Below are positions 1 to 64,000 of a stretch of DNA of 64,000 nt, in pieces. Source of the DNA: a virus. Its lineage: Duplodnaviria; Caudoviricetes. The stretch covers positions 1,711 to 65,710 of the IMG/VR virus record IMGVR_UViG_3300021363_000005; one strand, 5' to 3'. Numbering within the stretch: the stretch's first letter is position 1; each line of letters begins with the position of its first letter. The position numbers and the translations under genes were made by a program. The notes under the pieces were generated by a model. It did no database searches, was not told where the DNA came from, and worked only from the letters and a program-made list of their open reading frames with translations.

Positions 1-1
1 C

Positions 2-1288
2 AAATATTATTTGTCCTTTACTGGGTATTTCCTCGCGCCGAGCAGCGGCAACGGTTCGGCCAGTGTCGCTTTGCGCAAAAATGGTGCGCGCGTTCCAGAG
101 GCATATATTGCGGGGTCTGCCAGCGCTAATTTTTGGATACCGATCACCTATGGCGCGTACGTCGATGCTAACGGCAGCGATTACTTCGACTGGGTGGTGA
201 ACAACACCACCGGCACCGGCTGGGTCAACGGCTTCTTCTCGGCCTTCCCGCTGACCGGCATCAAGGGTCCGACTGGCGGCGCGCCCGGTGCGGTGGTGGG
301 CGATTTCTTCGCGGCCAACAACACACCGTTCACGATGGCGACGGTCGAGACCGTCGTCGTCCCTCCTACCATCGTGACGGGCAATTCGGGTGGCTACTAC
401 AATAATTCGACGGGTCGGTACACGCCGCCCGCTGGGCGCTATTTGATTTTTGGGACGGCAGTGGTCGGCTACAGCGGCGGCGCGGTCTTGGCGGAAATGC
501 GTTTGCGTAAGAATGGTGCGATGGTCGAGCGTTCGGTCGAGACGCCAGCGAATAGCGCCTACTACAACACTACGAAGGTCGCGGCGATTGTCGACGCTAA
601 TGGCACCGACTACTTCGAATTGTCGCTGTGGGGTAATTCAGTCGGCAATGCGTGCAGCAATCTGTATTTCGGCGCGACGCCGACGCAGGGCATGGTCGGA
701 CCTCAAGGACCGACCGGACTGCCGGGCCAGATTGGCTGGCGGCAGATCAGCGCTCAGACCGTCAGCGGCCAGCCGTTCATCGACGTCACTGCCTTGCCGG
801 TCGACATCAATCATCTGCAGGTCTTCTTCAGCTGCACGCCCGGTACGAATGACTCCAGCTTTGGGGTGCAGCTTTACAATGGCGCAGGCGTGCTCGATGC
901 GGCGAATGGCAACTATTTGTACGGCAACTTCGAGGTCAACAATTCTTTGACGGCTGGCAGTACGGGTGGTGCCACCTCGTCGACATCCAGCGCTTATTCG
1001 TCTGGCATCCTCTTTGATTTCACGCAGACCAACAATCGTGTCGCCAACAATGCGGCTTTTGCCGGTTCGTCGATCTCGGGCGACTTTCGGATCGCCAACA
1101 TCCGCGATACGGCGAAGCAGAAGGTCGTCAATTTCCAAGCCACCTATCCTAACGCTGCGGCTAATCTGCTGCTCAACATGTTTGGTGGCGGCCATCGAAC
1201 CATAGCGGGAGCGATGACCGGCTTCCGTTTGCTCTTTTTAGCGGGTTCGACGATCTCGGGTAGTGTCACGGTGTGGGGTTCTCCCTAG
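2..1288 (+). CDS. tail fibre / receptor-binding protein, 5' truncated; repeated C1q-like modules separated by short collagen-like linkers
   Basis: Frame is open from base 2 (KYYLSFTG). Two similar units (..LRKNG..VDANG(S/T)DYF..), linkers GIKGPTG and GMVGPQGPTGLPG, and a distinct C-terminal domain. Confidence 0.75.
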   Translation, partial: KYYLSFTGYFLAPSSGNGSASVALRKNGARVPEAYIAGSASANFWIPITYGAYVDANGSDYFDWVVNNTTGTGWVNGFFSAFPLTGIKGPTGGAPGAVVGDFFAANNTPFTMATVETVVVPPTIVTGNSGGYYNNSTGRYTPPAGRYLIFGTAVVGYSGGAVLAEMRLRKNGAMVERSVETPANSAYYNTTKVAAIVDANGTDYFELSLWGNSVGNACSNLYFGATPTQGMVGPQGPTGLPGQIGWRQISAQTVSGQPFIDVTALPVDINHLQVFFSCTPGTNDSSFGVQLYNGAGVLDAANGNYLYGNFEVNNSLTAGSTGGATSSTSSAYSSGILFDFTQTNNRVANNAAFAGSSISGDFRIANIRDTAKQKVVNFQATYPNAAANLLLNMFGGGHRTIAGAMTGFRLLFLAGSTISGSVTVWGSP

Positions 1289-1307
1289 GAGGTATGATTG
1301 AAATTGA

Positions 1308-1586
1308 ATGAGCGACAAGCCTCCATTCGACCCGGTCAAGGCGTGCTTTTACTTGATCGCAGGGATCCTCGCGTTCGAGTGCTTCGTTGTCGGCGTGGGC
1401 GTGATGTCGTGTCTTTGGTACATGGAAACGATCATCAAGAACCCCGAGATCATGTGCGATCCCAAGAACCGCCTGTCCGAACTGCTGACTGGCGCGCTCG
1501 CGGCGGCGCTGGCGTTTGCTGGTGGTTTCACTCGCAACCCGCCGCCACCACCGCCACCGCCACCCAAGGGGCCTGATCATGGCTGA
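1308..1586 (+). CDS. small two-TM membrane protein (possible holin-like)
   Basis: GGAGG upstream, two hydrophobic segments, Pro-rich tail. Confidence 0.5.
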   Translation: MSDKPPFDPVKACFYLIAGILAFECFVVGVGVMSCLWYMETIIKNPEIMCDPKNRLSELLTGALAAALAFAGGFTRNPPPPPPPPPKGPDHG

Positions 1587-2055
1587 AATGGACTTTCCCG
1601 CTGATCCGATCATCGGCCAGAAGTTCACCAACTCGGTAGGGGTGGTCTACCAGTGGAATGGTACGGCGTGGCTGATCGGCTTCTATGACAGCAGCACCGA
1701 GACCTTCGTCACGGTCGGTGACCTGCTGGATCAGATCCGCACTTTGCTGATGGACACCGACGTGAGCAGCGGCGAGTACCGCTACTCGAGCGACAGCATC
1801 GTCGCTAACATCAACATGGGCCTGATCGAGATGTACCGCATCCGGCCCGACATCTTCCTCGAAAACAACTTCCACATTCCGTCGTTCAACGATGCCGATC
1901 TCAGTCAGCCGCTGGTGATCGAGCAGCAGTTCATTCCATCGCTGGTCTACTACGCCGTCGGCATGTGCCAGCTGCGCGACGACGAGGAAACACAGGATGC
2001 CCGGGCGTCGAGTTTCCTTGGCAAGTTCTCGTCGATGCTGGTCGCCGTGGCCTGA
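1579..2055 (+). CDS. putative head-tail adaptor protein
   Basis: Starts MAEMDFP at 1579. Pattern LLDQIRTLLMD...RYS...IRPD...LVYY resembles podophage adaptors; position in the virion module. Confidence 0.55.
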   Translation: MAEMDFPADPIIGQKFTNSVGVVYQWNGTAWLIGFYDSSTETFVTVGDLLDQIRTLLMDTDVSSGEYRYSSDSIVANINMGLIEMYRIRPDIFLENNFHIPSFNDADLSQPLVIEQQFIPSLVYYAVGMCQLRDDEETQDARASSFLGKFSSMLVAVA

Positions 2056-2075
2056 CATTATGTCAAGAGGTTATC

Positions 2076-2696
2076 ATGGCATCTGCTTTTGATCGTGTCT
2101 TCGCCGACGTCCGCAAGGACCTGCCGAGCGTGCCGGATGCGGTCGTGCGGCAGGAGATCTTCCGGGTGATGGACGATTTCACGCAGCGCACCAACATCTG
2201 GCAGGAAGGCACGCCGGTCGACATTCAGCCCAACGTGCAGACTTACAATTTGACGGTGAGTTTCGGCCAGCCCAATCGCCTGATGTTCGTCTACGATGCC
2301 AATGCGGTGACCAAGTATTGGCCAATGCGCGGCATCAGCATGCGCATCCCCGGCGTCCTGCAGCTCTATCAGGCACCGACCAATGCAGCGACATGGATCG
2401 CTGTTATTGCCAAGCGCACTGCCGAGCCGGTCGACCCCGGCACGCTCTATCCAGTGATCGATGATTGGATCGTCGACAAATATGCCGACACACTCGGTCG
2501 CGGCATTCTCGCGCGCCTGCAGTTTGAGCCGCAGAAACCCTATTCCAACCCGATGCTCGCGAGCGCCAACCAGCGAGCGTACATCTCGGGCTGCTCGCTG
2601 GCCCGCGCCAACGACAGTCATGCCAACGTCTACGACGCCCAAAACTGGATGTTCCCGCAGGGCTGGGCGACGGTGACGAGAAAGCCATGGACCTGA
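2076..2696 (+). CDS. putative second adaptor / tail connector protein
   Basis: AGAGG RBS then ATG at 2076. Motifs DFTQRTNIW and GILARLQFEPQKPYSNP; synteny. Confidence 0.5.
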   Translation: MASAFDRVFADVRKDLPSVPDAVVRQEIFRVMDDFTQRTNIWQEGTPVDIQPNVQTYNLTVSFGQPNRLMFVYDANAVTKYWPMRGISMRIPGVLQLYQAPTNAATWIAVIAKRTAEPVDPGTLYPVIDDWIVDKYADTLGRGILARLQFEPQKPYSNPMLASANQRAYISGCSLARANDSHANVYDAQNWMFPQGWATVTRKPWT

Positions 2697-2697
2697 C

Positions 2698-3411
2698 ATG
2701 ACCATTTCCGTCAAACATAAATTCCACTCGGCTAAGGGCGACGGTCCTGACTCGACCTTGGTCCGGCCATCGGCGTGGGACGACGATCACGATTTTCAGA
2801 CGACCAGCACGACGCCCATCGTGCTGGGTCGGCAGACGCCCGGAGCTGGTCCCATCGAGGAGCTGCCGCTCAACGTGCTGTTCCCGGCTGGTGGTGTCCT
2901 GCCGTTTGCCGGGTCGGTGCTGCCGGCTGGCTGGCTGTTCTGCTATGGCCAGTCGGTCAACCAAGTCGACTTCCCAGCGCTTTATGCTGCGATTGGCACG
3001 ACCTACGGTGCCGGGCCGGGCCCGGCGACGTTCGTCATTCCTGATCTGCGCGGCACGGTGGTTGGCGGCAAGTCAAACATGGGCGGTGCGGATCGTGGCA
3101 ACCTGCCCGGCGGTGCCACACTCGGTCAGTATCTTGGTGCGCCATCGGCTGGCGTCAATTTTACTTCGCTCGGTGCGCTCCATACTGATTACGGCAACAT
3201 CGGTTTCCAGCAAACTTTCGGTGCGATCACCACCGGGAACGCGTCAGCCGGCGGCAGTGCCGGTGGCAGTACCTACGCCGTCCTGAACGATCAGGTGACG
3301 GTGGGGGGCTTCACCCGTGTCATTGGCGACTTCACGGTCAGCGTGTTCGGTAGTACGACGATCTCCATCGTTCAGCCGACCGTCATACTGAATTGGATCA
3401 TCAAGACCTGA
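2698..3411 (+). CDS. phage tail collar domain protein
   Basis: PAGGVLPFAG..PAGWLFCYGQ..LYAAIGTTYG..PDLRG and C-terminal QPTVILNWIIKT match the tail-collar family pattern. Confidence 0.85.
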   Translation: MTISVKHKFHSAKGDGPDSTLVRPSAWDDDHDFQTTSTTPIVLGRQTPGAGPIEELPLNVLFPAGGVLPFAGSVLPAGWLFCYGQSVNQVDFPALYAAIGTTYGAGPGPATFVIPDLRGTVVGGKSNMGGADRGNLPGGATLGQYLGAPSAGVNFTSLGALHTDYGNIGFQQTFGAITTGNASAGGSAGGSTYAVLNDQVTVGGFTRVIGDFTVSVFGSTTISIVQPTVILNWIIKT

Positions 3412-3420
3412 GGTGACACA

Positions 3421-3693
3421 ATGTCAAAAGGAAAGACAACCGTGGAGGTTGCGCAGGTTCCTCAATATAGCGACCAGACCATGCGCGAGATGGAGGCGGG
3501 CCGTGAGGCGGCTCGTACGAACGCTGCCGCTCAGGAACGCGCCGATACGGCGCGCACGTTGGAGGCAGCTGAGACCGCAGCAAAGGAAGTTGAAACGCAA
3601 CGGCAACAAGCTGAGGAGAAAATGCGCGTTGTAGCGGAGGCAGAAGCGGCGCATGCCGCCAAAACTTCCTCTGATGCAGCGTCAAGTCTATAG
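3421..3693 (+). CDS. hypothetical Ala/Glu-rich coiled-coil protein
   Basis: GAGG RBS, tight packing in the operon. Confidence 0.6.
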   Translation: MSKGKTTVEVAQVPQYSDQTMREMEAGREAARTNAAAQERADTARTLEAAETAAKEVETQRQQAEEKMRVVAEAEAAHAAKTSSDAASSL

Positions 3694-3723
3694 TTTCCAC
3701 GATACCAACCCAAGGAGAACGTA

Positions 3724-4353
3724 ATGGCTGGAAAACTCGCCTACATCATGTTCATCGAAGACGGGCATCCCGATCAGGGCCTGCCGCCCGGCATGCCGGG
3801 TCATCCCGACCAAGGCTTCAATCCTGCCTATCCTGATCAGGGCCTGCCCGGTGTACCCGGCGCACCCGGTCAGCTGCCGTCTGGACCGGGCGGACGTCCC
3901 GGTCACTTGCCGTCGCATGGTGGTGGACGTCCGGTCGATCCGGGCTACGGCATGCCGGAAGGGCTCAAGCCCGGTCAGCTGCCGGGTTACTCACCCCCGC
4001 AGGTGGCTCCCGGCTCGACGCTGATCATGGTCCGTGATCAGTACGGCACGTGGTACTACGCGTCGCTGCCCAACAGCTCGGCACCGCCGCGTCCGTCGCC
4101 GCAGCCGCCGCAGCCGGGTCAGCCTGATCAGGGTCTGCCGGGTCAGCCGGTTTACCCCGATCAGGGCCTGCCGCCGGGTTCGCCCGGTGCACCCGGACAG
4201 GGACTGCCGGTTCAGCCGGGCTTCCCTGAGCGTCCAAGCCATCCAATCGCACCGGGTGGTCCGCCGGTTCATCCCGGTCAGCCGCTTCCGCCGACTGGCC
4301 AGCCGCCGGTTGCCGGTCAGCCGCTGCCGCCGACTGCCCAACCGCGTCGTTAA
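3724..4353 (+). CDS. Pro/Gly/Gln-rich low-complexity protein with PDQGLP repeats
   Basis: AAGGAG RBS; repeated (H/Y)PDQGLP and PGQ(L/P)P units. Confidence 0.7.
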   Translation: MAGKLAYIMFIEDGHPDQGLPPGMPGHPDQGFNPAYPDQGLPGVPGAPGQLPSGPGGRPGHLPSHGGGRPVDPGYGMPEGLKPGQLPGYSPPQVAPGSTLIMVRDQYGTWYYASLPNSSAPPRPSPQPPQPGQPDQGLPGQPVYPDQGLPPGSPGAPGQGLPVQPGFPERPSHPIAPGGPPVHPGQPLPPTGQPPVAGQPLPPTAQPRR

Positions 4354-4368
4354 CCTCGGGAGTTAGCC

Positions 4369-6105
4369 GTGAGCGTGCTCAAGTTCGATAAGTTCGGTGG
4401 AGAAATCCCGGCGCTCGACGAGCGTCTGCTGCCTGATATGAACGCGGTCTACACTGAGAACGCGTTCCTGCAGGCAGGCCGGCTTGAGCCGCTCGCGGCT
4501 GACATTCCGATCCACACTTTGGTCGATCCGACGATGCGCTATGCGTTCCGGATCCCTATCGACAACCCGGGCATCGAGAACATCCTCGACAGCTACTGGC
4601 TAGAGTTTCTTTACGCCGACACTTTCGTCGTGCGCTCGCCAGTCACCGATCAGGCGGATGGCGGTACCTACTACTGGGCCGATGGTAAAAGCCTGCCGGG
4701 CTATACGACCTACAATCGAGTAGCGGCCAGTCAGCCTAATCTTGTGCTGGGCATTCCTCGGCCGGAGCATGCTCCCGGTCTGACGGTGACAGGTGGTGCG
4801 ATCCCGACCGTGACGCGGGCTTACACCTACACATGGGTCTCCGACATCGGTGAGGAGGGTCAGCCCAGCGATCCGACCTTGGCGACCGGCAACGCCAGCG
4901 GCACGTGGCACGTCACGATGACGGCACCAACGCCGGCCGACAAAGCGAACCGGACGCTGACGACGACACGCATCTATCGCACCGAGACCGGCACGGATGG
5001 CAGCGTCGGGTTCTTCTTTGTCGTCGAGCTGCCCATCGCCACGCTCACCTACGATGACATCGTGTCAAGCGACATCGTGGCGAACAGCGAGCAGCTACAG
5101 AGTGAAGATTGGTCGCCGCCACCGACCGACCTTGCGGGCATGGTGTCGATGCCCAACGGCATGGTTGCCGGGTGGCGCGCCAACGAGCTGTGGTTCTGTG
5201 AGCCCTATCGGCCGCATGCGTGGCCGGTCAAGTACATGCTGGGTGTCGAGAGCCCGATCATGGGGTTGGGTACCATCGACCAGAACTGCATGGTCTTGAC
5301 ATCCGGTCAACCCTACGTCGCAACCGGTGTCGATCCTTCGCAGATGGCGCTCAAGAAGGTCCAGCCACTCGAGCCCTGCACGTCGCCGGGATCCATCGTG
5401 CAGACGCCGGGCGGCGTGCTCTATGCTTCGAATAACGGTTTGATCCTGATCGGTCCGAGCGGTGGCACCAACGTCACTCACGATATGATCCGCAAGGACG
5501 AGTGGCTGCGCCTGTTCAACTTGCGCACCTTGCAGGCGTCCTACTTCATGGACGGCTACTACTGCTATTCGAGCGCCATTGACGGTGTGTTCCAGACCGA
5601 CACGTTCCAGATGGACGCGTTTCAACAGGAAAATTACTTCGGCACAATGATCGGTGCGCACATCTCGCAGGATCAGCGCCTCGGCTACATGACGATCACC
5701 TGCGATCAGCCGACCTACAATGTCATGACCGATCTGTGGACCGGCGAGACGTTCGTGCTGCGCAACGGGCAGGTGTTCCACGTCGACCGTCGCCAGTACG
5801 ATCCCAAGCAGAGCTACGTCTGGCGCTCGAAAATCGTGCAGATGCCGTACAAGGACAACTATGCGGCGGCCAAGATTTTCTACGACGTGCCGAATGGTCT
5901 GGCACCGGCTCCGGGCATCGAGCATCTGTTCAAGATGTACGCCGACGGCAATTTGAAATTCACGCGACCGATCCGCAAGTCGGGTGAGCAGTTCCGTCTG
6001 CCGTCCGGCTACAAGGCGGACTTCTTCCAGTTCGAGCTGAGCGGCCAGCTGATGATATTCAACATGCAGATCGCCACGTCGCCGCATGAATTGCGAGGTC
6101 TTTGA
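4369..6105 (+). CDS. tail nozzle / DNA stabilisation protein (P22 gp10-like position)
   Basis: 578 aa, F.GE.P N-terminus, beta-rich (LWFCEPYRPHAWP, YVWRSK, FRLPSGYK); lies just before the ejection proteins. Confidence 0.7.
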   Translation: MSVLKFDKFGGEIPALDERLLPDMNAVYTENAFLQAGRLEPLAADIPIHTLVDPTMRYAFRIPIDNPGIENILDSYWLEFLYADTFVVRSPVTDQADGGTYYWADGKSLPGYTTYNRVAASQPNLVLGIPRPEHAPGLTVTGGAIPTVTRAYTYTWVSDIGEEGQPSDPTLATGNASGTWHVTMTAPTPADKANRTLTTTRIYRTETGTDGSVGFFFVVELPIATLTYDDIVSSDIVANSEQLQSEDWSPPPTDLAGMVSMPNGMVAGWRANELWFCEPYRPHAWPVKYMLGVESPIMGLGTIDQNCMVLTSGQPYVATGVDPSQMALKKVQPLEPCTSPGSIVQTPGGVLYASNNGLILIGPSGGTNVTHDMIRKDEWLRLFNLRTLQASYFMDGYYCYSSAIDGVFQTDTFQMDAFQQENYFGTMIGAHISQDQRLGYMTITCDQPTYNVMTDLWTGETFVLRNGQVFHVDRRQYDPKQSYVWRSKIVQMPYKDNYAAAKIFYDVPNGLAPAPGIEHLFKMYADGNLKFTRPIRKSGEQFRLPSGYKADFFQFELSGQLMIFNMQIATSPHELRGL

Positions 6106-6290
6106 TGGCCGTCCCAACGATCCCGACGCCCGACGCTACGCCTGAAGGTCTCTATCAATCGGTGATGGCGCTCAAGCAAGTCGTCGACATTGCCCATGGC
6201 AACGTGCCGGTGGGGCCGCGCGCGGCCAAGACGGCGGCCAGCATCAAGATCGGGGCAGCGATCTCTGCCGTCATCCGACTGAACTCGTAG
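6105..6290 (+). CDS. small hypothetical virion-module protein
   Basis: TGATG stop/start overlap with the preceding gene. Confidence 0.5.
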   Translation: MAVPTIPTPDATPEGLYQSVMALKQVVDIAHGNVPVGPRAAKTAASIKIGAAISAVIRLNS

Positions 6291-6299
6291 GAGACGACG

Positions 6300-7550
6300 A
6301 TGGCCGTTAATCCCAACACCGTCGGCAACCCGCTCGATCTCTCGATGCCCATCGCTGAGACGACGAACCAAGCCTACAAAGATTGGCAGCAGCAACAGGA
6401 CCAGATGAACTGGGCCAAGGCGGCCTACGCCGGCAACAAGGCGACGGCGGATAAAGTTCAGGCTGGTGATCTCGCCACCCAAGACGAGATGAACCGGGCG
6501 GCGACCGAGGATCGTGCGCTCTACACCGGCACCTACGTGCCGGCGATGAAGCAGCAGATGGACTACGCGCTGAATTACACCACGCCGGAACGCATGGCGG
6601 CGAACCGTGGCGCGTCGATGGCGACGTCCAACATCGCCTTCGATGCCAACGCCAACGCGGCTAAACGGCAGCTTGGGAGCTACGGCGTCAACCCGGCGTC
6701 CGGTGCCTTTGCCGGGCTTGATGCCGGCGTCGCGGCGGCGCGCGCCAAGCAGGCGGCAGGGGCCGGGACGACGTCGGATCGCCAGACCGAGATGTTGGGT
6801 CAGCAGTACCTCGCCAACGCCATCGCGACCGGCGCGGTGCTGCCCGGACAGGCGGTCAATGAGGCGGGTCTGGGTGTCGGCGCGGGTAACGCCGCCGCGA
6901 ACACCGGGCTTGCCACGACGGCGTCGGGGTCATCGACCATGGGCACGCCGCTGCAGTGGAACCAGCAGGGCAACAACATGTTCGCCAACTGGCCAGCATG
7001 GGCGTCGACCGCGACTAATGCTGGTCTGACCCAGAACCGTGACACGGCCGCGCAAAGCGAGGCGCAACAGAAGATCAATGCGTCGAGCTCCAGCGGTATC
7101 GGCGCGTTGGTCGGTGCCGGTGCCGGCATCCTCGGCTCGGTCGTCGGTGGCCCGGTCGGCGGTATGATTGGTTCCTCGCTGGGCAGCATGGTCGGCAACA
7201 GCCTCGGCGGCGGCAGCGGTATGACATTCGCGGAGGGTGGTGCCGTCGATGAAGAAACGGCGGAGGGTGAACCGCCGATGGATGACGCGTCCAACATGGT
7301 GTCGCCCGAGATGTCGCCTAGCGGCGGTGCTCAGACCGACGACGTGCACGCTCTGCTGAACGAGGGTGAGTTCGTCGTGCCCAAGGACGTCACCTCTTGG
7401 CTGGGTGAAAAGTTCCTGCAGAATTTGATCAACAAGGCGCGTACAGAGGCATCTGGTCCCAAGGCCGAGCCCGAGCAGGCTCCGATGCCGCAGGCGATGG
7501 CGCTGTCACCGCCTGCGTTCCAGTCCGAAGGCGCACGCGCGGGGGCATAG
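6300..7550 (+). CDS. internal virion / DNA ejection protein
   Basis: Ala/Gly/Gln-rich, glycine-zipper hydrophobic segment, FAEGG and TDDVHALLNEGEFVVP motifs; GGAG RBS. Confidence 0.65.
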   Translation: MAVNPNTVGNPLDLSMPIAETTNQAYKDWQQQQDQMNWAKAAYAGNKATADKVQAGDLATQDEMNRAATEDRALYTGTYVPAMKQQMDYALNYTTPERMAANRGASMATSNIAFDANANAAKRQLGSYGVNPASGAFAGLDAGVAAARAKQAAGAGTTSDRQTEMLGQQYLANAIATGAVLPGQAVNEAGLGVGAGNAAANTGLATTASGSSTMGTPLQWNQQGNNMFANWPAWASTATNAGLTQNRDTAAQSEAQQKINASSSSGIGALVGAGAGILGSVVGGPVGGMIGSSLGSMVGNSLGGGSGMTFAEGGAVDEETAEGEPPMDDASNMVSPEMSPSGGAQTDDVHALLNEGEFVVPKDVTSWLGEKFLQNLINKARTEASGPKAEPEQAPMPQAMALSPPAFQSEGARAGA

Positions 7551-7551
7551 C

Positions 7552-9666
7552 ATGACACTCAAGAATGAGATCTTTGAGGGCATCGCTGCCTACAAGGCGC
7601 TGACGCCAACGCCGCAGGACGACTACTACAAATACCGTCTAGGACAGCTCAAGAAAAAACAGAAGGACGACGACGCCGTCACTCAAGGCGCGAAGGACGA
7701 GATCGACGAACAGAACCGGCGGCGTGCTGCGGGCGGTCCGCCGGGCACCCCGGTACCGACGGTTGCTTCGACGGCGATGCCCGGGTCGACACAGACCGCG
7801 CTCAATACGTCGACGTGGGATCCGACCCAGCCGATTGGCCAAGCGAACATGCCGACCGACCAACAGGGTGGCATGATCCATGCGTTCAAGGATGGCGGTG
7901 CGGTCGATGACGAAAGCGATGTTGACCGGCTCGTTGCTCAACTGCTGACTGAAGACCGCGCGCGAGGTCAATACGGTGGCCAGACCTACGGTGGCGAGAC
8001 CCACGGTGGTGCGCAATTCGGCGGCAATAAATTTGGCGGCAATAAGTTTGGTGGTGCGCGGTTCGGTGCCAGCAGCCCCCCTGATGAGCCGCCGCCTAGT
8101 ACGCCCGAGCGGCCTACGCCTACGCCCCTGCCTACTCCTCCGGCAGAGCCCAGCACGCCCGAGGAACGCGAGCGTGCGATCTGGGGTCAGGAGTCAGTCG
8201 ACCGAGCGAATGCCGCGCGCGACGCGGCGATGGCTACCGTTCGACGCGGCCAAGCCGTTCGACCGATGCCGGGGGAGGATCGTGCCTTCGCAGCGGATTG
8301 GCCGCCCCGGGATGATCGTGAGCCTCCACCCTCGGATACGGTTCCTTCAGCACCGGGGTTCGAGGGCGCGCAACCTTACGCTCCTATCGGCACCACCACT
8401 CCGGGCGAAGCAGCAATGGCGGCGCGCAGGGCGTTTTTTCCGCCGACCTCGCCGCGAGTAGAGCCGCCCCCTGCGCCGGTCGGTGCCGGGGCGGGTACAG
8501 CAGCGGGTCAGCAGGTTGCCGCCGCCGCTCCGCAGCCAGCTGCGCCAGCGCCGCCAACTCCTCCATGGACGCAGCAGCGGTCGCAGCCTTCGCTGGGCGT
8601 ACCGACGCAAGCATTGAGCACGACGCCCCCGTCGTCTCCTGCACCCGCGCCCGCGCCCGCGCCGGCCCCCGCGAGACCGACTGGCCCCACCGGGACGGCA
8701 AGCACACCGGCACCGCCGCCGACGGCAGGTGCTGCCAACGCGCCAAGCACTGCTCCGAAGGGGAGCCTAGCCGATCAGTCGCGGGTGACGGCGTTCGACC
8801 CAACGGCCGATCTCAACGATCCGCGCAACGCGCACCGCGTCGACCAGAGCGGGGCGACGGTCATGCCCACCCAGCAGGACATGCACGCCGTGCTGAATGC
8901 TGGGCTGCAGGCAGCACCGGGTGGCGGAGCTCAACAGCCGCCGCCGGGTCAAGGAGCGGTGTCACGCCCGGTGTTCAACCAGTGGGTCGACGCGCACAAC
9001 CAAGGTGGGCGGTTGACATCCGGTCAAGCCCTCATGGTCGGCATGGTTGGTAAGTACAAAGTTTTGTTGAGCCAAGGTCGCCAAGCCGAGGCGTCGCAGA
9101 TGGCATGGGGTCTCATTCAGGCGGCCAATCTCGAGGCCGCGTCGTGGGGCGACGTCGCTAAGGACCAAATCCATGCGAACAACCTGCCCGGTGCGGTGGC
9201 CAGCATCGCCAAGGCGGCCGATCTTAGCCCGGACGGAATGCACCATCGTCCGAGCCCCGATGGACGGTCGATTGAGACCTACGATAACAACGGCAAGCTG
9301 ACAGCGACGACGCCGATGGATGGCCGGATGGCGCTGGCGGCGGCGATGGGTCTGCAAGATGGCACGCTGATGTGGGCGGCGCTGCAGAGCACCGTCGCGT
9401 CGACCCAGAAACCCGACAGGAATGCCGAAGGACGGCAGCTCACCAACGACCTGCGTCGCCAGCAGATTGAGGGCGCACGCCTGCGTAATAAGAAGCTGGC
9501 ATCTGCCGGGACCGGTGGCGGCGGCGGCGGGTCCGCTGCCGGTGCGGAGTTGGCGGCGCTGTTCGGGCAGACTAATGCGTCGGCTCATGTTGCCGGTCCA
9601 CCGCAGGGTGGTGGCGAAGACGACAGTTGGATTGACCGAGAGACCACAAACCCACCGGATGAATAG
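7552..9666 (+). CDS. internal virion / ejection protein, Pro-rich
   Basis: 704-aa ORF in the ejection cluster; FKDGGAV motif. Confidence 0.55.
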   Translation: MTLKNEIFEGIAAYKALTPTPQDDYYKYRLGQLKKKQKDDDAVTQGAKDEIDEQNRRRAAGGPPGTPVPTVASTAMPGSTQTALNTSTWDPTQPIGQANMPTDQQGGMIHAFKDGGAVDDESDVDRLVAQLLTEDRARGQYGGQTYGGETHGGAQFGGNKFGGNKFGGARFGASSPPDEPPPSTPERPTPTPLPTPPAEPSTPEERERAIWGQESVDRANAARDAAMATVRRGQAVRPMPGEDRAFAADWPPRDDREPPPSDTVPSAPGFEGAQPYAPIGTTTPGEAAMAARRAFFPPTSPRVEPPPAPVGAGAGTAAGQQVAAAAPQPAAPAPPTPPWTQQRSQPSLGVPTQALSTTPPSSPAPAPAPAPAPARPTGPTGTASTPAPPPTAGAANAPSTAPKGSLADQSRVTAFDPTADLNDPRNAHRVDQSGATVMPTQQDMHAVLNAGLQAAPGGGAQQPPPGQGAVSRPVFNQWVDAHNQGGRLTSGQALMVGMVGKYKVLLSQGRQAEASQMAWGLIQAANLEAASWGDVAKDQIHANNLPGAVASIAKAADLSPDGMHHRPSPDGRSIETYDNNGKLTATTPMDGRMALAAAMGLQDGTLMWAALQSTVASTQKPDRNAEGRQLTNDLRRQQIEGARLRNKKLASAGTGGGGGGSAAGAELAALFGQTNASAHVAGPPQGGGEDDSWIDRETTNPPDE

Positions 9667-9668
9667 TG

Positions 9669-10793
9669 ATGCCTGATCTAGCTTTCAGTCCGGACGCACC
9701 GGAGTACGGGCCCGAAGTCGCGCAAGCTCCTCCGCCCGAGTTGATGCAGTCGCCTTTTCAGAGGCTGCCGGCAGCTGCGCCGTCGCCTGTTCAAGCGCCG
9801 CCCGCGCCGCCCGCGCCGCCGACGGGACAGGGCGATCAGCTTGGCGTGCAAACCGGCACGCCGCCGCCAGCGCCGACACCGGAGCAGGTGAAACAACAGA
9901 CTGCTGCTGAAGCAGCCGACGATATGGAACAGCAAAAGGCTGCCGACCTCGAAGAGGAACAGCAGTACAAGACCTTGCGGTCTCATCACGGCAACTATGA
10001 CATTCTAAAAGACAACGTCACTGCTGATAGTCATCCAGATACCCCTAAGTTGCAGCGGGCATTGGAGCTCTATAGCAAGCTGGGCAAGGGTGACCCTGCG
10101 ATCAAGCAGTACAAACCGCTGATCGACGGTCTGAAAGCGAAAATCAATACCGAGACCAAGGCGCAAAATGACAAGGTGAACGCTGCACGCAAGGTCGAGG
10201 CGGCGCAGGCTGACGCCAAGTATGAAGATGTCAATCAGCGTGAGCGCACCTACGGAACAATCGGCACCATCGTCGACACCGTCGCTGGTGACTATGGCGA
10301 CCGCGCCAAGGATCGCGATCCCAAGGTGGCGCAGGCAAGCGATTTCACCGTCAAGACGTCGCCGCTTACCACCATGTCGATCAAGAAGCGCGACGGGACG
10401 GTATCCTATGAGCCGCTGCGCAACGCTGCGACGTCGATTGCCACGTTGAACGGTCGCATGCCTCCTGACGCTGCGGTGAACCACGTGCTGTCCATGGCGT
10501 CGCCGCTGGGTTTCGACGACAAAGGCAAGCCGCTGACCGGCGTCAACGGCAAGACCGGTGCCGGTGCGACGACCTATCAGGTGATCGGCCGCGACGTGCG
10601 CGACAACTATCTGGTCGTGACCAACGACGGTACGCACTTGCGGGTTGATCCCGATACGATGGCGCAGGTACGACAGGCCCGGCAGATGGGATGGAGGGCG
10701 GCCAAGCAGTGGCAAACTGATCAGAAGAAAGCGGCTGAGCCTGATTGGCTCACTCGTACCTATCGAAGCGTCATTCCCGGGAAGGGCTTCTGA
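9669..10793 (+). CDS. putative internal virion protein
   Basis: Long ORF whose stop overlaps the start of the giant gene (TGATG). Confidence 0.5.
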   Translation: MPDLAFSPDAPEYGPEVAQAPPPELMQSPFQRLPAAAPSPVQAPPAPPAPPTGQGDQLGVQTGTPPPAPTPEQVKQQTAAEAADDMEQQKAADLEEEQQYKTLRSHHGNYDILKDNVTADSHPDTPKLQRALELYSKLGKGDPAIKQYKPLIDGLKAKINTETKAQNDKVNAARKVEAAQADAKYEDVNQRERTYGTIGTIVDTVAGDYGDRAKDRDPKVAQASDFTVKTSPLTTMSIKKRDGTVSYEPLRNAATSIATLNGRMPPDAAVNHVLSMASPLGFDDKGKPLTGVNGKTGAGATTYQVIGRDVRDNYLVVTNDGTHLRVDPDTMAQVRQARQMGWRAAKQWQTDQKKAAEPDWLTRTYRSVIPGKGF

Positions 10794-13700
10794 TGCAGAA
10801 CGAGTTCACCAAGCCGGGATTTCTGTCAGGCATTCGTGATCCGACCGAGGCGGCACCGGAAGACACCAACACGCGGTCGTGGGGGCAGTTCGGTGCCGAT
10901 ACGGCGATTGGTCTGGCCAAGCCGTTGGTCGGCGCAGCGCGCACGGTCACGCAGGGCGCTCGCATGGGTCTCGACGAGCTGCCGCCGGAGGCTCGACCGG
11001 AGTGGTTGGGTGACGCGGCACATGGTCCGGTAGCTGACGTCGACCGTTCGCTGGGCAGCGCCGAGAAGTGGCTCGACGATCAGCGTTCGGCGCGTGACAA
11101 GGCGCTCGACACTGACTCGCCATTTCCCGGTCCTGACCAGCGCAGCTTCTGGCGGGAGCCGATTGCTTCGACCGTTCATCAGATAACGCCGCTCATTCCG
11201 ATGGTGGCGGGTGCGGTCCTGACCGGCGGCACCAGTTTAGCGGCGCAGGCTGGCGTGGCGGCGACGTTCGGTTTGCTGGGTGTCGGCTCGTCGCTCAGCC
11301 AGTTGCGCGATGCTTCCGAGCAAATGCCAATCGATGAACTTAGAAAGTTACCGCAGTACCAAGAGTTCAATGGCGACGAGCAGGCTGCCCGCAACAAGGT
11401 GTTCAAGGACTCGGTCGATTTGAAAACCGAGGCGGCGACGTTCATCGTGAATGGAGCGACGTTCGGTGCCTTCTTGCAGGGCATCGGCAGTCCGGCCAAG
11501 AAGGCGCTGGCGCAACGTCTCAAGAGCATGCTGATCGGCGGTACGGAAGGCGCTGGCATCGGTGCGGCGCAAGGTGCTGTCAGCTCCTACGGCGAAGAGC
11601 TGGGTAAGGTTCGGCGTGGCGAGCAGGAGAGCATTGACCCCGCCAAGGTGGCGGAGAGCACTGAGAGCGGCACGGCGTTTGGTCTGCCGATGGGGCTGCA
11701 CCATTTCGTTTCACCGCACAGACCCGGCCAGAAACCGTCTGAGGAACCACCGGCACCGACGTCGACGCCGCTTGACACCGATGTTAAGAGCGTCGCAACG
11801 CAGGCGCTGCAGACTGACACACCGCCTCCTGAGCCGACGATGTCGCCGTTCGGCGGCGACACGGGCGTACCCGGTCCACAGCAAGCGCCCAGTGCGCCGT
11901 TGCCGCCCGAGTTTCCCAACATCGAGCGGCCCGGTCTCCCGCAGCCCGGCGACTTTCCCCCAAGTAGCTCGCCGGGTCCGCCGCCTCCACCTGCCGGACC
12001 GTCTCCCCCAATTCCCGGTGCCGGTGGTGGAGGTGGCGGTGCTCCTCCTGTTGGCGGTGCGCCGATGTCGACGCGTTCGCGGACGGGCGTGCCCGGACCG
12101 GCACGCGCGCCGACCGAGCCGCTGGCCCCACGTTTTGCTGAGATCGAGCGCCCGGGGTTGCCCAGCCCCGGCGACTTCGGTGCGGAACCAGAACCGGCTG
12201 TGCCGAGTTCTCCTGTCGCGGCACCGCGCCCTGCCCCCGCTGAAGCTGCGGTGGCCGCCCCGGCTCGACCGGCTCCTGTTGTGGCACGGGAGGAGCCGGC
12301 GGCCGGGCCTACTGCGGCTCGAGTTGCCGCGCGTGAAATCCCACAGGGTGGCGGTGAAGGTGTAACTCCCGGTGTAACTCCGGAGGTTAGACAGGAAGCA
12401 CGTGCTGAGCCGCGTCGTGAGACGACGATCACGCCCGGTGCCGAGACGGCCATCGCGCCTGTCACGCAGCGTGCCGAGCATGCGCCGGTCACCTTGGGTG
12501 AGACGCTGTCGGAAGAAGCGCAGGCTCACATGGCGCGGGCACGCGAGCAGGCCGAGACAGCCCAGAACGAACGCAACGCTAAGACGGTTGCCGCGCGCAC
12601 CGGCCGGACGATGGAGCGCACCGGCAAGGTCAAGACCGGCGTCGAGCGGGCGCTCGAAGTCGCGCTCAAGGCGTGGAAGGCGAGCAAGGAGAAAACTGCC
12701 GAGGGCTGGCAGACGCTGCGCCGGCAGGCGATCAACGTCGAAGCAGGGCGGGTCGCGGCCGGGCTCAGGGCCAAGGGGTACCTGAACCAGATCGGCGAGC
12801 GGCCGGTGACACCGGGTGGCGTCGCGCGGGAAGTCGAGCGCATTCGCACCCGTGGTCAGCCGCGCAAGGCACCGGCAGCCGATACCAACGAAGTCCTCAC
12901 GCCCGAGGAAGTGAGTTTTGCCAACCGGCTCGACGAGCTGCATCGGCGGATCACGCCGGACATGCCGCAGCTGCAGTACCGCGCCACCATCCGTCCGATG
13001 CTGGCTGAGGCACGCCGGCTCGACGCGGCTCGCCATGAGAACGGCCAGCCGGCGATTTTCGAACGGGCACTGCCCAAGCCGCCGGGCATCGCGCGCTCGC
13101 TCGAACATCAGTTCAACGATCATGCCCACCGGCTGGAATTGCTGCGTCATCTGTCGCCGGACGAGTTTGCCAATTCCGAAGTCGTGCGCTCGACCCTGCA
13201 GAAGATGGCCGACATCAACGAGAAACGCGTCCCGCAGCGCGCGATCATGCGGCCGACAGAACCTGAGATTGACACGGTGTCAGGCCAGCTTGTGCGCCGC
13301 GAACAGCCGCCCGAGCCCACGGGGTTCCGCCCGCAGCCACACACCGAGTACCGCCCGTTGCCGACGCCCAGCTGGGTATCCGAAAAACTGGCGCAGGCGC
13401 ACACCCAGACCGCACCGTCGATCATCGAGCACCAGCCCTACGCCGAGGCTGTCGCGTCCTTGGCAGGCCGCCAGTACCCCCGCCTGCCGGCGCAGCTGCC
13501 GACGGGCACCGCTGAGGTTAGGCGCATGCGGTCCGAGGCGACGGCGGCCGGGCAGCGGCATGACGTCGGCACGGTCTATCCGCAGGGTGCAGCGACGCCC
13601 GGTAGGGGCAAGGAGCGGCCGCTGACGTCGGCTCAGTTCGAACGGGAGCAGGAGGCGCATCGCGTCAAGACGGCAGCCGGCACGCCGCACGGCGAGGAGC

Positions 13701-16700
13701 TGCGCCGTGAAGCGGGGCATGCTCAGCGTGAGCTGACGCCGACCGAGGCGCGCGAGCTGGCGGCTGCCAAGCTGGCTGAGGAACGCGAGAAAGGAACCGA
13801 GCGGCGTGAACATCTCGGTGAGATACCCAAAGAGGAAGACCTCAACACGCTGGTTGATCAGGCGCTGGGCAAGAAGGAAGGGGCAGCCGCCACGCAGACG
13901 ACGCGCAGCAAGCACACTCAGATGCGCGAGATCATCATCGAGCACAGCATCAACAGCGTACTGAAAAAACATTTCGGCGCGGAACTGGAAAACCTGCGCA
14001 GTATGATGGACCGCTTGCAGATCGGCCTGCCGCCGATCAAGCCTGCCGAGCTCGCAGCGCTCGAAGCGCAAGGCGTCACGGGCGGCCGGAAGTCGCAAGC
14101 CATTCGTGCCGGCAAGCCGGTGGCACCGCGTGAGCTGGTCAGCCGGCCCAAGCGTGGCTCGGCGCTGACCGGCGCTGCCTTGGACCAAGCTGTTGTTAAA
14201 CGGATCATGGAGATTGCCGGCGAACATGTGCCTAAAACGCTTGGCAAGGAGCAGGCGGCGGCGCTCAAGGTCGACCCTGCCCGCTTCGGTCTGCGGCTCG
14301 AGGCTGAGGAAAAGCCGCGTGGCACACGTGAGAGTTTTAAGGCTCTGCGTGAGGAGCATGAGAGCGCGCTGATCGATTGGCAGAACAAGGTGTTCGACCA
14401 GATCACGGCAGGCTACGAACTGAAGCCGGTCCTTGAAGAGATCATCGCGACGGCCAAGAGAATTACCGCTGAACAGCGCCAGCAGCGCGGCATCACCGGT
14501 CAGTCGATCAAGACGTGGATCCCCAACGGGCGTGATGCCCGCACCGCCGATGGTCGCATCTTCAAGAAGTACAATGCCGGCCACGCCGAGGAGAAGGCGA
14601 CGCACTTCAACATGCTGGCCGACATCATGAATGCTGACGAGCAGATCAGGCTGGCGCAGGCGGCGGCACCGACGGTCGATGCCTTCGACCACATGCGAGC
14701 GCCTGACGTGCAGCGTGTCATCGGCCAGCTCATTCCCGAACTCGGCAAGCTGGGCAGCGACTGGCGGCTCTATGAAGGCGGCATGGCCAAGGCGATCAAT
14801 GAGGAGCGTCGGGCCAAGTCGGAAGAAGTCACCGAGCGTATGAAGGGTGTGCGGCCCGCCGAGGGTGGTGACGAGGAAACGCGGGCGGAAATTCCCGAGA
14901 CAGCGCCGTCGGCCGAGGAACAGATGCTGGCGGCCGAGCCCACTTTCGAAACCGAGGGTGACCGACGAGCGCGCGAAAACCGCAACAAGCGCGAATGGCA
15001 GGACATGATCGCCGCGCAGCGGCCCTCGACGCAGGTCAGCGGCGCTCGGGTGGTCGGCACGCGGGCCAAGGGCGCGTTTGAAAAGATACCCAAGACCGAG
15101 GAGTTGCCGCCCGGTGAAGGACGCAAGCTCTCCGGTGCCGAACTCGAGGAAGCCAAGCAGCGTCTGCTGGCCAACCGGCGTAACCGCCCGACTGACGGCC
15201 CGCCGCCCGAGACGGCTGGCGAGTACCGCGCCGAGGTACAGGGCGCACGCGAGGCGCTGGCGACCGACGATCCGCAGCATCCGCTGATCAGCGACCACGA
15301 ACCGGCGGCTGCCTCGCTCGACCGGGCCAAGGACATCATCAAGCGCGGCGAGGCGGGTGACGTTTCTTCCTTCATCACGCCCGAGTTCATTGACAAATTG
15401 TCAACGGTCAATGCGGGCGTGCGTGTCCTGCATGCGCCGGTCGAGGTGGTGGCCGGTGAGCGCGGCGAGGGTCAGGCATTCTACCAGCCCGACAAGGACC
15501 GTATCGTCCTCAGCAACAACGTGAGCAGCGGCGACTACGTCAAGAACGTGGTGCACGAGCATGTCCACGCCGCGACCGAGCACCTGCTGGACAGCGACGC
15601 CGCCTTCCGCAGTGAGGTCGAGGACCTGCGGCAGCGCGCCGAGGCGCATGCCAAGCAGGCGGGCGTCACCAACCAGCGCCTGCTCTATGGCCTGCGCGAC
15701 CCGCACGAGTTTCTGTCGGAGAGCCAGTCCAACCCTGAGTTCCGCGCCATGCTGGGCCGTGCGTCGGCTCCCAGCCGGGGTGTCATTCAGGGGGCCAAGA
15801 ACGTCATCAACGCGCTCTACCGCAGCATTCGTGACGCATGGCGCAGGGTGGTCGGCGAGAAGGATGGCGACACCGCGCTCGACGTGCTGTTCCGCGATAC
15901 CTCCTCGGTGCTGGGCCGCACCGACAAGCTGGTCGCCAAGACACTTGACCGGCTGGCCATGGAAGGGCGGCAGCCCGGTGGCACGGCGGAGGGCCGGCGT
16001 TATAGCCCGCTGACCGACAAGGTTGCTGCGACGGCGTCACGGGTCGGCAAGGACGCGTGGTCGGCCGTCGCGCAGTCGCCCAAGTTCGACATCGGCATGT
16101 CGCTGCACTCGACGATGGATCTTGCCCGGCGTGGCGTGAAGGATTTTCAGGGCCATGCGCTCAAGGTGGCGCAGGTCATGGCGCGCAAGGCGACCGAGCG
16201 CGGCCGCATCATTAAGGAACAGGATCAGCCCAAGCTGCTGCGCACTGCGAAGTGGCTGAACGGCCTGAACAAGGACATGCGGATCAAGGTCGAAAAGTTC
16301 TTGACCGACGAGACGATGCATGGCGCGCACGCCGATGTGGCGTTGAACGATCCGAAGAACAAGCACATCAGCCTGTTCGAGCCGTTCAACGAGGCAGGGC
16401 CCAAGCCGTGGGCGCTGCGCGACGCGCAGGTCCATCGCATGCATGAGGGCATGCGCGAGCGCTACAACGAGCTGACGCAGGTGCCGGGCTTCGTCGAGAA
16501 CCGCGCTGCGCTGCATAAGTTCTTTGCCGACCGTGAGACCGAAATTCGGCACGAGGTGACCAAGGCGCTGACCGAGCATCTCGGCATCCTACCGGCGTCT
16601 GCCGACACGCCCCGACTGAAGGCTGCCGCCATCGAGGTCATCCAGAAGCACATCTTGAACGAGAAGATGGACGTCGGGGAGAAGCAGCGACTGGAAGCGA

Positions 16701-19423
16701 TCAAGAGTGAGGCCGGTCGCAGCAACTTCCGCGATGTCGTGGCCCGGATCCGCCGCACGCCTGAGCTCAATCGGCTGGCCGGTCCCTACATCCCGCTCAC
16801 CCGGCGCGGCAACTGGGCGACATTTGGCCGGTTCAAGCTGGGTGAGGGCGGCGACAATGGCGAGCGTCCGCTGGCGGAGCGCGACACGCACGGTCGCGAC
16901 GTCGACGAAGGCGTACGCATGTTCGACACCCGCGAGGCGGCCGAGGCGTTTGAGCAGCGCATGCAGGATAAGTTCGGCATCAGCCAGCTCGATGGCGGCG
17001 AGTGGTTCATCGATAAGGCGACCGGCAAGCGGGCGCGCGAGTACACCGAGGAGGAACTGCGCCAGCTGCAGGACAAGACCCCCGATCTCAACAACCGGTT
17101 GCTCAGGGCCAAGGAGGTCGAGCCCGGCATCGTCGAGGAAGGGCCCAACCGCTACGAGAAAAAATTCTGGGTCAAGATGCAGCCTAAGCTGCTGGAATTT
17201 CACGACAGCCGTGGCGAGGCCGATGCCAGTGCAGCGGCGTGGCGCGCCAAGCACGGTGCCGACATCGAGGTCAGCAACGCCGAACAGGTTCATCGCGGCA
17301 GCGGCAAGGAGAACGAGAAGTACGCCAGCTCGCAGATGCAGAAGCTGATCGACCGCGTCGAGACCACCGACACCTACCGGGGGCTCAGCACCGACCAGCA
17401 GGCGGCGCTCAAGAGCGCGCTCACCTTGCAGGCGGCCAAGCTCAGTCTGCGGCGCGGCGTGCGTCAGTCGTTCAAGCCGCGCGACTACGTGGCCGGTGTC
17501 GACCCTGAAAACTTGATGCACAACTTCATGGACTACTCCGGGCAGACGGCGGGTTATCTCGCCAACACCCGGCACTATGTCGAGATGGCCGAGGCGAAGG
17601 CGTCGCTCGATAAGTTCATGGCCGACAGCCGCTACGAAAAAGACCCGGTCAGCACGCTGCACCAGCGGACCCGCGACGAGCTCTACCGGCGGTCCGACAC
17701 GCCGGCCGAGAGCAACGTCAACACGCCGTTCGACAAGGTGGTCGACGGCGTCTTGAAGATGTCGATGTTCAGCCGGCTGGCTGGCTTCTCCTATTACGTC
17801 ATCAACTCGACCGAGCCGGTGGCGCTGGGCGCGCCGATCATGATGGATCGCCACGGCCCCGGCCGGGTGGCGGCCGAGATGGCGAAATCCTACCGCATGA
17901 TCGGTCCGCTCAAGATGGCGGCGGCTGCCGGGCGCGATGCCTACCGGGCGTTCCGGGGTCGCACTGAGGAGTTCGACGCCAACGGCAACCCAACCGTCTT
18001 CACCGACTACAAGAAAGTTTTCGAGAAGTCGGTGGCTCAGCAGGCTGATCGTGCCGGTCTAGAAGATTTCATCAATCAGGTGCAGAAGGCCGGGCTGTTC
18101 GAGTCGTCGGCCAGCATCGAGTACCAGCGCATGATCAAGGGCCCGGCGGTGCCGTCGGGTACTTTCGACAAAGCCCAGAACTGGGCAAGCAACGTCTTCC
18201 AAGGGGCCAACACCGCCGTCGAAAACCTTAACCGGTTCGTCACGGGCGTGACCGCTTACCGGCTGGAACGGCAGCGGCTGGGCAACGCTGAGGATGCCCA
18301 TCAGAAGGCGGTCGATTACGCGACCGACGTGATGTACCGCACCAATGGCGACTATCGCGATTGGAACTCACCCTCGCTGCTGACCAAGGGGCCGATTGGC
18401 AGGTTGGCCGGGCAGTACAAGAAGTACCCGCAGCGCGTGCTGGCGAGCTACATCGAGGGTGCCGCTGCCTCGCTGAAACTGCTGACCAAGGAGGGCAGGA
18501 CCGAAGAGAACATGCAGAAGGCGAAGCGTCTGGTCGCCATGACGGTGGTGCAGATTGGTGCCGCTGGCGTGCTCGGCCTGCCGACCGACATTCTCAAGAT
18601 CCCGATGAACACGCTTTACCTCAGCGGTGCGACCAGCGTCACGGGCGACGACGCTGAGAACTGGTTCCGGGGCAAGATGTTGAGCCAGTTCGGCCCGATG
18701 GGGCAGGTCATCACTGATGGTCTATCGCGTCTGACGCCGGTCGATGTTGCCAGCCGCATGGGCCTGTCCGGCTCAATCATCTATGGCTCGCCGTCGTCGC
18801 GTAAACCGGCCGACGTGATGGGCGCGGCCGTGGGGGTGATGCTCGGCTCGGGCGGCACCATGGCGCGCGACATGTTGAAGGGCGTCCAGCTGCTCAGTCA
18901 GTCGGCCAAGGCCAAATTGGATGGTGCTGACGCCGAGAGTTACAAACTTCTGATGCAGGGGCTGCGCTACACCATCCCGGTGCGCGCGCTGGCCGATCTG
19001 CTCGCGGCTACCGAGGCTGACGTCACGACGTCGACGTCGGGTCGCCCGCTGCGCGCGCCGTTGACCGATAGCCAGAGTGCCATCCGGGCGCTGGGTTTCC
19101 GGCCGACCGACGTGACACTGGCTGGCGAGGCGAAGGCGCGGGTCAAAGGCGCGGCCGACCGCTACACCGCCGAGCGCAATCGCCTGATCCAAGAGTGGGT
19201 GACGTCACCGCCGGCTGACCGGCGCTCGGTGCAGAAGGAGATCGACGACTTTAATCGGGTCTACACCAAGGGATCACAGCGCATTACGCGCGACGATCAG
19301 GTGAAGGCGATTGAAACGCGTCGCAAGGCCGAGAAGGCACCGTCCGGCGAGATGGGTCTGCCGCTCAATGCACGCACGCGCGCGTTCCTGCAGGATGAAC
19401 CGACCTATGGGAGAGCACGATGA
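10793..19423 (+). CDS. giant internal virion 'large polyvalent protein' with zincin metallopeptidase-like and PLxRFG-like domains
   Basis: ~2,876 aa from ATG 10793. Zincin motif AFYQP..RIVL..VVHEHVHAAT..HEFLSE; GPYIPLTRRG resembles PLxRFG; helical C-terminal half. Confidence 0.75.
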   Translation: MQNEFTKPGFLSGIRDPTEAAPEDTNTRSWGQFGADTAIGLAKPLVGAARTVTQGARMGLDELPPEARPEWLGDAAHGPVADVDRSLGSAEKWLDDQRSARDKALDTDSPFPGPDQRSFWREPIASTVHQITPLIPMVAGAVLTGGTSLAAQAGVAATFGLLGVGSSLSQLRDASEQMPIDELRKLPQYQEFNGDEQAARNKVFKDSVDLKTEAATFIVNGATFGAFLQGIGSPAKKALAQRLKSMLIGGTEGAGIGAAQGAVSSYGEELGKVRRGEQESIDPAKVAESTESGTAFGLPMGLHHFVSPHRPGQKPSEEPPAPTSTPLDTDVKSVATQALQTDTPPPEPTMSPFGGDTGVPGPQQAPSAPLPPEFPNIERPGLPQPGDFPPSSSPGPPPPPAGPSPPIPGAGGGGGGAPPVGGAPMSTRSRTGVPGPARAPTEPLAPRFAEIERPGLPSPGDFGAEPEPAVPSSPVAAPRPAPAEAAVAAPARPAPVVAREEPAAGPTAARVAAREIPQGGGEGVTPGVTPEVRQEARAEPRRETTITPGAETAIAPVTQRAEHAPVTLGETLSEEAQAHMARAREQAETAQNERNAKTVAARTGRTMERTGKVKTGVERALEVALKAWKASKEKTAEGWQTLRRQAINVEAGRVAAGLRAKGYLNQIGERPVTPGGVAREVERIRTRGQPRKAPAADTNEVLTPEEVSFANRLDELHRRITPDMPQLQYRATIRPMLAEARRLDAARHENGQPAIFERALPKPPGIARSLEHQFNDHAHRLELLRHLSPDEFANSEVVRSTLQKMADINEKRVPQRAIMRPTEPEIDTVSGQLVRREQPPEPTGFRPQPHTEYRPLPTPSWVSEKLAQAHTQTAPSIIEHQPYAEAVASLAGRQYPRLPAQLPTGTAEVRRMRSEATAAGQRHDVGTVYPQGAATPGRGKERPLTSAQFEREQEAHRVKTAAGTPHGEELRREAGHAQRELTPTEARELAAAKLAEEREKGTERREHLGEIPKEEDLNTLVDQALGKKEGAAATQTTRSKHTQMREIIIEHSINSVLKKHFGAELENLRSMMDRLQIGLPPIKPAELAALEAQGVTGGRKSQAIRAGKPVAPRELVSRPKRGSALTGAALDQAVVKRIMEIAGEHVPKTLGKEQAAALKVDPARFGLRLEAEEKPRGTRESFKALREEHESALIDWQNKVFDQITAGYELKPVLEEIIATAKRITAEQRQQRGITGQSIKTWIPNGRDARTADGRIFKKYNAGHAEEKATHFNMLADIMNADEQIRLAQAAAPTVDAFDHMRAPDVQRVIGQLIPELGKLGSDWRLYEGGMAKAINEERRAKSEEVTERMKGVRPAEGGDEETRAEIPETAPSAEEQMLAAEPTFETEGDRRARENRNKREWQDMIAAQRPSTQVSGARVVGTRAKGAFEKIPKTEELPPGEGRKLSGAELEEAKQRLLANRRNRPTDGPPPETAGEYRAEVQGAREALATDDPQHPLISDHEPAAASLDRAKDIIKRGEAGDVSSFITPEFIDKLSTVNAGVRVLHAPVEVVAGERGEGQAFYQPDKDRIVLSNNVSSGDYVKNVVHEHVHAATEHLLDSDAAFRSEVEDLRQRAEAHAKQAGVTNQRLLYGLRDPHEFLSESQSNPEFRAMLGRASAPSRGVIQGAKNVINALYRSIRDAWRRVVGEKDGDTALDVLFRDTSSVLGRTDKLVAKTLDRLAMEGRQPGGTAEGRRYSPLTDKVAATASRVGKDAWSAVAQSPKFDIGMSLHSTMDLARRGVKDFQGHALKVAQVMARKATERGRIIKEQDQPKLLRTAKWLNGLNKDMRIKVEKFLTDETMHGAHADVALNDPKNKHISLFEPFNEAGPKPWALRDAQVHRMHEGMRERYNELTQVPGFVENRAALHKFFADRETEIRHEVTKALTEHLGILPASADTPRLKAAAIEVIQKHILNEKMDVGEKQRLEAIKSEAGRSNFRDVVARIRRTPELNRLAGPYIPLTRRGNWATFGRFKLGEGGDNGERPLAERDTHGRDVDEGVRMFDTREAAEAFEQRMQDKFGISQLDGGEWFIDKATGKRAREYTEEELRQLQDKTPDLNNRLLRAKEVEPGIVEEGPNRYEKKFWVKMQPKLLEFHDSRGEADASAAAWRAKHGADIEVSNAEQVHRGSGKENEKYASSQMQKLIDRVETTDTYRGLSTDQQAALKSALTLQAAKLSLRRGVRQSFKPRDYVAGVDPENLMHNFMDYSGQTAGYLANTRHYVEMAEAKASLDKFMADSRYEKDPVSTLHQRTRDELYRRSDTPAESNVNTPFDKVVDGVLKMSMFSRLAGFSYYVINSTEPVALGAPIMMDRHGPGRVAAEMAKSYRMIGPLKMAAAAGRDAYRAFRGRTEEFDANGNPTVFTDYKKVFEKSVAQQADRAGLEDFINQVQKAGLFESSASIEYQRMIKGPAVPSGTFDKAQNWASNVFQGANTAVENLNRFVTGVTAYRLERQRLGNAEDAHQKAVDYATDVMYRTNGDYRDWNSPSLLTKGPIGRLAGQYKKYPQRVLASYIEGAAASLKLLTKEGRTEENMQKAKRLVAMTVVQIGAAGVLGLPTDILKIPMNTLYLSGATSVTGDDAENWFRGKMLSQFGPMGQVITDGLSRLTPVDVASRMGLSGSIIYGSPSSRKPADVMGAAVGVMLGSGGTMARDMLKGVQLLSQSAKAKLDGADAESYKLLMQGLRYTIPVRALADLLAATEADVTTSTSGRPLRAPLTDSQSAIRALGFRPTDVTLAGEAKARVKGAADRYTAERNRLIQEWVTSPPADRRSVQKEIDDFNRVYTKGSQRITRDDQVKAIETRRKAEKAPSGEMGLPLNARTRAFLQDEPTYGRAR

Positions 19424-20280
19424 CTGATCCTGTTCCCATCGCTCCCCCTCACCAACTGCCCGGGCAGAGCATGGATATGTTCCATGGCGACGAACAGCCG
19501 CTGCAGACCTTTCAGCAAGGTGGTGCGGTCGGAAACTTCGACGAGGCAAAGCGTAAGCTGTTCCTGTCACCGCAGGAGCAGAACGCTTACAAGTTGCACC
19601 TGCACAATCTGTGGTCCGACGATGGCTATAGTCACCCTGATGGTGGCCGGTCGTCGTATTACATGACACCGCACGAAGAGAACGGCAGGCACTATGCGTT
19701 GCCGGGTGTCGCTGAGGGCCGTCTGCTTTCCAGACCTGAGTCGGTTGACCGGGCTCGAACACAGGGTCTCGACAACTTTCCCTCTTATGGATCGTACGAC
19801 GAACTCAGCAAACGCTATGGCGATCTGCACGGCTACATGGAGAAAGACACCAACGACTGGGAGCGCGTGCGCTCCGGTCCGCTGCAGGCAGGCGAGACCG
19901 AGATCACCGAAGGCTACGCACAGGGTGGTCGGGTGCAGGGTGAGGGCGAGGACGACCGGGTTGAACCGACTGACGAGGAACGGGCGCGCAACAGCAAGAC
20001 GATGGACGACATCGGTGCCGGGCGTCTCAAGGTGCCGGAGTATCAGGGTCGCGACTTCGCCCCGCGTCCGGTCGGCCCACAGAGTGATCAGGATTTCGAG
20101 CCGCGCCGCACGAAAATCCAGCAGCAGATGGACGACCCCGAACACGGTGCGTGGCACGACGACAGTAAGTATCAGATCTACACCCCGCACCCGTCATTCT
20201 TTGCCGAGGTCGATCCGCGCGATCTCGTGGCGCACTTCGACAAACATCATCCCGAGGATCATAAACTCAACTTGCCATAG
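19420..20280 (+). CDS. hypothetical late protein
   Basis: ATGA overlap and GGAG RBS; carries FQQGGAV and YAQGGRV. Confidence 0.6.
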   Translation: MTDPVPIAPPHQLPGQSMDMFHGDEQPLQTFQQGGAVGNFDEAKRKLFLSPQEQNAYKLHLHNLWSDDGYSHPDGGRSSYYMTPHEENGRHYALPGVAEGRLLSRPESVDRARTQGLDNFPSYGSYDELSKRYGDLHGYMEKDTNDWERVRSGPLQAGETEITEGYAQGGRVQGEGEDDRVEPTDEERARNSKTMDDIGAGRLKVPEYQGRDFAPRPVGPQSDQDFEPRRTKIQQQMDDPEHGAWHDDSKYQIYTPHPSFFAEVDPRDLVAHFDKHHPEDHKLNLP

Positions 20281-20291
20281 GAGGGCTTGAC

Positions 20292-20450
20292 ATGAAGTCA
20301 ACGACGAAGACGACCAGCAAGCTGGTGTCGAGCAAGCCCCTGCCGAGCATGTTCTCCGGCCAAGTCGCCGTGGGCGGCGGTGCGATGAACATTGTCGGCC
20401 CCGGCTCGACGCCGCCGCTCAAGGACTACAAAAAGGAAGGAGCCACCTGA
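20292..20450 (+). CDS. small hypothetical protein (52 aa, not in ORF track)
   Basis: AGGAGG RBS; MKSTTK...DYKKEGAT; stop overlaps the next ATG. Confidence 0.55.
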   Translation: MKSTTKTTSKLVSSKPLPSMFSGQVAVGGGAMNIVGPGSTPPLKDYKKEGAT

Positions 20451-20659
20451 TGGCGACCTATCGCGGCGGCGAGGTGCCGGTGCCCGACCGGCTCGACGAA
20501 GATCTAAAACTGGTCGGCCAGAAGCTGGGCGGCATGGAGAATGTCGAGGAGGAACTTAATCTGCCTCCTTCGGCTGAACCGGACTACGAACCGAAGCCCG
20601 GTCAGAAGGGTTACGGTTCTTCAACCCACGTCACTTTCAAATACAAACACGGAGGCTAA
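20450..20659 (+). CDS. small hypothetical late protein
   Basis: AAGGAG RBS, coupled to the upstream gene. Confidence 0.6.
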   Translation: MATYRGGEVPVPDRLDEDLKLVGQKLGGMENVEEELNLPPSAEPDYEPKPGQKGYGSSTHVTFKYKHGG

Positions 20660-20660
20660 C

Positions 20661-20900
20661 ATGGCCAAAGGCGCTCCCCCTCCCTTCCTGCGCGGCAAGG
20701 GTGCTGCCGCTGCACCGCCGGCACGTGGCAGCATGGGCCGTCCACCGCCTGCGCCGCCGCGTCGCGCACCGCCGCCGATGGCCCCGCCAGCTGGACCGCC
20801 GCCGATGGATCCTACGATGGCCGGGGCACCGGCTTTCAACAAAGGTGGCAAGGTCGGCGGGTCGTTCCCCAAAGGCAAGCAGGCAAAGATGCCTCGCTAA
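20661..20900 (+). CDS. small Pro-rich basic protein
   Basis: GGAGG RBS; MAKGAPPP...FNKGGKV. Confidence 0.6.
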   Translation: MAKGAPPPFLRGKGAAAAPPARGSMGRPPPAPPRRAPPPMAPPAGPPPMDPTMAGAPAFNKGGKVGGSFPKGKQAKMPR

Positions 20901-20914
20901 CTCCGGAGGTTGCC

Positions 20915-21085
20915 ATGACACGCGGTCTGATCTTCTGGGTGCTGATGCTGATCTGGTTGGTGTTCGGCGTCGTCTGGCACTTTGGCATGATCGGTACGTT
21001 CGGCCCGCTCGGCGGCATATTCCTGATCTTCGTCCTGTTCTTCTGTCTGGGTTGGCAGGTGTTCGGTCCGCCGATCAGAGGGTAG
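20915..21085 (+). CDS. 56-aa two-TM membrane protein (possible holin; not in ORF track)
   Basis: GGAGG RBS; MTRGLIFWVLMLIWLVFG...FLIFVLFFCLGWQVFGPPIRG. Confidence 0.6.
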   Translation: MTRGLIFWVLMLIWLVFGVVWHFGMIGTFGPLGGIFLIFVLFFCLGWQVFGPPIRG

Positions 21086-21130
21086 CCATGCCCAAAACAC
21101 ACGGACAAAGCTAAAGGAGGAGAATACCTC

Positions 21131-21271
21131 ATGCCCCGAGTGCTTGAAGACCTGCGCAAGAAAATCGCCGAGGGCAATCCCAAACTCAGCAAGTCCAGCA
21201 CCTATGCGATTGCCACTAGCCAGCTGCAGAAGCAAGGCAAGCTGCCTAGGGCGAAAGACAAGAAGAAATGA
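21131..21271 (+). CDS. 46-aa basic protein (not in ORF track)
   Basis: AAGGAGG RBS; MPRVLEDLRKK...KDKKK; ATGA overlap with the HNH gene. Confidence 0.55.
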   Translation: MPRVLEDLRKKIAEGNPKLSKSSTYAIATSQLQKQGKLPRAKDKKK

Positions 21272-21513
21272 CGGCACCCTCGGGGCGTGTCTACTCGGCC
21301 TACGACCGCGCCTATCAGAAGCGGCCGGAAATTATGAAAGAACATGCCGAACGGTTGAAGGCGCGACGGCACATGGTTGCGCGCTACGGCAAGGAAGCGT
21401 TAAAAGGAAAGGATGTTGATCACGTCGTCGCGCTCAAGGGCGGCGGATCGAACGAGCCCAGCAACTGGCGGCTGCGCCCGATCAGCGAGAACCGTGCTGA
21501 TAAAACCTACTAG
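21268..21513 (+). CDS. small HNH endonuclease
   Basis: DVDHVVALKGGGSN..SNWRL...ENR HNH motif. Confidence 0.8.
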   Translation: MTAPSGRVYSAYDRAYQKRPEIMKEHAERLKARRHMVARYGKEALKGKDVDHVVALKGGGSNEPSNWRLRPISENRADKTY

Positions 21514-21521
21514 GAGAGCCG

Positions 21522-22694
21522 ATGACCCCCCCATATCGGATGATCGATCAGGCGACGGGCGAAGTTGCCACCGGACCAAACGGCGAAAAGTGGGAGAACA
21601 TGGATGTGCCGCCCGGCAACATCATGGAGCTCTACAACACCACCGATAACACTACCTACTGGCCGCGCGTCTCGCCCAGCCAGATCGTGCGTCCCGGCGG
21701 CGATCCGCCGCCCGACCCGACGCCACCCGATCCTCCAACCCCACCTTCAGGAGCCGGCATGGACAAGCCCACCAACGAGCAACAGCTGCGCGACGCGCTC
21801 AACACCTATAAAAACGAAAACTATGTTGGCATGCTTGACCCGACGACGCAGGTCGAGATCAGCGCGCCGATCCAGATCGACTGCGGCGGCAACGCTGGCT
21901 ACCCGTGGGGCGTCAACGGCAACTACGCCAAGTTCATTTACAAGGGTCACGGCGGCGACGTGCTGCTGTTCAACGGGGTTGCTGGTTCAGGCAATGTCGG
22001 CCTCACGGTTAAAAACCTGCTGATCGAGGGCGGCGACAGCGGCAACATGGGCGGCGGCGGCGCGGCCTCGTGCCTGCGCGTCTCGGCCCCGCTCGGCGAC
22101 AACGGCTCGATCTACCGCTTCCACATCGAGAACTTGTTCGCCTTGGGTGCAGTCAACGGCCTGATCCTCGAAGGCGGCGTGTTCGAGGGCGAGGTGCGCG
22201 GTGCTTACATCGAGAAGTGCACGGGCGACGGCTTCCTGATGCGCCACCTACCCAACATCTCTGGTGCCAAGAACCCCATTGTCTCCAACATCCTGATCTG
22301 GCACCTCAACTCGAGCCGCAATTTCGGCGCAGGACTGCGCACCGTCTACTCGGTCAACCTGATCGGCGGCAGCTTCATCCTCAATGGCGGTGGTGGCTGC
22401 GTCGCGCCCGACGGCATCCGCTATGCGGCGGCCTGCAATGGCGAGAACACGGGCGGCCAGAACCAGTGCGTGTTCGACGTGCCGTCGAACGGCTACGGCT
22501 CGGTCATCTCGGGTGGCGGCGAGGCGTCGTCGGACGGCCAGACTCGCTGCCGCAAGTGGACGGGCAGCGAGTGGGTCGACGTCGGCAAGCCGCTGCTCTA
22601 CTTCGCGGCTGTTGGGCCGGGCGTGATCGTCAACGAGGCCCACGTGAGCTACTACGGCGGTGGCGCTAATCCGATGTCGGTGTTGAAGCCGTAG
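21522..22694 (+). CDS. right-handed beta-helix protein (tailspike/depolymerase-like)
   Basis: Gly/Asn-rich repeating beta strands (VKNLLIEG, IENL, IEKCTGDG) after a Pro linker. Confidence 0.55.
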   Translation: MTPPYRMIDQATGEVATGPNGEKWENMDVPPGNIMELYNTTDNTTYWPRVSPSQIVRPGGDPPPDPTPPDPPTPPSGAGMDKPTNEQQLRDALNTYKNENYVGMLDPTTQVEISAPIQIDCGGNAGYPWGVNGNYAKFIYKGHGGDVLLFNGVAGSGNVGLTVKNLLIEGGDSGNMGGGGAASCLRVSAPLGDNGSIYRFHIENLFALGAVNGLILEGGVFEGEVRGAYIEKCTGDGFLMRHLPNISGAKNPIVSNILIWHLNSSRNFGAGLRTVYSVNLIGGSFILNGGGGCVAPDGIRYAAACNGENTGGQNQCVFDVPSNGYGSVISGGGEASSDGQTRCRKWTGSEWVDVGKPLLYFAAVGPGVIVNEAHVSYYGGGANPMSVLKP

Positions 22695-22848
22695 CCTCTA
22701 GGTTTAAGAGCTCGACGATCCGGTGCATCAGCACCGGATCGTCACCGTGCACCAGTTCACCGTCGCCCGACCGATAGATGGCGTAGTCGGTGGTGTAGCC
22801 ACCGTTCGACTGACGGACGGTTCGTTCGACACGATAGTGTGCACTCAT
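22666..22848 (-). CDS. small hypothetical protein
   Basis: AACAGGAGAG RBS; last gene of the - strand operon. Confidence 0.5.
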   Translation of the reverse strand: MSAHYRVERTVRQSNGGYTTDYAIYRSGDGELVHGDDPVLMHRIVELLNLEATASTPTSD

Positions 22849-22862
22849 GGGTCTCTCCTGTT

Positions 22863-25829
22863 TTACTCGACGTTGAGGAACCTTGCGTTCTCCGGCTTCG
22901 ACAGGTCGAACTCCCAGACATACTCACGGGCGGGCGGATTTTTCAGTTCAGTGCCGGCACCAAGTGAGCGTTGATTTTTCGGTCGCGTGCAGAAGCCTGC
23001 TTTGAGCAGCACGCGCCTCATGTGATGGAAGTCTTGGTCACTCTTGCGGCACGCACTTTCTATCTGCGGCTCGCTTAGCAGCATTATTTTTTCGCTGGTG
23101 GCGATGCGCCCAACATAGGGCGGTTTCAAATCATACAGCTGATTTTTGATCTGTTCCTTGGTGTGCGGGTTCGTACCCTGCCTTGCGATGCCGTTCGTCA
23201 CGATCATGTTGCTGATCCGCTCGTTGACGAAAGTGCTGATGCGGTTCAGGGCAACTTGTGGATCGTCGGCATCAACAGCTGCTTCGCTCAACGTCATGCG
23301 TTGGTGACGGAATTGATCGAACAGGAACTTCTTCATTGACATGATGTCAAAGTCGAGCAGGTTGAGGTGCTTGGCTATGGTCGCGCCAAGATAGATCGCG
23401 ACGATGGTGGCCAGCCAGAAGCGCTCGCTCTCGACAGCATTAAGCTCCTTTTGAAACTCTTGTGTGCACAGCACGACCGCTTGATCGACGTTGCCGTAGT
23501 GCTGGTTGAGATAGTCGGCATAGACTGTTCCGGCGGTGCCATGGTTACTTTCCAGCAGGCGTTTGATGATCACTACTCGATCCAGTGTCAGGCCGAGTTT
23601 GGTGATGGCGTTGGACAGCTCGATCTCGACAACGCGCAACGCCTGCGCCGTCGTCTCTCGACTAGTCTTTTGCACCAGTGAGAAATTTCCTGCCGTGGTC
23701 AGCAGTAATTGGGAATAGCGCTGCGGCTTGCGGGTAGCGTTGCGGGTAAGCCGACGGTGATCCTTAGCCCCCGTGATGTTGAGCACCATCTCGCCGACCT
23801 TGCTGAAATTACTGCGTGCGTCGACCACGAACTCATCGGCATAGACCGGCAGGTTGTGTATCATCGCGATGTATTCTCTGGTATCGGCCGGAGTGCCGCT
23901 GCCCAGTACGGCGCGCATCGACGCCCACACGCTGCAGGCAATTTCCAGCGACGCTGTTTTTCCCCTGCCACTCGGTGCCCGGGCGTGGACGATGCCACCG
24001 TCGACACCAGTAAACCGCATCAGGGGCGAGGCGAACGCCGTGGCGATCAACACTTCCATTTCGATGCAGCCCTTGTCGACGAAGAAGCTGGCACCCTTTT
24101 TCCACTCGCTGAGTTCACCGCACGACTGATACTCCGGTGCTGAGTTGCGGCCGCCATAGGCGAAGCCTTGAATGTTGCCGTCCTTCTCAAGCCAACCCAT
24201 GCGACTGACCGACAGGCCATCACGCCGCTGTTGGACCAACGTGACCCATGCCGTCATGTACGGTTTCACCTGTTTGAAGTTCGAGTACATCAGACCGTTG
24301 CCGAAGCAGTGCTCGGCAAAGCTCTGATCTGATTTAAGCGAGCCTAGCGGTACGAAAAATGTTTTCTTGTCATCGAAGCCCTGAGTACCGCGAGCGATGC
24401 AAAACTCTATTCTAACCGGAAGCTCAGCCGTGCCGTCGAGATAGGTCATGCTGTAGACCGGCGTCAGAAAGACCGGGTTGTTTTCGCCATCGGTAATGAG
24501 ATGGTCCGGCGTGTGGATGAAGCCGGGCGGCAGAAAGATCGGCTCGTCTGCCAGCGGCAGGAGGTGGGTCATTACCGGCCCCGCATGACCGTTCACGCTG
24601 CCGTTCATGTGGGTGCGGGTCGGCGTGCCGCTGCCCGACAGACCGCGCGTGGCGTAGTTGATCGGCGACTGACCCTGACCGTTGAACTGGCAGGTCCGGC
24701 AGATCGCCGCCGCTGCTGTGCTGGCGCGGGCGATGGTGGCGCATGCCGGCCAGCCCTGCGGCTGGGCTATGTCGAACTTGGCGTCGGTCTGCTCGGGGTC
24801 GTAGCGCCCATCGTCGCTCGACAGATCGTGGAAATAATCTCGACCGTCCTGCACGTAGTGGCAGAGCTTGGCGAGCTCGAACCACAGCGGCTCGAGGTCT
24901 CCACTGCCGCCACGTCGTTCGCTATCTGCAACAACTGGGCAAGCTCCTCGAAGCAGCTCGATGGAGGTGACGATACGAGAATGGTCAAGACTGGCGAGCG
25001 CACGATTAGCCTCCGCTCCCCGAATTGGCGGGCGTGGTGGCAGGACGGCAGGGTCGATCACGGCGGCGCGCGGCGGGTGGCTAACTCCGGAGGTTAGCGG
25101 GAACCCGCTCAGCGCCGTCGTGACCTCGGCCAAGGTCATCGTCTCGCCAAGGCTTAAAACCTTACATTCCTTGGGGTTATTTGGGTCCTTGCGATTGAAG
25201 CTGCCCGGCAGGCGCAGCAGGGTGACCGAGTTGCGCGTGACGCCATGATCGAATTTCAGCCCGTGCTGGGTAGCCGCCTCGATCAGCCGGTCAGCCAGCG
25301 GCTGCCAGACGGCGCGCGTGATCGGCTGATCGAGCACGATGTAGGCGTGGATGCCGTGCCCGGTGCTGACGATGGGCCCCGGTCGGATCCCGATCTTGTC
25401 AAAAAACGGTAGCAGGGCGGCCAGCGCGGCCCCCTGAGAGGCGTAACCTTTGTCCTTAACGTCTAGGTCCAGCACCAACGAACGCAACCAGCGGGCATTT
25501 GTGGCCTTCCTGTCGCCCTTGCTGAGCTTGCGGTTGCCACGCCCGTCAGTCTGGCCGGTGTAACCCTGCCCGGAGAGACAGAAAAATACCTGCGCTTGAA
25601 TGTGGTTTAGGAAGCCGGTGAAGTTCTGCAGCTGGCCGTACTCGTCCATGCCGCCGAAGGCGCGGCCGCCGCCCCGGTACGGCATCGCCAGATTGCCGCC
25701 GAAGGCGTGGATATTCACAAAACTGTCAGGTGGATTTGCGACACTCCACGGCACCACCCGGCCCAGAAACTGGGCCAGCGGGTCGGGAATGTATGTGCCG
25801 TTGCCGAACGGCGTCTCGTTGCCCCCCAC
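22863..25829 (-). CDS. primase-helicase (AEP/RepB-like primase plus DUF927-type P-loop domain)
   Basis: LVLDLDVK, STGHGIHAY, LLRLPGSFN primase motifs; Cys cluster; APSGRGKT Walker A and YADE Walker B. Confidence 0.85.
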   Translation of the reverse strand: MGGNETPFGNGTYIPDPLAQFLGRVVPWSVANPPDSFVNIHAFGGNLAMPYRGGGRAFGGMDEYGQLQNFTGFLNHIQAQVFFCLSGQGYTGQTDGRGNRKLSKGDRKATNARWLRSLVLDLDVKDKGYASQGAALAALLPFFDKIGIRPGPIVSTGHGIHAYIVLDQPITRAVWQPLADRLIEAATQHGLKFDHGVTRNSVTLLRLPGSFNRKDPNNPKECKVLSLGETMTLAEVTTALSGFPLTSGVSHPPRAAVIDPAVLPPRPPIRGAEANRALASLDHSRIVTSIELLRGACPVVADSERRGGSGDLEPLWFELAKLCHYVQDGRDYFHDLSSDDGRYDPEQTDAKFDIAQPQGWPACATIARASTAAAAICRTCQFNGQGQSPINYATRGLSGSGTPTRTHMNGSVNGHAGPVMTHLLPLADEPIFLPPGFIHTPDHLITDGENNPVFLTPVYSMTYLDGTAELPVRIEFCIARGTQGFDDKKTFFVPLGSLKSDQSFAEHCFGNGLMYSNFKQVKPYMTAWVTLVQQRRDGLSVSRMGWLEKDGNIQGFAYGGRNSAPEYQSCGELSEWKKGASFFVDKGCIEMEVLIATAFASPLMRFTGVDGGIVHARAPSGRGKTASLEIACSVWASMRAVLGSGTPADTREYIAMIHNLPVYADEFVVDARSNFSKVGEMVLNITGAKDHRRLTRNATRKPQRYSQLLLTTAGNFSLVQKTSRETTAQALRVVEIELSNAITKLGLTLDRVVIIKRLLESNHGTAGTVYADYLNQHYGNVDQAVVLCTQEFQKELNAVESERFWLATIVAIYLGATIAKHLNLLDFDIMSMKKFLFDQFRHQRMTLSEAAVDADDPQVALNRISTFVNERISNMIVTNGIARQGTNPHTKEQIKNQLYDLKPPYVGRIATSEKIMLLSEPQIESACRKSDQDFHHMRRVLLKAGFCTRPKNQRSLGAGTELKNPPAREYVWEFDLSKPENARFLNVE

Positions 25830-25846
25830 GAGGTGCCTCCATGGTG

Positions 25847-27172
25847 CTAGGTGGCAGCGCTCCCGGGCTTCAGCAGCGCGTCGATCCGGCTCTGCAGGTC
25901 GGCCGGCTCGTCGCCATCCTCTTCGTCTGTTTCGGGCGACGCCCCGTTCGCCCCCTCGGCATGCGCGGTGAAGGGCAGGGGCTGGTCACCGGGCAGGGCG
26001 TGAGGCGGCGGCTGGACGATCACCTGCGCTTGACCGGCCGGCGTCACCGGGGCGGTACGGCGCTTGCGCGGCGGCTTCTGGGCCGCTGCCAGCTCGGCCT
26101 TGAGACGGGCGATCTCCTGTTCGGGCGTCTCGGTTACCGGCGGTGCCTTGGTCTCCCCCTGCGGCACATTGGTTACCGAAGGTGACTGGATCGGCTGGGT
26201 GACGAACCCGGCGGCTGACGCCATGGGTTGCGGCGTCTGCACGGCGGCGGGCGGCGGCGGGGTGGGGTTGAAAGCAGTCGCCGGCATGGTGGCACCCATA
26301 GGCTGACCGGTCGGGAGACCACTGGTGACGGGCTGCGGGTCCGGCCGCTGCAGCGGCACGACGTTGCTCTCGGCGGTGGCCTGTCCGGGGTCGCCTGAAA
26401 CCTCGACCAGCTCCTCGGACAAGATGCGCTCGACCGTCTCGTTGTCCTGCAGCGCCACGATCTCCTGCGCTTGATGGTCGTTCAGCACGCCGATGGGCGT
26501 GAAGATGATCTTGGGGAACGCCGCCTCGTAGTCGAACGACAGGCGGATGATCAGGCCATCGTAGCGATAGCCCTGCATGTGCAGCTGGGCTTCGAGCTCG
26601 CTCAATCCGGCGAACGACGACGGCGGCAGTTTCAGCAGCATCGGTCCGCCGAAGGCTTCGTTCTTGAGATCGGCGGCGGGCACCACGGCGATCCGCTTGT
26701 TGTCACTGCACGCCTTGCCCTTGCGCCCGTCATCCATGGTGCGCGAGCCGAAGGCATCCCAGCGGCAGCCCCGGCAGGTCTCGTTCTGTTTCTTGGGCGC
26801 GGCGATGTCGGGCTTCACCCCGTTGGTCGACCAGCAGTCGGGTGCCGCGAAGTCACCTTCCTTGTACTTCTCAAGGTAGAACGTCTTGCTGATCGCCATG
26901 GCCGATTTGATGATTACGACGTCGATGGTCGGGATCGAGCCCAGCACCTGCCCGCTCTGGTCACGCGCCAGCAGCTGTTGGGTGACGCCACGGTAACGGA
27001 GGCCCCATGTCTTTCCTTTGAACGTGATCGAGGCGAAGCTGGGTTTGATACCCGCCGCTAGAGATCGCGGATCGACCTTCGACGTCTCGAGAATTTTCGA
27101 TTGCGGACCGAGGTTGGCGATCAGTTGTGCAAGGTTGCGACTGCCCTGCTGGGGCACAAGTGGTTGGTTCAT
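25847..27172 (-). CDS. putative ssDNA-binding/annealing protein
   Basis: PDCWSTNG..P, CRGC..GS..GKAC..KRIAV motif typical of this replication module; low-complexity acidic tail. Confidence 0.55.
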   Translation of the reverse strand: MNQPLVPQQGSRNLAQLIANLGPQSKILETSKVDPRSLAAGIKPSFASITFKGKTWGLRYRGVTQQLLARDQSGQVLGSIPTIDVVIIKSAMAISKTFYLEKYKEGDFAAPDCWSTNGVKPDIAAPKKQNETCRGCRWDAFGSRTMDDGRKGKACSDNKRIAVVPAADLKNEAFGGPMLLKLPPSSFAGLSELEAQLHMQGYRYDGLIIRLSFDYEAAFPKIIFTPIGVLNDHQAQEIVALQDNETVERILSEELVEVSGDPGQATAESNVVPLQRPDPQPVTSGLPTGQPMGATMPATAFNPTPPPPAAVQTPQPMASAAGFVTQPIQSPSVTNVPQGETKAPPVTETPEQEIARLKAELAAAQKPPRKRRTAPVTPAGQAQVIVQPPPHALPGDQPLPFTAHAEGANGASPETDEEDGDEPADLQSRIDALLKPGSAAT

Positions 27173-27174
27173 GG

Positions 27175-27624
27175 CTACTCCTTCTCGTTGGGGCGGCGCA
27201 CGCCCACGCTGGTGAACGTCGAGGCGTTGACGCCGGGCGGCAGCTGCCCGTCATTCTCGGCAATGAAGTCGAACACGGCAGCGGCGTTGGCGCGCCAGTC
27301 GACCAGATCAAAATGGTCACCCTCGATCACGAAGGCACGGAAGGTCGCACCGTCGCGGATGGTGGCGCTCTGTTTGGTGATTTGGTAGGCGGTGCCGCTC
27401 GGCGTCGGCGTGGCGTCGAGGCCAGACTGCTGCATGTAGGCGAGCAGCTTGTTGCCGATCTCGTCCATCAGTTTGGTGAACGGTTTCAGCTGTTCCTTGT
27501 GCAGCTTTTCAAGCTCGCGTTTTCTGTCGCGCAGCTGCACGTAGTGGTCGACCAACTTGTTGAGATCCAACGGCACTGCCGGGCTGGCCGGGTTCCCGGC
27601 AGCCTGCGTCTCACTCCTATTCAT
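27175..27624 (-). CDS. conserved replication-module coiled-coil protein
   Basis: YVQLRD..TPSGTAY..LPPGV pattern; AACAGGAGAG RBS. Confidence 0.6.
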   Translation of the reverse strand: MNRSETQAAGNPASPAVPLDLNKLVDHYVQLRDRKRELEKLHKEQLKPFTKLMDEIGNKLLAYMQQSGLDATPTPSGTAYQITKQSATIRDGATFRAFVIEGDHFDLVDWRANAAAVFDFIAENDGQLPPGVNASTFTSVGVRRPNEKE

Positions 27625-27647
27625 TTTATCTCTCCTGTTCTACGACA

Positions 27648-29171
27648 CTAGTCCCACGATGCGTCTTCGAGCAAGTGAAGGAAGCTGTCCTGCTGAAGAA
27701 GTCGGTTGGTGAGCAGGTTATAGACCTGCTTCTCCATGGGCGTGCTCGACAGGTGCGCGAACAGTTGCTTGCGCGTCTGACCCACACGCCGGATGCGGGC
27801 ATTGCCCTGATCGTATTGTTCGGCGCTGAGGGGTGGGCCGAACCATACGACGGTGTCAGCCGCCGTCAGCGTGATGCCGTGGCTGATGCACTTGGGGAAC
27901 GCCAGTAATGGTGATCGATCCTCGCTGTTCTGGAACATATTGAAAATTTTGTTGCGATCACGCGGATGAACCTGACCGTGGATCACGTGCGCGGTGCGGC
28001 CGCTCCGCAGCAGATGCTCATGGACTCCGTGCAGGGCATGGAGATAATTGATGAACACGATGACCTTGCCAGCTGCGGCGTCGATGATGTCGGTCAGCGT
28101 CTGCAGGCGTGCGTCGCCGTCGAGCTTGTAGATATTTCTTTTGCTGTCATAGAGCCAGCCGCACGAAACCTGCAGCAGCTTGCTCATGAGGACGCCGGCA
28201 TTCATGGCGTTGATCTCGCCCGCCTTGATCAGCACCGTGGCATGCCTGCGCAGGCTGTCGTAGATGCGGCGCTGCTCCTTGCCCAGCTCGGTCATGATGG
28301 GCGGCGGCACGTAGGCCGGCGGCAGCTCGGTGATGTCGTCGAGGGTGTAGCGCACGCTCGGCTGGAAGTAGTTGAACGCCTTATCGATGGCCCCCGGCTT
28401 GTTCACCCATTTGAAGGCGGTGACCTTGAACATCAGCTCGTCGCGCAGGTGCGAGAAGTATTTCGGCACGCGCCATGGTGTGATGACCCTGATCTGGTTC
28501 CAGATGTCGGTCACGTAGTTGGGCATCGGGCTGCCGGTCATGCCCCAGACGATTGACATTTTGTCAGCGATCTTCTGGCAGACCTTGGTGCGGTTGGTCT
28601 TGTTGCGGTAGACGGCCAGCTCGTCGAGCAGCAGCACGTCGATGTCGCGGCGCTCCATGATCTCTTTCTGGATCACGGCGAGGCCGTCGTGGTTGACGAT
28701 GTAGATGTCGATGCTGTCGTCGGCTAAAAGTTTCTTGCGCTTGTCGGCGGTGCCGTAGAGTACCGACCAGCGCAGGTGTGGTGTCGCTTTGAGAATTTCA
28801 GCGCCCCACGTGAAATGCATGGTGCTGATCGGGCAGACCACCAGCATCTTTTTGGCGATGCCGAGTTTTTTCAGGTAGTCAAAAGCCCACAAGGCACATC
28901 GCGTCTTGCCGGTACCCATGCTGTTCAGCACGTAGCTCCGGGGGTTCTCCGTCATGCTCTCGACGGTGCGCACCTGAATGTCGAAGGGGCGTCCGCCGCA
29001 CCAATCGTAGTTCAGTGCGACGGACGCGGGGGCATCGAAACCCATGGCACGGAGCGGTATGGTTATGCGCGGGGTATGCTCCAACGTCAGCTTGCCCGCT
29101 ACGGGCACGACATCGGGGAACAGGGCCACGATCCCCGGTGTCGCCTCAACGTGCAAAGAGCCGATGCGCAT
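27648..29171 (-). CDS. SNF2-like (SF2) helicase
   Basis: SMGTGKT, LLDE, MTGSP, HGITLTAA, QGNARIRRVGQ motifs. Confidence 0.9.
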   Translation of the reverse strand: MRIGSLHVEATPGIVALFPDVVPVAGKLTLEHTPRITIPLRAMGFDAPASVALNYDWCGGRPFDIQVRTVESMTENPRSYVLNSMGTGKTRCALWAFDYLKKLGIAKKMLVVCPISTMHFTWGAEILKATPHLRWSVLYGTADKRKKLLADDSIDIYIVNHDGLAVIQKEIMERRDIDVLLLDELAVYRNKTNRTKVCQKIADKMSIVWGMTGSPMPNYVTDIWNQIRVITPWRVPKYFSHLRDELMFKVTAFKWVNKPGAIDKAFNYFQPSVRYTLDDITELPPAYVPPPIMTELGKEQRRIYDSLRRHATVLIKAGEINAMNAGVLMSKLLQVSCGWLYDSKRNIYKLDGDARLQTLTDIIDAAAGKVIVFINYLHALHGVHEHLLRSGRTAHVIHGQVHPRDRNKIFNMFQNSEDRSPLLAFPKCISHGITLTAADTVVWFGPPLSAEQYDQGNARIRRVGQTRKQLFAHLSSTPMEKQVYNLLTNRLLQQDSFLHLLEDASWD

Positions 29172-29586
29172 GCCGTTCTACCCAACGCTTGAGTGCGGCC
29201 AGTCCTTCTGGCCCACTGATGATGAAGACGGTGCCGCCCGAACGATAGATGGCGCGGCACGTCTGTCGCTGCAGTCCGGTCAGCCACTCACCCGGTGCCT
29301 TGGTCTCGATGGCAACGTAGTGACCGGCGAAGCACAAGGTGTAGTCGAGAGAGTTTCGCTTGCCGTAGCCAACGGGAACGAACATTGAAACGTACAACTC
29401 GAGCCCTTTAGCGTCAAGCTCTTTCGCCACATCAGTGAGGTAAAGAGAAACACTTTTCTTAACACGGGCTTCGGGCGTCACCGGGGCCTCCATCGGAACA
29501 GGCAGTATCGGCACGACCGGGCGCTGGCGTACCTCCTCGAAAATCAGGTCAAGAAACGCCTCTTTCAAAATTTTGGCGGTTCCCAT
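29146..29586 (-). CDS. VRR-NUC family nuclease
   Basis: TPEARVK..GYG..LDY..AIETKAPG..LTGLQ..GG.VF pattern; start uncertain. Confidence 0.8.
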   Translation of the reverse strand: MGTAKILKEAFLDLIFEEVRQRPVVPILPVPMEAPVTPEARVKKSVSLYLTDVAKELDAKGLELYVSMFVPVGYGKRNSLDYTLCFAGHYVAIETKAPGEWLTGLQRQTCRAIYRSGGTVFIISGPEGLAALKRWVERHAHRLFAR

Positions 29587-29614
29587 TTTTAAGTTCTTTC
29601 CTCTTGACATCATG

Positions 29615-29803
29615 TCAAAGAAAGCTTGCCTGCCACTCCCTGATGTAATCCTGCAGATCGACCTTTTCGTCTTCCCGCAGGTTTTCGAAGTCGGCGTTGC
29701 AATGGAGCAGATCGGCGGCGATCATCGCCTCGTCGCCGTCCATGTCGTAGCCATTTTCAGTCGCCGTGTTCAGAGCCACAAAGACCCGCTCTCTTAAATT
29801 CAT
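29615..29803 (-). CDS. small hypothetical protein
   Basis: GGAGG RBS supplied by motif B; stop lies inside motif A. Confidence 0.55.
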   Translation of the reverse strand: MNLRERVFVALNTATENGYDMDGDEAMIAADLLHCNADFENLREDEKVDLQDYIREWQASFL

Positions 29804-29981
29804 GACTAACCTCCGAGGTTATGACCGGCGGCACCATGTCTTCCATCTGCTTGAACGTCATGCCGTGGTTGATCCAGAACCACAGCATCTGAGCCTGATC
29901 GAGGTCCCACTTGGCCCCTTTCAGGATTTCGTAGCGGCGCGTCGTGTCGCGTTCGCTGTGGTCGATACGGATGTCCATCAT
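29757..29981 (-). CDS. small hypothetical protein
   Basis: ATGA overlap with the nuclease stop (MMDIRIDH...). Confidence 0.45.
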   Translation of the reverse strand: MMDIRIDHSERDTTRRYEILKGAKWDLDQAQMLWFWINHGMTFKQMEDMVPPVITSEVSHEFKRAGLCGSEHGD

Positions 29982-30718
29982 AGGTGACCCTTTCCCCAAT
30001 ACTCGCAGCTGGTCACACCGCAGTGCTTTTTGCACAGACCGGACGGGCGCGGCGGAAAGTCGTTGTTGCGCACCGCCTTCTGCAGGCCGCCGGCGAGGTC
30101 GTAAATCTGCGGCAGGAACTCCGCCATTTCGCGTCGCGTCACTATAAAATCTGTAGCAACACCTTCGTTCAGGTAGATGTATTTGTTGTTCAGCGTGTGG
30201 ATGGTGGGGAAGTGCAGGAAGACCAGCAGGGCGGTGAGCTTGAGCTGGAAGTTGGGCGGCAGCAGTTCGTAGCGTGGGTCCTTCTCGGCTCCGGTCTTCC
30301 AGTCGATGCTGCGCCCGAGCGGTGCATCGAGCACCAGCACGTCGGCTTGCGCTCGCAGCCATACCTTTTCTTTGCGCGAAAAATACTCGCAGGGTTTCAG
30401 CTCGTAAGTGCAGGCGAGGCGGTGCTCGACGAAAACCTGCTGGGTGGGCGGACCTTGCTTCATCGTCGTCGCCCAGTCGGCGTAGCGGGCGTACTCGGGG
30501 GGCAGCGGGGTGCCCTTGGCGATGAAGTCGGCCATCGCCTTGTGGACCCTAAACCCCTCTTTCATCTGCGGGCTCTCGGGTTCCTTGATCGTCTTGGCAA
30601 TATCGTAGTGATAGAACTTGCGGGCGCAGTTGGTGAACTTGTCGAGGGCGGAGAAGCTCCAATGACGACGCTCGACGACCGGGTTGCCGTGAACGTCAGT
30701 GCGGTTGAGGCTGTCCAT
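29978..30718 (-). CDS. PD-(D/E)XK (Cas4/RecB-like) exonuclease
   Basis: WSFSALDKFTNC, G..VH, E..L, ADVL..IDWKTG, QL, C-terminal C..C..C cluster. Confidence 0.85.
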   Translation of the reverse strand: MDSLNRTDVHGNPVVERRHWSFSALDKFTNCARKFYHYDIAKTIKEPESPQMKEGFRVHKAMADFIAKGTPLPPEYARYADWATTMKQGPPTQQVFVEHRLACTYELKPCEYFSRKEKVWLRAQADVLVLDAPLGRSIDWKTGAEKDPRYELLPPNFQLKLTALLVFLHFPTIHTLNNKYIYLNEGVATDFIVTRREMAEFLPQIYDLAGGLQKAVRNNDFPPRPSGLCKKHCGVTSCEYWGKGHL

Positions 30719-30935
30719 CCTGCTCTCCTATAAAGCGGCGAATGCAATGCTTGATGTCGCGCCGCTGATTGTCGAGCACCCGGCCCCGTAGACCTGACAC
30801 GGTGACGATGATCCTGCCACTAGGTCGATGTCGAAACCGCAGGTGGCTCTTCGATGTCATGCCGAGATATTCCAGATTGAACTCGGTAGCGAGCTCTTGG
30901 ATCTCGCGTTGCGATTTCAAACCATGTTTAGCCAT
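30696..30935 (-). CDS. HicA-like small protein
   Basis: TSKSHLRFRH..GRIIVTVS resembles the HicA dsRBD-like pattern. Confidence 0.4.
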   Translation of the reverse strand: MAKHGLKSQREIQELATEFNLEYLGMTSKSHLRFRHRPSGRIIVTVSGLRGRVLDNQRRDIKHCIRRFIGEQDGQPQPH

Positions 30936-31596
30936 GCTTTGCTCCTAGTTCTCGCAGCGCCGCTTCGCGCGCGAGATTGAGATCGAGCAGACGATACTCG
31001 TTGCTCGGGTCTTTCTTGGCCAAGGTTCGGTAGTTGAGGTTGACGTCTTCAACGGTGACGCGGCTGTCGGGCCGGAAGCCCAGCGTGGCCCGCCATGCCG
31101 GGCGGTTGTCGTCGCTCGGTGGTGGCAGCGCGTCGTAGCCGGCGAACGCCTGTTCCATGGTGCCGACGCCGTAGCGGTCGACCCGGCGGATGGCGTCGAT
31201 ATGAGCGGCAAGGGCTGCGATGTTCTCGGCCACGCTGAGCCAGCGGTCGCAGGCCAGCACGCGATCCTTGCCCTGCAGCTTGAAGTAGACGGCGGCCCCG
31301 GGGTCGCTCGGCTCGGCGCGGCCGCCCTTGGGCAGCCCGTAGATGGTGGGCTCGACATTGGTCGAGAGGATGGGGTCGCTGCCGCCCAGCCGCTCGATCT
31401 GGTCGAGCAGGCGCGTGCAGGCGGTCGGCACGGTGACGCGCTTGGTGCCTTTGCCGGTGATGATCTTCTGGCCTTCGCCGGTCCACTGCTTGCGCTCGAC
31501 CATGGTGGCCTCGCTGAACGCCGAACGCGAACGGTCATCGGCTGGCGTGCGCCGCCAGCCGAATGGCCACGAGAGGGGGTAGTGATTGGGGTCCAT
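30928..31596 (-). CDS. phage protein with degenerate C-terminal J-domain-like region
   Basis: YPLSWP.GW.RT..ILSTN..DPGAAVYF..ACDRW family pattern; C-terminus W..LG..YRTLAKK..LNLAREAA. Confidence 0.65.
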   Translation of the reverse strand: MDPNHYPLSWPFGWRRTPADDRSRSAFSEATMVERKQWTGEGQKIITGKGTKRVTVPTACTRLLDQIERLGGSDPILSTNVEPTIYGLPKGGRAEPSDPGAAVYFKLQGKDRVLACDRWLSVAENIAALAAHIDAIRRVDRYGVGTMEQAFAGYDALPPPSDDNRPAWRATLGFRPDSRVTVEDVNLNYRTLAKKDPSNEYRLLDLNLAREAALRELGAKHG

Positions 31597-31640
31597 ACCA
31601 TCATAATACCATTCTCTTGACATATGTCAAGAGGGAACTA

Positions 31641-31925
31641 CTACATGTAGCCCATTTCATCGAGGATCATCTGCTTGGCGCATTCTAACAGCGCAAGAAT
31701 TTCCGATCCCTTCACGCCGGCTGCGTTGTAGCCGACGTCGAAACAGTCTCTACCGTCGACATCTGTCGTCTTGAGGCGCAGTACGAGCAGCTTCTCGCAC
31801 GGCGTGCGCCCCGCCTCGATGTCGCTGATGCAGTCGCGCAGGCACTCGACGGGTGTCCATAGCCGATTGTCACGCGTCTTGAGCGCCCGCACGGCACCGA
31901 GGGACGTGACTTGGTCGTCAGTCAT
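31641..31925 (-). CDS. hypothetical protein
   Basis: AAGGGGG RBS, ATGA overlap. Confidence 0.55.
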   Translation of the reverse strand: MTDDQVTSLGAVRALKTRDNRLWTPVECLRDCISDIEAGRTPCEKLLVLRLKTTDVDGRDCFDVGYNAAGVKGSEILALLECAKQMILDEMGYM

Positions 31926-32320
31926 GCCGGTGTCCCCCTTCGTACGTTCTTCGACGCGTACATCACCGCCGTCGCTGCCTTCACGGCATGCATGCAGGCG
32001 GTCTCGCTTTCGCTGATGGCGATGGCGGCGTTGCGTGCCCCGTCGTCGATGGCGTGCCACATCGTCGACGCCGGCACATCTTCGGGCAGGCCGTCCTGCG
32101 GTAAAAACGGCTTAGGCCGGTCTCGCATTTTCTCGCAAGCGGTGATGAACGCCGCTGCCATCAGGTGCAGGTGGCCGACCTCGCTCAGATGGTCGGGATT
32201 GAACCCGGCGCGCACGCGGCGCAGCGCCGTCTCACTCACTTCCACCATCAGGTGGACGGTACGCGATTGCACTGCCTTCTGATACTCGTTGGGTTCCTCG
32301 TACTGCAGCATCGTCGACAT
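31922..32320 (-). CDS. Acb2/Tad1-like helical-hairpin protein (candidate cyclic-nucleotide sponge)
   Basis: GAGGAGG RBS; RVRAGFNP..EV..AAAFI..RNAAIAISESETACMHAVKAAT resembles the Acb2/Tad1 hairpin family. Confidence 0.5.
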   Translation of the reverse strand: MSTMLQYEEPNEYQKAVQSRTVHLMVEVSETALRRVRAGFNPDHLSEVGHLHLMAAAFITACEKMRDRPKPFLPQDGLPEDVPASTMWHAIDDGARNAAIAISESETACMHAVKAATAVMYASKNVRRGTPA

Positions 32321-32522
32321 TTTTAGCCTCCTCATAAAGTAGTTGCATTCTAAGTAGTAGTCCCGGGTGCAAAAGCAACTTGCCCCGCATGATCTTGTTG
32401 ATCGTATCGCGCCGTACGTGCAGGCGCTTGGCCGCCGCCATGATCCAGTGGTCGCCGAACAGCCGGCGACCCAGCGAGGCGAACACTGCAACCTCCACCG
32501 TCAGGCGGGCAGGCTCCCGCAT
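32232..32522 (-). CDS. Cro/XRE-like HTH protein
   Basis: GRRLFGDHWIMAAAKRLHVRRDTINKIMRG HTH-like segment; coupled to the endolysin stop. Confidence 0.5.
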   Translation of the reverse strand: MREPARLTVEVAVFASLGRRLFGDHWIMAAAKRLHVRRDTINKIMRGKLLLHPGLLLRMQLLYEEAKNVDDAAVRGTQRVSEGSAIAYRPPDGGSE

Positions 32523-33091
32523 CAGGCGATGCCGGTCGTCGTCGAACTCCCGTTGATGGTCAGACACTGCATGCGCGGCGCGGTACTGGGCGGAATGGCA
32601 CGACCGACATGGACCCAGCTGTTGTTCTCGTAGATCAGCTGGTCGATGCCCAGCTCGGCCATGTGCGGCTCGATGGCTTTGCAAACCGCCTTGACGTTGC
32701 CGAAACCGGGGACGGTGAAATCGGCGGCGCAACCATAGAGGTGCGCCGAATTGCTGGCACCGCCGATGGCCGTGTTGAGTTGCTTGCAGCGGAAGCCTGA
32801 CGAGATGATGACGGGTTGGTTCTTGCAGATCGAGCGGATGCCTTCGAGTGTGTCGTTGGCGAGATTGCTGAGTTGCTCGGTCGCGTTGGCATCTGGTGTG
32901 TTGTCGATGCCCTGCATCGCTGCAGTGTCGCTGGCCGTCAGTTCGGCCAAGGTAAAGTGGGGAGAGATATTGCCGGGTGGTAGGATTTCGATGGGTTTGT
33001 CGATCAGGTTAATGGCGGACTGCGCCATCTCGGCGTTGGTGGCTTTCAGCGAGTTCAACCAGCTGAGAACCTGTTCTTGCGTCTGTGCCAT
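32522..33091 (-). CDS. endolysin, peptidase M15A family
   Basis: SPHFTLAEL, IISSGFRC..N..IGGASNSAH..G.AADF, DQLIYE..WVHV. Confidence 0.9.
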   Translation of the reverse strand: MAQTQEQVLSWLNSLKATNAEMAQSAINLIDKPIEILPPGNISPHFTLAELTASDTAAMQGIDNTPDANATEQLSNLANDTLEGIRSICKNQPVIISSGFRCKQLNTAIGGASNSAHLYGCAADFTVPGFGNVKAVCKAIEPHMAELGIDQLIYENNSWVHVGRAIPPSTAPRMQCLTINGSSTTTGIA

Positions 33092-33138
33092 GGAAGCCCC
33101 CTTTAGAGGAGCTGCTACCTTGACATCATGTCAAAGAC

Positions 33139-33232
33139 AAAAAAAGGGCTACCCGGCAGGGTAAGCACACCGGGTAGCCCTCGTAGCGGTTGGTCTCAAA
33201 CAGGAGAGTGAAAGACCAAACCCCCTCTAGCA
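33139..33232 (-). ncRNA. candidate two-hairpin sRNA with anti-Shine-Dalgarno loop, ending in an intrinsic terminator
   Basis: Stems 33188-33222 and 33145-33181 followed by U7; putative promoter TTGCCA-17-TATGTA at 33267-33239. Confidence 0.45.
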
Positions 33233-33269
33233 CCGTGGTACATAGGGAAGCTCTGCGCGATTGGCAACC

Positions 33270-35192
33270 TCACTTGGTCTCGCCGTAGCGGACGCCGACG
33301 CCGATGTCACACGCCAGCGGGATCGTCGGCATCCATGTCGGGGGCCGGTTCATCTCCAATTCGGCCCAAATCTTTGCTGTTTCAATGTGCTGGATGGGCA
33401 CCCGGTAGACCAGCTCGTCATGGGCCGAGTGGACCAGCCGTGCGCCCAGCCCGGCCATCGGGTTGCGCAGCCGGACCGCCGCCGACATGACGATGCAGCG
33501 GCAGCAGTGCTGGGCGATGGTCTCGAGCAGCGAGGCTCCGTAGGTGCGCCGCTGCTTGCGCCCGTCGCGGAACCACCAGTTGCCCATGCCGTCTTCCTCT
33601 TGGACGTAGCGCAGCTCGGGGAAGTGGATCGGCAGGCCGGTCGGCCCGACCATCAGGTTCTTGTAGAAGGTCACGCACTTCTTCACCAAGCCTTCGCCCT
33701 GACCAAACTCGGGCAGCGAGTGCATGATCTGCAAAATGTGGTCGAGCTCGCGCCACGTGAAGACGATACGACGGAAACGTCCCCGGTATTTTTGCACGAC
33801 GTCGATGGACTGCTCGTCGGTCAACTGGATCGGAGTATCGGTCTTGGCGCTCAGGATAAAAACGGTGTGCTGGAATTTCAGCCAGCCGCAGGCATAGCCC
33901 AATTGTAGAATGCCGGTCTTGCCGACGAACCGTTCCAGCTTGTCGAGGCTGGTGATCAGGCGGGCGAATACAGTGCTCGCGAAGTCGGCGTAGACGTCAC
34001 GTCCCTCGCGGAATGCCTGCACGAGATCTTCCTGCCCGCAGAACTCAGCCGTGAAGCGGGCCTCGATCTGCTTGGCATCAACGGTCAACAGCAAGTAGCC
34101 GTCGTCGCAGTAAATGGCGTCACGCAGCACGCTGTCACGTCCAAGGTTCTGCACGTTCATTTCCCACGCACCGCCGAAGCGATGGGTGTGCGCAGCACCG
34201 ATGACCACCGGCATGGGCATGATGCAGGTGCCGAGTTTGGGGAACTCTAGGTCGGCGATCTTGAGGAAGCGCGTCGTGCGCGTTTCCTCTTGGGTTGACT
34301 TGGTTTCGAGCCGCGCCTCGACCACCGTACGCACCATGACGTTGGGATGTTCCTGCAAGGCAAGGAAATCCTCGTCGCTCTTGGCGAAGGCGTAGGTCTC
34401 CTGCTGGGTGCGGCCGGATATTTTGGTGGGCGGCGTCACTCCCAGCATGCGCAGCACGTCGGCCAGCTTGGGGTTGCTCATGAGGTCGGCCTTGGTGACA
34501 CCCATCGCCTCGACCTGCGCCAGTGCCAGCGCCTTCTGCTGCTGGACCGTAACCAGATGGTTGGCCAGCATCTGCTTGTCGACGCGCAGTAGGGGCTCGG
34601 TGGTGCAGCGGGTGACGATGTCGTGCAGGATGAACTCGTCGGGTGGCATCTTGTCGAACAGGCGCAGGTAGATCTCGCGACAGAGCCACGTGTCGTGCAG
34701 GCAGTATTCGACCTCGCGATCCCACAGCCCAGCGGCGATGATGTCGGCCCGGGTCATACCCTTCACTTCCTTGATCAGCGATCCCTTGGCCGGCAGGCCG
34801 AAGTAAGCAGCGACGCTGTCGAGAGAGTGTGACGCCAGCTTTGAACCCAGCATGGTGCGCGTCATGGCGATGGTGTCGACGATCAGGTCCGGGCTGAAGT
34901 CGTAGACCCACGACAGGATCGACATGTCGAACTGAGCGTTGTGGCTGACCATGACGATGGGCTGCTGGGTCTCGATGCGATGGCGTTTTATTTTGTGGAT
35001 GAAGTGGGGGATCTCTGGTCCATCGATCAGGATGGGATCGCCCGTGATGCCCGCTACCCCTAGGCAGATCGACTCATAACGGGGGTCCAGAATGTATTCG
35101 GCGGGCGACATGCGGCGCAGGGAATACTCTGTGGAATAGTGACTTTCAAAATCGCAAAATAGCCCGATAACCTCCGGAGTTATCATGGTCAT
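33270..35192 (-). CDS. polA: DNA polymerase family A with N-terminal 3'-5' exonuclease
   Basis: CDFES/HNAQFD/YCLHD exonuclease motifs; DAKQIEAR (A), RFVGKTGILQLGY (B), HDE (C). Confidence 0.92.
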   Translation of the reverse strand: MTMITPEVIGLFCDFESHYSTEYSLRRMSPAEYILDPRYESICLGVAGITGDPILIDGPEIPHFIHKIKRHRIETQQPIVMVSHNAQFDMSILSWVYDFSPDLIVDTIAMTRTMLGSKLASHSLDSVAAYFGLPAKGSLIKEVKGMTRADIIAAGLWDREVEYCLHDTWLCREIYLRLFDKMPPDEFILHDIVTRCTTEPLLRVDKQMLANHLVTVQQQKALALAQVEAMGVTKADLMSNPKLADVLRMLGVTPPTKISGRTQQETYAFAKSDEDFLALQEHPNVMVRTVVEARLETKSTQEETRTTRFLKIADLEFPKLGTCIMPMPVVIGAAHTHRFGGAWEMNVQNLGRDSVLRDAIYCDDGYLLLTVDAKQIEARFTAEFCGQEDLVQAFREGRDVYADFASTVFARLITSLDKLERFVGKTGILQLGYACGWLKFQHTVFILSAKTDTPIQLTDEQSIDVVQKYRGRFRRIVFTWRELDHILQIMHSLPEFGQGEGLVKKCVTFYKNLMVGPTGLPIHFPELRYVQEEDGMGNWWFRDGRKQRRTYGASLLETIAQHCCRCIVMSAAVRLRNPMAGLGARLVHSAHDELVYRVPIQHIETAKIWAELEMNRPPTWMPTIPLACDIGVGVRYGETK

Positions 35193-35599
35193 CGCCTTGG
35201 AATTAGTAGTTGGCCTTCGGACCACCCATTGTAGCGGCGAGTGGCTACGGTGAAATAAGACAGACCAGCTTTATCGGCAGCTTCTGCCAGCGGCAGCCGT
35301 CCCCATTTCGTGTTTATAAATACGTTGGTGCGCATGTTGTTTGCTTGCTGTTTAGGGGTCACCCACCGGCAGTTGCTCGGTTCATAGTTACCGTAAGTAT
35401 CAATGCGGTCGATGGTCAACCCATTCTTCCAAGTCGATCCCATGTCTTCCCAGACTAAATTAAATACTTTCCATTTGTCGCAAACATGAATACCTCTCGC
35501 TCCGTATTTACGCCAGCCATCAACATTGGGGTTGTTGCATCGGCTTCTCATACAACGCCACGAAATATAAGCAGGGTGATGTTGCATTTTATGTGGCAT
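35189..35599 (-). CDS. HNH homing-endonuclease-like protein
   Basis: SW..M..RC.NPN..YGARGI.VC..W..TIDRID..GNYEPSNCRW..QANN; locally AT-rich. Confidence 0.85.
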   Translation of the reverse strand: MPHKMQHHPAYISWRCMRSRCNNPNVDGWRKYGARGIHVCDKWKVFNLVWEDMGSTWKNGLTIDRIDTYGNYEPSNCRWVTPKQQANNMRTNVFINTKWGRLPLAEAADKAGLSYFTVATRRYNGWSEGQLLIPRR

Positions 35600-35622
35600 A
35601 TGAAACTTCCGTAGCTAGAGAC

Positions 35623-35650
35623 AAAAAAAAGGCGACCCCGAAGGGCCGCC
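35623..35650 (-). terminator. intrinsic terminator
   Basis: GGCGGCCC-TTCG-GGGTCGCC followed by T8 on the - strand. Confidence 0.85.
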
Positions 35651-35655
35651 CGATA

Positions 35656-35967
35656 CTAGTCCATCCTGCAGATTTCCCAATCGCCATCCTCGTCCATGAC
35701 CATCACCCATGCATGGGGGAACAGCAGAATGCGTTCGTCGCGGAACATCAGCGCGCTCAGCGGTTCGAGTGGTGGGTCCGAGCCCGTCTCGTCGCCGTAG
35801 GTGAGCTGTCGTTTCTCTGGATCCCACGTGAAGCCATCGAATTTCCGCCAGCCGTAATGGGCGTCGAGTTGTTCGATGGCCGAGCGCGGGTCGTCGGTGT
35901 CGAGGAATGAAATGATCAGTCCCCAGTCATCGAGGTTCCCCCCGATGACGACTAAAGGTAAGGTCAT
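35656..35967 (-). CDS. hypothetical protein
   Basis: AAGGAG RBS abutting motif A. Confidence 0.65.
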   Translation of the reverse strand: MTLPLVVIGGNLDDWGLIISFLDTDDPRSAIEQLDAHYGWRKFDGFTWDPEKRQLTYGDETGSDPPLEPLSALMFRDERILLFPHAWVMVMDEDGDWEICRMD

Positions 35968-36079
35968 TGCTTTCTCCTTGACATGATGTCAGTGCGTGGC
36001 TCCGTTCGATGAAGGCAGTTTAAGCAGACTTCTACTGCACCACGCGGCTGTCCATACGGCCTCCCTAATTAGACCCTAA

Positions 36080-36616
36080 TTAGGACCTCACCCGACGACG
36101 CGCTGCGGGTGCGTCGCTGGCCGGAGCGGGCTCACGCTCCGGTTCGGCCGGGGCGGCCGGCTGCGCCGGCTCGTCTTCCGGCTTGGGATCGGGCGGCAAA
36201 GCCAGTGCCTCGCGCACTGCACCCTCAACCGCCAGCATGCCCTTGCTCTTGGGCTTGATCACCCGCTTCTTCACCGGCACCCCGATGTCGATGCGCGTGC
36301 CGTCCTTGAGGCTCGCCAGCAGGATCACAAAGCCATCTGAGAAGATCACGCAGTCGGCGTAGGGACGGTGCTTCAACGTCACCTTCACGTTGCACTTGCC
36401 TTCCCATGCCCCGGCGGAATGCGCGGGTAGGCCCTTCTCGAAGCGGACCTGCTTGATAACCGCCTCGATGGTGCCACGGCAGCAGACGAGCTTGGCGTCT
36501 CTTACTGTGGCGGGGTAGTACCCCTTCATGTTTCCCATGTCGGGAATTTTCTGGACGACCAGACGTTCGGTCTTAGTTGCCAGTCGGTGTGGTACGTGGA
36601 TGCTACCTTCACACAT
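36080..36616 (-). CDS. hypothetical protein
   Basis: GAGGT RBS, 178-aa ORF. Confidence 0.6.
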   Translation of the reverse strand: MCEGSIHVPHRLATKTERLVVQKIPDMGNMKGYYPATVRDAKLVCCRGTIEAVIKQVRFEKGLPAHSAGAWEGKCNVKVTLKHRPYADCVIFSDGFVILLASLKDGTRIDIGVPVKKRVIKPKSKGMLAVEGAVREALALPPDPKPEDEPAQPAAPAEPEREPAPASDAPAARRRVRS

Positions 36617-36771
36617 TTGCTTACCTCTTGACGTTAGAGTTAACGCTTTACGCTACGCTACACGGTGCCGGTCGCGTGAGGGATGGGGTCATCACCACCG
36701 GCGCTCGGGTTGCTCCCCATGGCAGCTCTTTGCACGGTAAACCGCCGTGCCAGTGCCCGAGGTCGTTTCGA

Positions 36772-38307
36772 TCAGTCCATAAGATGCGAGCGAATGCGCT
36801 CGACGACGTTCTCAATATCATCGACCGTGCTCTCGATATCACGCACGCGCTTGACCATCGAATGGTTGTCGGGGTGGCTCGCCACCACGTCACCCAGTGC
36901 ACTGGCCAGCCGCTCGGCCGGGGTCGTCTCCTCGGGCTGCTCACCGTCGAGCAGTTTGAGGTGATGTTCCATGCCCTTGGCCGACCGCACGATGTCGCTG
37001 TCGGTCAGAAAGAACGCCGCTCCCGGCGCACGACCGATGGCGTAGAGTTTGGACCTCTCCACCACCTCGCGGATCACCGCCGGGATGCGCCCCGCCAACG
37101 CTTCCCCCGCACCCGACAGATCCTCGTCGGGCTTGATCAGCTTGCGGCCATAAACCCGCAAGAGCTTCTGCACAGCGCCGGCATCGGGTGCCCCGATATG
37201 CAGCACGGCGTCGAGCCGACCGGGCCGCAGCATGGCCTGATTGATCTCACCCGCCTTGTTCGAGGTCAGCACGACCATGATCTCCGAACCCTTGGAGATG
37301 ATACCGTCGACCTTGTTCAGGATGTCGTCCATCTGCGGCGTCCGCTCGCCTGCCATCTCGCGGTCGATGTCCTCGACGAACACGACGCAAGGTTGGTAGT
37401 TGGTCGCGAACTGCAGGGCCGACTCCAATGCCGAGACCCGACCGACCGTGATGAAGGTCCAGCCGTTGTCCTCGCATTTCTTGGCCGTCACCGTGGCCGC
37501 CAGCGTCTTGCCGGTACCGTAGGGACCTTCGAGCAGGACGCCGCGCTTGAGCGGAACGTCATGCTCGCGGCACCATGCGGTCTGCTCAATCGGTGTCCAC
37601 AGGTTGGTGACCACCTGATCCATCAGATCCTCGGAGAACACCAGCTCGTGCTCCCTGACTTTCTTCAGGTTCATGAAGGTCGGCGGCTCCATCAGGTTGA
37701 TGGTGCCCTTGTCGAGCGACAGCTTGAGCGCGTGGCCTTTGTAGATCGACCGCTCGCGCACGATCTGGCGGGTCAGCTCGGCCAGCCCGTGGATCATCTC
37801 GATGTGCTTGCGCTTGGTCTGGCCTTGAATGCAGAACCTGACCTGCCCTTTCTTCTCCTCGGTGCCGGTCATCAGTTGACCGTCGACACCGGGCAAACGG
37901 AAGCCACCCCAGAAGATCGAGGCAGTCTCGTTGATCCCGGTCTCGATGCTCATCATGGTCGGCGCGTTCCTGCGCCACCATGGTCCGGTTGGTGTCGGAC
38001 TGGCCCAACCGTAGGTCTCCCGCATCGCCTGCATGAAGGCGACGCAGCCATCCCATGGGTGAGCGTCGATCACCTCGTGAACATTGATGACTTCCTCCTC
38101 GGCCTGCTCCAGCCGAGCCAGCCACTCGCGGGCCTCCAGCAGGGTCATGTTGCGCGGATCGGCCGGCAGGATGATCTTGCTGCCGCTGTATTCGATGGAT
38201 GCATCGATGTTGGCGAACGCCTTGTCGGTCGGTTTCTTCTCACCCGCACGGTTGACCAAGTCCTGCAGAAAAGCGACCAATGCGCTGCGTTCCATTTCGA
38301 AAGCCAT
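36772..38307 (-). CDS. AAA+ ATPase (classic AAA clade)
   Basis: RGVLLEGPYGTGKT, VFVEDID, LTSN, AMLRPGRLD; start may be at 38295. Confidence 0.9.
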   Translation of the reverse strand: MAFEMERSALVAFLQDLVNRAGEKKPTDKAFANIDASIEYSGSKIILPADPRNMTLLEAREWLARLEQAEEEVINVHEVIDAHPWDGCVAFMQAMRETYGWASPTPTGPWWRRNAPTMMSIETGINETASIFWGGFRLPGVDGQLMTGTEEKKGQVRFCIQGQTKRKHIEMIHGLAELTRQIVRERSIYKGHALKLSLDKGTINLMEPPTFMNLKKVREHELVFSEDLMDQVVTNLWTPIEQTAWCREHDVPLKRGVLLEGPYGTGKTLAATVTAKKCEDNGWTFITVGRVSALESALQFATNYQPCVVFVEDIDREMAGERTPQMDDILNKVDGIISKGSEIMVVLTSNKAGEINQAMLRPGRLDAVLHIGAPDAGAVQKLLRVYGRKLIKPDEDLSGAGEALAGRIPAVIREVVERSKLYAIGRAPGAAFFLTDSDIVRSAKGMEHHLKLLDGEQPEETTPAERLASALGDVVASHPDNHSMVKRVRDIESTVDDIENVVERIRSHLMD

Positions 38308-38372
38308 TGCCTTTACCTCTGAGTTTGAGTTGTACTATACGCACTTCCCACTTGACATGATGTCAAGTGGTC

Positions 38373-38642
38373 TCATGCCCGCCGGGCTGTAACCGCCGGG
38401 TGTTGAGCTCCTTCGAAGTCGACGTTGCAGACGTTGCAGTCGTGGCGATTGCACCACACCTGCAAGCCACGTGGTGTCCAGCCCACGCTGTATCGTGAGT
38501 AGGTGAGCGGGCTGTCATAGGGTGCGCGTCCCTCTTGAATGTCGGTAACGCACATCGCGCAATGAACGTAGGTGCTGATCTGGTTGTCGGTGCTGATGGG
38601 GGGTTTGTCGCTGCCATTGTCGTTTTGTTTTCTTCTAGCCAT
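38373..38642 (-). CDS. small Cys/His-rich (Zn-binding) protein
   Basis: HCAMC, GWT..GLQVWCNRHDCN. Confidence 0.65.
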   Translation of the reverse strand: MARRKQNDNGSDKPPISTDNQISTYVHCAMCVTDIQEGRAPYDSPLTYSRYSVGWTPRGLQVWCNRHDCNVCNVDFEGAQHPAVTARRA

Positions 38643-38649
38643 GGCTACC

Positions 38650-39103
38650 TCACTTGATGTTCAACACATGTTGGATGCAGACGTTGATCACGGCGCGGTC
38701 GTAGGGCGACAGGTAGACACCGCGCTTGTCGAGTTTGCGGACGACGAACAGCAGGGCACCGAGACAGGCGCAGGCCCAGCGATGCTTGGCGTAAAAGCTA
38801 CCGGCCAACCATCCAGCGACGGCCGACGTGGCGACCGGGATCCATGGTGCAATGTCGGACCATTCAAACATCGGGATAATCCATCGCTATGACGTAGCGT
38901 CTGAGCCAAACACGCTGGCCAGTCGTCCTGCCATGCGCAGCGGCAATCGGCTCGAGACTGCGGATGTGCTTCTCGCTGCGACCGATCAGTGGTGTGATGC
39001 CGATGCCCAGCGCACCACTGGCCACCATGCCGATAGAACCGTCCGGGTATTTCGACACCCACGCCCAAAGTTCGTCGCCTAAAGTCAGTGTTCCCATGTT
39101 CAT
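38650..39103 (-). CDS. two small hypothetical genes (38650-38871, membrane; 38864-39103)
   Basis: Coupled ORFs; GAGGAG RBS next to motif A. Confidence 0.5.
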
Positions 39104-39120
39104 CTCCTCTTGACATTGTG

Positions 39121-39384
39121 TCAGACGTCATGATCGTCGCCATCGTCGACGTAACCGCAGCGTGGGCACGGCAGGGCAATCGCTGCACGCAAGCAAACCG
39201 ATACCGCTTGCGTGCGGCTGCGCACGCCCAGTTTGCGCAGGATTGCCTTGACGTGCACCTTGACGGTGTCGTCGGTACTTCCAAGGTCTTGAGCGATTTT
39301 CTTATTGGCATGGCCCAGCAGCATCCCCGCCAGAACGTCGGCCTCGCGACGCGTCAACGGGTAGTTCATGCTTTTCAGGGCCAT
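39121..39384 (-). CDS. stand-alone LuxR/GerE-type HTH protein
   Basis: LTRREADVL..G.ANKKIA.DLG....TVKVHVKAILRKLGVRSRTQA; C-terminal CPRCG. Confidence 0.9.
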   Translation of the reverse strand: MALKSMNYPLTRREADVLAGMLLGHANKKIAQDLGSTDDTVKVHVKAILRKLGVRSRTQAVSVCLRAAIALPCPRCGYVDDGDDHDV

Positions 39385-39387
39385 GCA

Positions 39388-39789
39388 TTACTCCGAAGCG
39401 AATTGTTGCATCAGCCGGTCGAGCTGCTCGCGGGTCAGCACGTAGACGTCCATGTCTTGGCTGCGCAAAAGCCTCAGCATGCCAATGACGTCTTTGTCGT
39501 TGGCCGTGGTTGCATCGTCGAACATCAGGCTGGGGTACTTGGCCATCAGCATCTTGCCCAAGGTGACGACCTGACGGGCGGTCTGCTGGGCGACGGCATA
39601 CAGCGGTCCACCCAACTGGTCTTCTTCGACCGGCAGCTTGAGACGCACTGCGATAGAAGGCAGGCCGCTTGCCATGCCGCTGTCCAGCACGTTCACATCC
39701 TCAAGCACGCCGCAGTCGAGGAAGTTGCCGCGCCATGGCGGCGGATCGTCCTTGCCGATAAAGCGAACTTTCATTGGAACCATGTTCAC
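39388..39789 (-). CDS. hypothetical protein
   Basis: AAACAGGAG RBS. Confidence 0.6.
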   Translation of the reverse strand: MNMVPMKVRFIGKDDPPPWRGNFLDCGVLEDVNVLDSGMASGLPSIAVRLKLPVEEDQLGGPLYAVAQQTARQVVTLGKMLMAKYPSLMFDDATTANDKDVIGMLRLLRSQDMDVYVLTREQLDRLMQQFASE

Positions 39790-41228
39790 TCCTGTTTGCT
39801 AGGTTTGACGACGTAGTCCTTACGCACCCAGCCGAGGCTGGGATCGCCCCGAATGTGCTCGGGGATCAGGCGACTATAGGCCATGCACTTGCCGCACAGC
39901 CGATAGCCCTCGTCGTAGTCGTAAGTCCATTCGTGCTCGTCGCGCCTACACTGCACATCGTGGTGCAGGTAATTACGCCAGTGCTGCATCACTTCATGAG
40001 CGCGCCGCCGCGTAGCCGTGCGGAACTGCCGCTCGATGTACTGCACCGGCTTTTCTTTGGGCACCCGCAGGACAAGGCGATGGTAGTCCATCTTCGCCCG
40101 CCGCCCGGTCAGCCCGGTGCGGATCGTCCCGGCGGGCTGCACGTGGTGGCTATCGATGGGCACTTCGTTCAGGCAGGCAAGAACGGTGACGATCCAGCGC
40201 ATCATGCCGGTGAACTCGGTGGTCTCTTGCACCATCAGGCTGGCGATGGTGTCGAACACCACCTTGTCTCCCGCCGATGCGACGAACGTCTCCATGACTT
40301 GCCGCATGCGCCCGGTGCCCAACACGCCATGGCGCATCAGGAACTCGGGCAGACGCAGCTCTTTCATCTGCGTCATCTTCTCGATCATCGTGCTGCGGCC
40401 GCCCGCCGAGTAGCCCCACAACGATGCCGGCCCCAACTGCTGCAGCATGTATATTTCATTCTCGGACATTTCCAGAATACGGGCGGCGGCATCGGGTTGG
40501 TCGAGTGCCACGAACGGACGGCAGCCGGTGCCTTTGCCATCCTGTCCGGAAAACGCATACTCGCGCACGCTGAAGAAATAGCAGATCGTCGTGCCGATCA
40601 GGCCGTGCGCACCGAACGTCTCGCACACCATCTCGACCACCGCCTCGGTGTTGCTGAGACGGCGGATGATCAGGCCGAGGCGGTCGGCAACCTCGTCCCA
40701 GTTGAACTTGCTGTTGTCCGCGTTGTGCAGCTCGCGCATGACCTCGACCTTGGTCTTAAGGTCGAACTCGATCCACGTGATGTCGTATGGCAAGGTGGCG
40801 TATTGCAGACGGGTCAGCAGCTTCTCGGGTTTGGTGGTCGTCGACACTTCCGTGGCGTAGCGCACGAAGTCGTTGTCGAGCACGAAGCGGTGGGCCTTCA
40901 GCATGTCCTGCCGGTACGACCGCAGGATCGGCTCGATCTCCTTGGCTTGATGCCGGTTGAGACTGAGCCGCTTGGGCAGGGTGTAGGTCTCGGCGACGAA
41001 GAGGTCGGCAAGGCTTGCTTCATCCTTGTCGCGCATGACCTTGTCGACCGCTTTGACGGCGGCCGGATGGCCCGCCATCAGGGCTTCGCTGAAGTCGACG
41101 GCCGACGAGCGGCCGCCGCTTGGTGATGGTATCGTACCCGCCGGCAGCTTGATGGTGCCAGACTTCAGGATCCGTCTGATTTCGGGATGCCGTCTTTGCG
41201 CGGCTTGCCGTCCTTTGTATTTCGCCAT
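39786..41228 (-). CDS. 480-aa hypothetical protein with C-terminal R.H.V..HWR motif
   Basis: RRAHEVMQHWR...IPEHIRGDPSLG; RBS adjacent to motif B. Confidence 0.65.
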   Translation of the reverse strand: MAKYKGRQAAQRRHPEIRRILKSGTIKLPAGTIPSPSGGRSSAVDFSEALMAGHPAAVKAVDKVMRDKDEASLADLFVAETYTLPKRLSLNRHQAKEIEPILRSYRQDMLKAHRFVLDNDFVRYATEVSTTTKPEKLLTRLQYATLPYDITWIEFDLKTKVEVMRELHNADNSKFNWDEVADRLGLIIRRLSNTEAVVEMVCETFGAHGLIGTTICYFFSVREYAFSGQDGKGTGCRPFVALDQPDAAARILEMSENEIYMLQQLGPASLWGYSAGGRSTMIEKMTQMKELRLPEFLMRHGVLGTGRMRQVMETFVASAGDKVVFDTIASLMVQETTEFTGMMRWIVTVLACLNEVPIDSHHVQPAGTIRTGLTGRRAKMDYHRLVLRVPKEKPVQYIERQFRTATRRRAHEVMQHWRNYLHHDVQCRRDEHEWTYDYDEGYRLCGKCMAYSRLIPEHIRGDPSLGWVRKDYVVKPSKQE

Positions 41229-41347
41229 CCTTTAACTCCGGGGGTTGAAGTATTGCTCGTAGGTCACGCGGGGTTCCGGCCACAGCGCCAGAACTCCCAT
41301 CAGCACACCGCCCAGCACGAACGCAGCGATCAACCAGTCGACGTATC

Positions 41348-41545
41348 TCATCGCGGGTTGAGCATGCGGTGCAGATCGAACGCCAGACGCCCCTCCCTGA
41401 CCAGCTCACGCAGCCGCTCGATGTCGTTCATGCTGCCGACGTAGCAGTAGTGATCGTGACATTCCTTCATGTTGCCGAGCACCGTCTCGCTATAGGTGAG
41501 AAGCAGATCGAAGTTCTTGAACTCCATAGGTTTCTCTTTGACCAT
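41348..41545 (-). CDS. small hypothetical protein
   Basis: AACAGGAGAG RBS; could instead start at MEFKN. Confidence 0.5.
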   Translation of the reverse strand: MVKEKPMEFKNFDLLLTYSETVLGNMKECHDHYCYVGSMNDIERLRELVREGRLAFDLHRMLNPR

Positions 41546-41572
41546 GATACTCTCCTGTTAACATAATGTCAA
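41544..41572 (-). promoter_or_regulatory. sigma70-like promoter whose -35 is an arm of motif A
   Basis: TTGACA (41572-41567) - 17 bp - TATCAT (41549-41544). Confidence 0.5.
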
Positions 41573-41745
41573 GTGGATAACTTTAGTTGTCGGCGGCTGC
41601 GACCAAGGAAGCAGCAGCCGCCGCTCTGGGATCTTTTAGGGGGGTTATCGCTTTTTCTTTCCGAGGAACTTAACGGTCAGCCATGCGACCAGCACCGGAA
41701 AGCACATCCCGATGATGATCATCAGGACTTGCAGCGCCTGCTCTA

Positions 41746-42036
41746 TCATTTGTTTTTGCCGTTCTTGATCCACGCCCGGTGATAACCGAGCGCGCGCCCC
41801 GCTGCTTCCAACGTGGCGTTCTGGGGTCGTCGGGTCTTGCCCTCGAACCATGCCTTGACGCAGCCGGCGGTTGGTCCGCCTTCTTCTTGGACTTCCTTGT
41901 AGTCTGCCTTCGTCAAGTTGCGCCTGCCGAAGTGGTCCTGCATGACGGTGCGGATTTCGTCGATGGCCGGATCCTTTGTCCGGAACATGTAAGCCGAGTA
42001 GAGCCGCATCGTTCCCTTGTTTGGTGGTCTCGCCAT
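41746..42036 (-). CDS. XRE/Cro-like HTH protein
   Basis: GGPTAGCVKAWFEGKTRRPQNATLEAAGRALG. Confidence 0.6.
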   Translation of the reverse strand: MARPPNKGTMRLYSAYMFRTKDPAIDEIRTVMQDHFGRRNLTKADYKEVQEEGGPTAGCVKAWFEGKTRRPQNATLEAAGRALGYHRAWIKNGKNK

Positions 42037-42039
42037 GAA

Positions 42040-42405
42040 CTACTTCTCCGCCTTCGGCGGCTTCAGGGCATAGACCATGGCAACGCTGCCGGGATGATGA
42101 TGGCGCTTGGTCATCAGCCCTTTCGTCACTGCCTGATTGAGGACGTGGCTGTATGACGTCGGCGACATGCCCATACTGACCACGATCTCGCGCGCTTGCT
42201 TTGCTTCTACCTCGGTGAGCTTGCGCTTCTTCATCTCCTTGACCAGCAGTTCCATGCTGTCCTGCGCGGTCAGGCGCAGCTTGCCGTTAGCCTTGGGCTC
42301 GACGTTGGGCACGTAGTTGTGCTGCACGTTGCGGGCTATCCCCGAGAGGCGTTTCAATGCCTCGCCGAGCAGCTTGTCTTCTACGAATATTTCCAGCCTA
42401 AACAT
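42040..42405 (-). CDS. possible winged-helix protein
   Basis: C-terminal AREIVVSMGMSPTSYSHVL..AV.KGL...Y.L pattern. Confidence 0.45.
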   Translation of the reverse strand: MFRLEIFVEDKLLGEALKRLSGIARNVQHNYVPNVEPKANGKLRLTAQDSMELLVKEMKKRKLTEVEAKQAREIVVSMGMSPTSYSHVLNQAVTKGLMTKRHHHPGSVAMVYALKPPKAEK

Positions 42406-42448
42406 CTATTTTCTCCGTCGTTAAGTTGAAAGGTTTACGCACTCCTAC

Positions 42449-42658
42449 TCACCAGCCCGGGTCGTATGTCAGTAGCGGGCCGATCACGATCTCGCTGTCC
42501 ACCTTGTGGCAACGAGCAAAGAACTTCTCGCCGTGCTTCTCGAACATCTCGATCATCTTCTCCTCGATGGGTCCTTCGAAATGTATCTTGCGGTCACGGC
42601 TATAGATCAGCACCCGGCCACGATGCGGGTGCTGGCTGCGCTGGATCTTGCAGATCAT
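42449..42658 (-). CDS. small hypothetical protein
   Basis: GGAGG RBS, coupled. Confidence 0.55.
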   Translation of the reverse strand: MICKIQRSQHPHRGRVLIYSRDRKIHFEGPIEEKMIEMFEKHGEKFFARCHKVDSEIVIGPLLTYDPGW

Positions 42659-43126
42659 TTAATCCTCCAGCTTTTTGGCATGCTCGAGGATCGTCTCGGC
42701 AAACAGGATGGCGTTCTGTTTGGGCATGCCGACCCATGCAATGCTCTTGCCGAAGTCGATGACGACCGTCTTGCCGCTCGGATGGATGCCGATGCCGATG
42801 CGCAGCGCACCCTCGTCATTCGCACCCAACTTGCCTTCGGGAAACTCGCCGGTCGGTCCGAGCTTGGCTGACATGGTGTCAAGCCCGCACTTGATCTTGA
42901 GCGAGCGCGGATCGTCCGGCCGTCCCGCCGTGGTGACGGCGACGCGCTGTTTGCAGACGCTACACGTCACAAGGAAATGTCCGCAGCGTTTGGCCGGATA
43001 GGGCAATAGGGTGGTGCAGGTCGGCGTCGCTCCCTCGGTCGCATCGACGTCGATACCCTCGGGATAGTCCGGATCGGGCGGGTTCTGCGGCTCGCGATTG
43101 CCATCAATCCACTCGACATTCAACAT
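42659..43126 (-). CDS. hypothetical protein, apparent fusion of two small domains
   Basis: GGAGG RBS inside motif B; Cys-rich N-half, then motif A encoding LDTMS, then GPTGEFPEG..DEG domain. Confidence 0.55.
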   Translation of the reverse strand: MLNVEWIDGNREPQNPPDPDYPEGIDVDATEGATPTCTTLLPYPAKRCGHFLVTCSVCKQRVAVTTAGRPDDPRSLKIKCGLDTMSAKLGPTGEFPEGKLGANDEGALRIGIGIHPSGKTVVIDFGKSIAWVGMPKQNAILFAETILEHAKKLED

Positions 43127-43127
43127 G

Positions 43128-43769
43128 TTAACCTCCGGAGTTAGAGAGAAGTTTCGTCTCGAATAGTTGTACGACCAGTCGGTTGGTCTCGTCGAACACC
43201 CACTGAAAGTTCTTGTAGGTTTCCTCATATCCCGCAATCGGTGGCAGACGGCGCAGGCCAGCCTCCCGACGCATTGCCTCCATGCCGGGCACGATGTCCC
43301 ATGCATGCGCGGTGTCGTAGCCCAACCACCACAGGCCGTGCGGGCAGTCGTCGTGGCACAGCTGCCATAGACGGATCCATTCCTGCCAGCCGATCAGCGT
43401 CGAGGTGTCGCCTTTGCGATCCTCGCGCAGATGACGCGCCGCGTCGCCCTGCGGGTAGAGCAGACTCTCGGTCACCCACGCCTCGCGATGCAGGCGGTAG
43501 CGGATCCACTCGTCAGCCTCCAGCGGATGGCAGTAAGCCGCATAGGTGAGCCCGCCGTGAACCTCGGCGTCGATGTCGTTGTAATCCTTGCCAGCCAGCG
43601 GATGGTTAGGTCCGAGGCCGACATAGCCGCACCACGAGCCGAGCGCGCCGCGTCGCATGGTGCAGCGCGCGCCGGTCTCCTCGTGCACCCAGATCGCCCG
43701 GTCGGGCTCGTCGTCCCATTCACCGTAAGGCCAGCCGGTGCGGTCGTTGATGTTGTCGAAGGTGTCCAT
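43128..43769 (-). CDS. hypothetical protein (WCGYV / VHGGLTY / WWLGYD family pattern)
   Basis: GEWDDEPD, WCGYVG..HP, VHGGLTY, WWLGYDTAH; GGAGGAG RBS. Confidence 0.7.
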   Translation of the reverse strand: MDTFDNINDRTGWPYGEWDDEPDRAIWVHEETGARCTMRRGALGSWCGYVGLGPNHPLAGKDYNDIDAEVHGGLTYAAYCHPLEADEWIRYRLHREAWVTESLLYPQGDAARHLREDRKGDTSTLIGWQEWIRLWQLCHDDCPHGLWWLGYDTAHAWDIVPGMEAMRREAGLRRLPPIAGYEETYKNFQWVFDETNRLVVQLFETKLLSNSGG

Positions 43770-43779
43770 AGCTCCTCCG

Positions 43780-44574
43780 TCATACCCAGCTCTCGACAAT
43801 GCAAGGATCGTCGTCGAGTTGACGATTGACGCAGGTCAGCCCCATCTCGACCAGACTTTGGCGTAACGCCGCCAGCGCCTTATCGCTGATCGGCGTGGCG
43901 ATAGCCTCAGCCGAGTGGATCGTCCTGCCTGCCTCGATGTCCCAACCGCGCACCACGTAGTGACCGGGTGCATCCTTGGGGTCCTTGAAGATCGTGTAGC
44001 CGAAGCATCGTTCCATCACTTCCTCCGTAGCAAAAAATCCCATGTGAACAGCCAGAGCAACCACATGCCTCGGCGTTTCTTTGGTTTGCGGATCATTTGT
44101 CCTTCCGTCGCTTTTGCATTTCACGGACTGCCCATTGCACGGCCGAGGCTTTTCTCTTCCATTCGAGAGGCAGACTGATCAGTTCGTTGTCGGTGATCGG
44201 TCGCCATGCCGGTCCGTCTTTGCCGAGGTCCAGCACGTAAAGCTCGGCACAATTCATGCACACCGAGACATCGCCAATCTCCGGCAAGGCATCGCCGAAA
44301 GCCGACGACGCGCTGTCCATCTGGTAGTCGCACTTGGCGCAGCGCCATGGTTTGAAGCGGGCAACTTTCATGGGTTTTCCTTCAGGATCTCGCCCGGTCG
44401 ACCTTGCTTGCGCCATACATCGAGTATGTGCAGCGCGCGGTAGATGCGGCCGTTGATGTTGCGTGGACGGTCGTGTCCCGCATCGGAAATCTGCCTGATC
44501 ACGAGCGGTGTGCCATCCTCGTTGTCGACGATGGAGCAAACGACGCCGCTCAGTTCGTAGCGATAAAATTTCAT
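43780..44574 (-). CDS. three small hypothetical genes (43780-~44124, 44093-44371 Zn-finger-like, 44368-44574)
   Basis: Coupled ORFs; CAKC..CMNC in the middle gene; starts uncertain. Confidence 0.5.
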
Positions 44575-44687
44575 GGTCGATCTCCTACACGTCTCAAAGC
44601 GACAGCAGGGGCGGGGCAAACGTCATTGCGGACGTCACCCCGTTGGACGGCTATGTCCCCGCCCCCACCGCACCCGGCCCTTGGTCA

Positions 44688-47600
44688 CTACCGGGTGCTA
44701 TTTCTTTTTGACATTTTGTCAATACGCGCTTGTCGCGCCACGACAATCTCGTAGGCTTGGTGCGAACCCAAGCGATGGCACATCTTGACCCACCGCTTAC
44801 GTTCGCTCTCGTCGTCCGGCGCACCGGTCAGTGCGCGCCAGCGGGCGAAGTCGTATTCGAGTTCCAGCGCCCACATCATCAACGTCTCCTCACGCGCACC
44901 TGCTTGGTCCGCTCGCGACCATGCAGGGTGTAGCGCAGGATGGCAGTGAAGATGTAGATGCCGTGGTGCCAGCGCATGACGACGAAGTTCATGCGTGTTG
45001 GCCACGGTCTGCCCGTCAGGGTCATGGTGGTGGCCCCCTTACTTTGCGCCGCCATGCCTCACGACGAGCGAACTTGATGCGTTGCTTCTCGCGGAACTCG
45101 TCGAGCGACAGCATCTCCTGCCGCCACCACGCAATCAGTCGTTTGATCAGGAACATGATCAACCTCCCGTCTTGATGAACGGCGCGTCGTGGTTCTTCTG
45201 GGTGTACTCCTGCCCGCGTCCCTCGCCCAAGCCAGCACCGCTGCGCTCGAAGCACGGCTTGCACAAGGTGGCCCATGAGCCACCGCGTGAGACGCGCGCA
45301 TCGTAGAGTTTATGGGTGATCTTCTTCAGGCAGACGTTGCACATCCTGTCGCCCGTCCACGTCTTTGGTATCCGTGCCATCTTCATTGTCCCTTCGTTGC
45401 TTTCATCTGAACGTCCCCATGCGCGCTCGCTCGGAACGCTGCGCCATCGCCTTGACCTGATCGAGCTCGCGTTGCAAGTGGATAACTTCATCGCACAACG
45501 CGATAACGGTTTGCCGCAGAACGTCGCCGGTCGGCCCATCCTTGCGGATGGTAGCGAGCAGCATCTGCAGTCGTCGATTGTCTTTCATGGTTGCCTCTCC
45601 CGAAGGGCGCGCGCTACCGCACTTGAAACCCAAGCGTTCATCGACGTGCCGTCGGCTTCAGCGGCAGCTTTGAGAAGTTTCATGAGGCGCTTGGACAATC
45701 TAATGTGGAGCTGTGGTCTTGACATGGTGTCAGTCATTCGTGAAACCCCCCGAGGAACTTGCGCAGTTCCTCGCGCTGCTGGGGATCTTCTATGCCGCGC
45801 AGCCACTGACACTCGGCGCAGATGTCCTGATCGTTGGCGGCTGGGTGCAACGCCCAGCTCACGACATGTATGCCGCAGTCGCGGCAGTCGAACTCGCGGG
45901 GTTCGCTCATCGCTTGATCCACCATGCTGATGGTCCCTGCTCCTCGACAAAGGCCGAGCAGGCGTAGAAGAAAATCAGGATGCACAGCACGAGCCCGATC
46001 AGCTTGGCTGCGGACCACAGGAAATCAGTGAACTCTTCCATGTCAGGGCTCCTCCTTGGGATGTGGCCTGCCGTAGAGCGGCAGCTCGACGATGGGGTAC
46101 CAGAAGCCATTGTCAGGCAGGGGATGGTCATCGAGCCGGCGCTTCTCGATGTCCTTGAAAATGGTGGCGCGCGCCGGATTTCTGGTCCAGCGATGGGCCA
46201 CCATGGTGGTGCCGAGCATGTCGAGCTCGCATTCGAGATACATCGGCATGTGCGCAATGTCGTTAAGAGTTTCCCCTTTAACGATCATATACATCGGCTG
46301 GTCGTAGCCCGTGAGGTGCTGCAACCAGCGGCGAACCGACAACAGGATTTTGTTGAATGGCATGTCTTCTCCCCTCATTCGATGAACACCCGATAGGCTT
46401 CGACATTGAGGCGCAGGCGCGCCGCGATGATGGTGTGTTGCAGCTCCATGGCGTGGACGATGACTTCGAAATCATCGTGACTGAGATTGGCGCGGATCAA
46501 CACCTGCGCCATCGCCGGTACGTCGGCGATGGCGTTACGCAACTCACACAACTTGAAGAAGTCCATGGTGATGCGCAGCGCCAAGCCTTTGCTGATTTCC
46601 CATTCATCCTTTGGTGGTTCTTCGGTCATGGATCCCTCGTGCATTGGTAGTATTGAAAGAGCAGCAAGCAGCCCACCCAGAACGACACGCCGACGCCGTA
46701 GAAGACAGCGACGTCGTGCAGCAGTGCGCCATAGAGTTCTTCGTTCATCATGGCTTATGACCTATTCTTGGGTGGATGGGCCTCGGCCTGAAGCACAGCA
46801 TTCCAGAAGGAAGCCCACTTGGAGTGTCCGAAGCCCCGGAAGATGTGATAGCTCATGACGATCCATCTCATTACAGGGCTCAAAAAACCGGCAGGCGGGG
46901 TCGCATCGCCGAGACGATGCTGTCCCACTGGTCACGGGTCAGCCAGATCCCGGCAGAGATATGGCCGTCCTTGTCGCTCACGGTGAGGGCGACGCCGTCG
47001 TAGAGTACCCAGACGTCGACGTCGCAATCCTTGTTGGCGATCAGCGGTAGGGGTTGGGCACGCAGGTTCATTGGTCATTCCTCCTGAAAGACATGCCGGG
47101 GGGTTTGAGGTTGGGCTCGCACTTGCAACGGAACTGCTTCTCGCCGCGACTGCAGTAGTGCGCGGCCTCGAGCTGGCACAGCATCTCGGTCTCGAAGCCG
47201 TACTGGATGAAGCCTTGCGGCGGCAGCAGCCCGGTCATCAGCACGATCAGTGCCCATGTTGGTTCTGACATGATGTCAATTCTCCTCGGGGTTCTCCGGA
47301 TCACCGAAGACGAAGCGGCCCGTCATCGATCCGTCGATGGGGTCGGTCGTCTGCACATCGTCGCTCAGCTTGGTGTGCCGCCACGTCTCGCGTGAGCGGT
47401 TGGCACCCAGCACTTTTAGGATCTCGATCATGGTCGACTGCTGCATCATGGTGTTGGTCTCGCGGTCGTAGTGCAGCATCTGGAACATCATCACCTCGTC
47501 GCGGTCGGGGTGGTCGCCGAGGTTGGGATACTTCTCGACGTTGCGATCAAGCACGCCCTTGTTTTTAGTGCGCAGCGCCCACGCCTCGGAGCAGAACACC

Positions 47601-48220
47601 GAAGCGTAGGTGCCGGGCACCAAGGCAGCGATCTTGTGGATGAACGCCGTGGCATCCTTGCTCTGGGTGCTGCCCCAGTTGCCGCCGGTCGCCTTGGATA
47701 CGTCGACGACGCCCATGTCGCCGCCCTTCATAAAGCCAACGATGCGGGGCGCGAACTCGTCGTTGCGGTGCAGCTCGGACAAGGCTTGCGAGCGCAGCGT
47801 TGGCAGCGCCTTGGTGTTCCACCAATCGCGCACTTCGGGCGAGCAGGCGACGGCTGTGGGCTTGATCGTGCGCAGTATGTCGAGCAGGGGATCGAGGTTT
47901 ACTTTGCGTGTGTTCATGACTTTCTCCTTCATGAGGTTGGTTTAGCCCGCCCGTTGAGGCGGATGCGCTGCACCGCCTTGCCGTCGGCATAGTCGGGCAA
48001 CGGCACAAGCGGTGGTCGTTTGCTGCGCTGCGCCTTGGCCTTGAGGACGGGCGCTTGCGGCTGCAGGGCTCGCAGGATCAGCGAGAGCAGCCAGATCTCG
48101 TGACTGACGGCGAGCGTCGGCAGGCCGACCACGGTAATGTTGTGGGGCTGGCTCGCTACAGTGATCTCGATCAGGCCGTCGTCGATGAAGTCGACGACAA
48201 CACGATGGGTTCTTTTCATG
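44688..48220 (-). other. dense array of very small early genes (30-220 aa), mostly hypothetical
   Basis: Overlapping start/stop codons and GGAG-type RBSs on the - strand, e.g. 45403-45588, 46043-46363, 46375-46629, 46880-47071, 47068-47271, 47276-47932. Confidence 0.55.
45585..45737 (-). CDS. ribbon-helix-helix (Arc/HicB-like) DNA-binding protein
   Basis: PQLHIRLSKRLMKLLKAAAEADGTSMNAWV; motif A overlaps its first codons. Confidence 0.7.
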   Translation of the reverse strand: MTDTMSRPQLHIRLSKRLMKLLKAAAEADGTSMNAWVSSAVARALRERQP

Positions 48221-48325
48221 GCTGGTTTTGCGCCTCCTTGTCGAGCGCCGGGCAGCGCGTGCGTAGCAGCAGGGGCATACTCTACTCTGTCGCTACGCAC
48301 GGGTGCCGCCCGGGTACTCGGTTGA

Positions 48326-49075
48326 TTAACCTCCGGAGTTAGCAATCGGAGGCGTGATCTTGACCTTGGCGAGTTTCTCTTTCTTGTTGTCAGCCTTGGC
48401 CTGTTTGGCCTTATCTTTGGCCTCGGCCTTCTGCTTCTTGGTGCCGCCGAGTTCCTTGACCATTTTCTCGAGGATGTCGCAGCACTTGTAGATCTCGGGG
48501 TAGTCGTAGCCTTCGTTGAGTTTGAGGATGCGCTCGCGCTCTGCCCAGAACTTCTCGGCAAGGTCTTTCTTCTTAACCTTGGTCGAGTGGTCGGCCATGG
48601 TGCCGTCGATGTCCTTGTCGGCAAGGGCATGCTTGGGCTTGTTGTTCTGGGCACGGGCAAAGCCGAGCAGCAGCTCCCAGATGCGGCCTGACTTGACGGT
48701 GCCGTTCGAGCGCAGGTGCTTCATGCGCTCGACGGCGCGATGCAGCACGGCAGGTCCGTCGTAGTTGGGATTACGGCCGAGGATGATGAAATGCTTGATG
48801 TCGGAGGCACGCTGCTTGAATTGCTGGGTTTCCCTGATGTCGTTGCCGCCGACGTCTAAAAGCTCCTCGCCGGCACCCTCGATGATCTCGGACCATGCCC
48901 GTTTGTTGTCGTCCTCGTCGAACAGGCCCTCCTTGGCTTTGCGGGCGATCAGCTCGGCGGCGCGCAGGCGTGCCGTCTTGCCTTTGCCCTCGGAGCGGCC
49001 GATCTCGCGCAGTTCAGCAAACGCTGCCGCTTTGGCAGCGTCGATGTTGGACGCAGTTGGTGTATTGTCGGTCAT
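48326..49075 (-). CDS. 249-aa helical hypothetical protein (paralog of 52250-53002)
   Basis: AAACAGGAGAG RBS; motif A upstream and motif B at the stop. Confidence 0.7.
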   Translation of the reverse strand: MTDNTPTASNIDAAKAAAFAELREIGRSEGKGKTARLRAAELIARKAKEGLFDEDDNKRAWSEIIEGAGEELLDVGGNDIRETQQFKQRASDIKHFIILGRNPNYDGPAVLHRAVERMKHLRSNGTVKSGRIWELLLGFARAQNNKPKHALADKDIDGTMADHSTKVKKKDLAEKFWAERERILKLNEGYDYPEIYKCCDILEKMVKELGGTKKQKAEAKDKAKQAKADNKKEKLAKVKITPPIANSGG

Positions 49076-49215
49076 TCAGCTCTCCTGTTTACTTGACATG
49101 ATGTCAGATGGAGTGGTGCAAAGTCCATGGCGTCAAAAGCAATACACGGCACATCGACGTGCGCCACTACGGGGGAGTGGGAGCGCACGTCGATGGCCAT
49201 TGGCATCACCTCCTT

Positions 49216-49497
49216 TCAACGGTAGCGACGATTGTCATCGTCGGTGTCATCCATTTTCGGCGGACTGGTGTCGGTCGGGCAGTGCTCAACCGGAATGCCG
49301 TACTTGCCGACGTCGACGGTGTAGCAGCCGTCGCCGGAAGCGATCACCGACGGTGCGCGCTGTGGTGTCGAGCAGTCGACCTGCGTGCACGGCGGGTTGC
49401 CGAGGTAGTGACCGGGCTTGGTGAAGTCGTTCTGTTGAGCGAGCGATAGCTCGTATGACGACAGCAGGATAACGATAGTGACTAAGGAAGTTCTCAC
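49216..49497 (-). CDS. small secreted Cys-containing protein
   Basis: AGGAG RBS, GTG start, signal-peptide-like N-terminus. Confidence 0.55.
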   Translation of the reverse strand: MRTSLVTIVILLSSYELSLAQQNDFTKPGHYLGNPPCTQVDCSTPQRAPSVIASGDGCYTVDVGKYGIPVEHCPTDTSPPKMDDTDDDNRRYR

Positions 49498-49509
49498 TTT
49501 ATTTCTCCT

Positions 49510-49857
49510 TTACTTGTTGGATTTTGCCGCGACGACTTCGAGGAGTTCGCGGTGTTGACGATCACGCTTGGCGATCTGTTCGTTGGTCTCGCCGGTGCAT
49601 GCCCAAATGAACGAGCCAAGCCAGCCGACAAGCGTCCAGCCGAAAAACAGATTGACGAAGAACACGCCACCGGTTCCGGTCGCCTTGCCGCGAGACATCG
49701 CGATGATGGTCGGGATGAAGTAGATCAGAAGGCAGATGCCGATCAGCAGTAAACCCGCACCCGCACTGGCGGGGTCGGAACTAGAAGCGGCGAGCGATGG
49801 CTCGCACGATGCCAGCAATGAGCCGGCGATAATGGTAGTGACCAAGGAAGTTCTCAC
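49510..49857 (-). CDS. superinfection immunity protein (T4 Imm family)
   Basis: IYFIPTIIA..R....VFFVNLFFGWTLVGWLGSFIWA signature; GTG start at 49857. Confidence 0.85.
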   Translation of the reverse strand: MRTSLVTTIIAGSLLASCEPSLAASSSDPASAGAGLLLIGICLLIYFIPTIIAMSRGKATGTGGVFFVNLFFGWTLVGWLGSFIWACTGETNEQIAKRDRQHRELLEVVAAKSNK

Positions 49858-49993
49858 TTTACTTATCCTTCTTGTTGTGTCCGAACAGCGTTCGGATGGC
49901 GACCACGGCAATGATGGTGCCGCAGATCATTGAAAGGGCAATCAGCCCGCTGATACTCATAATTTCCTCCTTGACATAATGTCAGGAGAGAAA

Positions 49994-50240
49994 CCCCTGC
50001 CTGCCCGCAGAGCCCGCAAAGACAACTGCGAGCAGGCAAGGGAACCCGGCTGCCGTGACGCTCCCAGACCAGCAGCCGGTAGATCCCCGGTGTTCGGGTG
50101 CGAGTGTCACCGAGGGAACTGGGACACTCCTATGCACCGGGGCTCATTAGAATAAAAAGGACCGCCGACGACGACGGGGGAGTTGTGCCGTCGGCGGCCA
50201 AGTTAACGCCCGCCTCCCACGGAGATGAGGTGCAGGCGTT
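49994..50240 (-). ncRNA. candidate structured RNA: five consecutive stem-loops
   Basis: Stems 49994-50042, 50046-50079, 50085-50142, 50162-50197, 50205-50240; strand inferred from flanking genes and U-tract. Confidence 0.45.
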
Positions 50241-50256
50241 TCACGATTTACACGGA

Positions 50257-51371
50257 TCATTTGTTACGCACGAAGCGCAGCACGGCGACCGCGACGCAGC
50301 AGACCAGCACGAAGATCAGGAACTGCCTGACCTCGGGACTGGCCAGCAACTCGGCCATCAATGCACCCTATCGGCATCGTCGGGAAACATCCGACCATGC
50401 ATCTGCTGCTCGACCAGCAGCAGACCCTGATCGCTGTCGATCAACTTGTAACCCCGGTTGGTGACGAACAGGCGCGCCGTCTCGGCGAACATCCACGAGC
50501 CGGCAAGCAGCATGAAGTGGCCCGATGGTGATTGCGCCCAGACGCAGGTACGGTCGCCGTGCGGTGCCAAGAACGCACTGGGAAAAGCTGGGAAGGGAAT
50601 GACCTTTGACATGATGTCAACTCCTTTCCTGCTCGATCAGAATGTAGGCGATGTTGAAGGCCGGCACCGAATAGAGTTCGGCTTGGATACGGAGGTCTTC
50701 GGGGATGGCCTCGATGACTTCGAGAACAGCCCGCAGTGCCTGCACGAGCTGGCGATTGCGCGTGACTAATAGATCTTCGTCATGCTTGCTCATGGGTCAC
50801 CGTGGTGTGGTGTTGCTGCGATTGATCGTGGCGACGGGCGGTGCCTTAGGCGGATCGATGCGCTTCAGGCCATAGCGCACGATGGCCGCCTCGGCACCCT
50901 CGCGGGTGAGATAGGCGCTGACCAGTCGCGCGACGACACCGGACGGCGTGGTGATGAAGACCCAGAACTTACCGTCGTACTTGTCGGCATAGGCCGATGG
51001 TGTGAACGTCATTGAAGCCTCCTGTTTCATGGTGTCGTGGAACTGATGACAATTACCGCAGTACATAAACCGGATGTCCTGCGGGTGGTAGCTGGTGCGC
51101 CCACATTGTGGGCACGTGATGGATGGTTGTTTCGTCATTATTCCTCGCCAAACGGTGGTGGATCATGACGATGTTCAATAAGAAATTCCCATATGTCGTC
51201 GATGGGCACGGCGCAGCGGTTGGCAACAGCATACACCAAACCCATGATCAAAGCGCTGTAACCAACTGCGTCGTTGATGCCCTCCAAGGCTTCAGGCAGC
51301 GGCCGCACGCGCGCAAAAAACTTTTCGTCATGCATCGTAACCGCCAGCACAATGCGCTCAGGTTCGGCCAT
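50257..51371 (-). other. first early genes downstream of the main leftward promoter (e.g. 50257-50358 TM peptide, 50358-50612, 50797-51012, 51138-51371)
   Basis: Coupled small ORFs with RBSs. Confidence 0.5.
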
Positions 51372-51413
51372 TCGGTGTCCTTTCGTGGTTTGAAAGCATT
51401 GACACGATGTCAA

Positions 51414-51442
51414 ATCATAACTCCGGGGGTTAATGATGTCAA
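51414..51442 (-). promoter_or_regulatory. near-consensus sigma70 early promoter; motif B in the spacer and motif A over the start site
   Basis: TTGACA (51442-51437) - 17 bp - TATGAT (51419-51414). Confidence 0.8.
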
Positions 51443-51449
51443 GTGGAAA

Positions 51450-52120
51450 ACGTACATTAGAATGTTTCTAATGTACATTCGTGTTGTGCGGCAAGCTCGA
51501 TTGCCCCTGACCGGCACGATTTACACGGCACATGCGGTCGGCAAATAGTTTTCATTTGATGATAAGCGAGCGGCCAAGTGATGAGCAGCTCATGTTAAAT
51601 AGAAAAATCGCTTATCATGAACCCTTTAATATCAACGGGTTAGGGGATGATAAGGATGATAAGGAGGGTTTTGGTGCACATAGCCCCAACTATTCTTCAA
51701 CGGGGAGTTTAAGTGACTACTATTAGTTACTTAAACTCCCCGTGAGATCACATGTCGGCTGTATACGTCGTTTATCCTCCTTATCTTCCTTATCATTACA
51801 TTGGTAAGTTCCGGAGGAACTTCCCATTAACCCAAGCTATCCCGTAAGTGCCGGATAATATGAGACTATTAGACACAATCATATATCGGAACACACAGTT
51901 TTCCTTATCATGATGATAAGGAGGATGATAAGGATACAATGGAAAGTTTGGCTTATCTGCCGCCCTTGCTGGCCCTAACCATGTCAAGTAGAAACTTACT
52001 ATTAAACAAATTCCTACTTACCATGTCAAGTAGAAACTTACTATTAAACAAATTCCTACTTACCATGTCAAGTAGAAACTTTCCACTTGACATTGTGTTA
52101 AGTGGTAACTCCCGGAGTTA
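51450..52120. other. putative replication origin / non-coding control region
   Basis: AT-rich and gene-free; GATAAG repeats in both orientations; 20-bp stem at 51700-51743; 11-bp inverted repeat at 51452-51476. Confidence 0.55.
51978..52081. repeat. 42-bp tandem repeat, about 2.5 copies
   Basis: ACCATGTCAAGTAGAAACTTACTATTAAACAAATTCCTACTT at 51978 and 52020, partial copy at 52062. Confidence 0.95.
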
Positions 52121-52207
52121 ACATCGCGCCGCGCAGCCCGCGCCTGCCGTGCCCTTGACGCGCATTACACGGCACATGTGCCGCGCGGCGCGGACCCCGG
52201 ACGTGCG

Positions 52208-52237
52208 AAAACCCGCGACCCTTGCGGGTCGCGGGTT
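52208..52237 (-). terminator. intrinsic terminator of 52250-53002
   Basis: CCCGCGACCC-GCAA-GGGTCGCGGG followed by TTTT on the - strand. Confidence 0.75.
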
Positions 52238-52249
52238 CGCGGTAAGTTT

Positions 52250-53002
52250 TCAGTTCACGCTCTGAGACTGGGCGCTGCCTTCGAGCTGCGCCTTAAGCTG
52301 CGCCATCTCGTCGGCCGCAGACAGGCCGGTCTCGCCGTCGGCGACTTCGCACGCCTTGACGAACGCCTCGCACGCCTGAACAACGGCGAGCATTGCGATA
52401 CGCTGGCGCGGCTTCGCCTTGATGGCTTCGAGCGCCACCTTGTCCGACTTGGCGACGCGTTCGTCCGACGTTGTCGAAAGCCACCGCTTGGCTAGCGTCA
52501 AGGCAGGGTTCTCGTCTGCCTTGGAAACCGGATTGAGGATGGCGTCAAGCTCGACGTCGTTCGGCTTCGTGGTCGGATGCTTGTCCATCACCTTGCGGAC
52601 CTTGGCCCCGCGAACGGTATAGGACTGCTTGTCCAACTTGGTCGCCTTCTCGACGATGTCGCTCATATCGTAGGCAGCGAACCGCCCCGCGTCTGCGAAC
52701 GCACCGAAAGCGGATGCCCAAGTCTTAACCGAATTTTCGGAAAGCTCCTTGCGCATGCTGCCTTCGCCCGACCGGAAAGGCGTATTGAACGCGTCGAAAA
52801 TCTTCGCCGTATCAATGTCGCCGTTCACCTTGTTCTGCCGATGGGCAACGCCAACGGCGAACATGAAAGCGGCGAACCGCTCGAATACGGACAGGTCCGT
52901 AAGATTGCCCGTGCCGATCTCGGCCGCTGCCTTGATGATGGCCGCCTCTGATTTCAGGCTTTTGGCGTCGTACTTGCTGATATCCAACATTTTCGTCTCC
53001 AC
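52250..53002 (-). CDS. ~250-aa helical hypothetical protein, monocistronic (paralog of 48326-49075)
   Basis: GGAG RBS favours ATG at 52990; two motif A copies upstream; own terminator. Confidence 0.7.
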   Translation of the reverse strand: METKMLDISKYDAKSLKSEAAIIKAAAEIGTGNLTDLSVFERFAAFMFAVGVAHRQNKVNGDIDTAKIFDAFNTPFRSGEGSMRKELSENSVKTWASAFGAFADAGRFAAYDMSDIVEKATKLDKQSYTVRGAKVRKVMDKHPTTKPNDVELDAILNPVSKADENPALTLAKRWLSTTSDERVAKSDKVALEAIKAKPRQRIAMLAVVQACEAFVKACEVADGETGLSAADEMAQLKAQLEGSAQSQSVN

Positions 53003-53181
53003 ATGTTATTGACTTGATGTCAATGGGAGCGGCGCTCCCTACCCTACGTCAAGTGTAATCAAAAGTATTGACTTGATGTCAACGGCGAGCCGCCACCCCG
53101 GAGATGGACACGGCCGGGGTGGGGTAGTGTCGGCTTAGGGGCTTCACAAATCTGGGTACGTGTTTTTTCGGTTCTTTCCTC

Positions 53182-53210
53182 TTGACATCGCTAACCGCCG
53201 GGGTTAAGCT
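53182..53210 (+). promoter_or_regulatory. sigma70-like rightward promoter with motif B in the spacer
   Basis: TTGACA (53182-53187) - 17 bp - TAAGCT (53205-53210). Confidence 0.7.
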
Positions 53211-53292
53211 TCTCCCACCCGCGAAAAAGCGCCATTGACATTATGTCAAGAGGTACTTATCTGCTTCACGTGGCATATGGAGATGTTTGTAA

Positions 53293-53772
53293 ATGGCATA
53301 CGATACCCAGCTCAAGATGGATCCCACGCCGATGCCGATAAAGCCTGCGGTGCTGCTCCTGCTGCATCGTCGTCGCAAGATGGCGTTCGTCAGCTACACC
53401 TCGAACGCACGCGGTCGCGCGGCTGTCTTGGCTTCCGCTATCCGCCACCGCGACACCGTCGAGCGCGCCCATCTGCGCGACCTGCCCGAGGGCGACATCA
53501 GGGACTTCGCCTTGCTGGCGACCAGCGTCGGCTTGGAGCCGCGCAAGGCCAACAAGACGGTCGAACGCCTGCAGGCCAAAATGGTGCGCGACGGTTACAA
53601 GCTGTTCGGCAGCCCCCGCTCTGCCATCCCGCTGGTGACGCTCAACGGCAAGCGCATGTCGTTGGTCGAGGCGATGCTGGAAGCCAAGTGCAAGACCAAC
53701 TATCAGACCTGCTATCGCCGGGTGCAGCGCGGCTGGCCAGTCAAGGCTGCTCTCGACTTGGAGCCGAGATAG
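53293..53772 (+). CDS. homing-endonuclease-related protein with C-terminal DNA-binding motif
   Basis: C-terminal TLNGKRMSLVEA..NYQTCYRRVQRGW resembles the C-terminus of the HNH at 35189; N-terminus may be a degenerate GIY-YIG. Confidence 0.5.
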   Translation: MAYDTQLKMDPTPMPIKPAVLLLLHRRRKMAFVSYTSNARGRAAVLASAIRHRDTVERAHLRDLPEGDIRDFALLATSVGLEPRKANKTVERLQAKMVRDGYKLFGSPRSAIPLVTLNGKRMSLVEAMLEAKCKTNYQTCYRRVQRGWPVKAALDLEPR

Positions 53773-53829
53773 CGATACGCCGAAGCGTGTCGCTTTCGCT
53801 CGATCTCGAACCCAAATAGGAGCCATACA

Positions 53830-54066
53830 ATGGGAACTAAACTTTTACCCGCCGAGTTCGACTGCTATCAGGCTGCCGAGCCCGATGAGCCGATGTTCGT
53901 CCTGCTGGCCCGCGACCAGACCGCGCCTGCGCTGGTCCGCGCGTGGGCCTACCAGCGTTCGACTGCCATCGACAACGGCATGCGTCCGCCCGAGGATCGC
54001 GCGCAGGTCACCGAGGCGTTGCAGTGCGCCGACGCCATGGTGAAGTGGCGCGAGGAAAACCGATGA
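53830..54066 (+). CDS. small conserved phage protein (DEPMFVLLARD motif)
   Basis: AGGAG RBS; AEPDEPMFVLLARD..APALVRAWA..EA..CADAM..WR. Confidence 0.65.
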   Translation: MGTKLLPAEFDCYQAAEPDEPMFVLLARDQTAPALVRAWAYQRSTAIDNGMRPPEDRAQVTEALQCADAMVKWREENR

Positions 54067-54106
54067 CGCGCGTAAATGCGCGCGTCATCCAGCGCCCGGT
54101 GCTGGG

Positions 54107-55560
54107 ATGATCCGCATCACCGCCCCCCACTTCGTTGCCGGTGTCGTCATCACCTGCGGTCGGGTCGGCCGGCGTGCCCGCATCCTCGACTACATGATCG
54201 GCTGGACCGCCCAGCAGGTCATCGATTATGTCGAGAAGAAACACTGGCGTTACGAGCTGCTGCCATGACCGCCCCCAGCCCCCCTACGCGCGACGAAACC
54301 CTCGCTCTCCTGCTGCGCGCCCGTGACCTGCTCGATGCGGCCGAGGTTCCGAGCGACGGCCGATTGATCTGGCCGTTCGACTATGAAATGCTCTCTGTTC
54401 CGCACGAACAGGAGAGTGCCATGACAGACCCCGCGCCCGGCTATCCCGTCGCTGCCAACCCGGTCCCCGCCGTTCCCGCCGTGCAGGCCGTCCCGCTCAC
54501 CCCGGCCGAGCAGGAGCAGGTCGACATGCTCTACGACGAACTCAAGCCGGCGGCCACCGAGAGTGCGCGCGCCTACGTGCTGGCGCGCACCCCGGCCAGC
54601 CTGCAGGTCGCCATGAACGAGAAGATCGACGCCGACTGGCCGGCACCCGAGCCGCCCACCGAGGATGTGCTGGCCGCCCGACGCGAGGACGCCATGTCGG
54701 GTTTCCGCACCGCTTCGGTGACGCTGTCGCAAACTGCACCGGTCGCCGACCCGCCGGTCGGCCAGACCTACCCGGCGCAGTTCCAGCCGCTGCGCTGAAA
54801 CCATGACGACGCCGGCCCAAGAGACCACCGAGCTGTTCGCCACCTTGCAGCCGTTGGCGCTTGCCGACTACGTGACCTACATCATGTCGCGCACCCGCGC
54901 CGACTTGCAGGCCCTGATGGCTCCACTGGCGGCTGGCGACCCAATGCCTGCCCCGCCGCTGCCGGCCAATCAGGTGATCGTCAGTTCCGGTGATGCCATC
55001 CCGGTCAAGGACGGCAGCAAGACGGTCAACGCGCCCGCCACCGTGGCGGGCGGCGTGCTCACCGGCGCTCAATTGGGTTCGACCACGACCATGGTGGCCA
55101 ACGCGGCTGCCGTGGTCGTCCACAATCTCGCGGATGCCAATCAGGCGGGCTCGCCCGGCACCGCCACGGTGGCGGCCGGTGTGCTCAGCAAGGTCAATCT
55201 TACCGTGTGATCCCGCAGATGCAGACTCTACTTTGTAGGATCACACTGGTATGAACTACGCGCTCGTGCTCTCGGCGCTCGAGAAGCACGCGCGCATGGC
55301 CCAAGCTGCTGTGAACTTTGCGCGGGAAAAGGGTAGAGGAAAGCTTTTCAGCGAGGCGATGATGGTGCTGACGGAGGCCGAGCTGGCGCTACTCCATGTC
55401 CAGAAAGAACAACAAGCTGCGCAGCGTGATGCACTTCACCGCTGACTTCCTGACCGTGCTCGCCTGTTTCAGCCTGCTCTTGCTGGCGCTTTGTCTCGAC
55501 ATCATAATCACGGTCGTGCGTCGTCGACGCGGCCGTAGCATCAAGGTGACGCCCCTTTAA
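54107..55560 (+). other. cluster of small hypothetical genes (54107-54268, 54265/54421-54798, 54803-55210, 55251-55445, 55429-55560)
   Basis: Consecutive coupled ORFs on the + strand. Confidence 0.5.
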
Positions 55561-55616
55561 CGCCTTGTAGCTTGAGGGGCGGGCAAGACGCGCCAGCTTT
55601 GCTGGAGGTTGCTGGT

Positions 55617-57068
55617 TCAAGTCCAGCCGGCTGCGGACGCGGGCACCTTGCGCACCCGTCCTTCCATCATCCTCGCCCGCGTAACCTTTTTAGCAATGGC
55701 GACCGCTGTCCCGCCCGACGCCCCCATGCAGAGATACTGGTGGGCGTCGCCGATGTGCGAGTAGCGGTTCTTCTCGGGGGCCGGCTGAGCTTCGTTGAGC
55801 TGGTTGTACTTGAAACGGTAACCGCCGTTTAACGCAGTGACGAGCGTTGGACACTTGCCGCGATCCACCAACATCGCTGCCGTGCCGCCGCGACTCTCGG
55901 TTAAAAAGCGCTCGACCGAGTTCAGGCGAGGTGCCAAGCGATTGCTGGGAGCAGCCATGCACATGAACCCAAAGCTGCTGATGACATCATAAGACGTGAA
56001 CTCATCGTGGTTGCTTTTAGCCATGCCGGCCGGGTCAAAGATAATACATACTGGGCAGCCCACATACCGTCGACCGCTGACCACTTGGCGGATCCGGGGC
56101 AGCTGCAGTTTCAGGCCGATGTCGTCGGCGGCAATTTCTTCATGCACCAGCAACCGAGACATCGAGTCAATTTGACCGAGTAGGGCCCATGGATCCCGTC
56201 CAAGATCCAGACCGATGAGAAGCGGCGCGCCGGGGATGACCAAAAGTTCGTCACGGCAATGGAAGCTAGTGAAGAACATCCCGGCGTAGACGGCCGCCCC
56301 CGAAGGGTCCGGGCCGAACTCCGCCATCACATACCTTTTCACCCACGCTGGATTGGTCGACGTCGACAATCTCGCGTAATACTCGCGTCCCTTCGCCAGC
56401 CGTGCCGGATGATCAATCGGAAACTTTAGCGTCTCCGGCGTCTGCAGCAGCCAGTTGAGATTTTCCGCATCGGGCGAAAGTCCGCCGGGCTGGACGAACA
56501 CCTGCCATTGCGGCGGCGGTGTCGCCACCGTCTGCTGCCACGTCGTGCCGTCGGTCGGCATGTTGCTATCAAGCACCACGCCGTACCACGAGGCCCCGCC
56601 GTCGATGGCCGACGGGAAGCGGCCGCAGCGGCCAGCGATGGCGACCATCAGGTCGAAATCGATTTCGATGGCTTCCGACACGAACGCGCCGGTCAGGTTC
56701 ATCGACAGGATGCGCTTCTGATCCTCCGGCGTTTCCAGCGGCAGGAGGATCCACTCCGACACCACGTCGCCGAAACGAAACCACACCGTGCTCTCCGATA
56801 CCCGCCAGTCGGCAATCGGACCGAACCACTGGATGATATCTTTCAGGACGGTGTTTTTTAACTGACTTAACGTCTGGCGCAGGAGCGCAAAGCGGGTGTG
56901 CCGCACGCCATCCAACCCCGGTCGCTGCTCGCACGCCCGGCGCACCAGCTCGAACAGGACGGTCGTCGTCTTGCCCGAGCCGAGCGGTCCCAGAATGAAC
57001 CGGTAGAACGCGTTTGACATCATGAACTGCGACCCCGTGGGGGGCGGCGTAAAAGTGATTTCAATCAT
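55617..57068 (-). CDS. terL: terminase large subunit
   Basis: GPLGSGKTT Walker A, GAFVSEAIE Walker B, IGLDLG nuclease motif, KNRYSHIGDAHQY. Confidence 0.9.
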   Translation of the reverse strand: MIEITFTPPPTGSQFMMSNAFYRFILGPLGSGKTTTVLFELVRRACEQRPGLDGVRHTRFALLRQTLSQLKNTVLKDIIQWFGPIADWRVSESTVWFRFGDVVSEWILLPLETPEDQKRILSMNLTGAFVSEAIEIDFDLMVAIAGRCGRFPSAIDGGASWYGVVLDSNMPTDGTTWQQTVATPPPQWQVFVQPGGLSPDAENLNWLLQTPETLKFPIDHPARLAKGREYYARLSTSTNPAWVKRYVMAEFGPDPSGAAVYAGMFFTSFHCRDELLVIPGAPLLIGLDLGRDPWALLGQIDSMSRLLVHEEIAADDIGLKLQLPRIRQVVSGRRYVGCPVCIIFDPAGMAKSNHDEFTSYDVISSFGFMCMAAPSNRLAPRLNSVERFLTESRGGTAAMLVDRGKCPTLVTALNGGYRFKYNQLNEAQPAPEKNRYSHIGDAHQYLCMGASGGTAVAIAKKVTRARMMEGRVRKVPASAAGWT

Positions 57069-57080
57069 GACTTCATGATC

Positions 57081-57584
57081 TCATGTCTCAGTAACTCCCG
57101 GGGTTAGGATCGCCTCACCTTCGATGGTCTTGGGCTCGCTCGACTCCTTGTCAAACGATAACTTATGACCGCCCAGCATGATGTTGATCTGCACCCGCCC
57201 GCTGCCGTCGTCCTTGGTCAATGGACCCTCACCAAGATGACCTAGCTTGGCAAGGAATTGCAGGGCTTGTACGCGCGCGGCACCCGGTATGTCCGCGTCG
57301 CGAATGATGTCGACGGTGTCCAACAGCAGCTCCTCGATCATCGACGCTGCCTTGACCGACACGCGCTCGCGCAAATTCTGCTTGGTGCTGGCCGACCAGA
57401 TCTGTGCTTCCTCGAGCAGATGGGTCTGGAAGATCGGGTGTTCCTTGATCCGGTCGTAGGCGTCGCTGTCGATGCCGGCGCGTTGCAGCAGGATTTCGAG
57501 CGGCTGGATCTCGCGCGCGATCTCGCGGGCGATACGGGCCATGTCGAGTTCGGTGAGCTCGCGTTGACCGACCATCAGGGTCAT
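57081..57584 (-). CDS. terS: probable terminase small subunit
   Basis: Directly upstream of terL, helical, GSGRVQINI C-terminal strand; AAGGAG RBS. Confidence 0.65.
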   Translation of the reverse strand: MTLMVGQRELTELDMARIAREIAREIQPLEILLQRAGIDSDAYDRIKEHPIFQTHLLEEAQIWSASTKQNLRERVSVKAASMIEELLLDTVDIIRDADIPGAARVQALQFLAKLGHLGEGPLTKDDGSGRVQINIMLGGHKLSFDKESSEPKTIEGEAILTPGVTET

Positions 57585-57658
57585 CTGGCGCTCCTTGTAG
57601 GATTGTTTCAGTAAGGCTACTATACCCAGTATCTATTGGTAAGTTCTCGCGGGGGACC

Positions 57659-59875
57659 ATGGCCGACCCGTTCGTGGCAGCACCTGCGCCGACCTCTGTG
57701 CCGATGGCACAGCGCTACCCGACATCGTTGCGGGTGGTCTCCAACGCCGAGCTCGATCAGCAGCAGCAGGAGCAGGACCAGCTTCAGCAGGACGCGCAGA
57801 ACCTCGCGGCTGCGCACCCCTATCAGGGGCTTGTAGGCTTCATCCGTTCGCAATGGGACATCATGCGCCGCCATCGCGACACGGTGGCTGGCTGGTCCGA
57901 GCGGCTGCTATCAGCGATGCGCGCCTTCAACGGCGTCTATGACCCACAGAAACTCCAAGAGATCAGGAAGTTCGGCGGCTCCGAGGTTTACGCGCGTCTG
58001 ATCGCAGCCAAGTGTCGAGGGGCCTCGTCACTGCTGCGTGATGTTTACCTCGGGGCCGACCGGGCATGGGGGCTCGATCCCGAGGCTGACCCCCCGGTGC
58101 CGGGGTCGATCCAGCAGGCCATCCAGTCGCTGATCCAGAGCGAGCTGCAGCAGGCCCAGCAGATCGGCATGCCGATCACGCCTGATCAGATCCGCGAGCG
58201 GCTGTGGGGCATGATGGCTCAAGCCCGCACGGCGGCTAAGAAAATGGCCGAGGATCAGACCCTGCTGGCCGAGGACAAGCTCGACGAAATCCTGACCGAG
58301 GGAAATTACTACGGCGCACTGGCCGACATCCTCGTCGACATCCCGCTATTCCCGTATGCGGTCCTCAAAGGTCCAACTGTCCGCATGGTGTTCGAGGTCG
58401 ATTGGTCGACCGGGCGTCCCGTCATGCGGCGAAAGCCAAAGTTGTGGTGGGAGCGGATCTCGCCATTCGATGTTTATTGGACGCCGGGCGCATCTGACAT
58501 CGAGGACGCGTCCATCGTGGAGCGGACACGGCTTACGCGAACGGATCTCAATGACCTTCTCGACGTCGAAGGCTATGATGTAGCAGCCATCCGCGCTGTG
58601 CTCGATAATTACGGCCGTGGTGGGCTCAGCGACCAGTGGGACATGGCCGAGTCGCCGCGTGCCATGTTGGAAAGTCGCGAGGATCCGTGGTTTAACCAGT
58701 CGCATATGATCTCCTGCCTGCAGTTCACCGGTAACGTGCAGGGCAGGATGTTGATCGATTACGGCTTCACCACCAACGACATTCCCGATCCGATCCGCGA
58801 CTACGCCGTCGAGGCGTGGATGATCGGGCCCTACCTGATCAAGGTCCAGCTCGGCGTCTCACCGCGCCGCCGCCACAAGTATTACATCTCGTCTTGGGAG
58901 AAGGTGCCGGGCACACCGGTCGGCAACGCCATCCCTGATCAGATTTCTGATCTGCAGGAGGTTTGCAATGCGTCCCTCCGCTCACTCGTCAACAACCTCA
59001 GCATCTCGTCGGGTCCACAGGTTGTGGTCAATGATGATCGTCTCGCAGGTCTGGAAACAGGCGAGGACCTCTACCCATGGAAACGCTGGCACGTTAACAA
59101 TCCACTGCTTGCCAGCAGCACCGAGAAACCGGTCGACTTTTTCCAGCCGCAGTCTAACGCCAACGAACTTTTAGGTGTCTTCAAAGCGATCTACGATCTT
59201 AGCGACGACGTCTCGGCGATCCCTAAGTACCTTTCGGGTAACTCGCCGGGTGGAGGTGCTGGTCGCACGGCGTCGGGTCTTGCGATGCTCATGGGCAACG
59301 CGTCGAAAATTCTCCAGACGGTTTGCGCTAACATTGATCGCGACATGATGTACCCCGCGCTGACCAACCTCATGGACCTCGTCCTGCTGACCGACACGTC
59401 GGGTCTGCTGCAGGGCACCGAGACCGTGACGCCCAAGGGCGTCGTTGTTGCAATGCAGCGGGAAACGATGAGGGCGCGCCAGCTCGAGTTCCTGCAGCTC
59501 ACCGGCAACCCCATCGACATGGCGATCATGGGACCGAAGGGACGCGCCGCTGTGCTCCGCTCAGTCAGCACCACCATCGGCCTGCCCGGCGAGGAGATCG
59601 TGCCGACCGACGACGAGATCCAGCAGCAGCAGGCGCAGGCACAGGCCAACGCTGCGGCTGCGGGGGCCGCTGGACACGCGCAAGGTCCGCCGGTACCTCC
59701 GGGTGGCCCGGGCGGCGGTGGCCCTTCAGCGGGCCCGGGACGGCCTCCACCGCCCGGCAATACGGCTAACCTCGCTGCACCGACACCGCAGCAGACGCCG
59801 GCCCCGGGCGACGACAGCACCAAGGCGCAGGCACCGCGCGCCGCGACGTTCCTGCAACGACCCCGTGGGCAGTAA
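57659..59875 (+). CDS. portal protein
   Basis: 738 aa; KCRGA, AVLKGP, SPFDVYW.P, GRTASGLAMLMGNA; Gln/Pro-rich tail; precedes scaffold and capsid. Confidence 0.85.
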   Translation: MADPFVAAPAPTSVPMAQRYPTSLRVVSNAELDQQQQEQDQLQQDAQNLAAAHPYQGLVGFIRSQWDIMRRHRDTVAGWSERLLSAMRAFNGVYDPQKLQEIRKFGGSEVYARLIAAKCRGASSLLRDVYLGADRAWGLDPEADPPVPGSIQQAIQSLIQSELQQAQQIGMPITPDQIRERLWGMMAQARTAAKKMAEDQTLLAEDKLDEILTEGNYYGALADILVDIPLFPYAVLKGPTVRMVFEVDWSTGRPVMRRKPKLWWERISPFDVYWTPGASDIEDASIVERTRLTRTDLNDLLDVEGYDVAAIRAVLDNYGRGGLSDQWDMAESPRAMLESREDPWFNQSHMISCLQFTGNVQGRMLIDYGFTTNDIPDPIRDYAVEAWMIGPYLIKVQLGVSPRRRHKYYISSWEKVPGTPVGNAIPDQISDLQEVCNASLRSLVNNLSISSGPQVVVNDDRLAGLETGEDLYPWKRWHVNNPLLASSTEKPVDFFQPQSNANELLGVFKAIYDLSDDVSAIPKYLSGNSPGGGAGRTASGLAMLMGNASKILQTVCANIDRDMMYPALTNLMDLVLLTDTSGLLQGTETVTPKGVVVAMQRETMRARQLEFLQLTGNPIDMAIMGPKGRAAVLRSVSTTIGLPGEEIVPTDDEIQQQQAQAQANAAAAGAAGHAQGPPVPPGGPGGGGPSAGPGRPPPPGNTANLAAPTPQQTPAPGDDSTKAQAPRAATFLQRPRGQ

Positions 59876-59890
59876 CCAAAGGAGAACATC

Positions 59891-60993
59891 ATGGCACGAG
59901 AGAATGGCGACGCAGATGGTGGCGACCGCGCTCCCTTCCTGAAGGGTGGCACTACGCCGATGCACAGCCCGCAAGGCACCGGCACGCAGACGCCGGGCAA
60001 GAGTTCGCAGGAGGGGTCGAGCGCCATCGGTTCCAGTCAGGACGCGCAGGCAGGACCGCCCGGCGTTGCCGGGTTCAGTGACGCGGCGACCAACAAGGAC
60101 CATGCCGGCACGCAGGTGCCCGGTCAGTCGGCGCAGAAAAAGTCGAGCAACAACCAGTTTGCCGAGGGCGGTAAAACGCCGATGTTCGGCAATCGCGGCT
60201 CGTTGCCGGCGCGCGGCGGCTACACCACGCCGGGTTAAGCCATGGCGCTTAACAAATCGGGACTGCCACCGATGAAACGTCCGGTCGTCGCCGCTGAGCG
60301 ACCGGGCGGTTTCGGCACGGTGAAACCGGGTAAGCCGGCACTCGACATGGGTTCCAACATCGCTCAGCCACCGGGTAAGTTGAAAGGCATCCCGGCGCTG
60401 GCGCGCGGCGGCAAGCTCGGACCGAGCCTGCCCAAGATCGCCAAGATCCCGACCATCAAACCTCCGAAGTTTTAATGAAACCGGCACCCAATTACGGCCC
60501 GCCCAAACTTAATCCGCTGACTGACCGTTTGACATTAAGTCAAGGCGACGTGCAGCTGCCTAATCGCGCGGCGGTGAACCAGCTGACCAAGGGCAACCCG
60601 GCGCAGCGGTCGTATCAGAACTACGCCAAGCTCGCGTCCAGTGGGGCGAACGCGCCGATGACTTACCAGAGCATCATCGACATGGCTTCAATGGGGGCTT
60701 CGGTGCTACCGAAATGAATGGCTACCAACCCTTTGTCCGAGATCGTCATGGCGGCGGCCCAGCTCAAGGCGGCTGCGCCGTCGTTTTATCAAGCGTTGTG
60801 CGATGCCATGCGCGCCTACGAGGTGCAGGCCATCGCTGAAATTCTGGCCAGCGACGTGCCGCACGAGATGTTCCGCGCGCAGGGTAAAATCAAAACTGTC
60901 CAGCAGCTCAGGAAACACCTGAACGAGTGCACCGAGCTGCGCGAGACCTACACCCGGAGAGACGCCAATGCCCGACCCAACCCCGCTGGTTAG
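59891..60993 (+). CDS. four small head-module genes (59891-60238, 60242-60475, 60475-60717, 60718-60993)
   Basis: Coupled ORFs; the last has the FRAQGKI..QL pattern common between portal and scaffold. Confidence 0.55.
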
Positions 60994-62089
60994 CACGCCG
61001 TCGCCACCTGACGGGGTCGATCCCAACGTCAAGCTGCCGCCCAGCGTCATGGCATCGAGCCGGCTGGCGATGGAGGCGCACCAGCGCATGTATCCTAACG
61101 GGCAGAATGCGCCGTCGCCTGAGCAGACCCCCGCGCCCAACGGTGAGCCGCCAGCGATCACGCAGGAACCGCCCGCCGAGTTGCCGGATGTCAACGCCGA
61201 CGGCACGCCCAACTGGGAGAACCGCTTTAAGGCGCTCAAGGGCCGCTACGATGCCGACAGCCGGCGCTGGGGCGAGACGCAGCAGCAGTACGACCAGCGC
61301 ATGCGCGACCTCTCGCAGGAGAACAATCAGCTCAAGCAACCGCCGCTGCCCGGCGCGGGCGAGATGCCCAAGCTGGTCACCGCCAAGGAGGTCGAGGATT
61401 ACGGCGCGGACCTGATCGACGTCATCAAGCGCGCGGCGCAGGAGGCGGTGATGCCGCTGCTGACGCCGCTGGCGACATCGATGGGACAGGTGCAGGCGCG
61501 TGTCGAGACGACAGAAAAAGAAACCAGTCGGCAGTTCCTGCAGCGCATGCACGGCAACATGGACAACGCCGTGCCGGGGTGGAACGAACTCAACAAGGAT
61601 GCGAATTTCATTGCGTGGACCAAACGCAACGACATATATTCCGGCCTTAACCGGCAAGAGATGCTCCAGAGGGCGTGGTACGCAGGCGATAGCAACCGTG
61701 TCGCAGCCTTCTTTCAGGGGTTCCTTGCAGAGGAGGCTGCCACTGACCCGGCAGCGGCCGAGGCCCGCCAGCAGGCAATGGGAGCTGCGTACGGGGGACA
61801 CCCGCAACCTAACGGTTCGGCTGCTCCTACCGCGCAACAACCCGCCCCTCGCGTGACCCTCGAGTCGCTGGCGGCTCCCGGCAGGGCCCGAGCGGCTGCA
61901 ATGCCACCCGCAGGCAAACCCGTTTGGACGGCTGCCGGCATTTCGCAATTTTACATGGACATCGCTGCCGGCAAATTCCGTGGACGGGATGCAGAGCGCA
62001 TCGCGACCGAGGCCGATCTCATGGCGGCCCAGCGCGAAGGACGCATCCAGATTAACCCTCGCACGGCGACCCAGCTCGGCGGCAGTTGA
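60968..62089 (+). CDS. capsid scaffolding protein
   Basis: WENRFKALKGRYD coiled coil, VPGWNELNKDANFIAW, C-terminal AAQREGRI; directly before the capsid gene. Confidence 0.75.
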   Translation: MPDPTPLVSTPSPPDGVDPNVKLPPSVMASSRLAMEAHQRMYPNGQNAPSPEQTPAPNGEPPAITQEPPAELPDVNADGTPNWENRFKALKGRYDADSRRWGETQQQYDQRMRDLSQENNQLKQPPLPGAGEMPKLVTAKEVEDYGADLIDVIKRAAQEAVMPLLTPLATSMGQVQARVETTEKETSRQFLQRMHGNMDNAVPGWNELNKDANFIAWTKRNDIYSGLNRQEMLQRAWYAGDSNRVAAFFQGFLAEEAATDPAAAEARQQAMGAAYGGHPQPNGSAAPTAQQPAPRVTLESLAAPGRARAAAMPPAGKPVWTAAGISQFYMDIAAGKFRGRDAERIATEADLMAAQREGRIQINPRTATQLGGS

Positions 62090-62132
62090 CGTATAGGTCA
62101 ACAGGCTCCGGCGGTTGCCGCAGGAGCCTGCC

Positions 62133-63146
62133 ATGGCCGTTTATCCTCTCGCTGGTTCGGGCACCGTCCCGCCGATTTTCCCCACCGGTTCGCTTACCCC
62201 CGCTCCCGCTTACTCGCATACCGTCATCCCAGAGATCTGGTCAGGCAAGCTGATCGAGAAGTTTTACGCCTCGACCGTGCTGGCTGCGATCTCCAACACC
62301 GCCTACGAAGGCGAGATCAAAAATCAGGGCGACACGGTGCATATCCGCACCAAGCCCACCATCACCATCAATGACTATCTGGCCGACGGCGGCATCGTGG
62401 TGGAGCGCCCGAGCTCCAACATCGTCGACCTGCTGATCAACAAGGGCAAATACTTCGCCACCATCCTCGACGACGTTATGGAGACGCAGTCCGATCTCAA
62501 CCTGCTCGGCATGTGGAGCGACGACGCCGCTCAGCAGATGAAGATCAAGATCGACGCTGACGTCCTGCTCGGTCTGCTGGGCGGAGCCGACGCGGCCAAC
62601 CGGGGCGCGACCGCCGGCAAGATTTCCGCCAGCCTCAACCTCGGTATCACCGGTACCCCGGTTGCCATTTCCCGCACCACCGGCACCCCGGCTTCCTCGG
62701 TGTCGATCCTCGACATGCTGCTGCGCATGGGACAGGCGCTCGACGAGCAGAACGTCCCCGAGGAGGGACGCTGGTGCGTCATCCCGTCGTGGGCATCGAC
62801 CAAGATCAAGCAGTCCGAATTGCGGCAGGCGTATCTGTCGGGCGACAGCGTCTCGATGCTGCGCAACGGCCGGCTCGGTCAAGTCGACCGCTTCACCATC
62901 TACGTGTCCAACCTTCTGCCCAAGGGTCCAGTGACCGGTCCTCCGGTGCTGGCAGCGGGCGAGTGGGTGTTCTACGCAGGCCACGCGCACGGCCTCACCT
63001 TCGCCAGCCAAGTCTCCAAGGTCGAGACGCTGCGTTCTGAGTTCACCTTCGGCCAGATCCTGCGCGGCTTGCAGGTCTACGGCTACAAGGTGGTCGATCC
63101 GATTGCGATCTCGCAGGCGATTGTCACCCCGGCAGTGGGCGACTAA
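62133..63146 (+). CDS. major capsid protein
   Basis: IPEIWSGKL..FY..TV...ISNT.YEGEIK..GDTVHI, GR.G.VDRF.IYVSN, RGLQVYG.KV; AGGAG RBS. Confidence 0.9.
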   Translation: MAVYPLAGSGTVPPIFPTGSLTPAPAYSHTVIPEIWSGKLIEKFYASTVLAAISNTAYEGEIKNQGDTVHIRTKPTITINDYLADGGIVVERPSSNIVDLLINKGKYFATILDDVMETQSDLNLLGMWSDDAAQQMKIKIDADVLLGLLGGADAANRGATAGKISASLNLGITGTPVAISRTTGTPASSVSILDMLLRMGQALDEQNVPEEGRWCVIPSWASTKIKQSELRQAYLSGDSVSMLRNGRLGQVDRFTIYVSNLLPKGPVTGPPVLAAGEWVFYAGHAHGLTFASQVSKVETLRSEFTFGQILRGLQVYGYKVVDPIAISQAIVTPAVGD

Positions 63147-63209
63147 CCCCCGGAGTTAGACCGCTTGACATAATGTCAAGCGGTCAACTTCCTCTTAACG
63201 GGGGGCGCG

Positions 63210-64000
63210 ATGTCTGAGTTCGTCAACCCGACGCCGCCACTGTCGCCCGTTGCGGGCGACAAATGGTTCGACACGTCGACCGGTCGTCACTTCATGTGGA
63301 CGGTCGGTTCGACGGGTGCGGGCGTGTGGGTGCAGATCCCGCCGGCCGGCACGGTCGTGCACCAAGCGCCTATGGTGGTGGCGGTGCCGACGCCGACCAC
63401 GATCACCGGCAAGATCCCCTATCTTACCGCCTCGGCTTATCCGCCGGGCGACGCGGTGCCCAACGACCTCTGGTACGACGCGACCAGCGGGTTCTTTTTC
63501 ATCTACTACTTCGACGGCAACACCACGCAGTGGGTGGTGACCAACCCCGGCCGAGGCGGCCAGCAAGGCCCGCCGGGCATCCCCGGTCCACCGGGTGCCG
63601 ACAGCACGGTGCCCGGTCCTCCCGGTATTCAGGGCGATCAGGGCATTCAGGGTCCGCCGGGACCGACTAGTCCGCCTAGTGGTGCGGCCGGTGGTGCGCT
63701 CGCAGGGACTTACCCCAACCCCAGCCTCGCGATCCCCTATCCGACGGTGCTGCCAACACGCGCGACGACCAACGGTTGGGCGCAGCGGCCGGTTGGTCCG
63801 TCTTTCGCTTTCGGCGTGGGACTGACCAGTCCCGTTCCCGGCGCTTACGTCGGCATGATCCTGCTGGTCGATGTCGCCGGGTTTATGCGCATCGAAGCGA
63901 TGAACACGCCGGACAACGCCGTCTACAGCCTGACCAACATCGGCGATCCCTTCAATGCACCGCCAACCACGGCGATCCCGGTGGTCGCGTCAGCCACACA
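63210..64000 (+). CDS. collagen-repeat fibre protein, 3' truncated (not in ORF track)
   Basis: MSEFVNPTPP..GDKWFDTSTG..DLWYDATSG..GPPGIPGPPGADSTVPGPPG; open to the window end. Confidence 0.75.
   Translation, partial: MSEFVNPTPPLSPVAGDKWFDTSTGRHFMWTVGSTGAGVWVQIPPAGTVVHQAPMVVAVPTPTTITGKIPYLTASAYPPGDAVPNDLWYDATSGFFFIYYFDGNTTQWVVTNPGRGGQQGPPGIPGPPGADSTVPGPPGIQGDQGIQGPPGPTSPPSGAAGGALAGTYPNPSLAIPYPTVLPTRATTNGWAQRPVGPSFAFGVGLTSPVPGAYVGMILLVDVAGFMRIEAMNTPDNAVYSLTNIGDPFNAPPTTAIPVVASAT

Follow-up and report, generated by a model that had tools for sequence, protein, structure and literature searches.

Two short motifs, A and B, recur at a pair of outward-facing promoter sequences in an uncultured soil phage, and the question was whether they form a switch that controls transcription in both directions. 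A sequence-only reading had proposed a two-operator switch for both transcription arms. Promoter geometry, the way in which A and B overlap core promoter elements, and their recurrent spacing supported this proposal, but the notion of one simple switch did not hold. In our judgement the chances are about even that A and B serve as operators, each for a different putative phage DNA-binding protein, that these proteins would shut off early transcription, and that the same operators are reused genome-wide at gene junctions. With the same balance of probability, 51399-53249 would be an early control region, and it probably also holds a replication origin.

The window, that is, the whole stretch of 64,000 nucleotides analysed, represented nearly all of the 65.7-kb genome of this tailed phage. 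The GC content of the genome was about 0.6 and called coding regions made up 87.6% of it, those used for motif placement being called crudely. The nearest isolates were Rhizobium phages of the RHph_TM29 type, and a DNA similarity search of isolated phages gave no match. In what follows the phage under study is g0 and the relatives compared with it are g1, G002-G005, L005, L014 and L016-L019. When the 246-aa protein encoded between the two promoters was used as query, only g1 was retrieved from viral contigs and no relative from metagenome contigs; the composite of A, 4 bp and B used as a pattern likewise gave g1 only among viral contigs and none among metagenome contigs. No close relative was found in a TerL-based prophage search of GTDB species genomes, and a tRNA search found none. 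Many 60-66-kb relatives were met in protein-based searches; 78 protein clusters were recorded for the 159-aa product of the first rightward gene, and the clade was abundant in soil.

Predicted outward-facing promoters

The two promoter sequences were the following:

51414-51442, minus strand: P_L, with TTGACA (51442-51437), a 17-bp spacer TCATTAACCCCCGGAGT and TATGAT (51419-51414), facing the leftward early (replication) arm
53182-53210, plus strand: P_R, with TTGACA (53182-53187), a 17-bp spacer TCGCTAACCGCCGGGGT and TAAGCT (53205-53210), facing the rightward early arm

P_L was the top site in the promoter scan, with a consensus score of 11/12 (-35, 6/6; -10, 5/6). P_R scored 9/12, with a perfect -35 (6/6) and a weak -10; because this -10 matched at only 3/6 positions, P_R was left out of the first promoter scan and was recovered in a second one. 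The 17 bp separating -35 and -10 at both sites lay in the sigma-70 range (16-18 bp). Six promoter-like sites were counted between 50500 and 54000, against 2.3 +/- 1.7 expected, a count unremarkable in itself.

The geometry was kept in relatives. At P_R, TTGACA, a 17-bp spacer and a -10-like hexamer were present in all six sequences sharing the upstream region, including g0, the hexamers being TAAGCT, TATATT, TACCTT, TACCAT, TATGTA and TATAAT, and in g1 a 5-bp deletion was offset by a switch to another -10. At P_L the same -35/17 bp/-10 geometry was seen in the four genomes examined (g0, g1, G002 and G004), the -10 of G004 being TATACC, without the final T. Every promoter element described in the sequence-only reading was found where it had been placed, and P_L and P_R look like sigma-70 promoters.

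Placement of motifs A and B

Both motifs were 15 bp long and dyad-symmetric. Motif A (TTGACAnnnTGTCAA) was found at 31 sites with up to two mismatches, against 1.51 expected, and motif B (TAACYCCSGGRGTTA) at 16 sites, against 0.13 expected; neither count was reached in any of 100 shuffles. With at most one mismatch the genome-wide counts were 30 for A and 12 for B, so that the view of A and B as elements special to the control region had to be given up: both are genome-wide families. Motif A was densest in the control region, whose 1.85 kb held 5 sites, compared with 15 spread over the 28.7-kb left arm; 18 of the 30 A sites were not fully inside called coding regions. One half of A is the -35 consensus. 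A general promoter role for A was considered and rejected, as judged by reading: a -10 at 16-18 bp was seen for a subset of A sites only, and at the other sites the best -10-like hexamers lay at 14, 15 or 21 bp. Only a minority of A and B sites overlapped recognisable promoters. Those at or near P_L and P_R, and two composites, were placed as follows:

51399-51413, no strand assigned: motif A at P_L, abutting the -10 and covering the predicted start; together with the adjoining B it makes up an A-4-B composite
51418-51432, no strand assigned: motif B (TAACTCCGGGGGTTA, 0 mismatches), filling the P_L spacer, at +10 from the first -35 base
52087-52120, no strand assigned: A (1 mismatch) + 4 bp + B composite (52087/52106), at the right edge of an AT-rich block
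53192-53206, no strand assigned: motif B (1 mismatch) in the P_R spacer
53235-53249, no strand assigned: motif A in the P_R leader, 24 bp past the -10 (roughly +19 to +33), without conservation in g1
63144-63191, plus strand: B + 6 bp + A (63144/63165) after the capsid gene, A being the apex of a terminator-like hairpin of more than 12 bp (-27.6 kcal/mol, z -6.3)

The positions of A directly past the P_L -10 and 24 bp past that of P_R agreed with the earlier description, as did the composites at 52087/52106 and, after the capsid gene, at 63144/63165. At both g0 promoters B started 4 bp past the -35 and provided the TA of the -10. The claim that B sits in the same register in two promoters was therefore borne out within g0, but not as a conserved rule, the register being shifted in g1, L014, L016 and L018 and B being absent in L019. 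B started at +10 at P_L and P_R of g0 and at P_L of G004, and at +5 at P_R of g1; it lay directly past the -10 at P_R of L014 and L016 and at P_L of G002. In L018, B was 34 bp upstream, and the g0 register was found again at P_L. In most of the relatives compared B overlapped the core promoter. Motif A covered the predicted +1 at P_L of g0, and the -35 plus spacer at P_L of g1 and G002 and at 21052 and 15920 of g1. Such placement, over a predicted +1 or over -35 and spacer, is that of operators.

The 4-bp spacing between A and B occurred twice in g0 (51399/51418 as well as 52087/52106) and again in g1 and L005, i.e. in three genomes, with the linkers ATCA, GTGG, GTCG and GATG. The 37-nt A-4-B stretch at P_L was 89% identical to the g1 A-4-B composite; the composite at 52087-52120 was conserved in position in g1, with a different linker. 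This recurrent spacing suggested that A and B may cooperate.

In relatives with a 64-66% identical 159-aa protein, other dominant palindromes stood in A's place: TTAACA-N3-TGTTAA (15 sites), CTTATA-N4-TATAAG (15) and CGAACT-N4-AGTTCG (13 in 26 kb). These genome-specific palindromes also occupied the positions that two A sites hold before the 246-aa-family gene. Motif B is all-or-none between genomes, with 30 sites in G004, 16 in G002 and 12 in g0, and none in G003 and G005; reversed-pattern controls gave 0.

If A and B are operators, host sigma-70 polymerase would start at the outward-facing P_L and P_R, serving a 28-kb leftward replication arm and a short rightward arm. Each 15-bp dyad would be bound by its own putative phage-encoded protein, presumably a dimer, with B in the spacer of both promoters and A over the start at P_L and in the leader at P_R. 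Occupied sites would exclude or block polymerase, so that early products could throttle both arms or shut them off, which would amount to negative feedback or a temporal switch. The same operators at dozens of gene junctions and a few internal promoters might serve as roadblocks or as operators of those internal promoters.

The inter-promoter region and candidate binders

Between and beside the promoters the following features were found:

51452-51476, no strand assigned: perfect 11-3-11 palindrome GTACATTAGAA-TGT-TTCTAATGTAC just upstream of P_L (-12.1 kcal/mol, z -5.4)
51556-51937, no strand assigned: AT-rich block (GC 0.41) carrying iterons GATGATAAG(G) in either orientation, a candidate replication origin
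51700-51743, no strand assigned: hairpin with 20-bp arms within the iteron block (-33.8 kcal/mol, z -8.6)
51975-52100, no strand assigned: 42-bp tandem repeat, about 2.5 copies, with a half-A (CATGTCAAGTAGAAAC) in each copy, running into the next full A
52127-52190, no strand assigned: conserved non-coding block with ATTACACGGCACATG, a word also found at 51521 (repeat D9); aligns to g1 with 81% identity over 93 nt
52207-52240, minus strand: intrinsic terminator (hairpin of -30.8 kcal/mol, z -5.7, then UUUUCGC) belonging to the leftward gene for the 246-aa protein
52250-52990, minus strand: gene of the 246-aa protein, a hypervariable family ('gp247') without a database family, homologs at the same position being 20-46% identical
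53009-53082, no strand assigned: A sites at 53009-53023 and 53068-53082, both upstream of the gene for the 246-aa protein, on either side of a small palindrome (53025-53039)
53100-53157, no strand assigned: two boxes, GGAGATGGACACGG and TTAGGGGCTTCACAAATCTGGGT, upstream of P_R, conserved in relatives
53293-53772, plus strand: first rightward gene (159 aa), its product 64-66% identical even in relatives without A and B

The 1.85 kb between the promoters had been taken as one switch. This could not be sustained, because the interval holds a leftward gene with two A sites, a terminator, the iteron block and tandem repeats. Terminator hairpins occupied the corresponding position in g1, L014 and L018, and the small palindrome between the two A sites covaried with g1. 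The boxes upstream of P_R were recognisable in six sequences (g0 and five of six relatives), the upstream region of L017 being different. The palindrome next to P_L had identical arms in g1 and was single-copy in both g0 and g1; it was absent from the 12 other sequences searched, apart from one match with 1 mismatch in G005. Its core resembles the Irr ICE box, the ICE consensus being that given in the available part of PMC1698941.

A protein that might bind A or B was sought among the products of the genome. Six-frame searches for HTH_3 (PF01381), RHH_1, sigma-70 region 4, ParB (PF02195), integrase (PF00589) and resolvase (PF00239) found none; controls responded in the PF00589, PF00239, PF02195 and PF01381 searches, and the lack of matches to these four is not proof that such genes are absent. 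No match to a known DNA-binding regulator family was obtained in a Pfam scan of 33 different window proteins, the matches above Pfam's own cut-offs being to replication, packaging and DUF families only, nor was a regulator family found in a PHROG scan of 20 of them. For the 246-aa protein the searches of Pfam, PHROG and PDB sequences were all negative; it may act together with the origin or the iterons, or else serve as a regulator.

Sequence identity tracked the A group in one protein only, the 249-aa product of 48326-49075, with 50-51% identity in A-bearing genomes versus 26-38% in the others (five genomes in all); it is a candidate binder. Its model (pLDDT 81) gave no Foldseek match at E <= 0.001 and, in VIA-align, helical-hairpin matches only (Z <= 7.2), and a profile comparison with the 246-aa family was not significant (probability 5.7%). 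The 159-aa model (pLDDT 83) showed a weak GIY-YIG-like N-terminal domain, its best match being UvrC 1yd6 (E 0.36). A DNA-binding fold was seen in neither of these two folded candidates. Phyletic profiling of all ORFs, which was noisy, gave a weak lead in a zinc-ribbon ORF (45734-46018) that g0, G002 and G004 share and that g1, G003 and G005 lack. N4-like hairpin promoters served by a phage RNA polymerase were considered and rejected: the 2892-aa protein matched DarB-like proteins, at its C-terminus only, and had no PDB sequence match. A PF00940 search gave no match and its controls were also silent, which makes this result weak.

Alternative explanations and known systems

The searches that recognised no DNA-binding protein or fold, the weak -10 of P_R, the match of one half of A to the -35 consensus, the many A and B sites at ribosome-binding sites, the hairpin context of A after the capsid gene and the 12 of 30 A sites inside called coding regions count against the operator reading, and three alternatives were weighed against it. 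That the two motifs work chiefly at the RNA level, as translation-initiation elements (a RegA-like or coat-protein-like repressor target, or translational coupling), their presence in promoters being secondary, seems unlikely to us. Many A and B sites adjoin ribosome-binding sites or start codons, which also fits a role at the RNA level: most intergenic A sites lay directly 5' of a Shine-Dalgarno sequence or contained the start codon (e.g. 20287, 47265 and 50606), and B contains GGAG and had an ORF start 0-8 nt behind it in 22/44 cases in G004 and 13/20 in G002, about twice the 0.24-0.26 at random positions. In g0, however, the link was not clear (5/14 versus 0.25), and no start codon lay downstream of the B sites of the control region. 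As RNA, B alone formed no hairpin (-0.5 and 0 kcal/mol), and A alone reached -3.4 kcal/mol, its arms showing, by reading, one-sided changes only across sites, without compensatory pairs. Moreover, B lay in the untranscribed spacer at P_L and P_R of g0 and at P_R of g1, and A occupied -35 and spacer at P_L of g1 and G002. Since a start about 7 nt past the P_L -10 would fall within A, the P_L transcript should be unable to hold a whole A hairpin. The post-capsid site favours this alternative: the hairpin topped by A had flanks that covaried in g1 and L005 and G-U pairs on the sense strand, an indication that A acts there in RNA or as part of a structure. Rfam matched only two microRNA models, far below their gathering scores, and nothing credible.

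The two remaining alternatives deal with the DNA itself. It is quite improbable, in our estimate, that the region is primarily a replication origin and that a replication or partition protein binds A and/or B; the 246-aa family would be the candidate and, in the manner of iteron-plasmid Rep proteins, would recognise direct repeats within the origin as well as inverted repeats at the promoter of its gene. The AT-rich block (GC 0.41 against about 0.6 for the genome) with region-specific direct repeats speaks for it, GATGATAAG-type words occurring only at 51558-51934 in the whole genome, together with the three half-A sites in phased 42-bp repeats, the two full A sites before the 246-aa gene, and the finding that in every relative the iterons differ and the 246-aa-family protein is highly diverged. 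Yet 30 A sites across 64 kb fit poorly with an origin-only role, neither A nor B is related to the main iterons (GATGATAAGG), the ParB search found none, and the 246-aa family did not track A (26-29% identity to g0 in the A-bearing L014 and L016 versus 27% in L018, which has another palindrome). About as improbable is an explanation without dedicated regulators, in which A would be a palindromic -35 module of the clade (ccac/cctc-TTGACAt) and B a junction cassette of stop codon and Shine-Dalgarno sequence, both spread by recombination, with P_L and P_R as copies of one module. It is consistent with the extended -35 (ttccac/ttcctc-TTGACA) at strong promoters across the clade, also in genomes with other palindromes, with the 37-nt inverted repeat formed by P_L and P_R (81% complementary, I1), and with an 18-nt string (ATGTCAAGAGGAAAGAAC) found, by reading, at both 29604 and the region upstream of P_R. 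But neither a -35 nor a ribosome-binding site needs strict dyad symmetry, relatives put unrelated palindromes that do not resemble a -35 at A's positions, and B comes and goes as a whole among genomes; the composite linkers and non-motif positions differ, and therefore the copies are not recent. Were the motifs only promoter and ribosome-binding-site cassettes, the region would be a matter of ordinary early-region annotation.

If A and B are operators, on the other hand, the relatives provide a series of genomes in which operator specificity was switched several times while the promoters stayed unchanged. Such a series would be useful for the study of regulator and operator diversification, for finding DNA-binding proteins of new fold and as a source of orthogonal repressor/promoter parts for alphaproteobacteria. 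A further-reaching idea, which we hold tentatively and think unlikely, is that every phage of the clade, while showing no lysogeny genes, carries a private set of 13-30 palindromic operators, fast-diverging and spread genome-wide, together with a regulator of unrecognised fold. Here the operator half-site would be the host -35, so that a single protein would vie with sigma at all early promoters and would also mark gene junctions; the divergence would amount to a lytic-phage 'immunity' or exclusion among co-infecting relatives, and B would belong to a separately gained and lost co-repressor family acting at fixed spacing.

Several known systems resemble parts of this arrangement. Cluster K mycobacteriophages have start-associated sequences, and the phiC31 repressor binds conserved inverted repeats; as with these, the motifs here are present in many copies at early promoters or just before start codons, though in other hosts and with other sequences. 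Iteron-type origins with an autoregulated initiator are known from plasmid Rep systems and from lambda O/ori. AT-rich, genome-specific direct repeats beside a fast-evolving gene with inverted repeats upstream were likewise found here, whereas A is not formed of halves of the main iterons and is spread across the whole genome.

The available parts of two accounts of Cluster A mycobacteriophages such as L5 and Bxb1 describe 20-30 short stoperator sites genome-wide, a few in the early lytic promoter and most of them promoter-free in short intergenic gaps, with a consensus that differs among relatives; the sites are asymmetric and oriented with transcription, and their binder is the monomeric immunity repressor of these temperate phages (PMC6550527, PMC9283540). 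Compared with what these parts report, g0 is similar in its 30 A and 12 B sites, some of them in an early promoter and 18 of the 30 A sites not fully within coding regions, and in a palindrome consensus that differs between its relatives. It is unlike Cluster A in having dyad-symmetric sites of two independent families and in that a six-frame search found no integrase, resolvase or ParB. If the operator reading is true, stoperator-like genome-wide control extends beyond temperate actinobacteriophages.

In the KorA/KorB regulon of IncP-1 plasmids (RK2/RP4), as described in the available parts of four papers, operators of two palindromic classes are found at many promoters or close by, the two proteins cooperate when their operators are adjacent, and KorB belongs to the ParB family (PMC2665229, PMC2680271, PMC4889941, PMC11790492). 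On that description g0 differs in being a phage rather than a plasmid and in giving no match to the ParB family (PF02195), and it too has two palindromic classes scattered over the genome, only a minority of whose sites overlap recognisable promoters. On the operator reading the arrangement is of a known kind, found here in a new phage group, and would be a variant of stoperator or KorA/KorB-type networks.

Motifs A and B across the phage genome

Motifs A and B, two 15-bp dyad-symmetric sequences, were found in the phage under study (g0) at 31 and 16 sites, respectively, when up to 2 mismatches were permitted, against 1.51 and 0.13 expected, and neither count was reached by any shuffle; at <=1 mismatch the whole genome contained 30 A and 12 B sites. 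All coordinates of the sequence-only reading were correct when checked on the sequence, the A-4-B pair (4-bp spacing) being found twice (51399/51418 and 52087/52106) and the B-6-A pair (6-bp spacing) being confirmed after the capsid gene. One A and one B site were localised inside the primase-helicase gene (window 23336 and 25082), at positions conserved in the relative g1 (7738 and 9523), where either coding constraint (DFD..SM and LT(S/P)GV) or the function of the sites may have kept them.

The window corresponded to bases 1711-65710 of one 65,710-bp virus record, the ends of which overlap, and its genes were arranged as follows:

57659 across the record ends to 22694, rightward: structural genes, including a 2892-aa protein with a DarB-like C-terminus
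51371 to 22863, leftward: replication genes (primase-helicase, SNF2 helicase, family A DNA polymerase, PD-(D/E)XK nuclease and AAA ATPase)
53293-55445, rightward: short arm
57584-55617, leftward: terminase genes

The closest isolates were the Rhizobium phages RHph_TM29, TM27A/B and TM3_14A, with a capsid protein 67.7% identical and the same synteny. Neither an integrase, a resolvase, ParB nor a single-subunit RNA polymerase was found in the phage searches, and a TerL search of bacterial genomes gave no close relative; from this absence of hits, the phage therefore looks virulent and reliant on the host polymerase. The likeness of the 2892-aa ORF (window 10745-19423, structural arm) to known sequences was confined to the C-terminal ~700 aa, which matched a PHROG without assigned function and proteins carrying a DarB-like antirestriction or Snf2 helicase annotation. 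The AAA ATPase (window 36772-38307, minus strand) matched phrog_10440 (E 6e-126), had relatives at 40-45% identity in Pollock, Pylas and KPP25-type phages, and was present only in G002 among five related genomes compared.

Predicted promoters P_L and P_R and the region between them

The predicted sigma-70-type promoters P_L (51442-51414, minus strand) and P_R (53182-53210, plus strand) together formed a 37-nt inverted repeat with 81% complementarity. P_L scored 11/12 and was the top site of the promoter scan; P_R scored 9/12 and was absent from the list of the same scan. When the alignment of the 159-aa protein encoded by the first rightward gene (53293-53772) was used as query, 27 IMG/VR loci were obtained, six of them at 64-66% identity; the sixth (L017) had a different gene upstream and so lay outside the P_R comparison. 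In g0 and the five relatives with the same upstream region, the TTGACA of P_R was accompanied at exactly 17 bp by a -10-like hexamer (TAAGCT, TATATT, TACCTT, TACCAT, TATGTA and TATAAT). The collinear relative g1 (G001, 61.6 kb), whose genes were ~70-78% identical and which carried 29 A and 4 B sites, had a 5-bp deletion between the -35 of P_R and B that was offset by a switch to another -10, a compensation that a real promoter under selection would be expected to show. Two boxes upstream of P_R (window 53100-53157), GAGATGGACA and TTAGGnnCTTCnnAAATCTGGG, were recognisable in g0 and in 5/5 relatives sharing the upstream region, even in those without A or B, and may be recognised by a host factor or by the 159-aa protein, which is itself conserved.

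At the P_L equivalent of g1, A formed the -35 plus spacer, with TAAGCT as the -10 and B 12 bp upstream; in the related genome G002, A also formed the -35 plus spacer, followed by CATACT as the -10 and B directly after; in G004 the arrangement was TTGACA-tcag-B-TATACC, in the register of g0. The claim that B keeps the same register thus held for some promoters (g0 and the P_L of G004), but this was one of several arrangements across the relatives. Since B mostly overlapped the core promoter but its register varied, B does not belong to the promoter proper.

From P_L to P_R, the following features were found:

left edge: P_L, its spacer containing B and its predicted start covered by A
51452-51476: perfect 11-3-11 palindrome
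right of this palindrome: AT-rich block (GC 0.41) with GATGATAAG(G) iterons and a hairpin with 20-bp arms
after the AT-rich block: 42-bp tandem repeat, ~2.5 copies, a half-A in each
52087/52106: second A-4-B composite, after the tandem repeat
between this composite and the terminator: conserved non-coding block
between the non-coding block and the 246-aa gene: strong terminator (-30.8 kcal/mol)
52250-52990, leftward: 246-aa gene, matching no known family
in front of the 246-aa gene: two A sites
between those A sites and P_R: two conserved boxes
right end: P_R, then A in its leader

The iterons were confined to the AT-rich block, with no other copy in the genome, and the region probably also carries a replication origin. 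The two-operator switch that had been proposed here received partial support, as one element of a two-motif network spanning the genome; the region is more than a bare switch and also holds a gene and the probable origin.

The 51452-51476 palindrome, GTACATTAGAA-N3-TTCTAATGTAC, was present as a single copy in g0, adjoining P_L, and as a single copy in g1 (about 30362-30386), adjoining an A-4-B composite; the other 12 sequences searched gave just one match, with 1 mismatch, in G005. Its core, TTAGAA-N3-TTCTAA, agreed with the Irr iron-control element (TTTAGAA-N3-TTCTAAA; PMC1698941) at 12 of its 14 specified positions, a likeness by which the palindrome may be a site for a host iron regulator within the phage control region.

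Action at the DNA or RNA level

Motif A mostly abutted a Shine-Dalgarno sequence or contained a start codon, and B contains GGAG, with an ORF start 0-8 nt after it about twice as often as for random positions (22/44 in G004, 13/20 in G002 and 5/10 in g1, and only 5/14 in g0). This placement fits a role at the RNA level, and it may also be mere overlap, since intergenic gaps of 15-20 bp leave a 15-bp site no room to avoid the ribosome-binding site. After the capsid gene (window 63144-63191), A formed the tip of a hairpin resembling a terminator (stem 12-14 bp), and the flanks of A differed in sequence among g0, g1 and the related locus L005 while pairing was kept, and G003 had its own palindrome at this position. 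In RNA folding, B alone gave no fold and A alone a weak hairpin, and the changes in A variants, by reading of the sites, were limited to one arm. The predicted start lay inside A at the P_L of g0 and downstream of A in g1 and G002, so A can act only as DNA there. Counterparts of the post-capsid element were located at about 1590-1650 of L005 and 140-200 of L009.

Among 23 loci with a homologue of the 159-aa protein, A was found in 3 (<=1 mismatch) and B in 4 (<=2 mismatches). Close relatives without A had a dominant palindrome of their own instead, including at positions before the 246-aa-family gene: TTAACA-N3-TGTTAA in G004 (15 sites), CTTATA-N4-TATAAG in G003 (15 sites) and CGAACT-N4-AGTTCG in G005 (13 sites in 26 kb), the last also just after the -10 of a promoter. 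In these three genomes (L043-L051) the dominant palindrome was 15-16 bp long, and the runner-up had <=4 copies in any genome. B sites numbered 30 in G004, 16 in G002, 4 in G006 and 0 in G003, G005 and the controls. Two trans-acting factors with sequence specificity would be expected to leave this pattern, in which A-type specificity switches independently and B is all-or-none.

Candidate binding proteins and known systems

No protein binding A or B was found in protein-family scans. The 159-aa protein, modelled with weak GIY-YIG-domain likeness and a C-terminal helical domain, showed the same degree of conservation whether or not a genome has A and B, and is therefore not the specificity determinant. 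The 246-aa family was hypervariable, yet its divergence did not follow A. The 249-aa product (48326-49075), present in all the genomes compared, showed 50-51% identity in A-bearing genomes versus 26-38% in the others, and the genome's own palindrome lay within ~40 nt of its gene start in 5/6 genomes; its model was all-alpha and the fold search gave no match. We regard it as a candidate regulator, as a lead only. A small zinc-ribbon-like ORF (CxxC...CxxC; window 45734-46018, minus strand) occurred in the genomes rich in B sites (g0, G002 and G004) and was missing from those in which B is sparse or lacking (g1, G003 and G005); its product is a weak lead for a factor binding B.

The two-motif network differs from the operator/stoperator network of Cluster A mycobacteriophages (PMC6550527, PMC9283540) in asymmetry and lysogeny, which are defining features of that system, and from the KorA/KorB regulon of IncP-1 plasmids in the ParB-family regulator that defines it; these two are nevertheless the nearest known systems.
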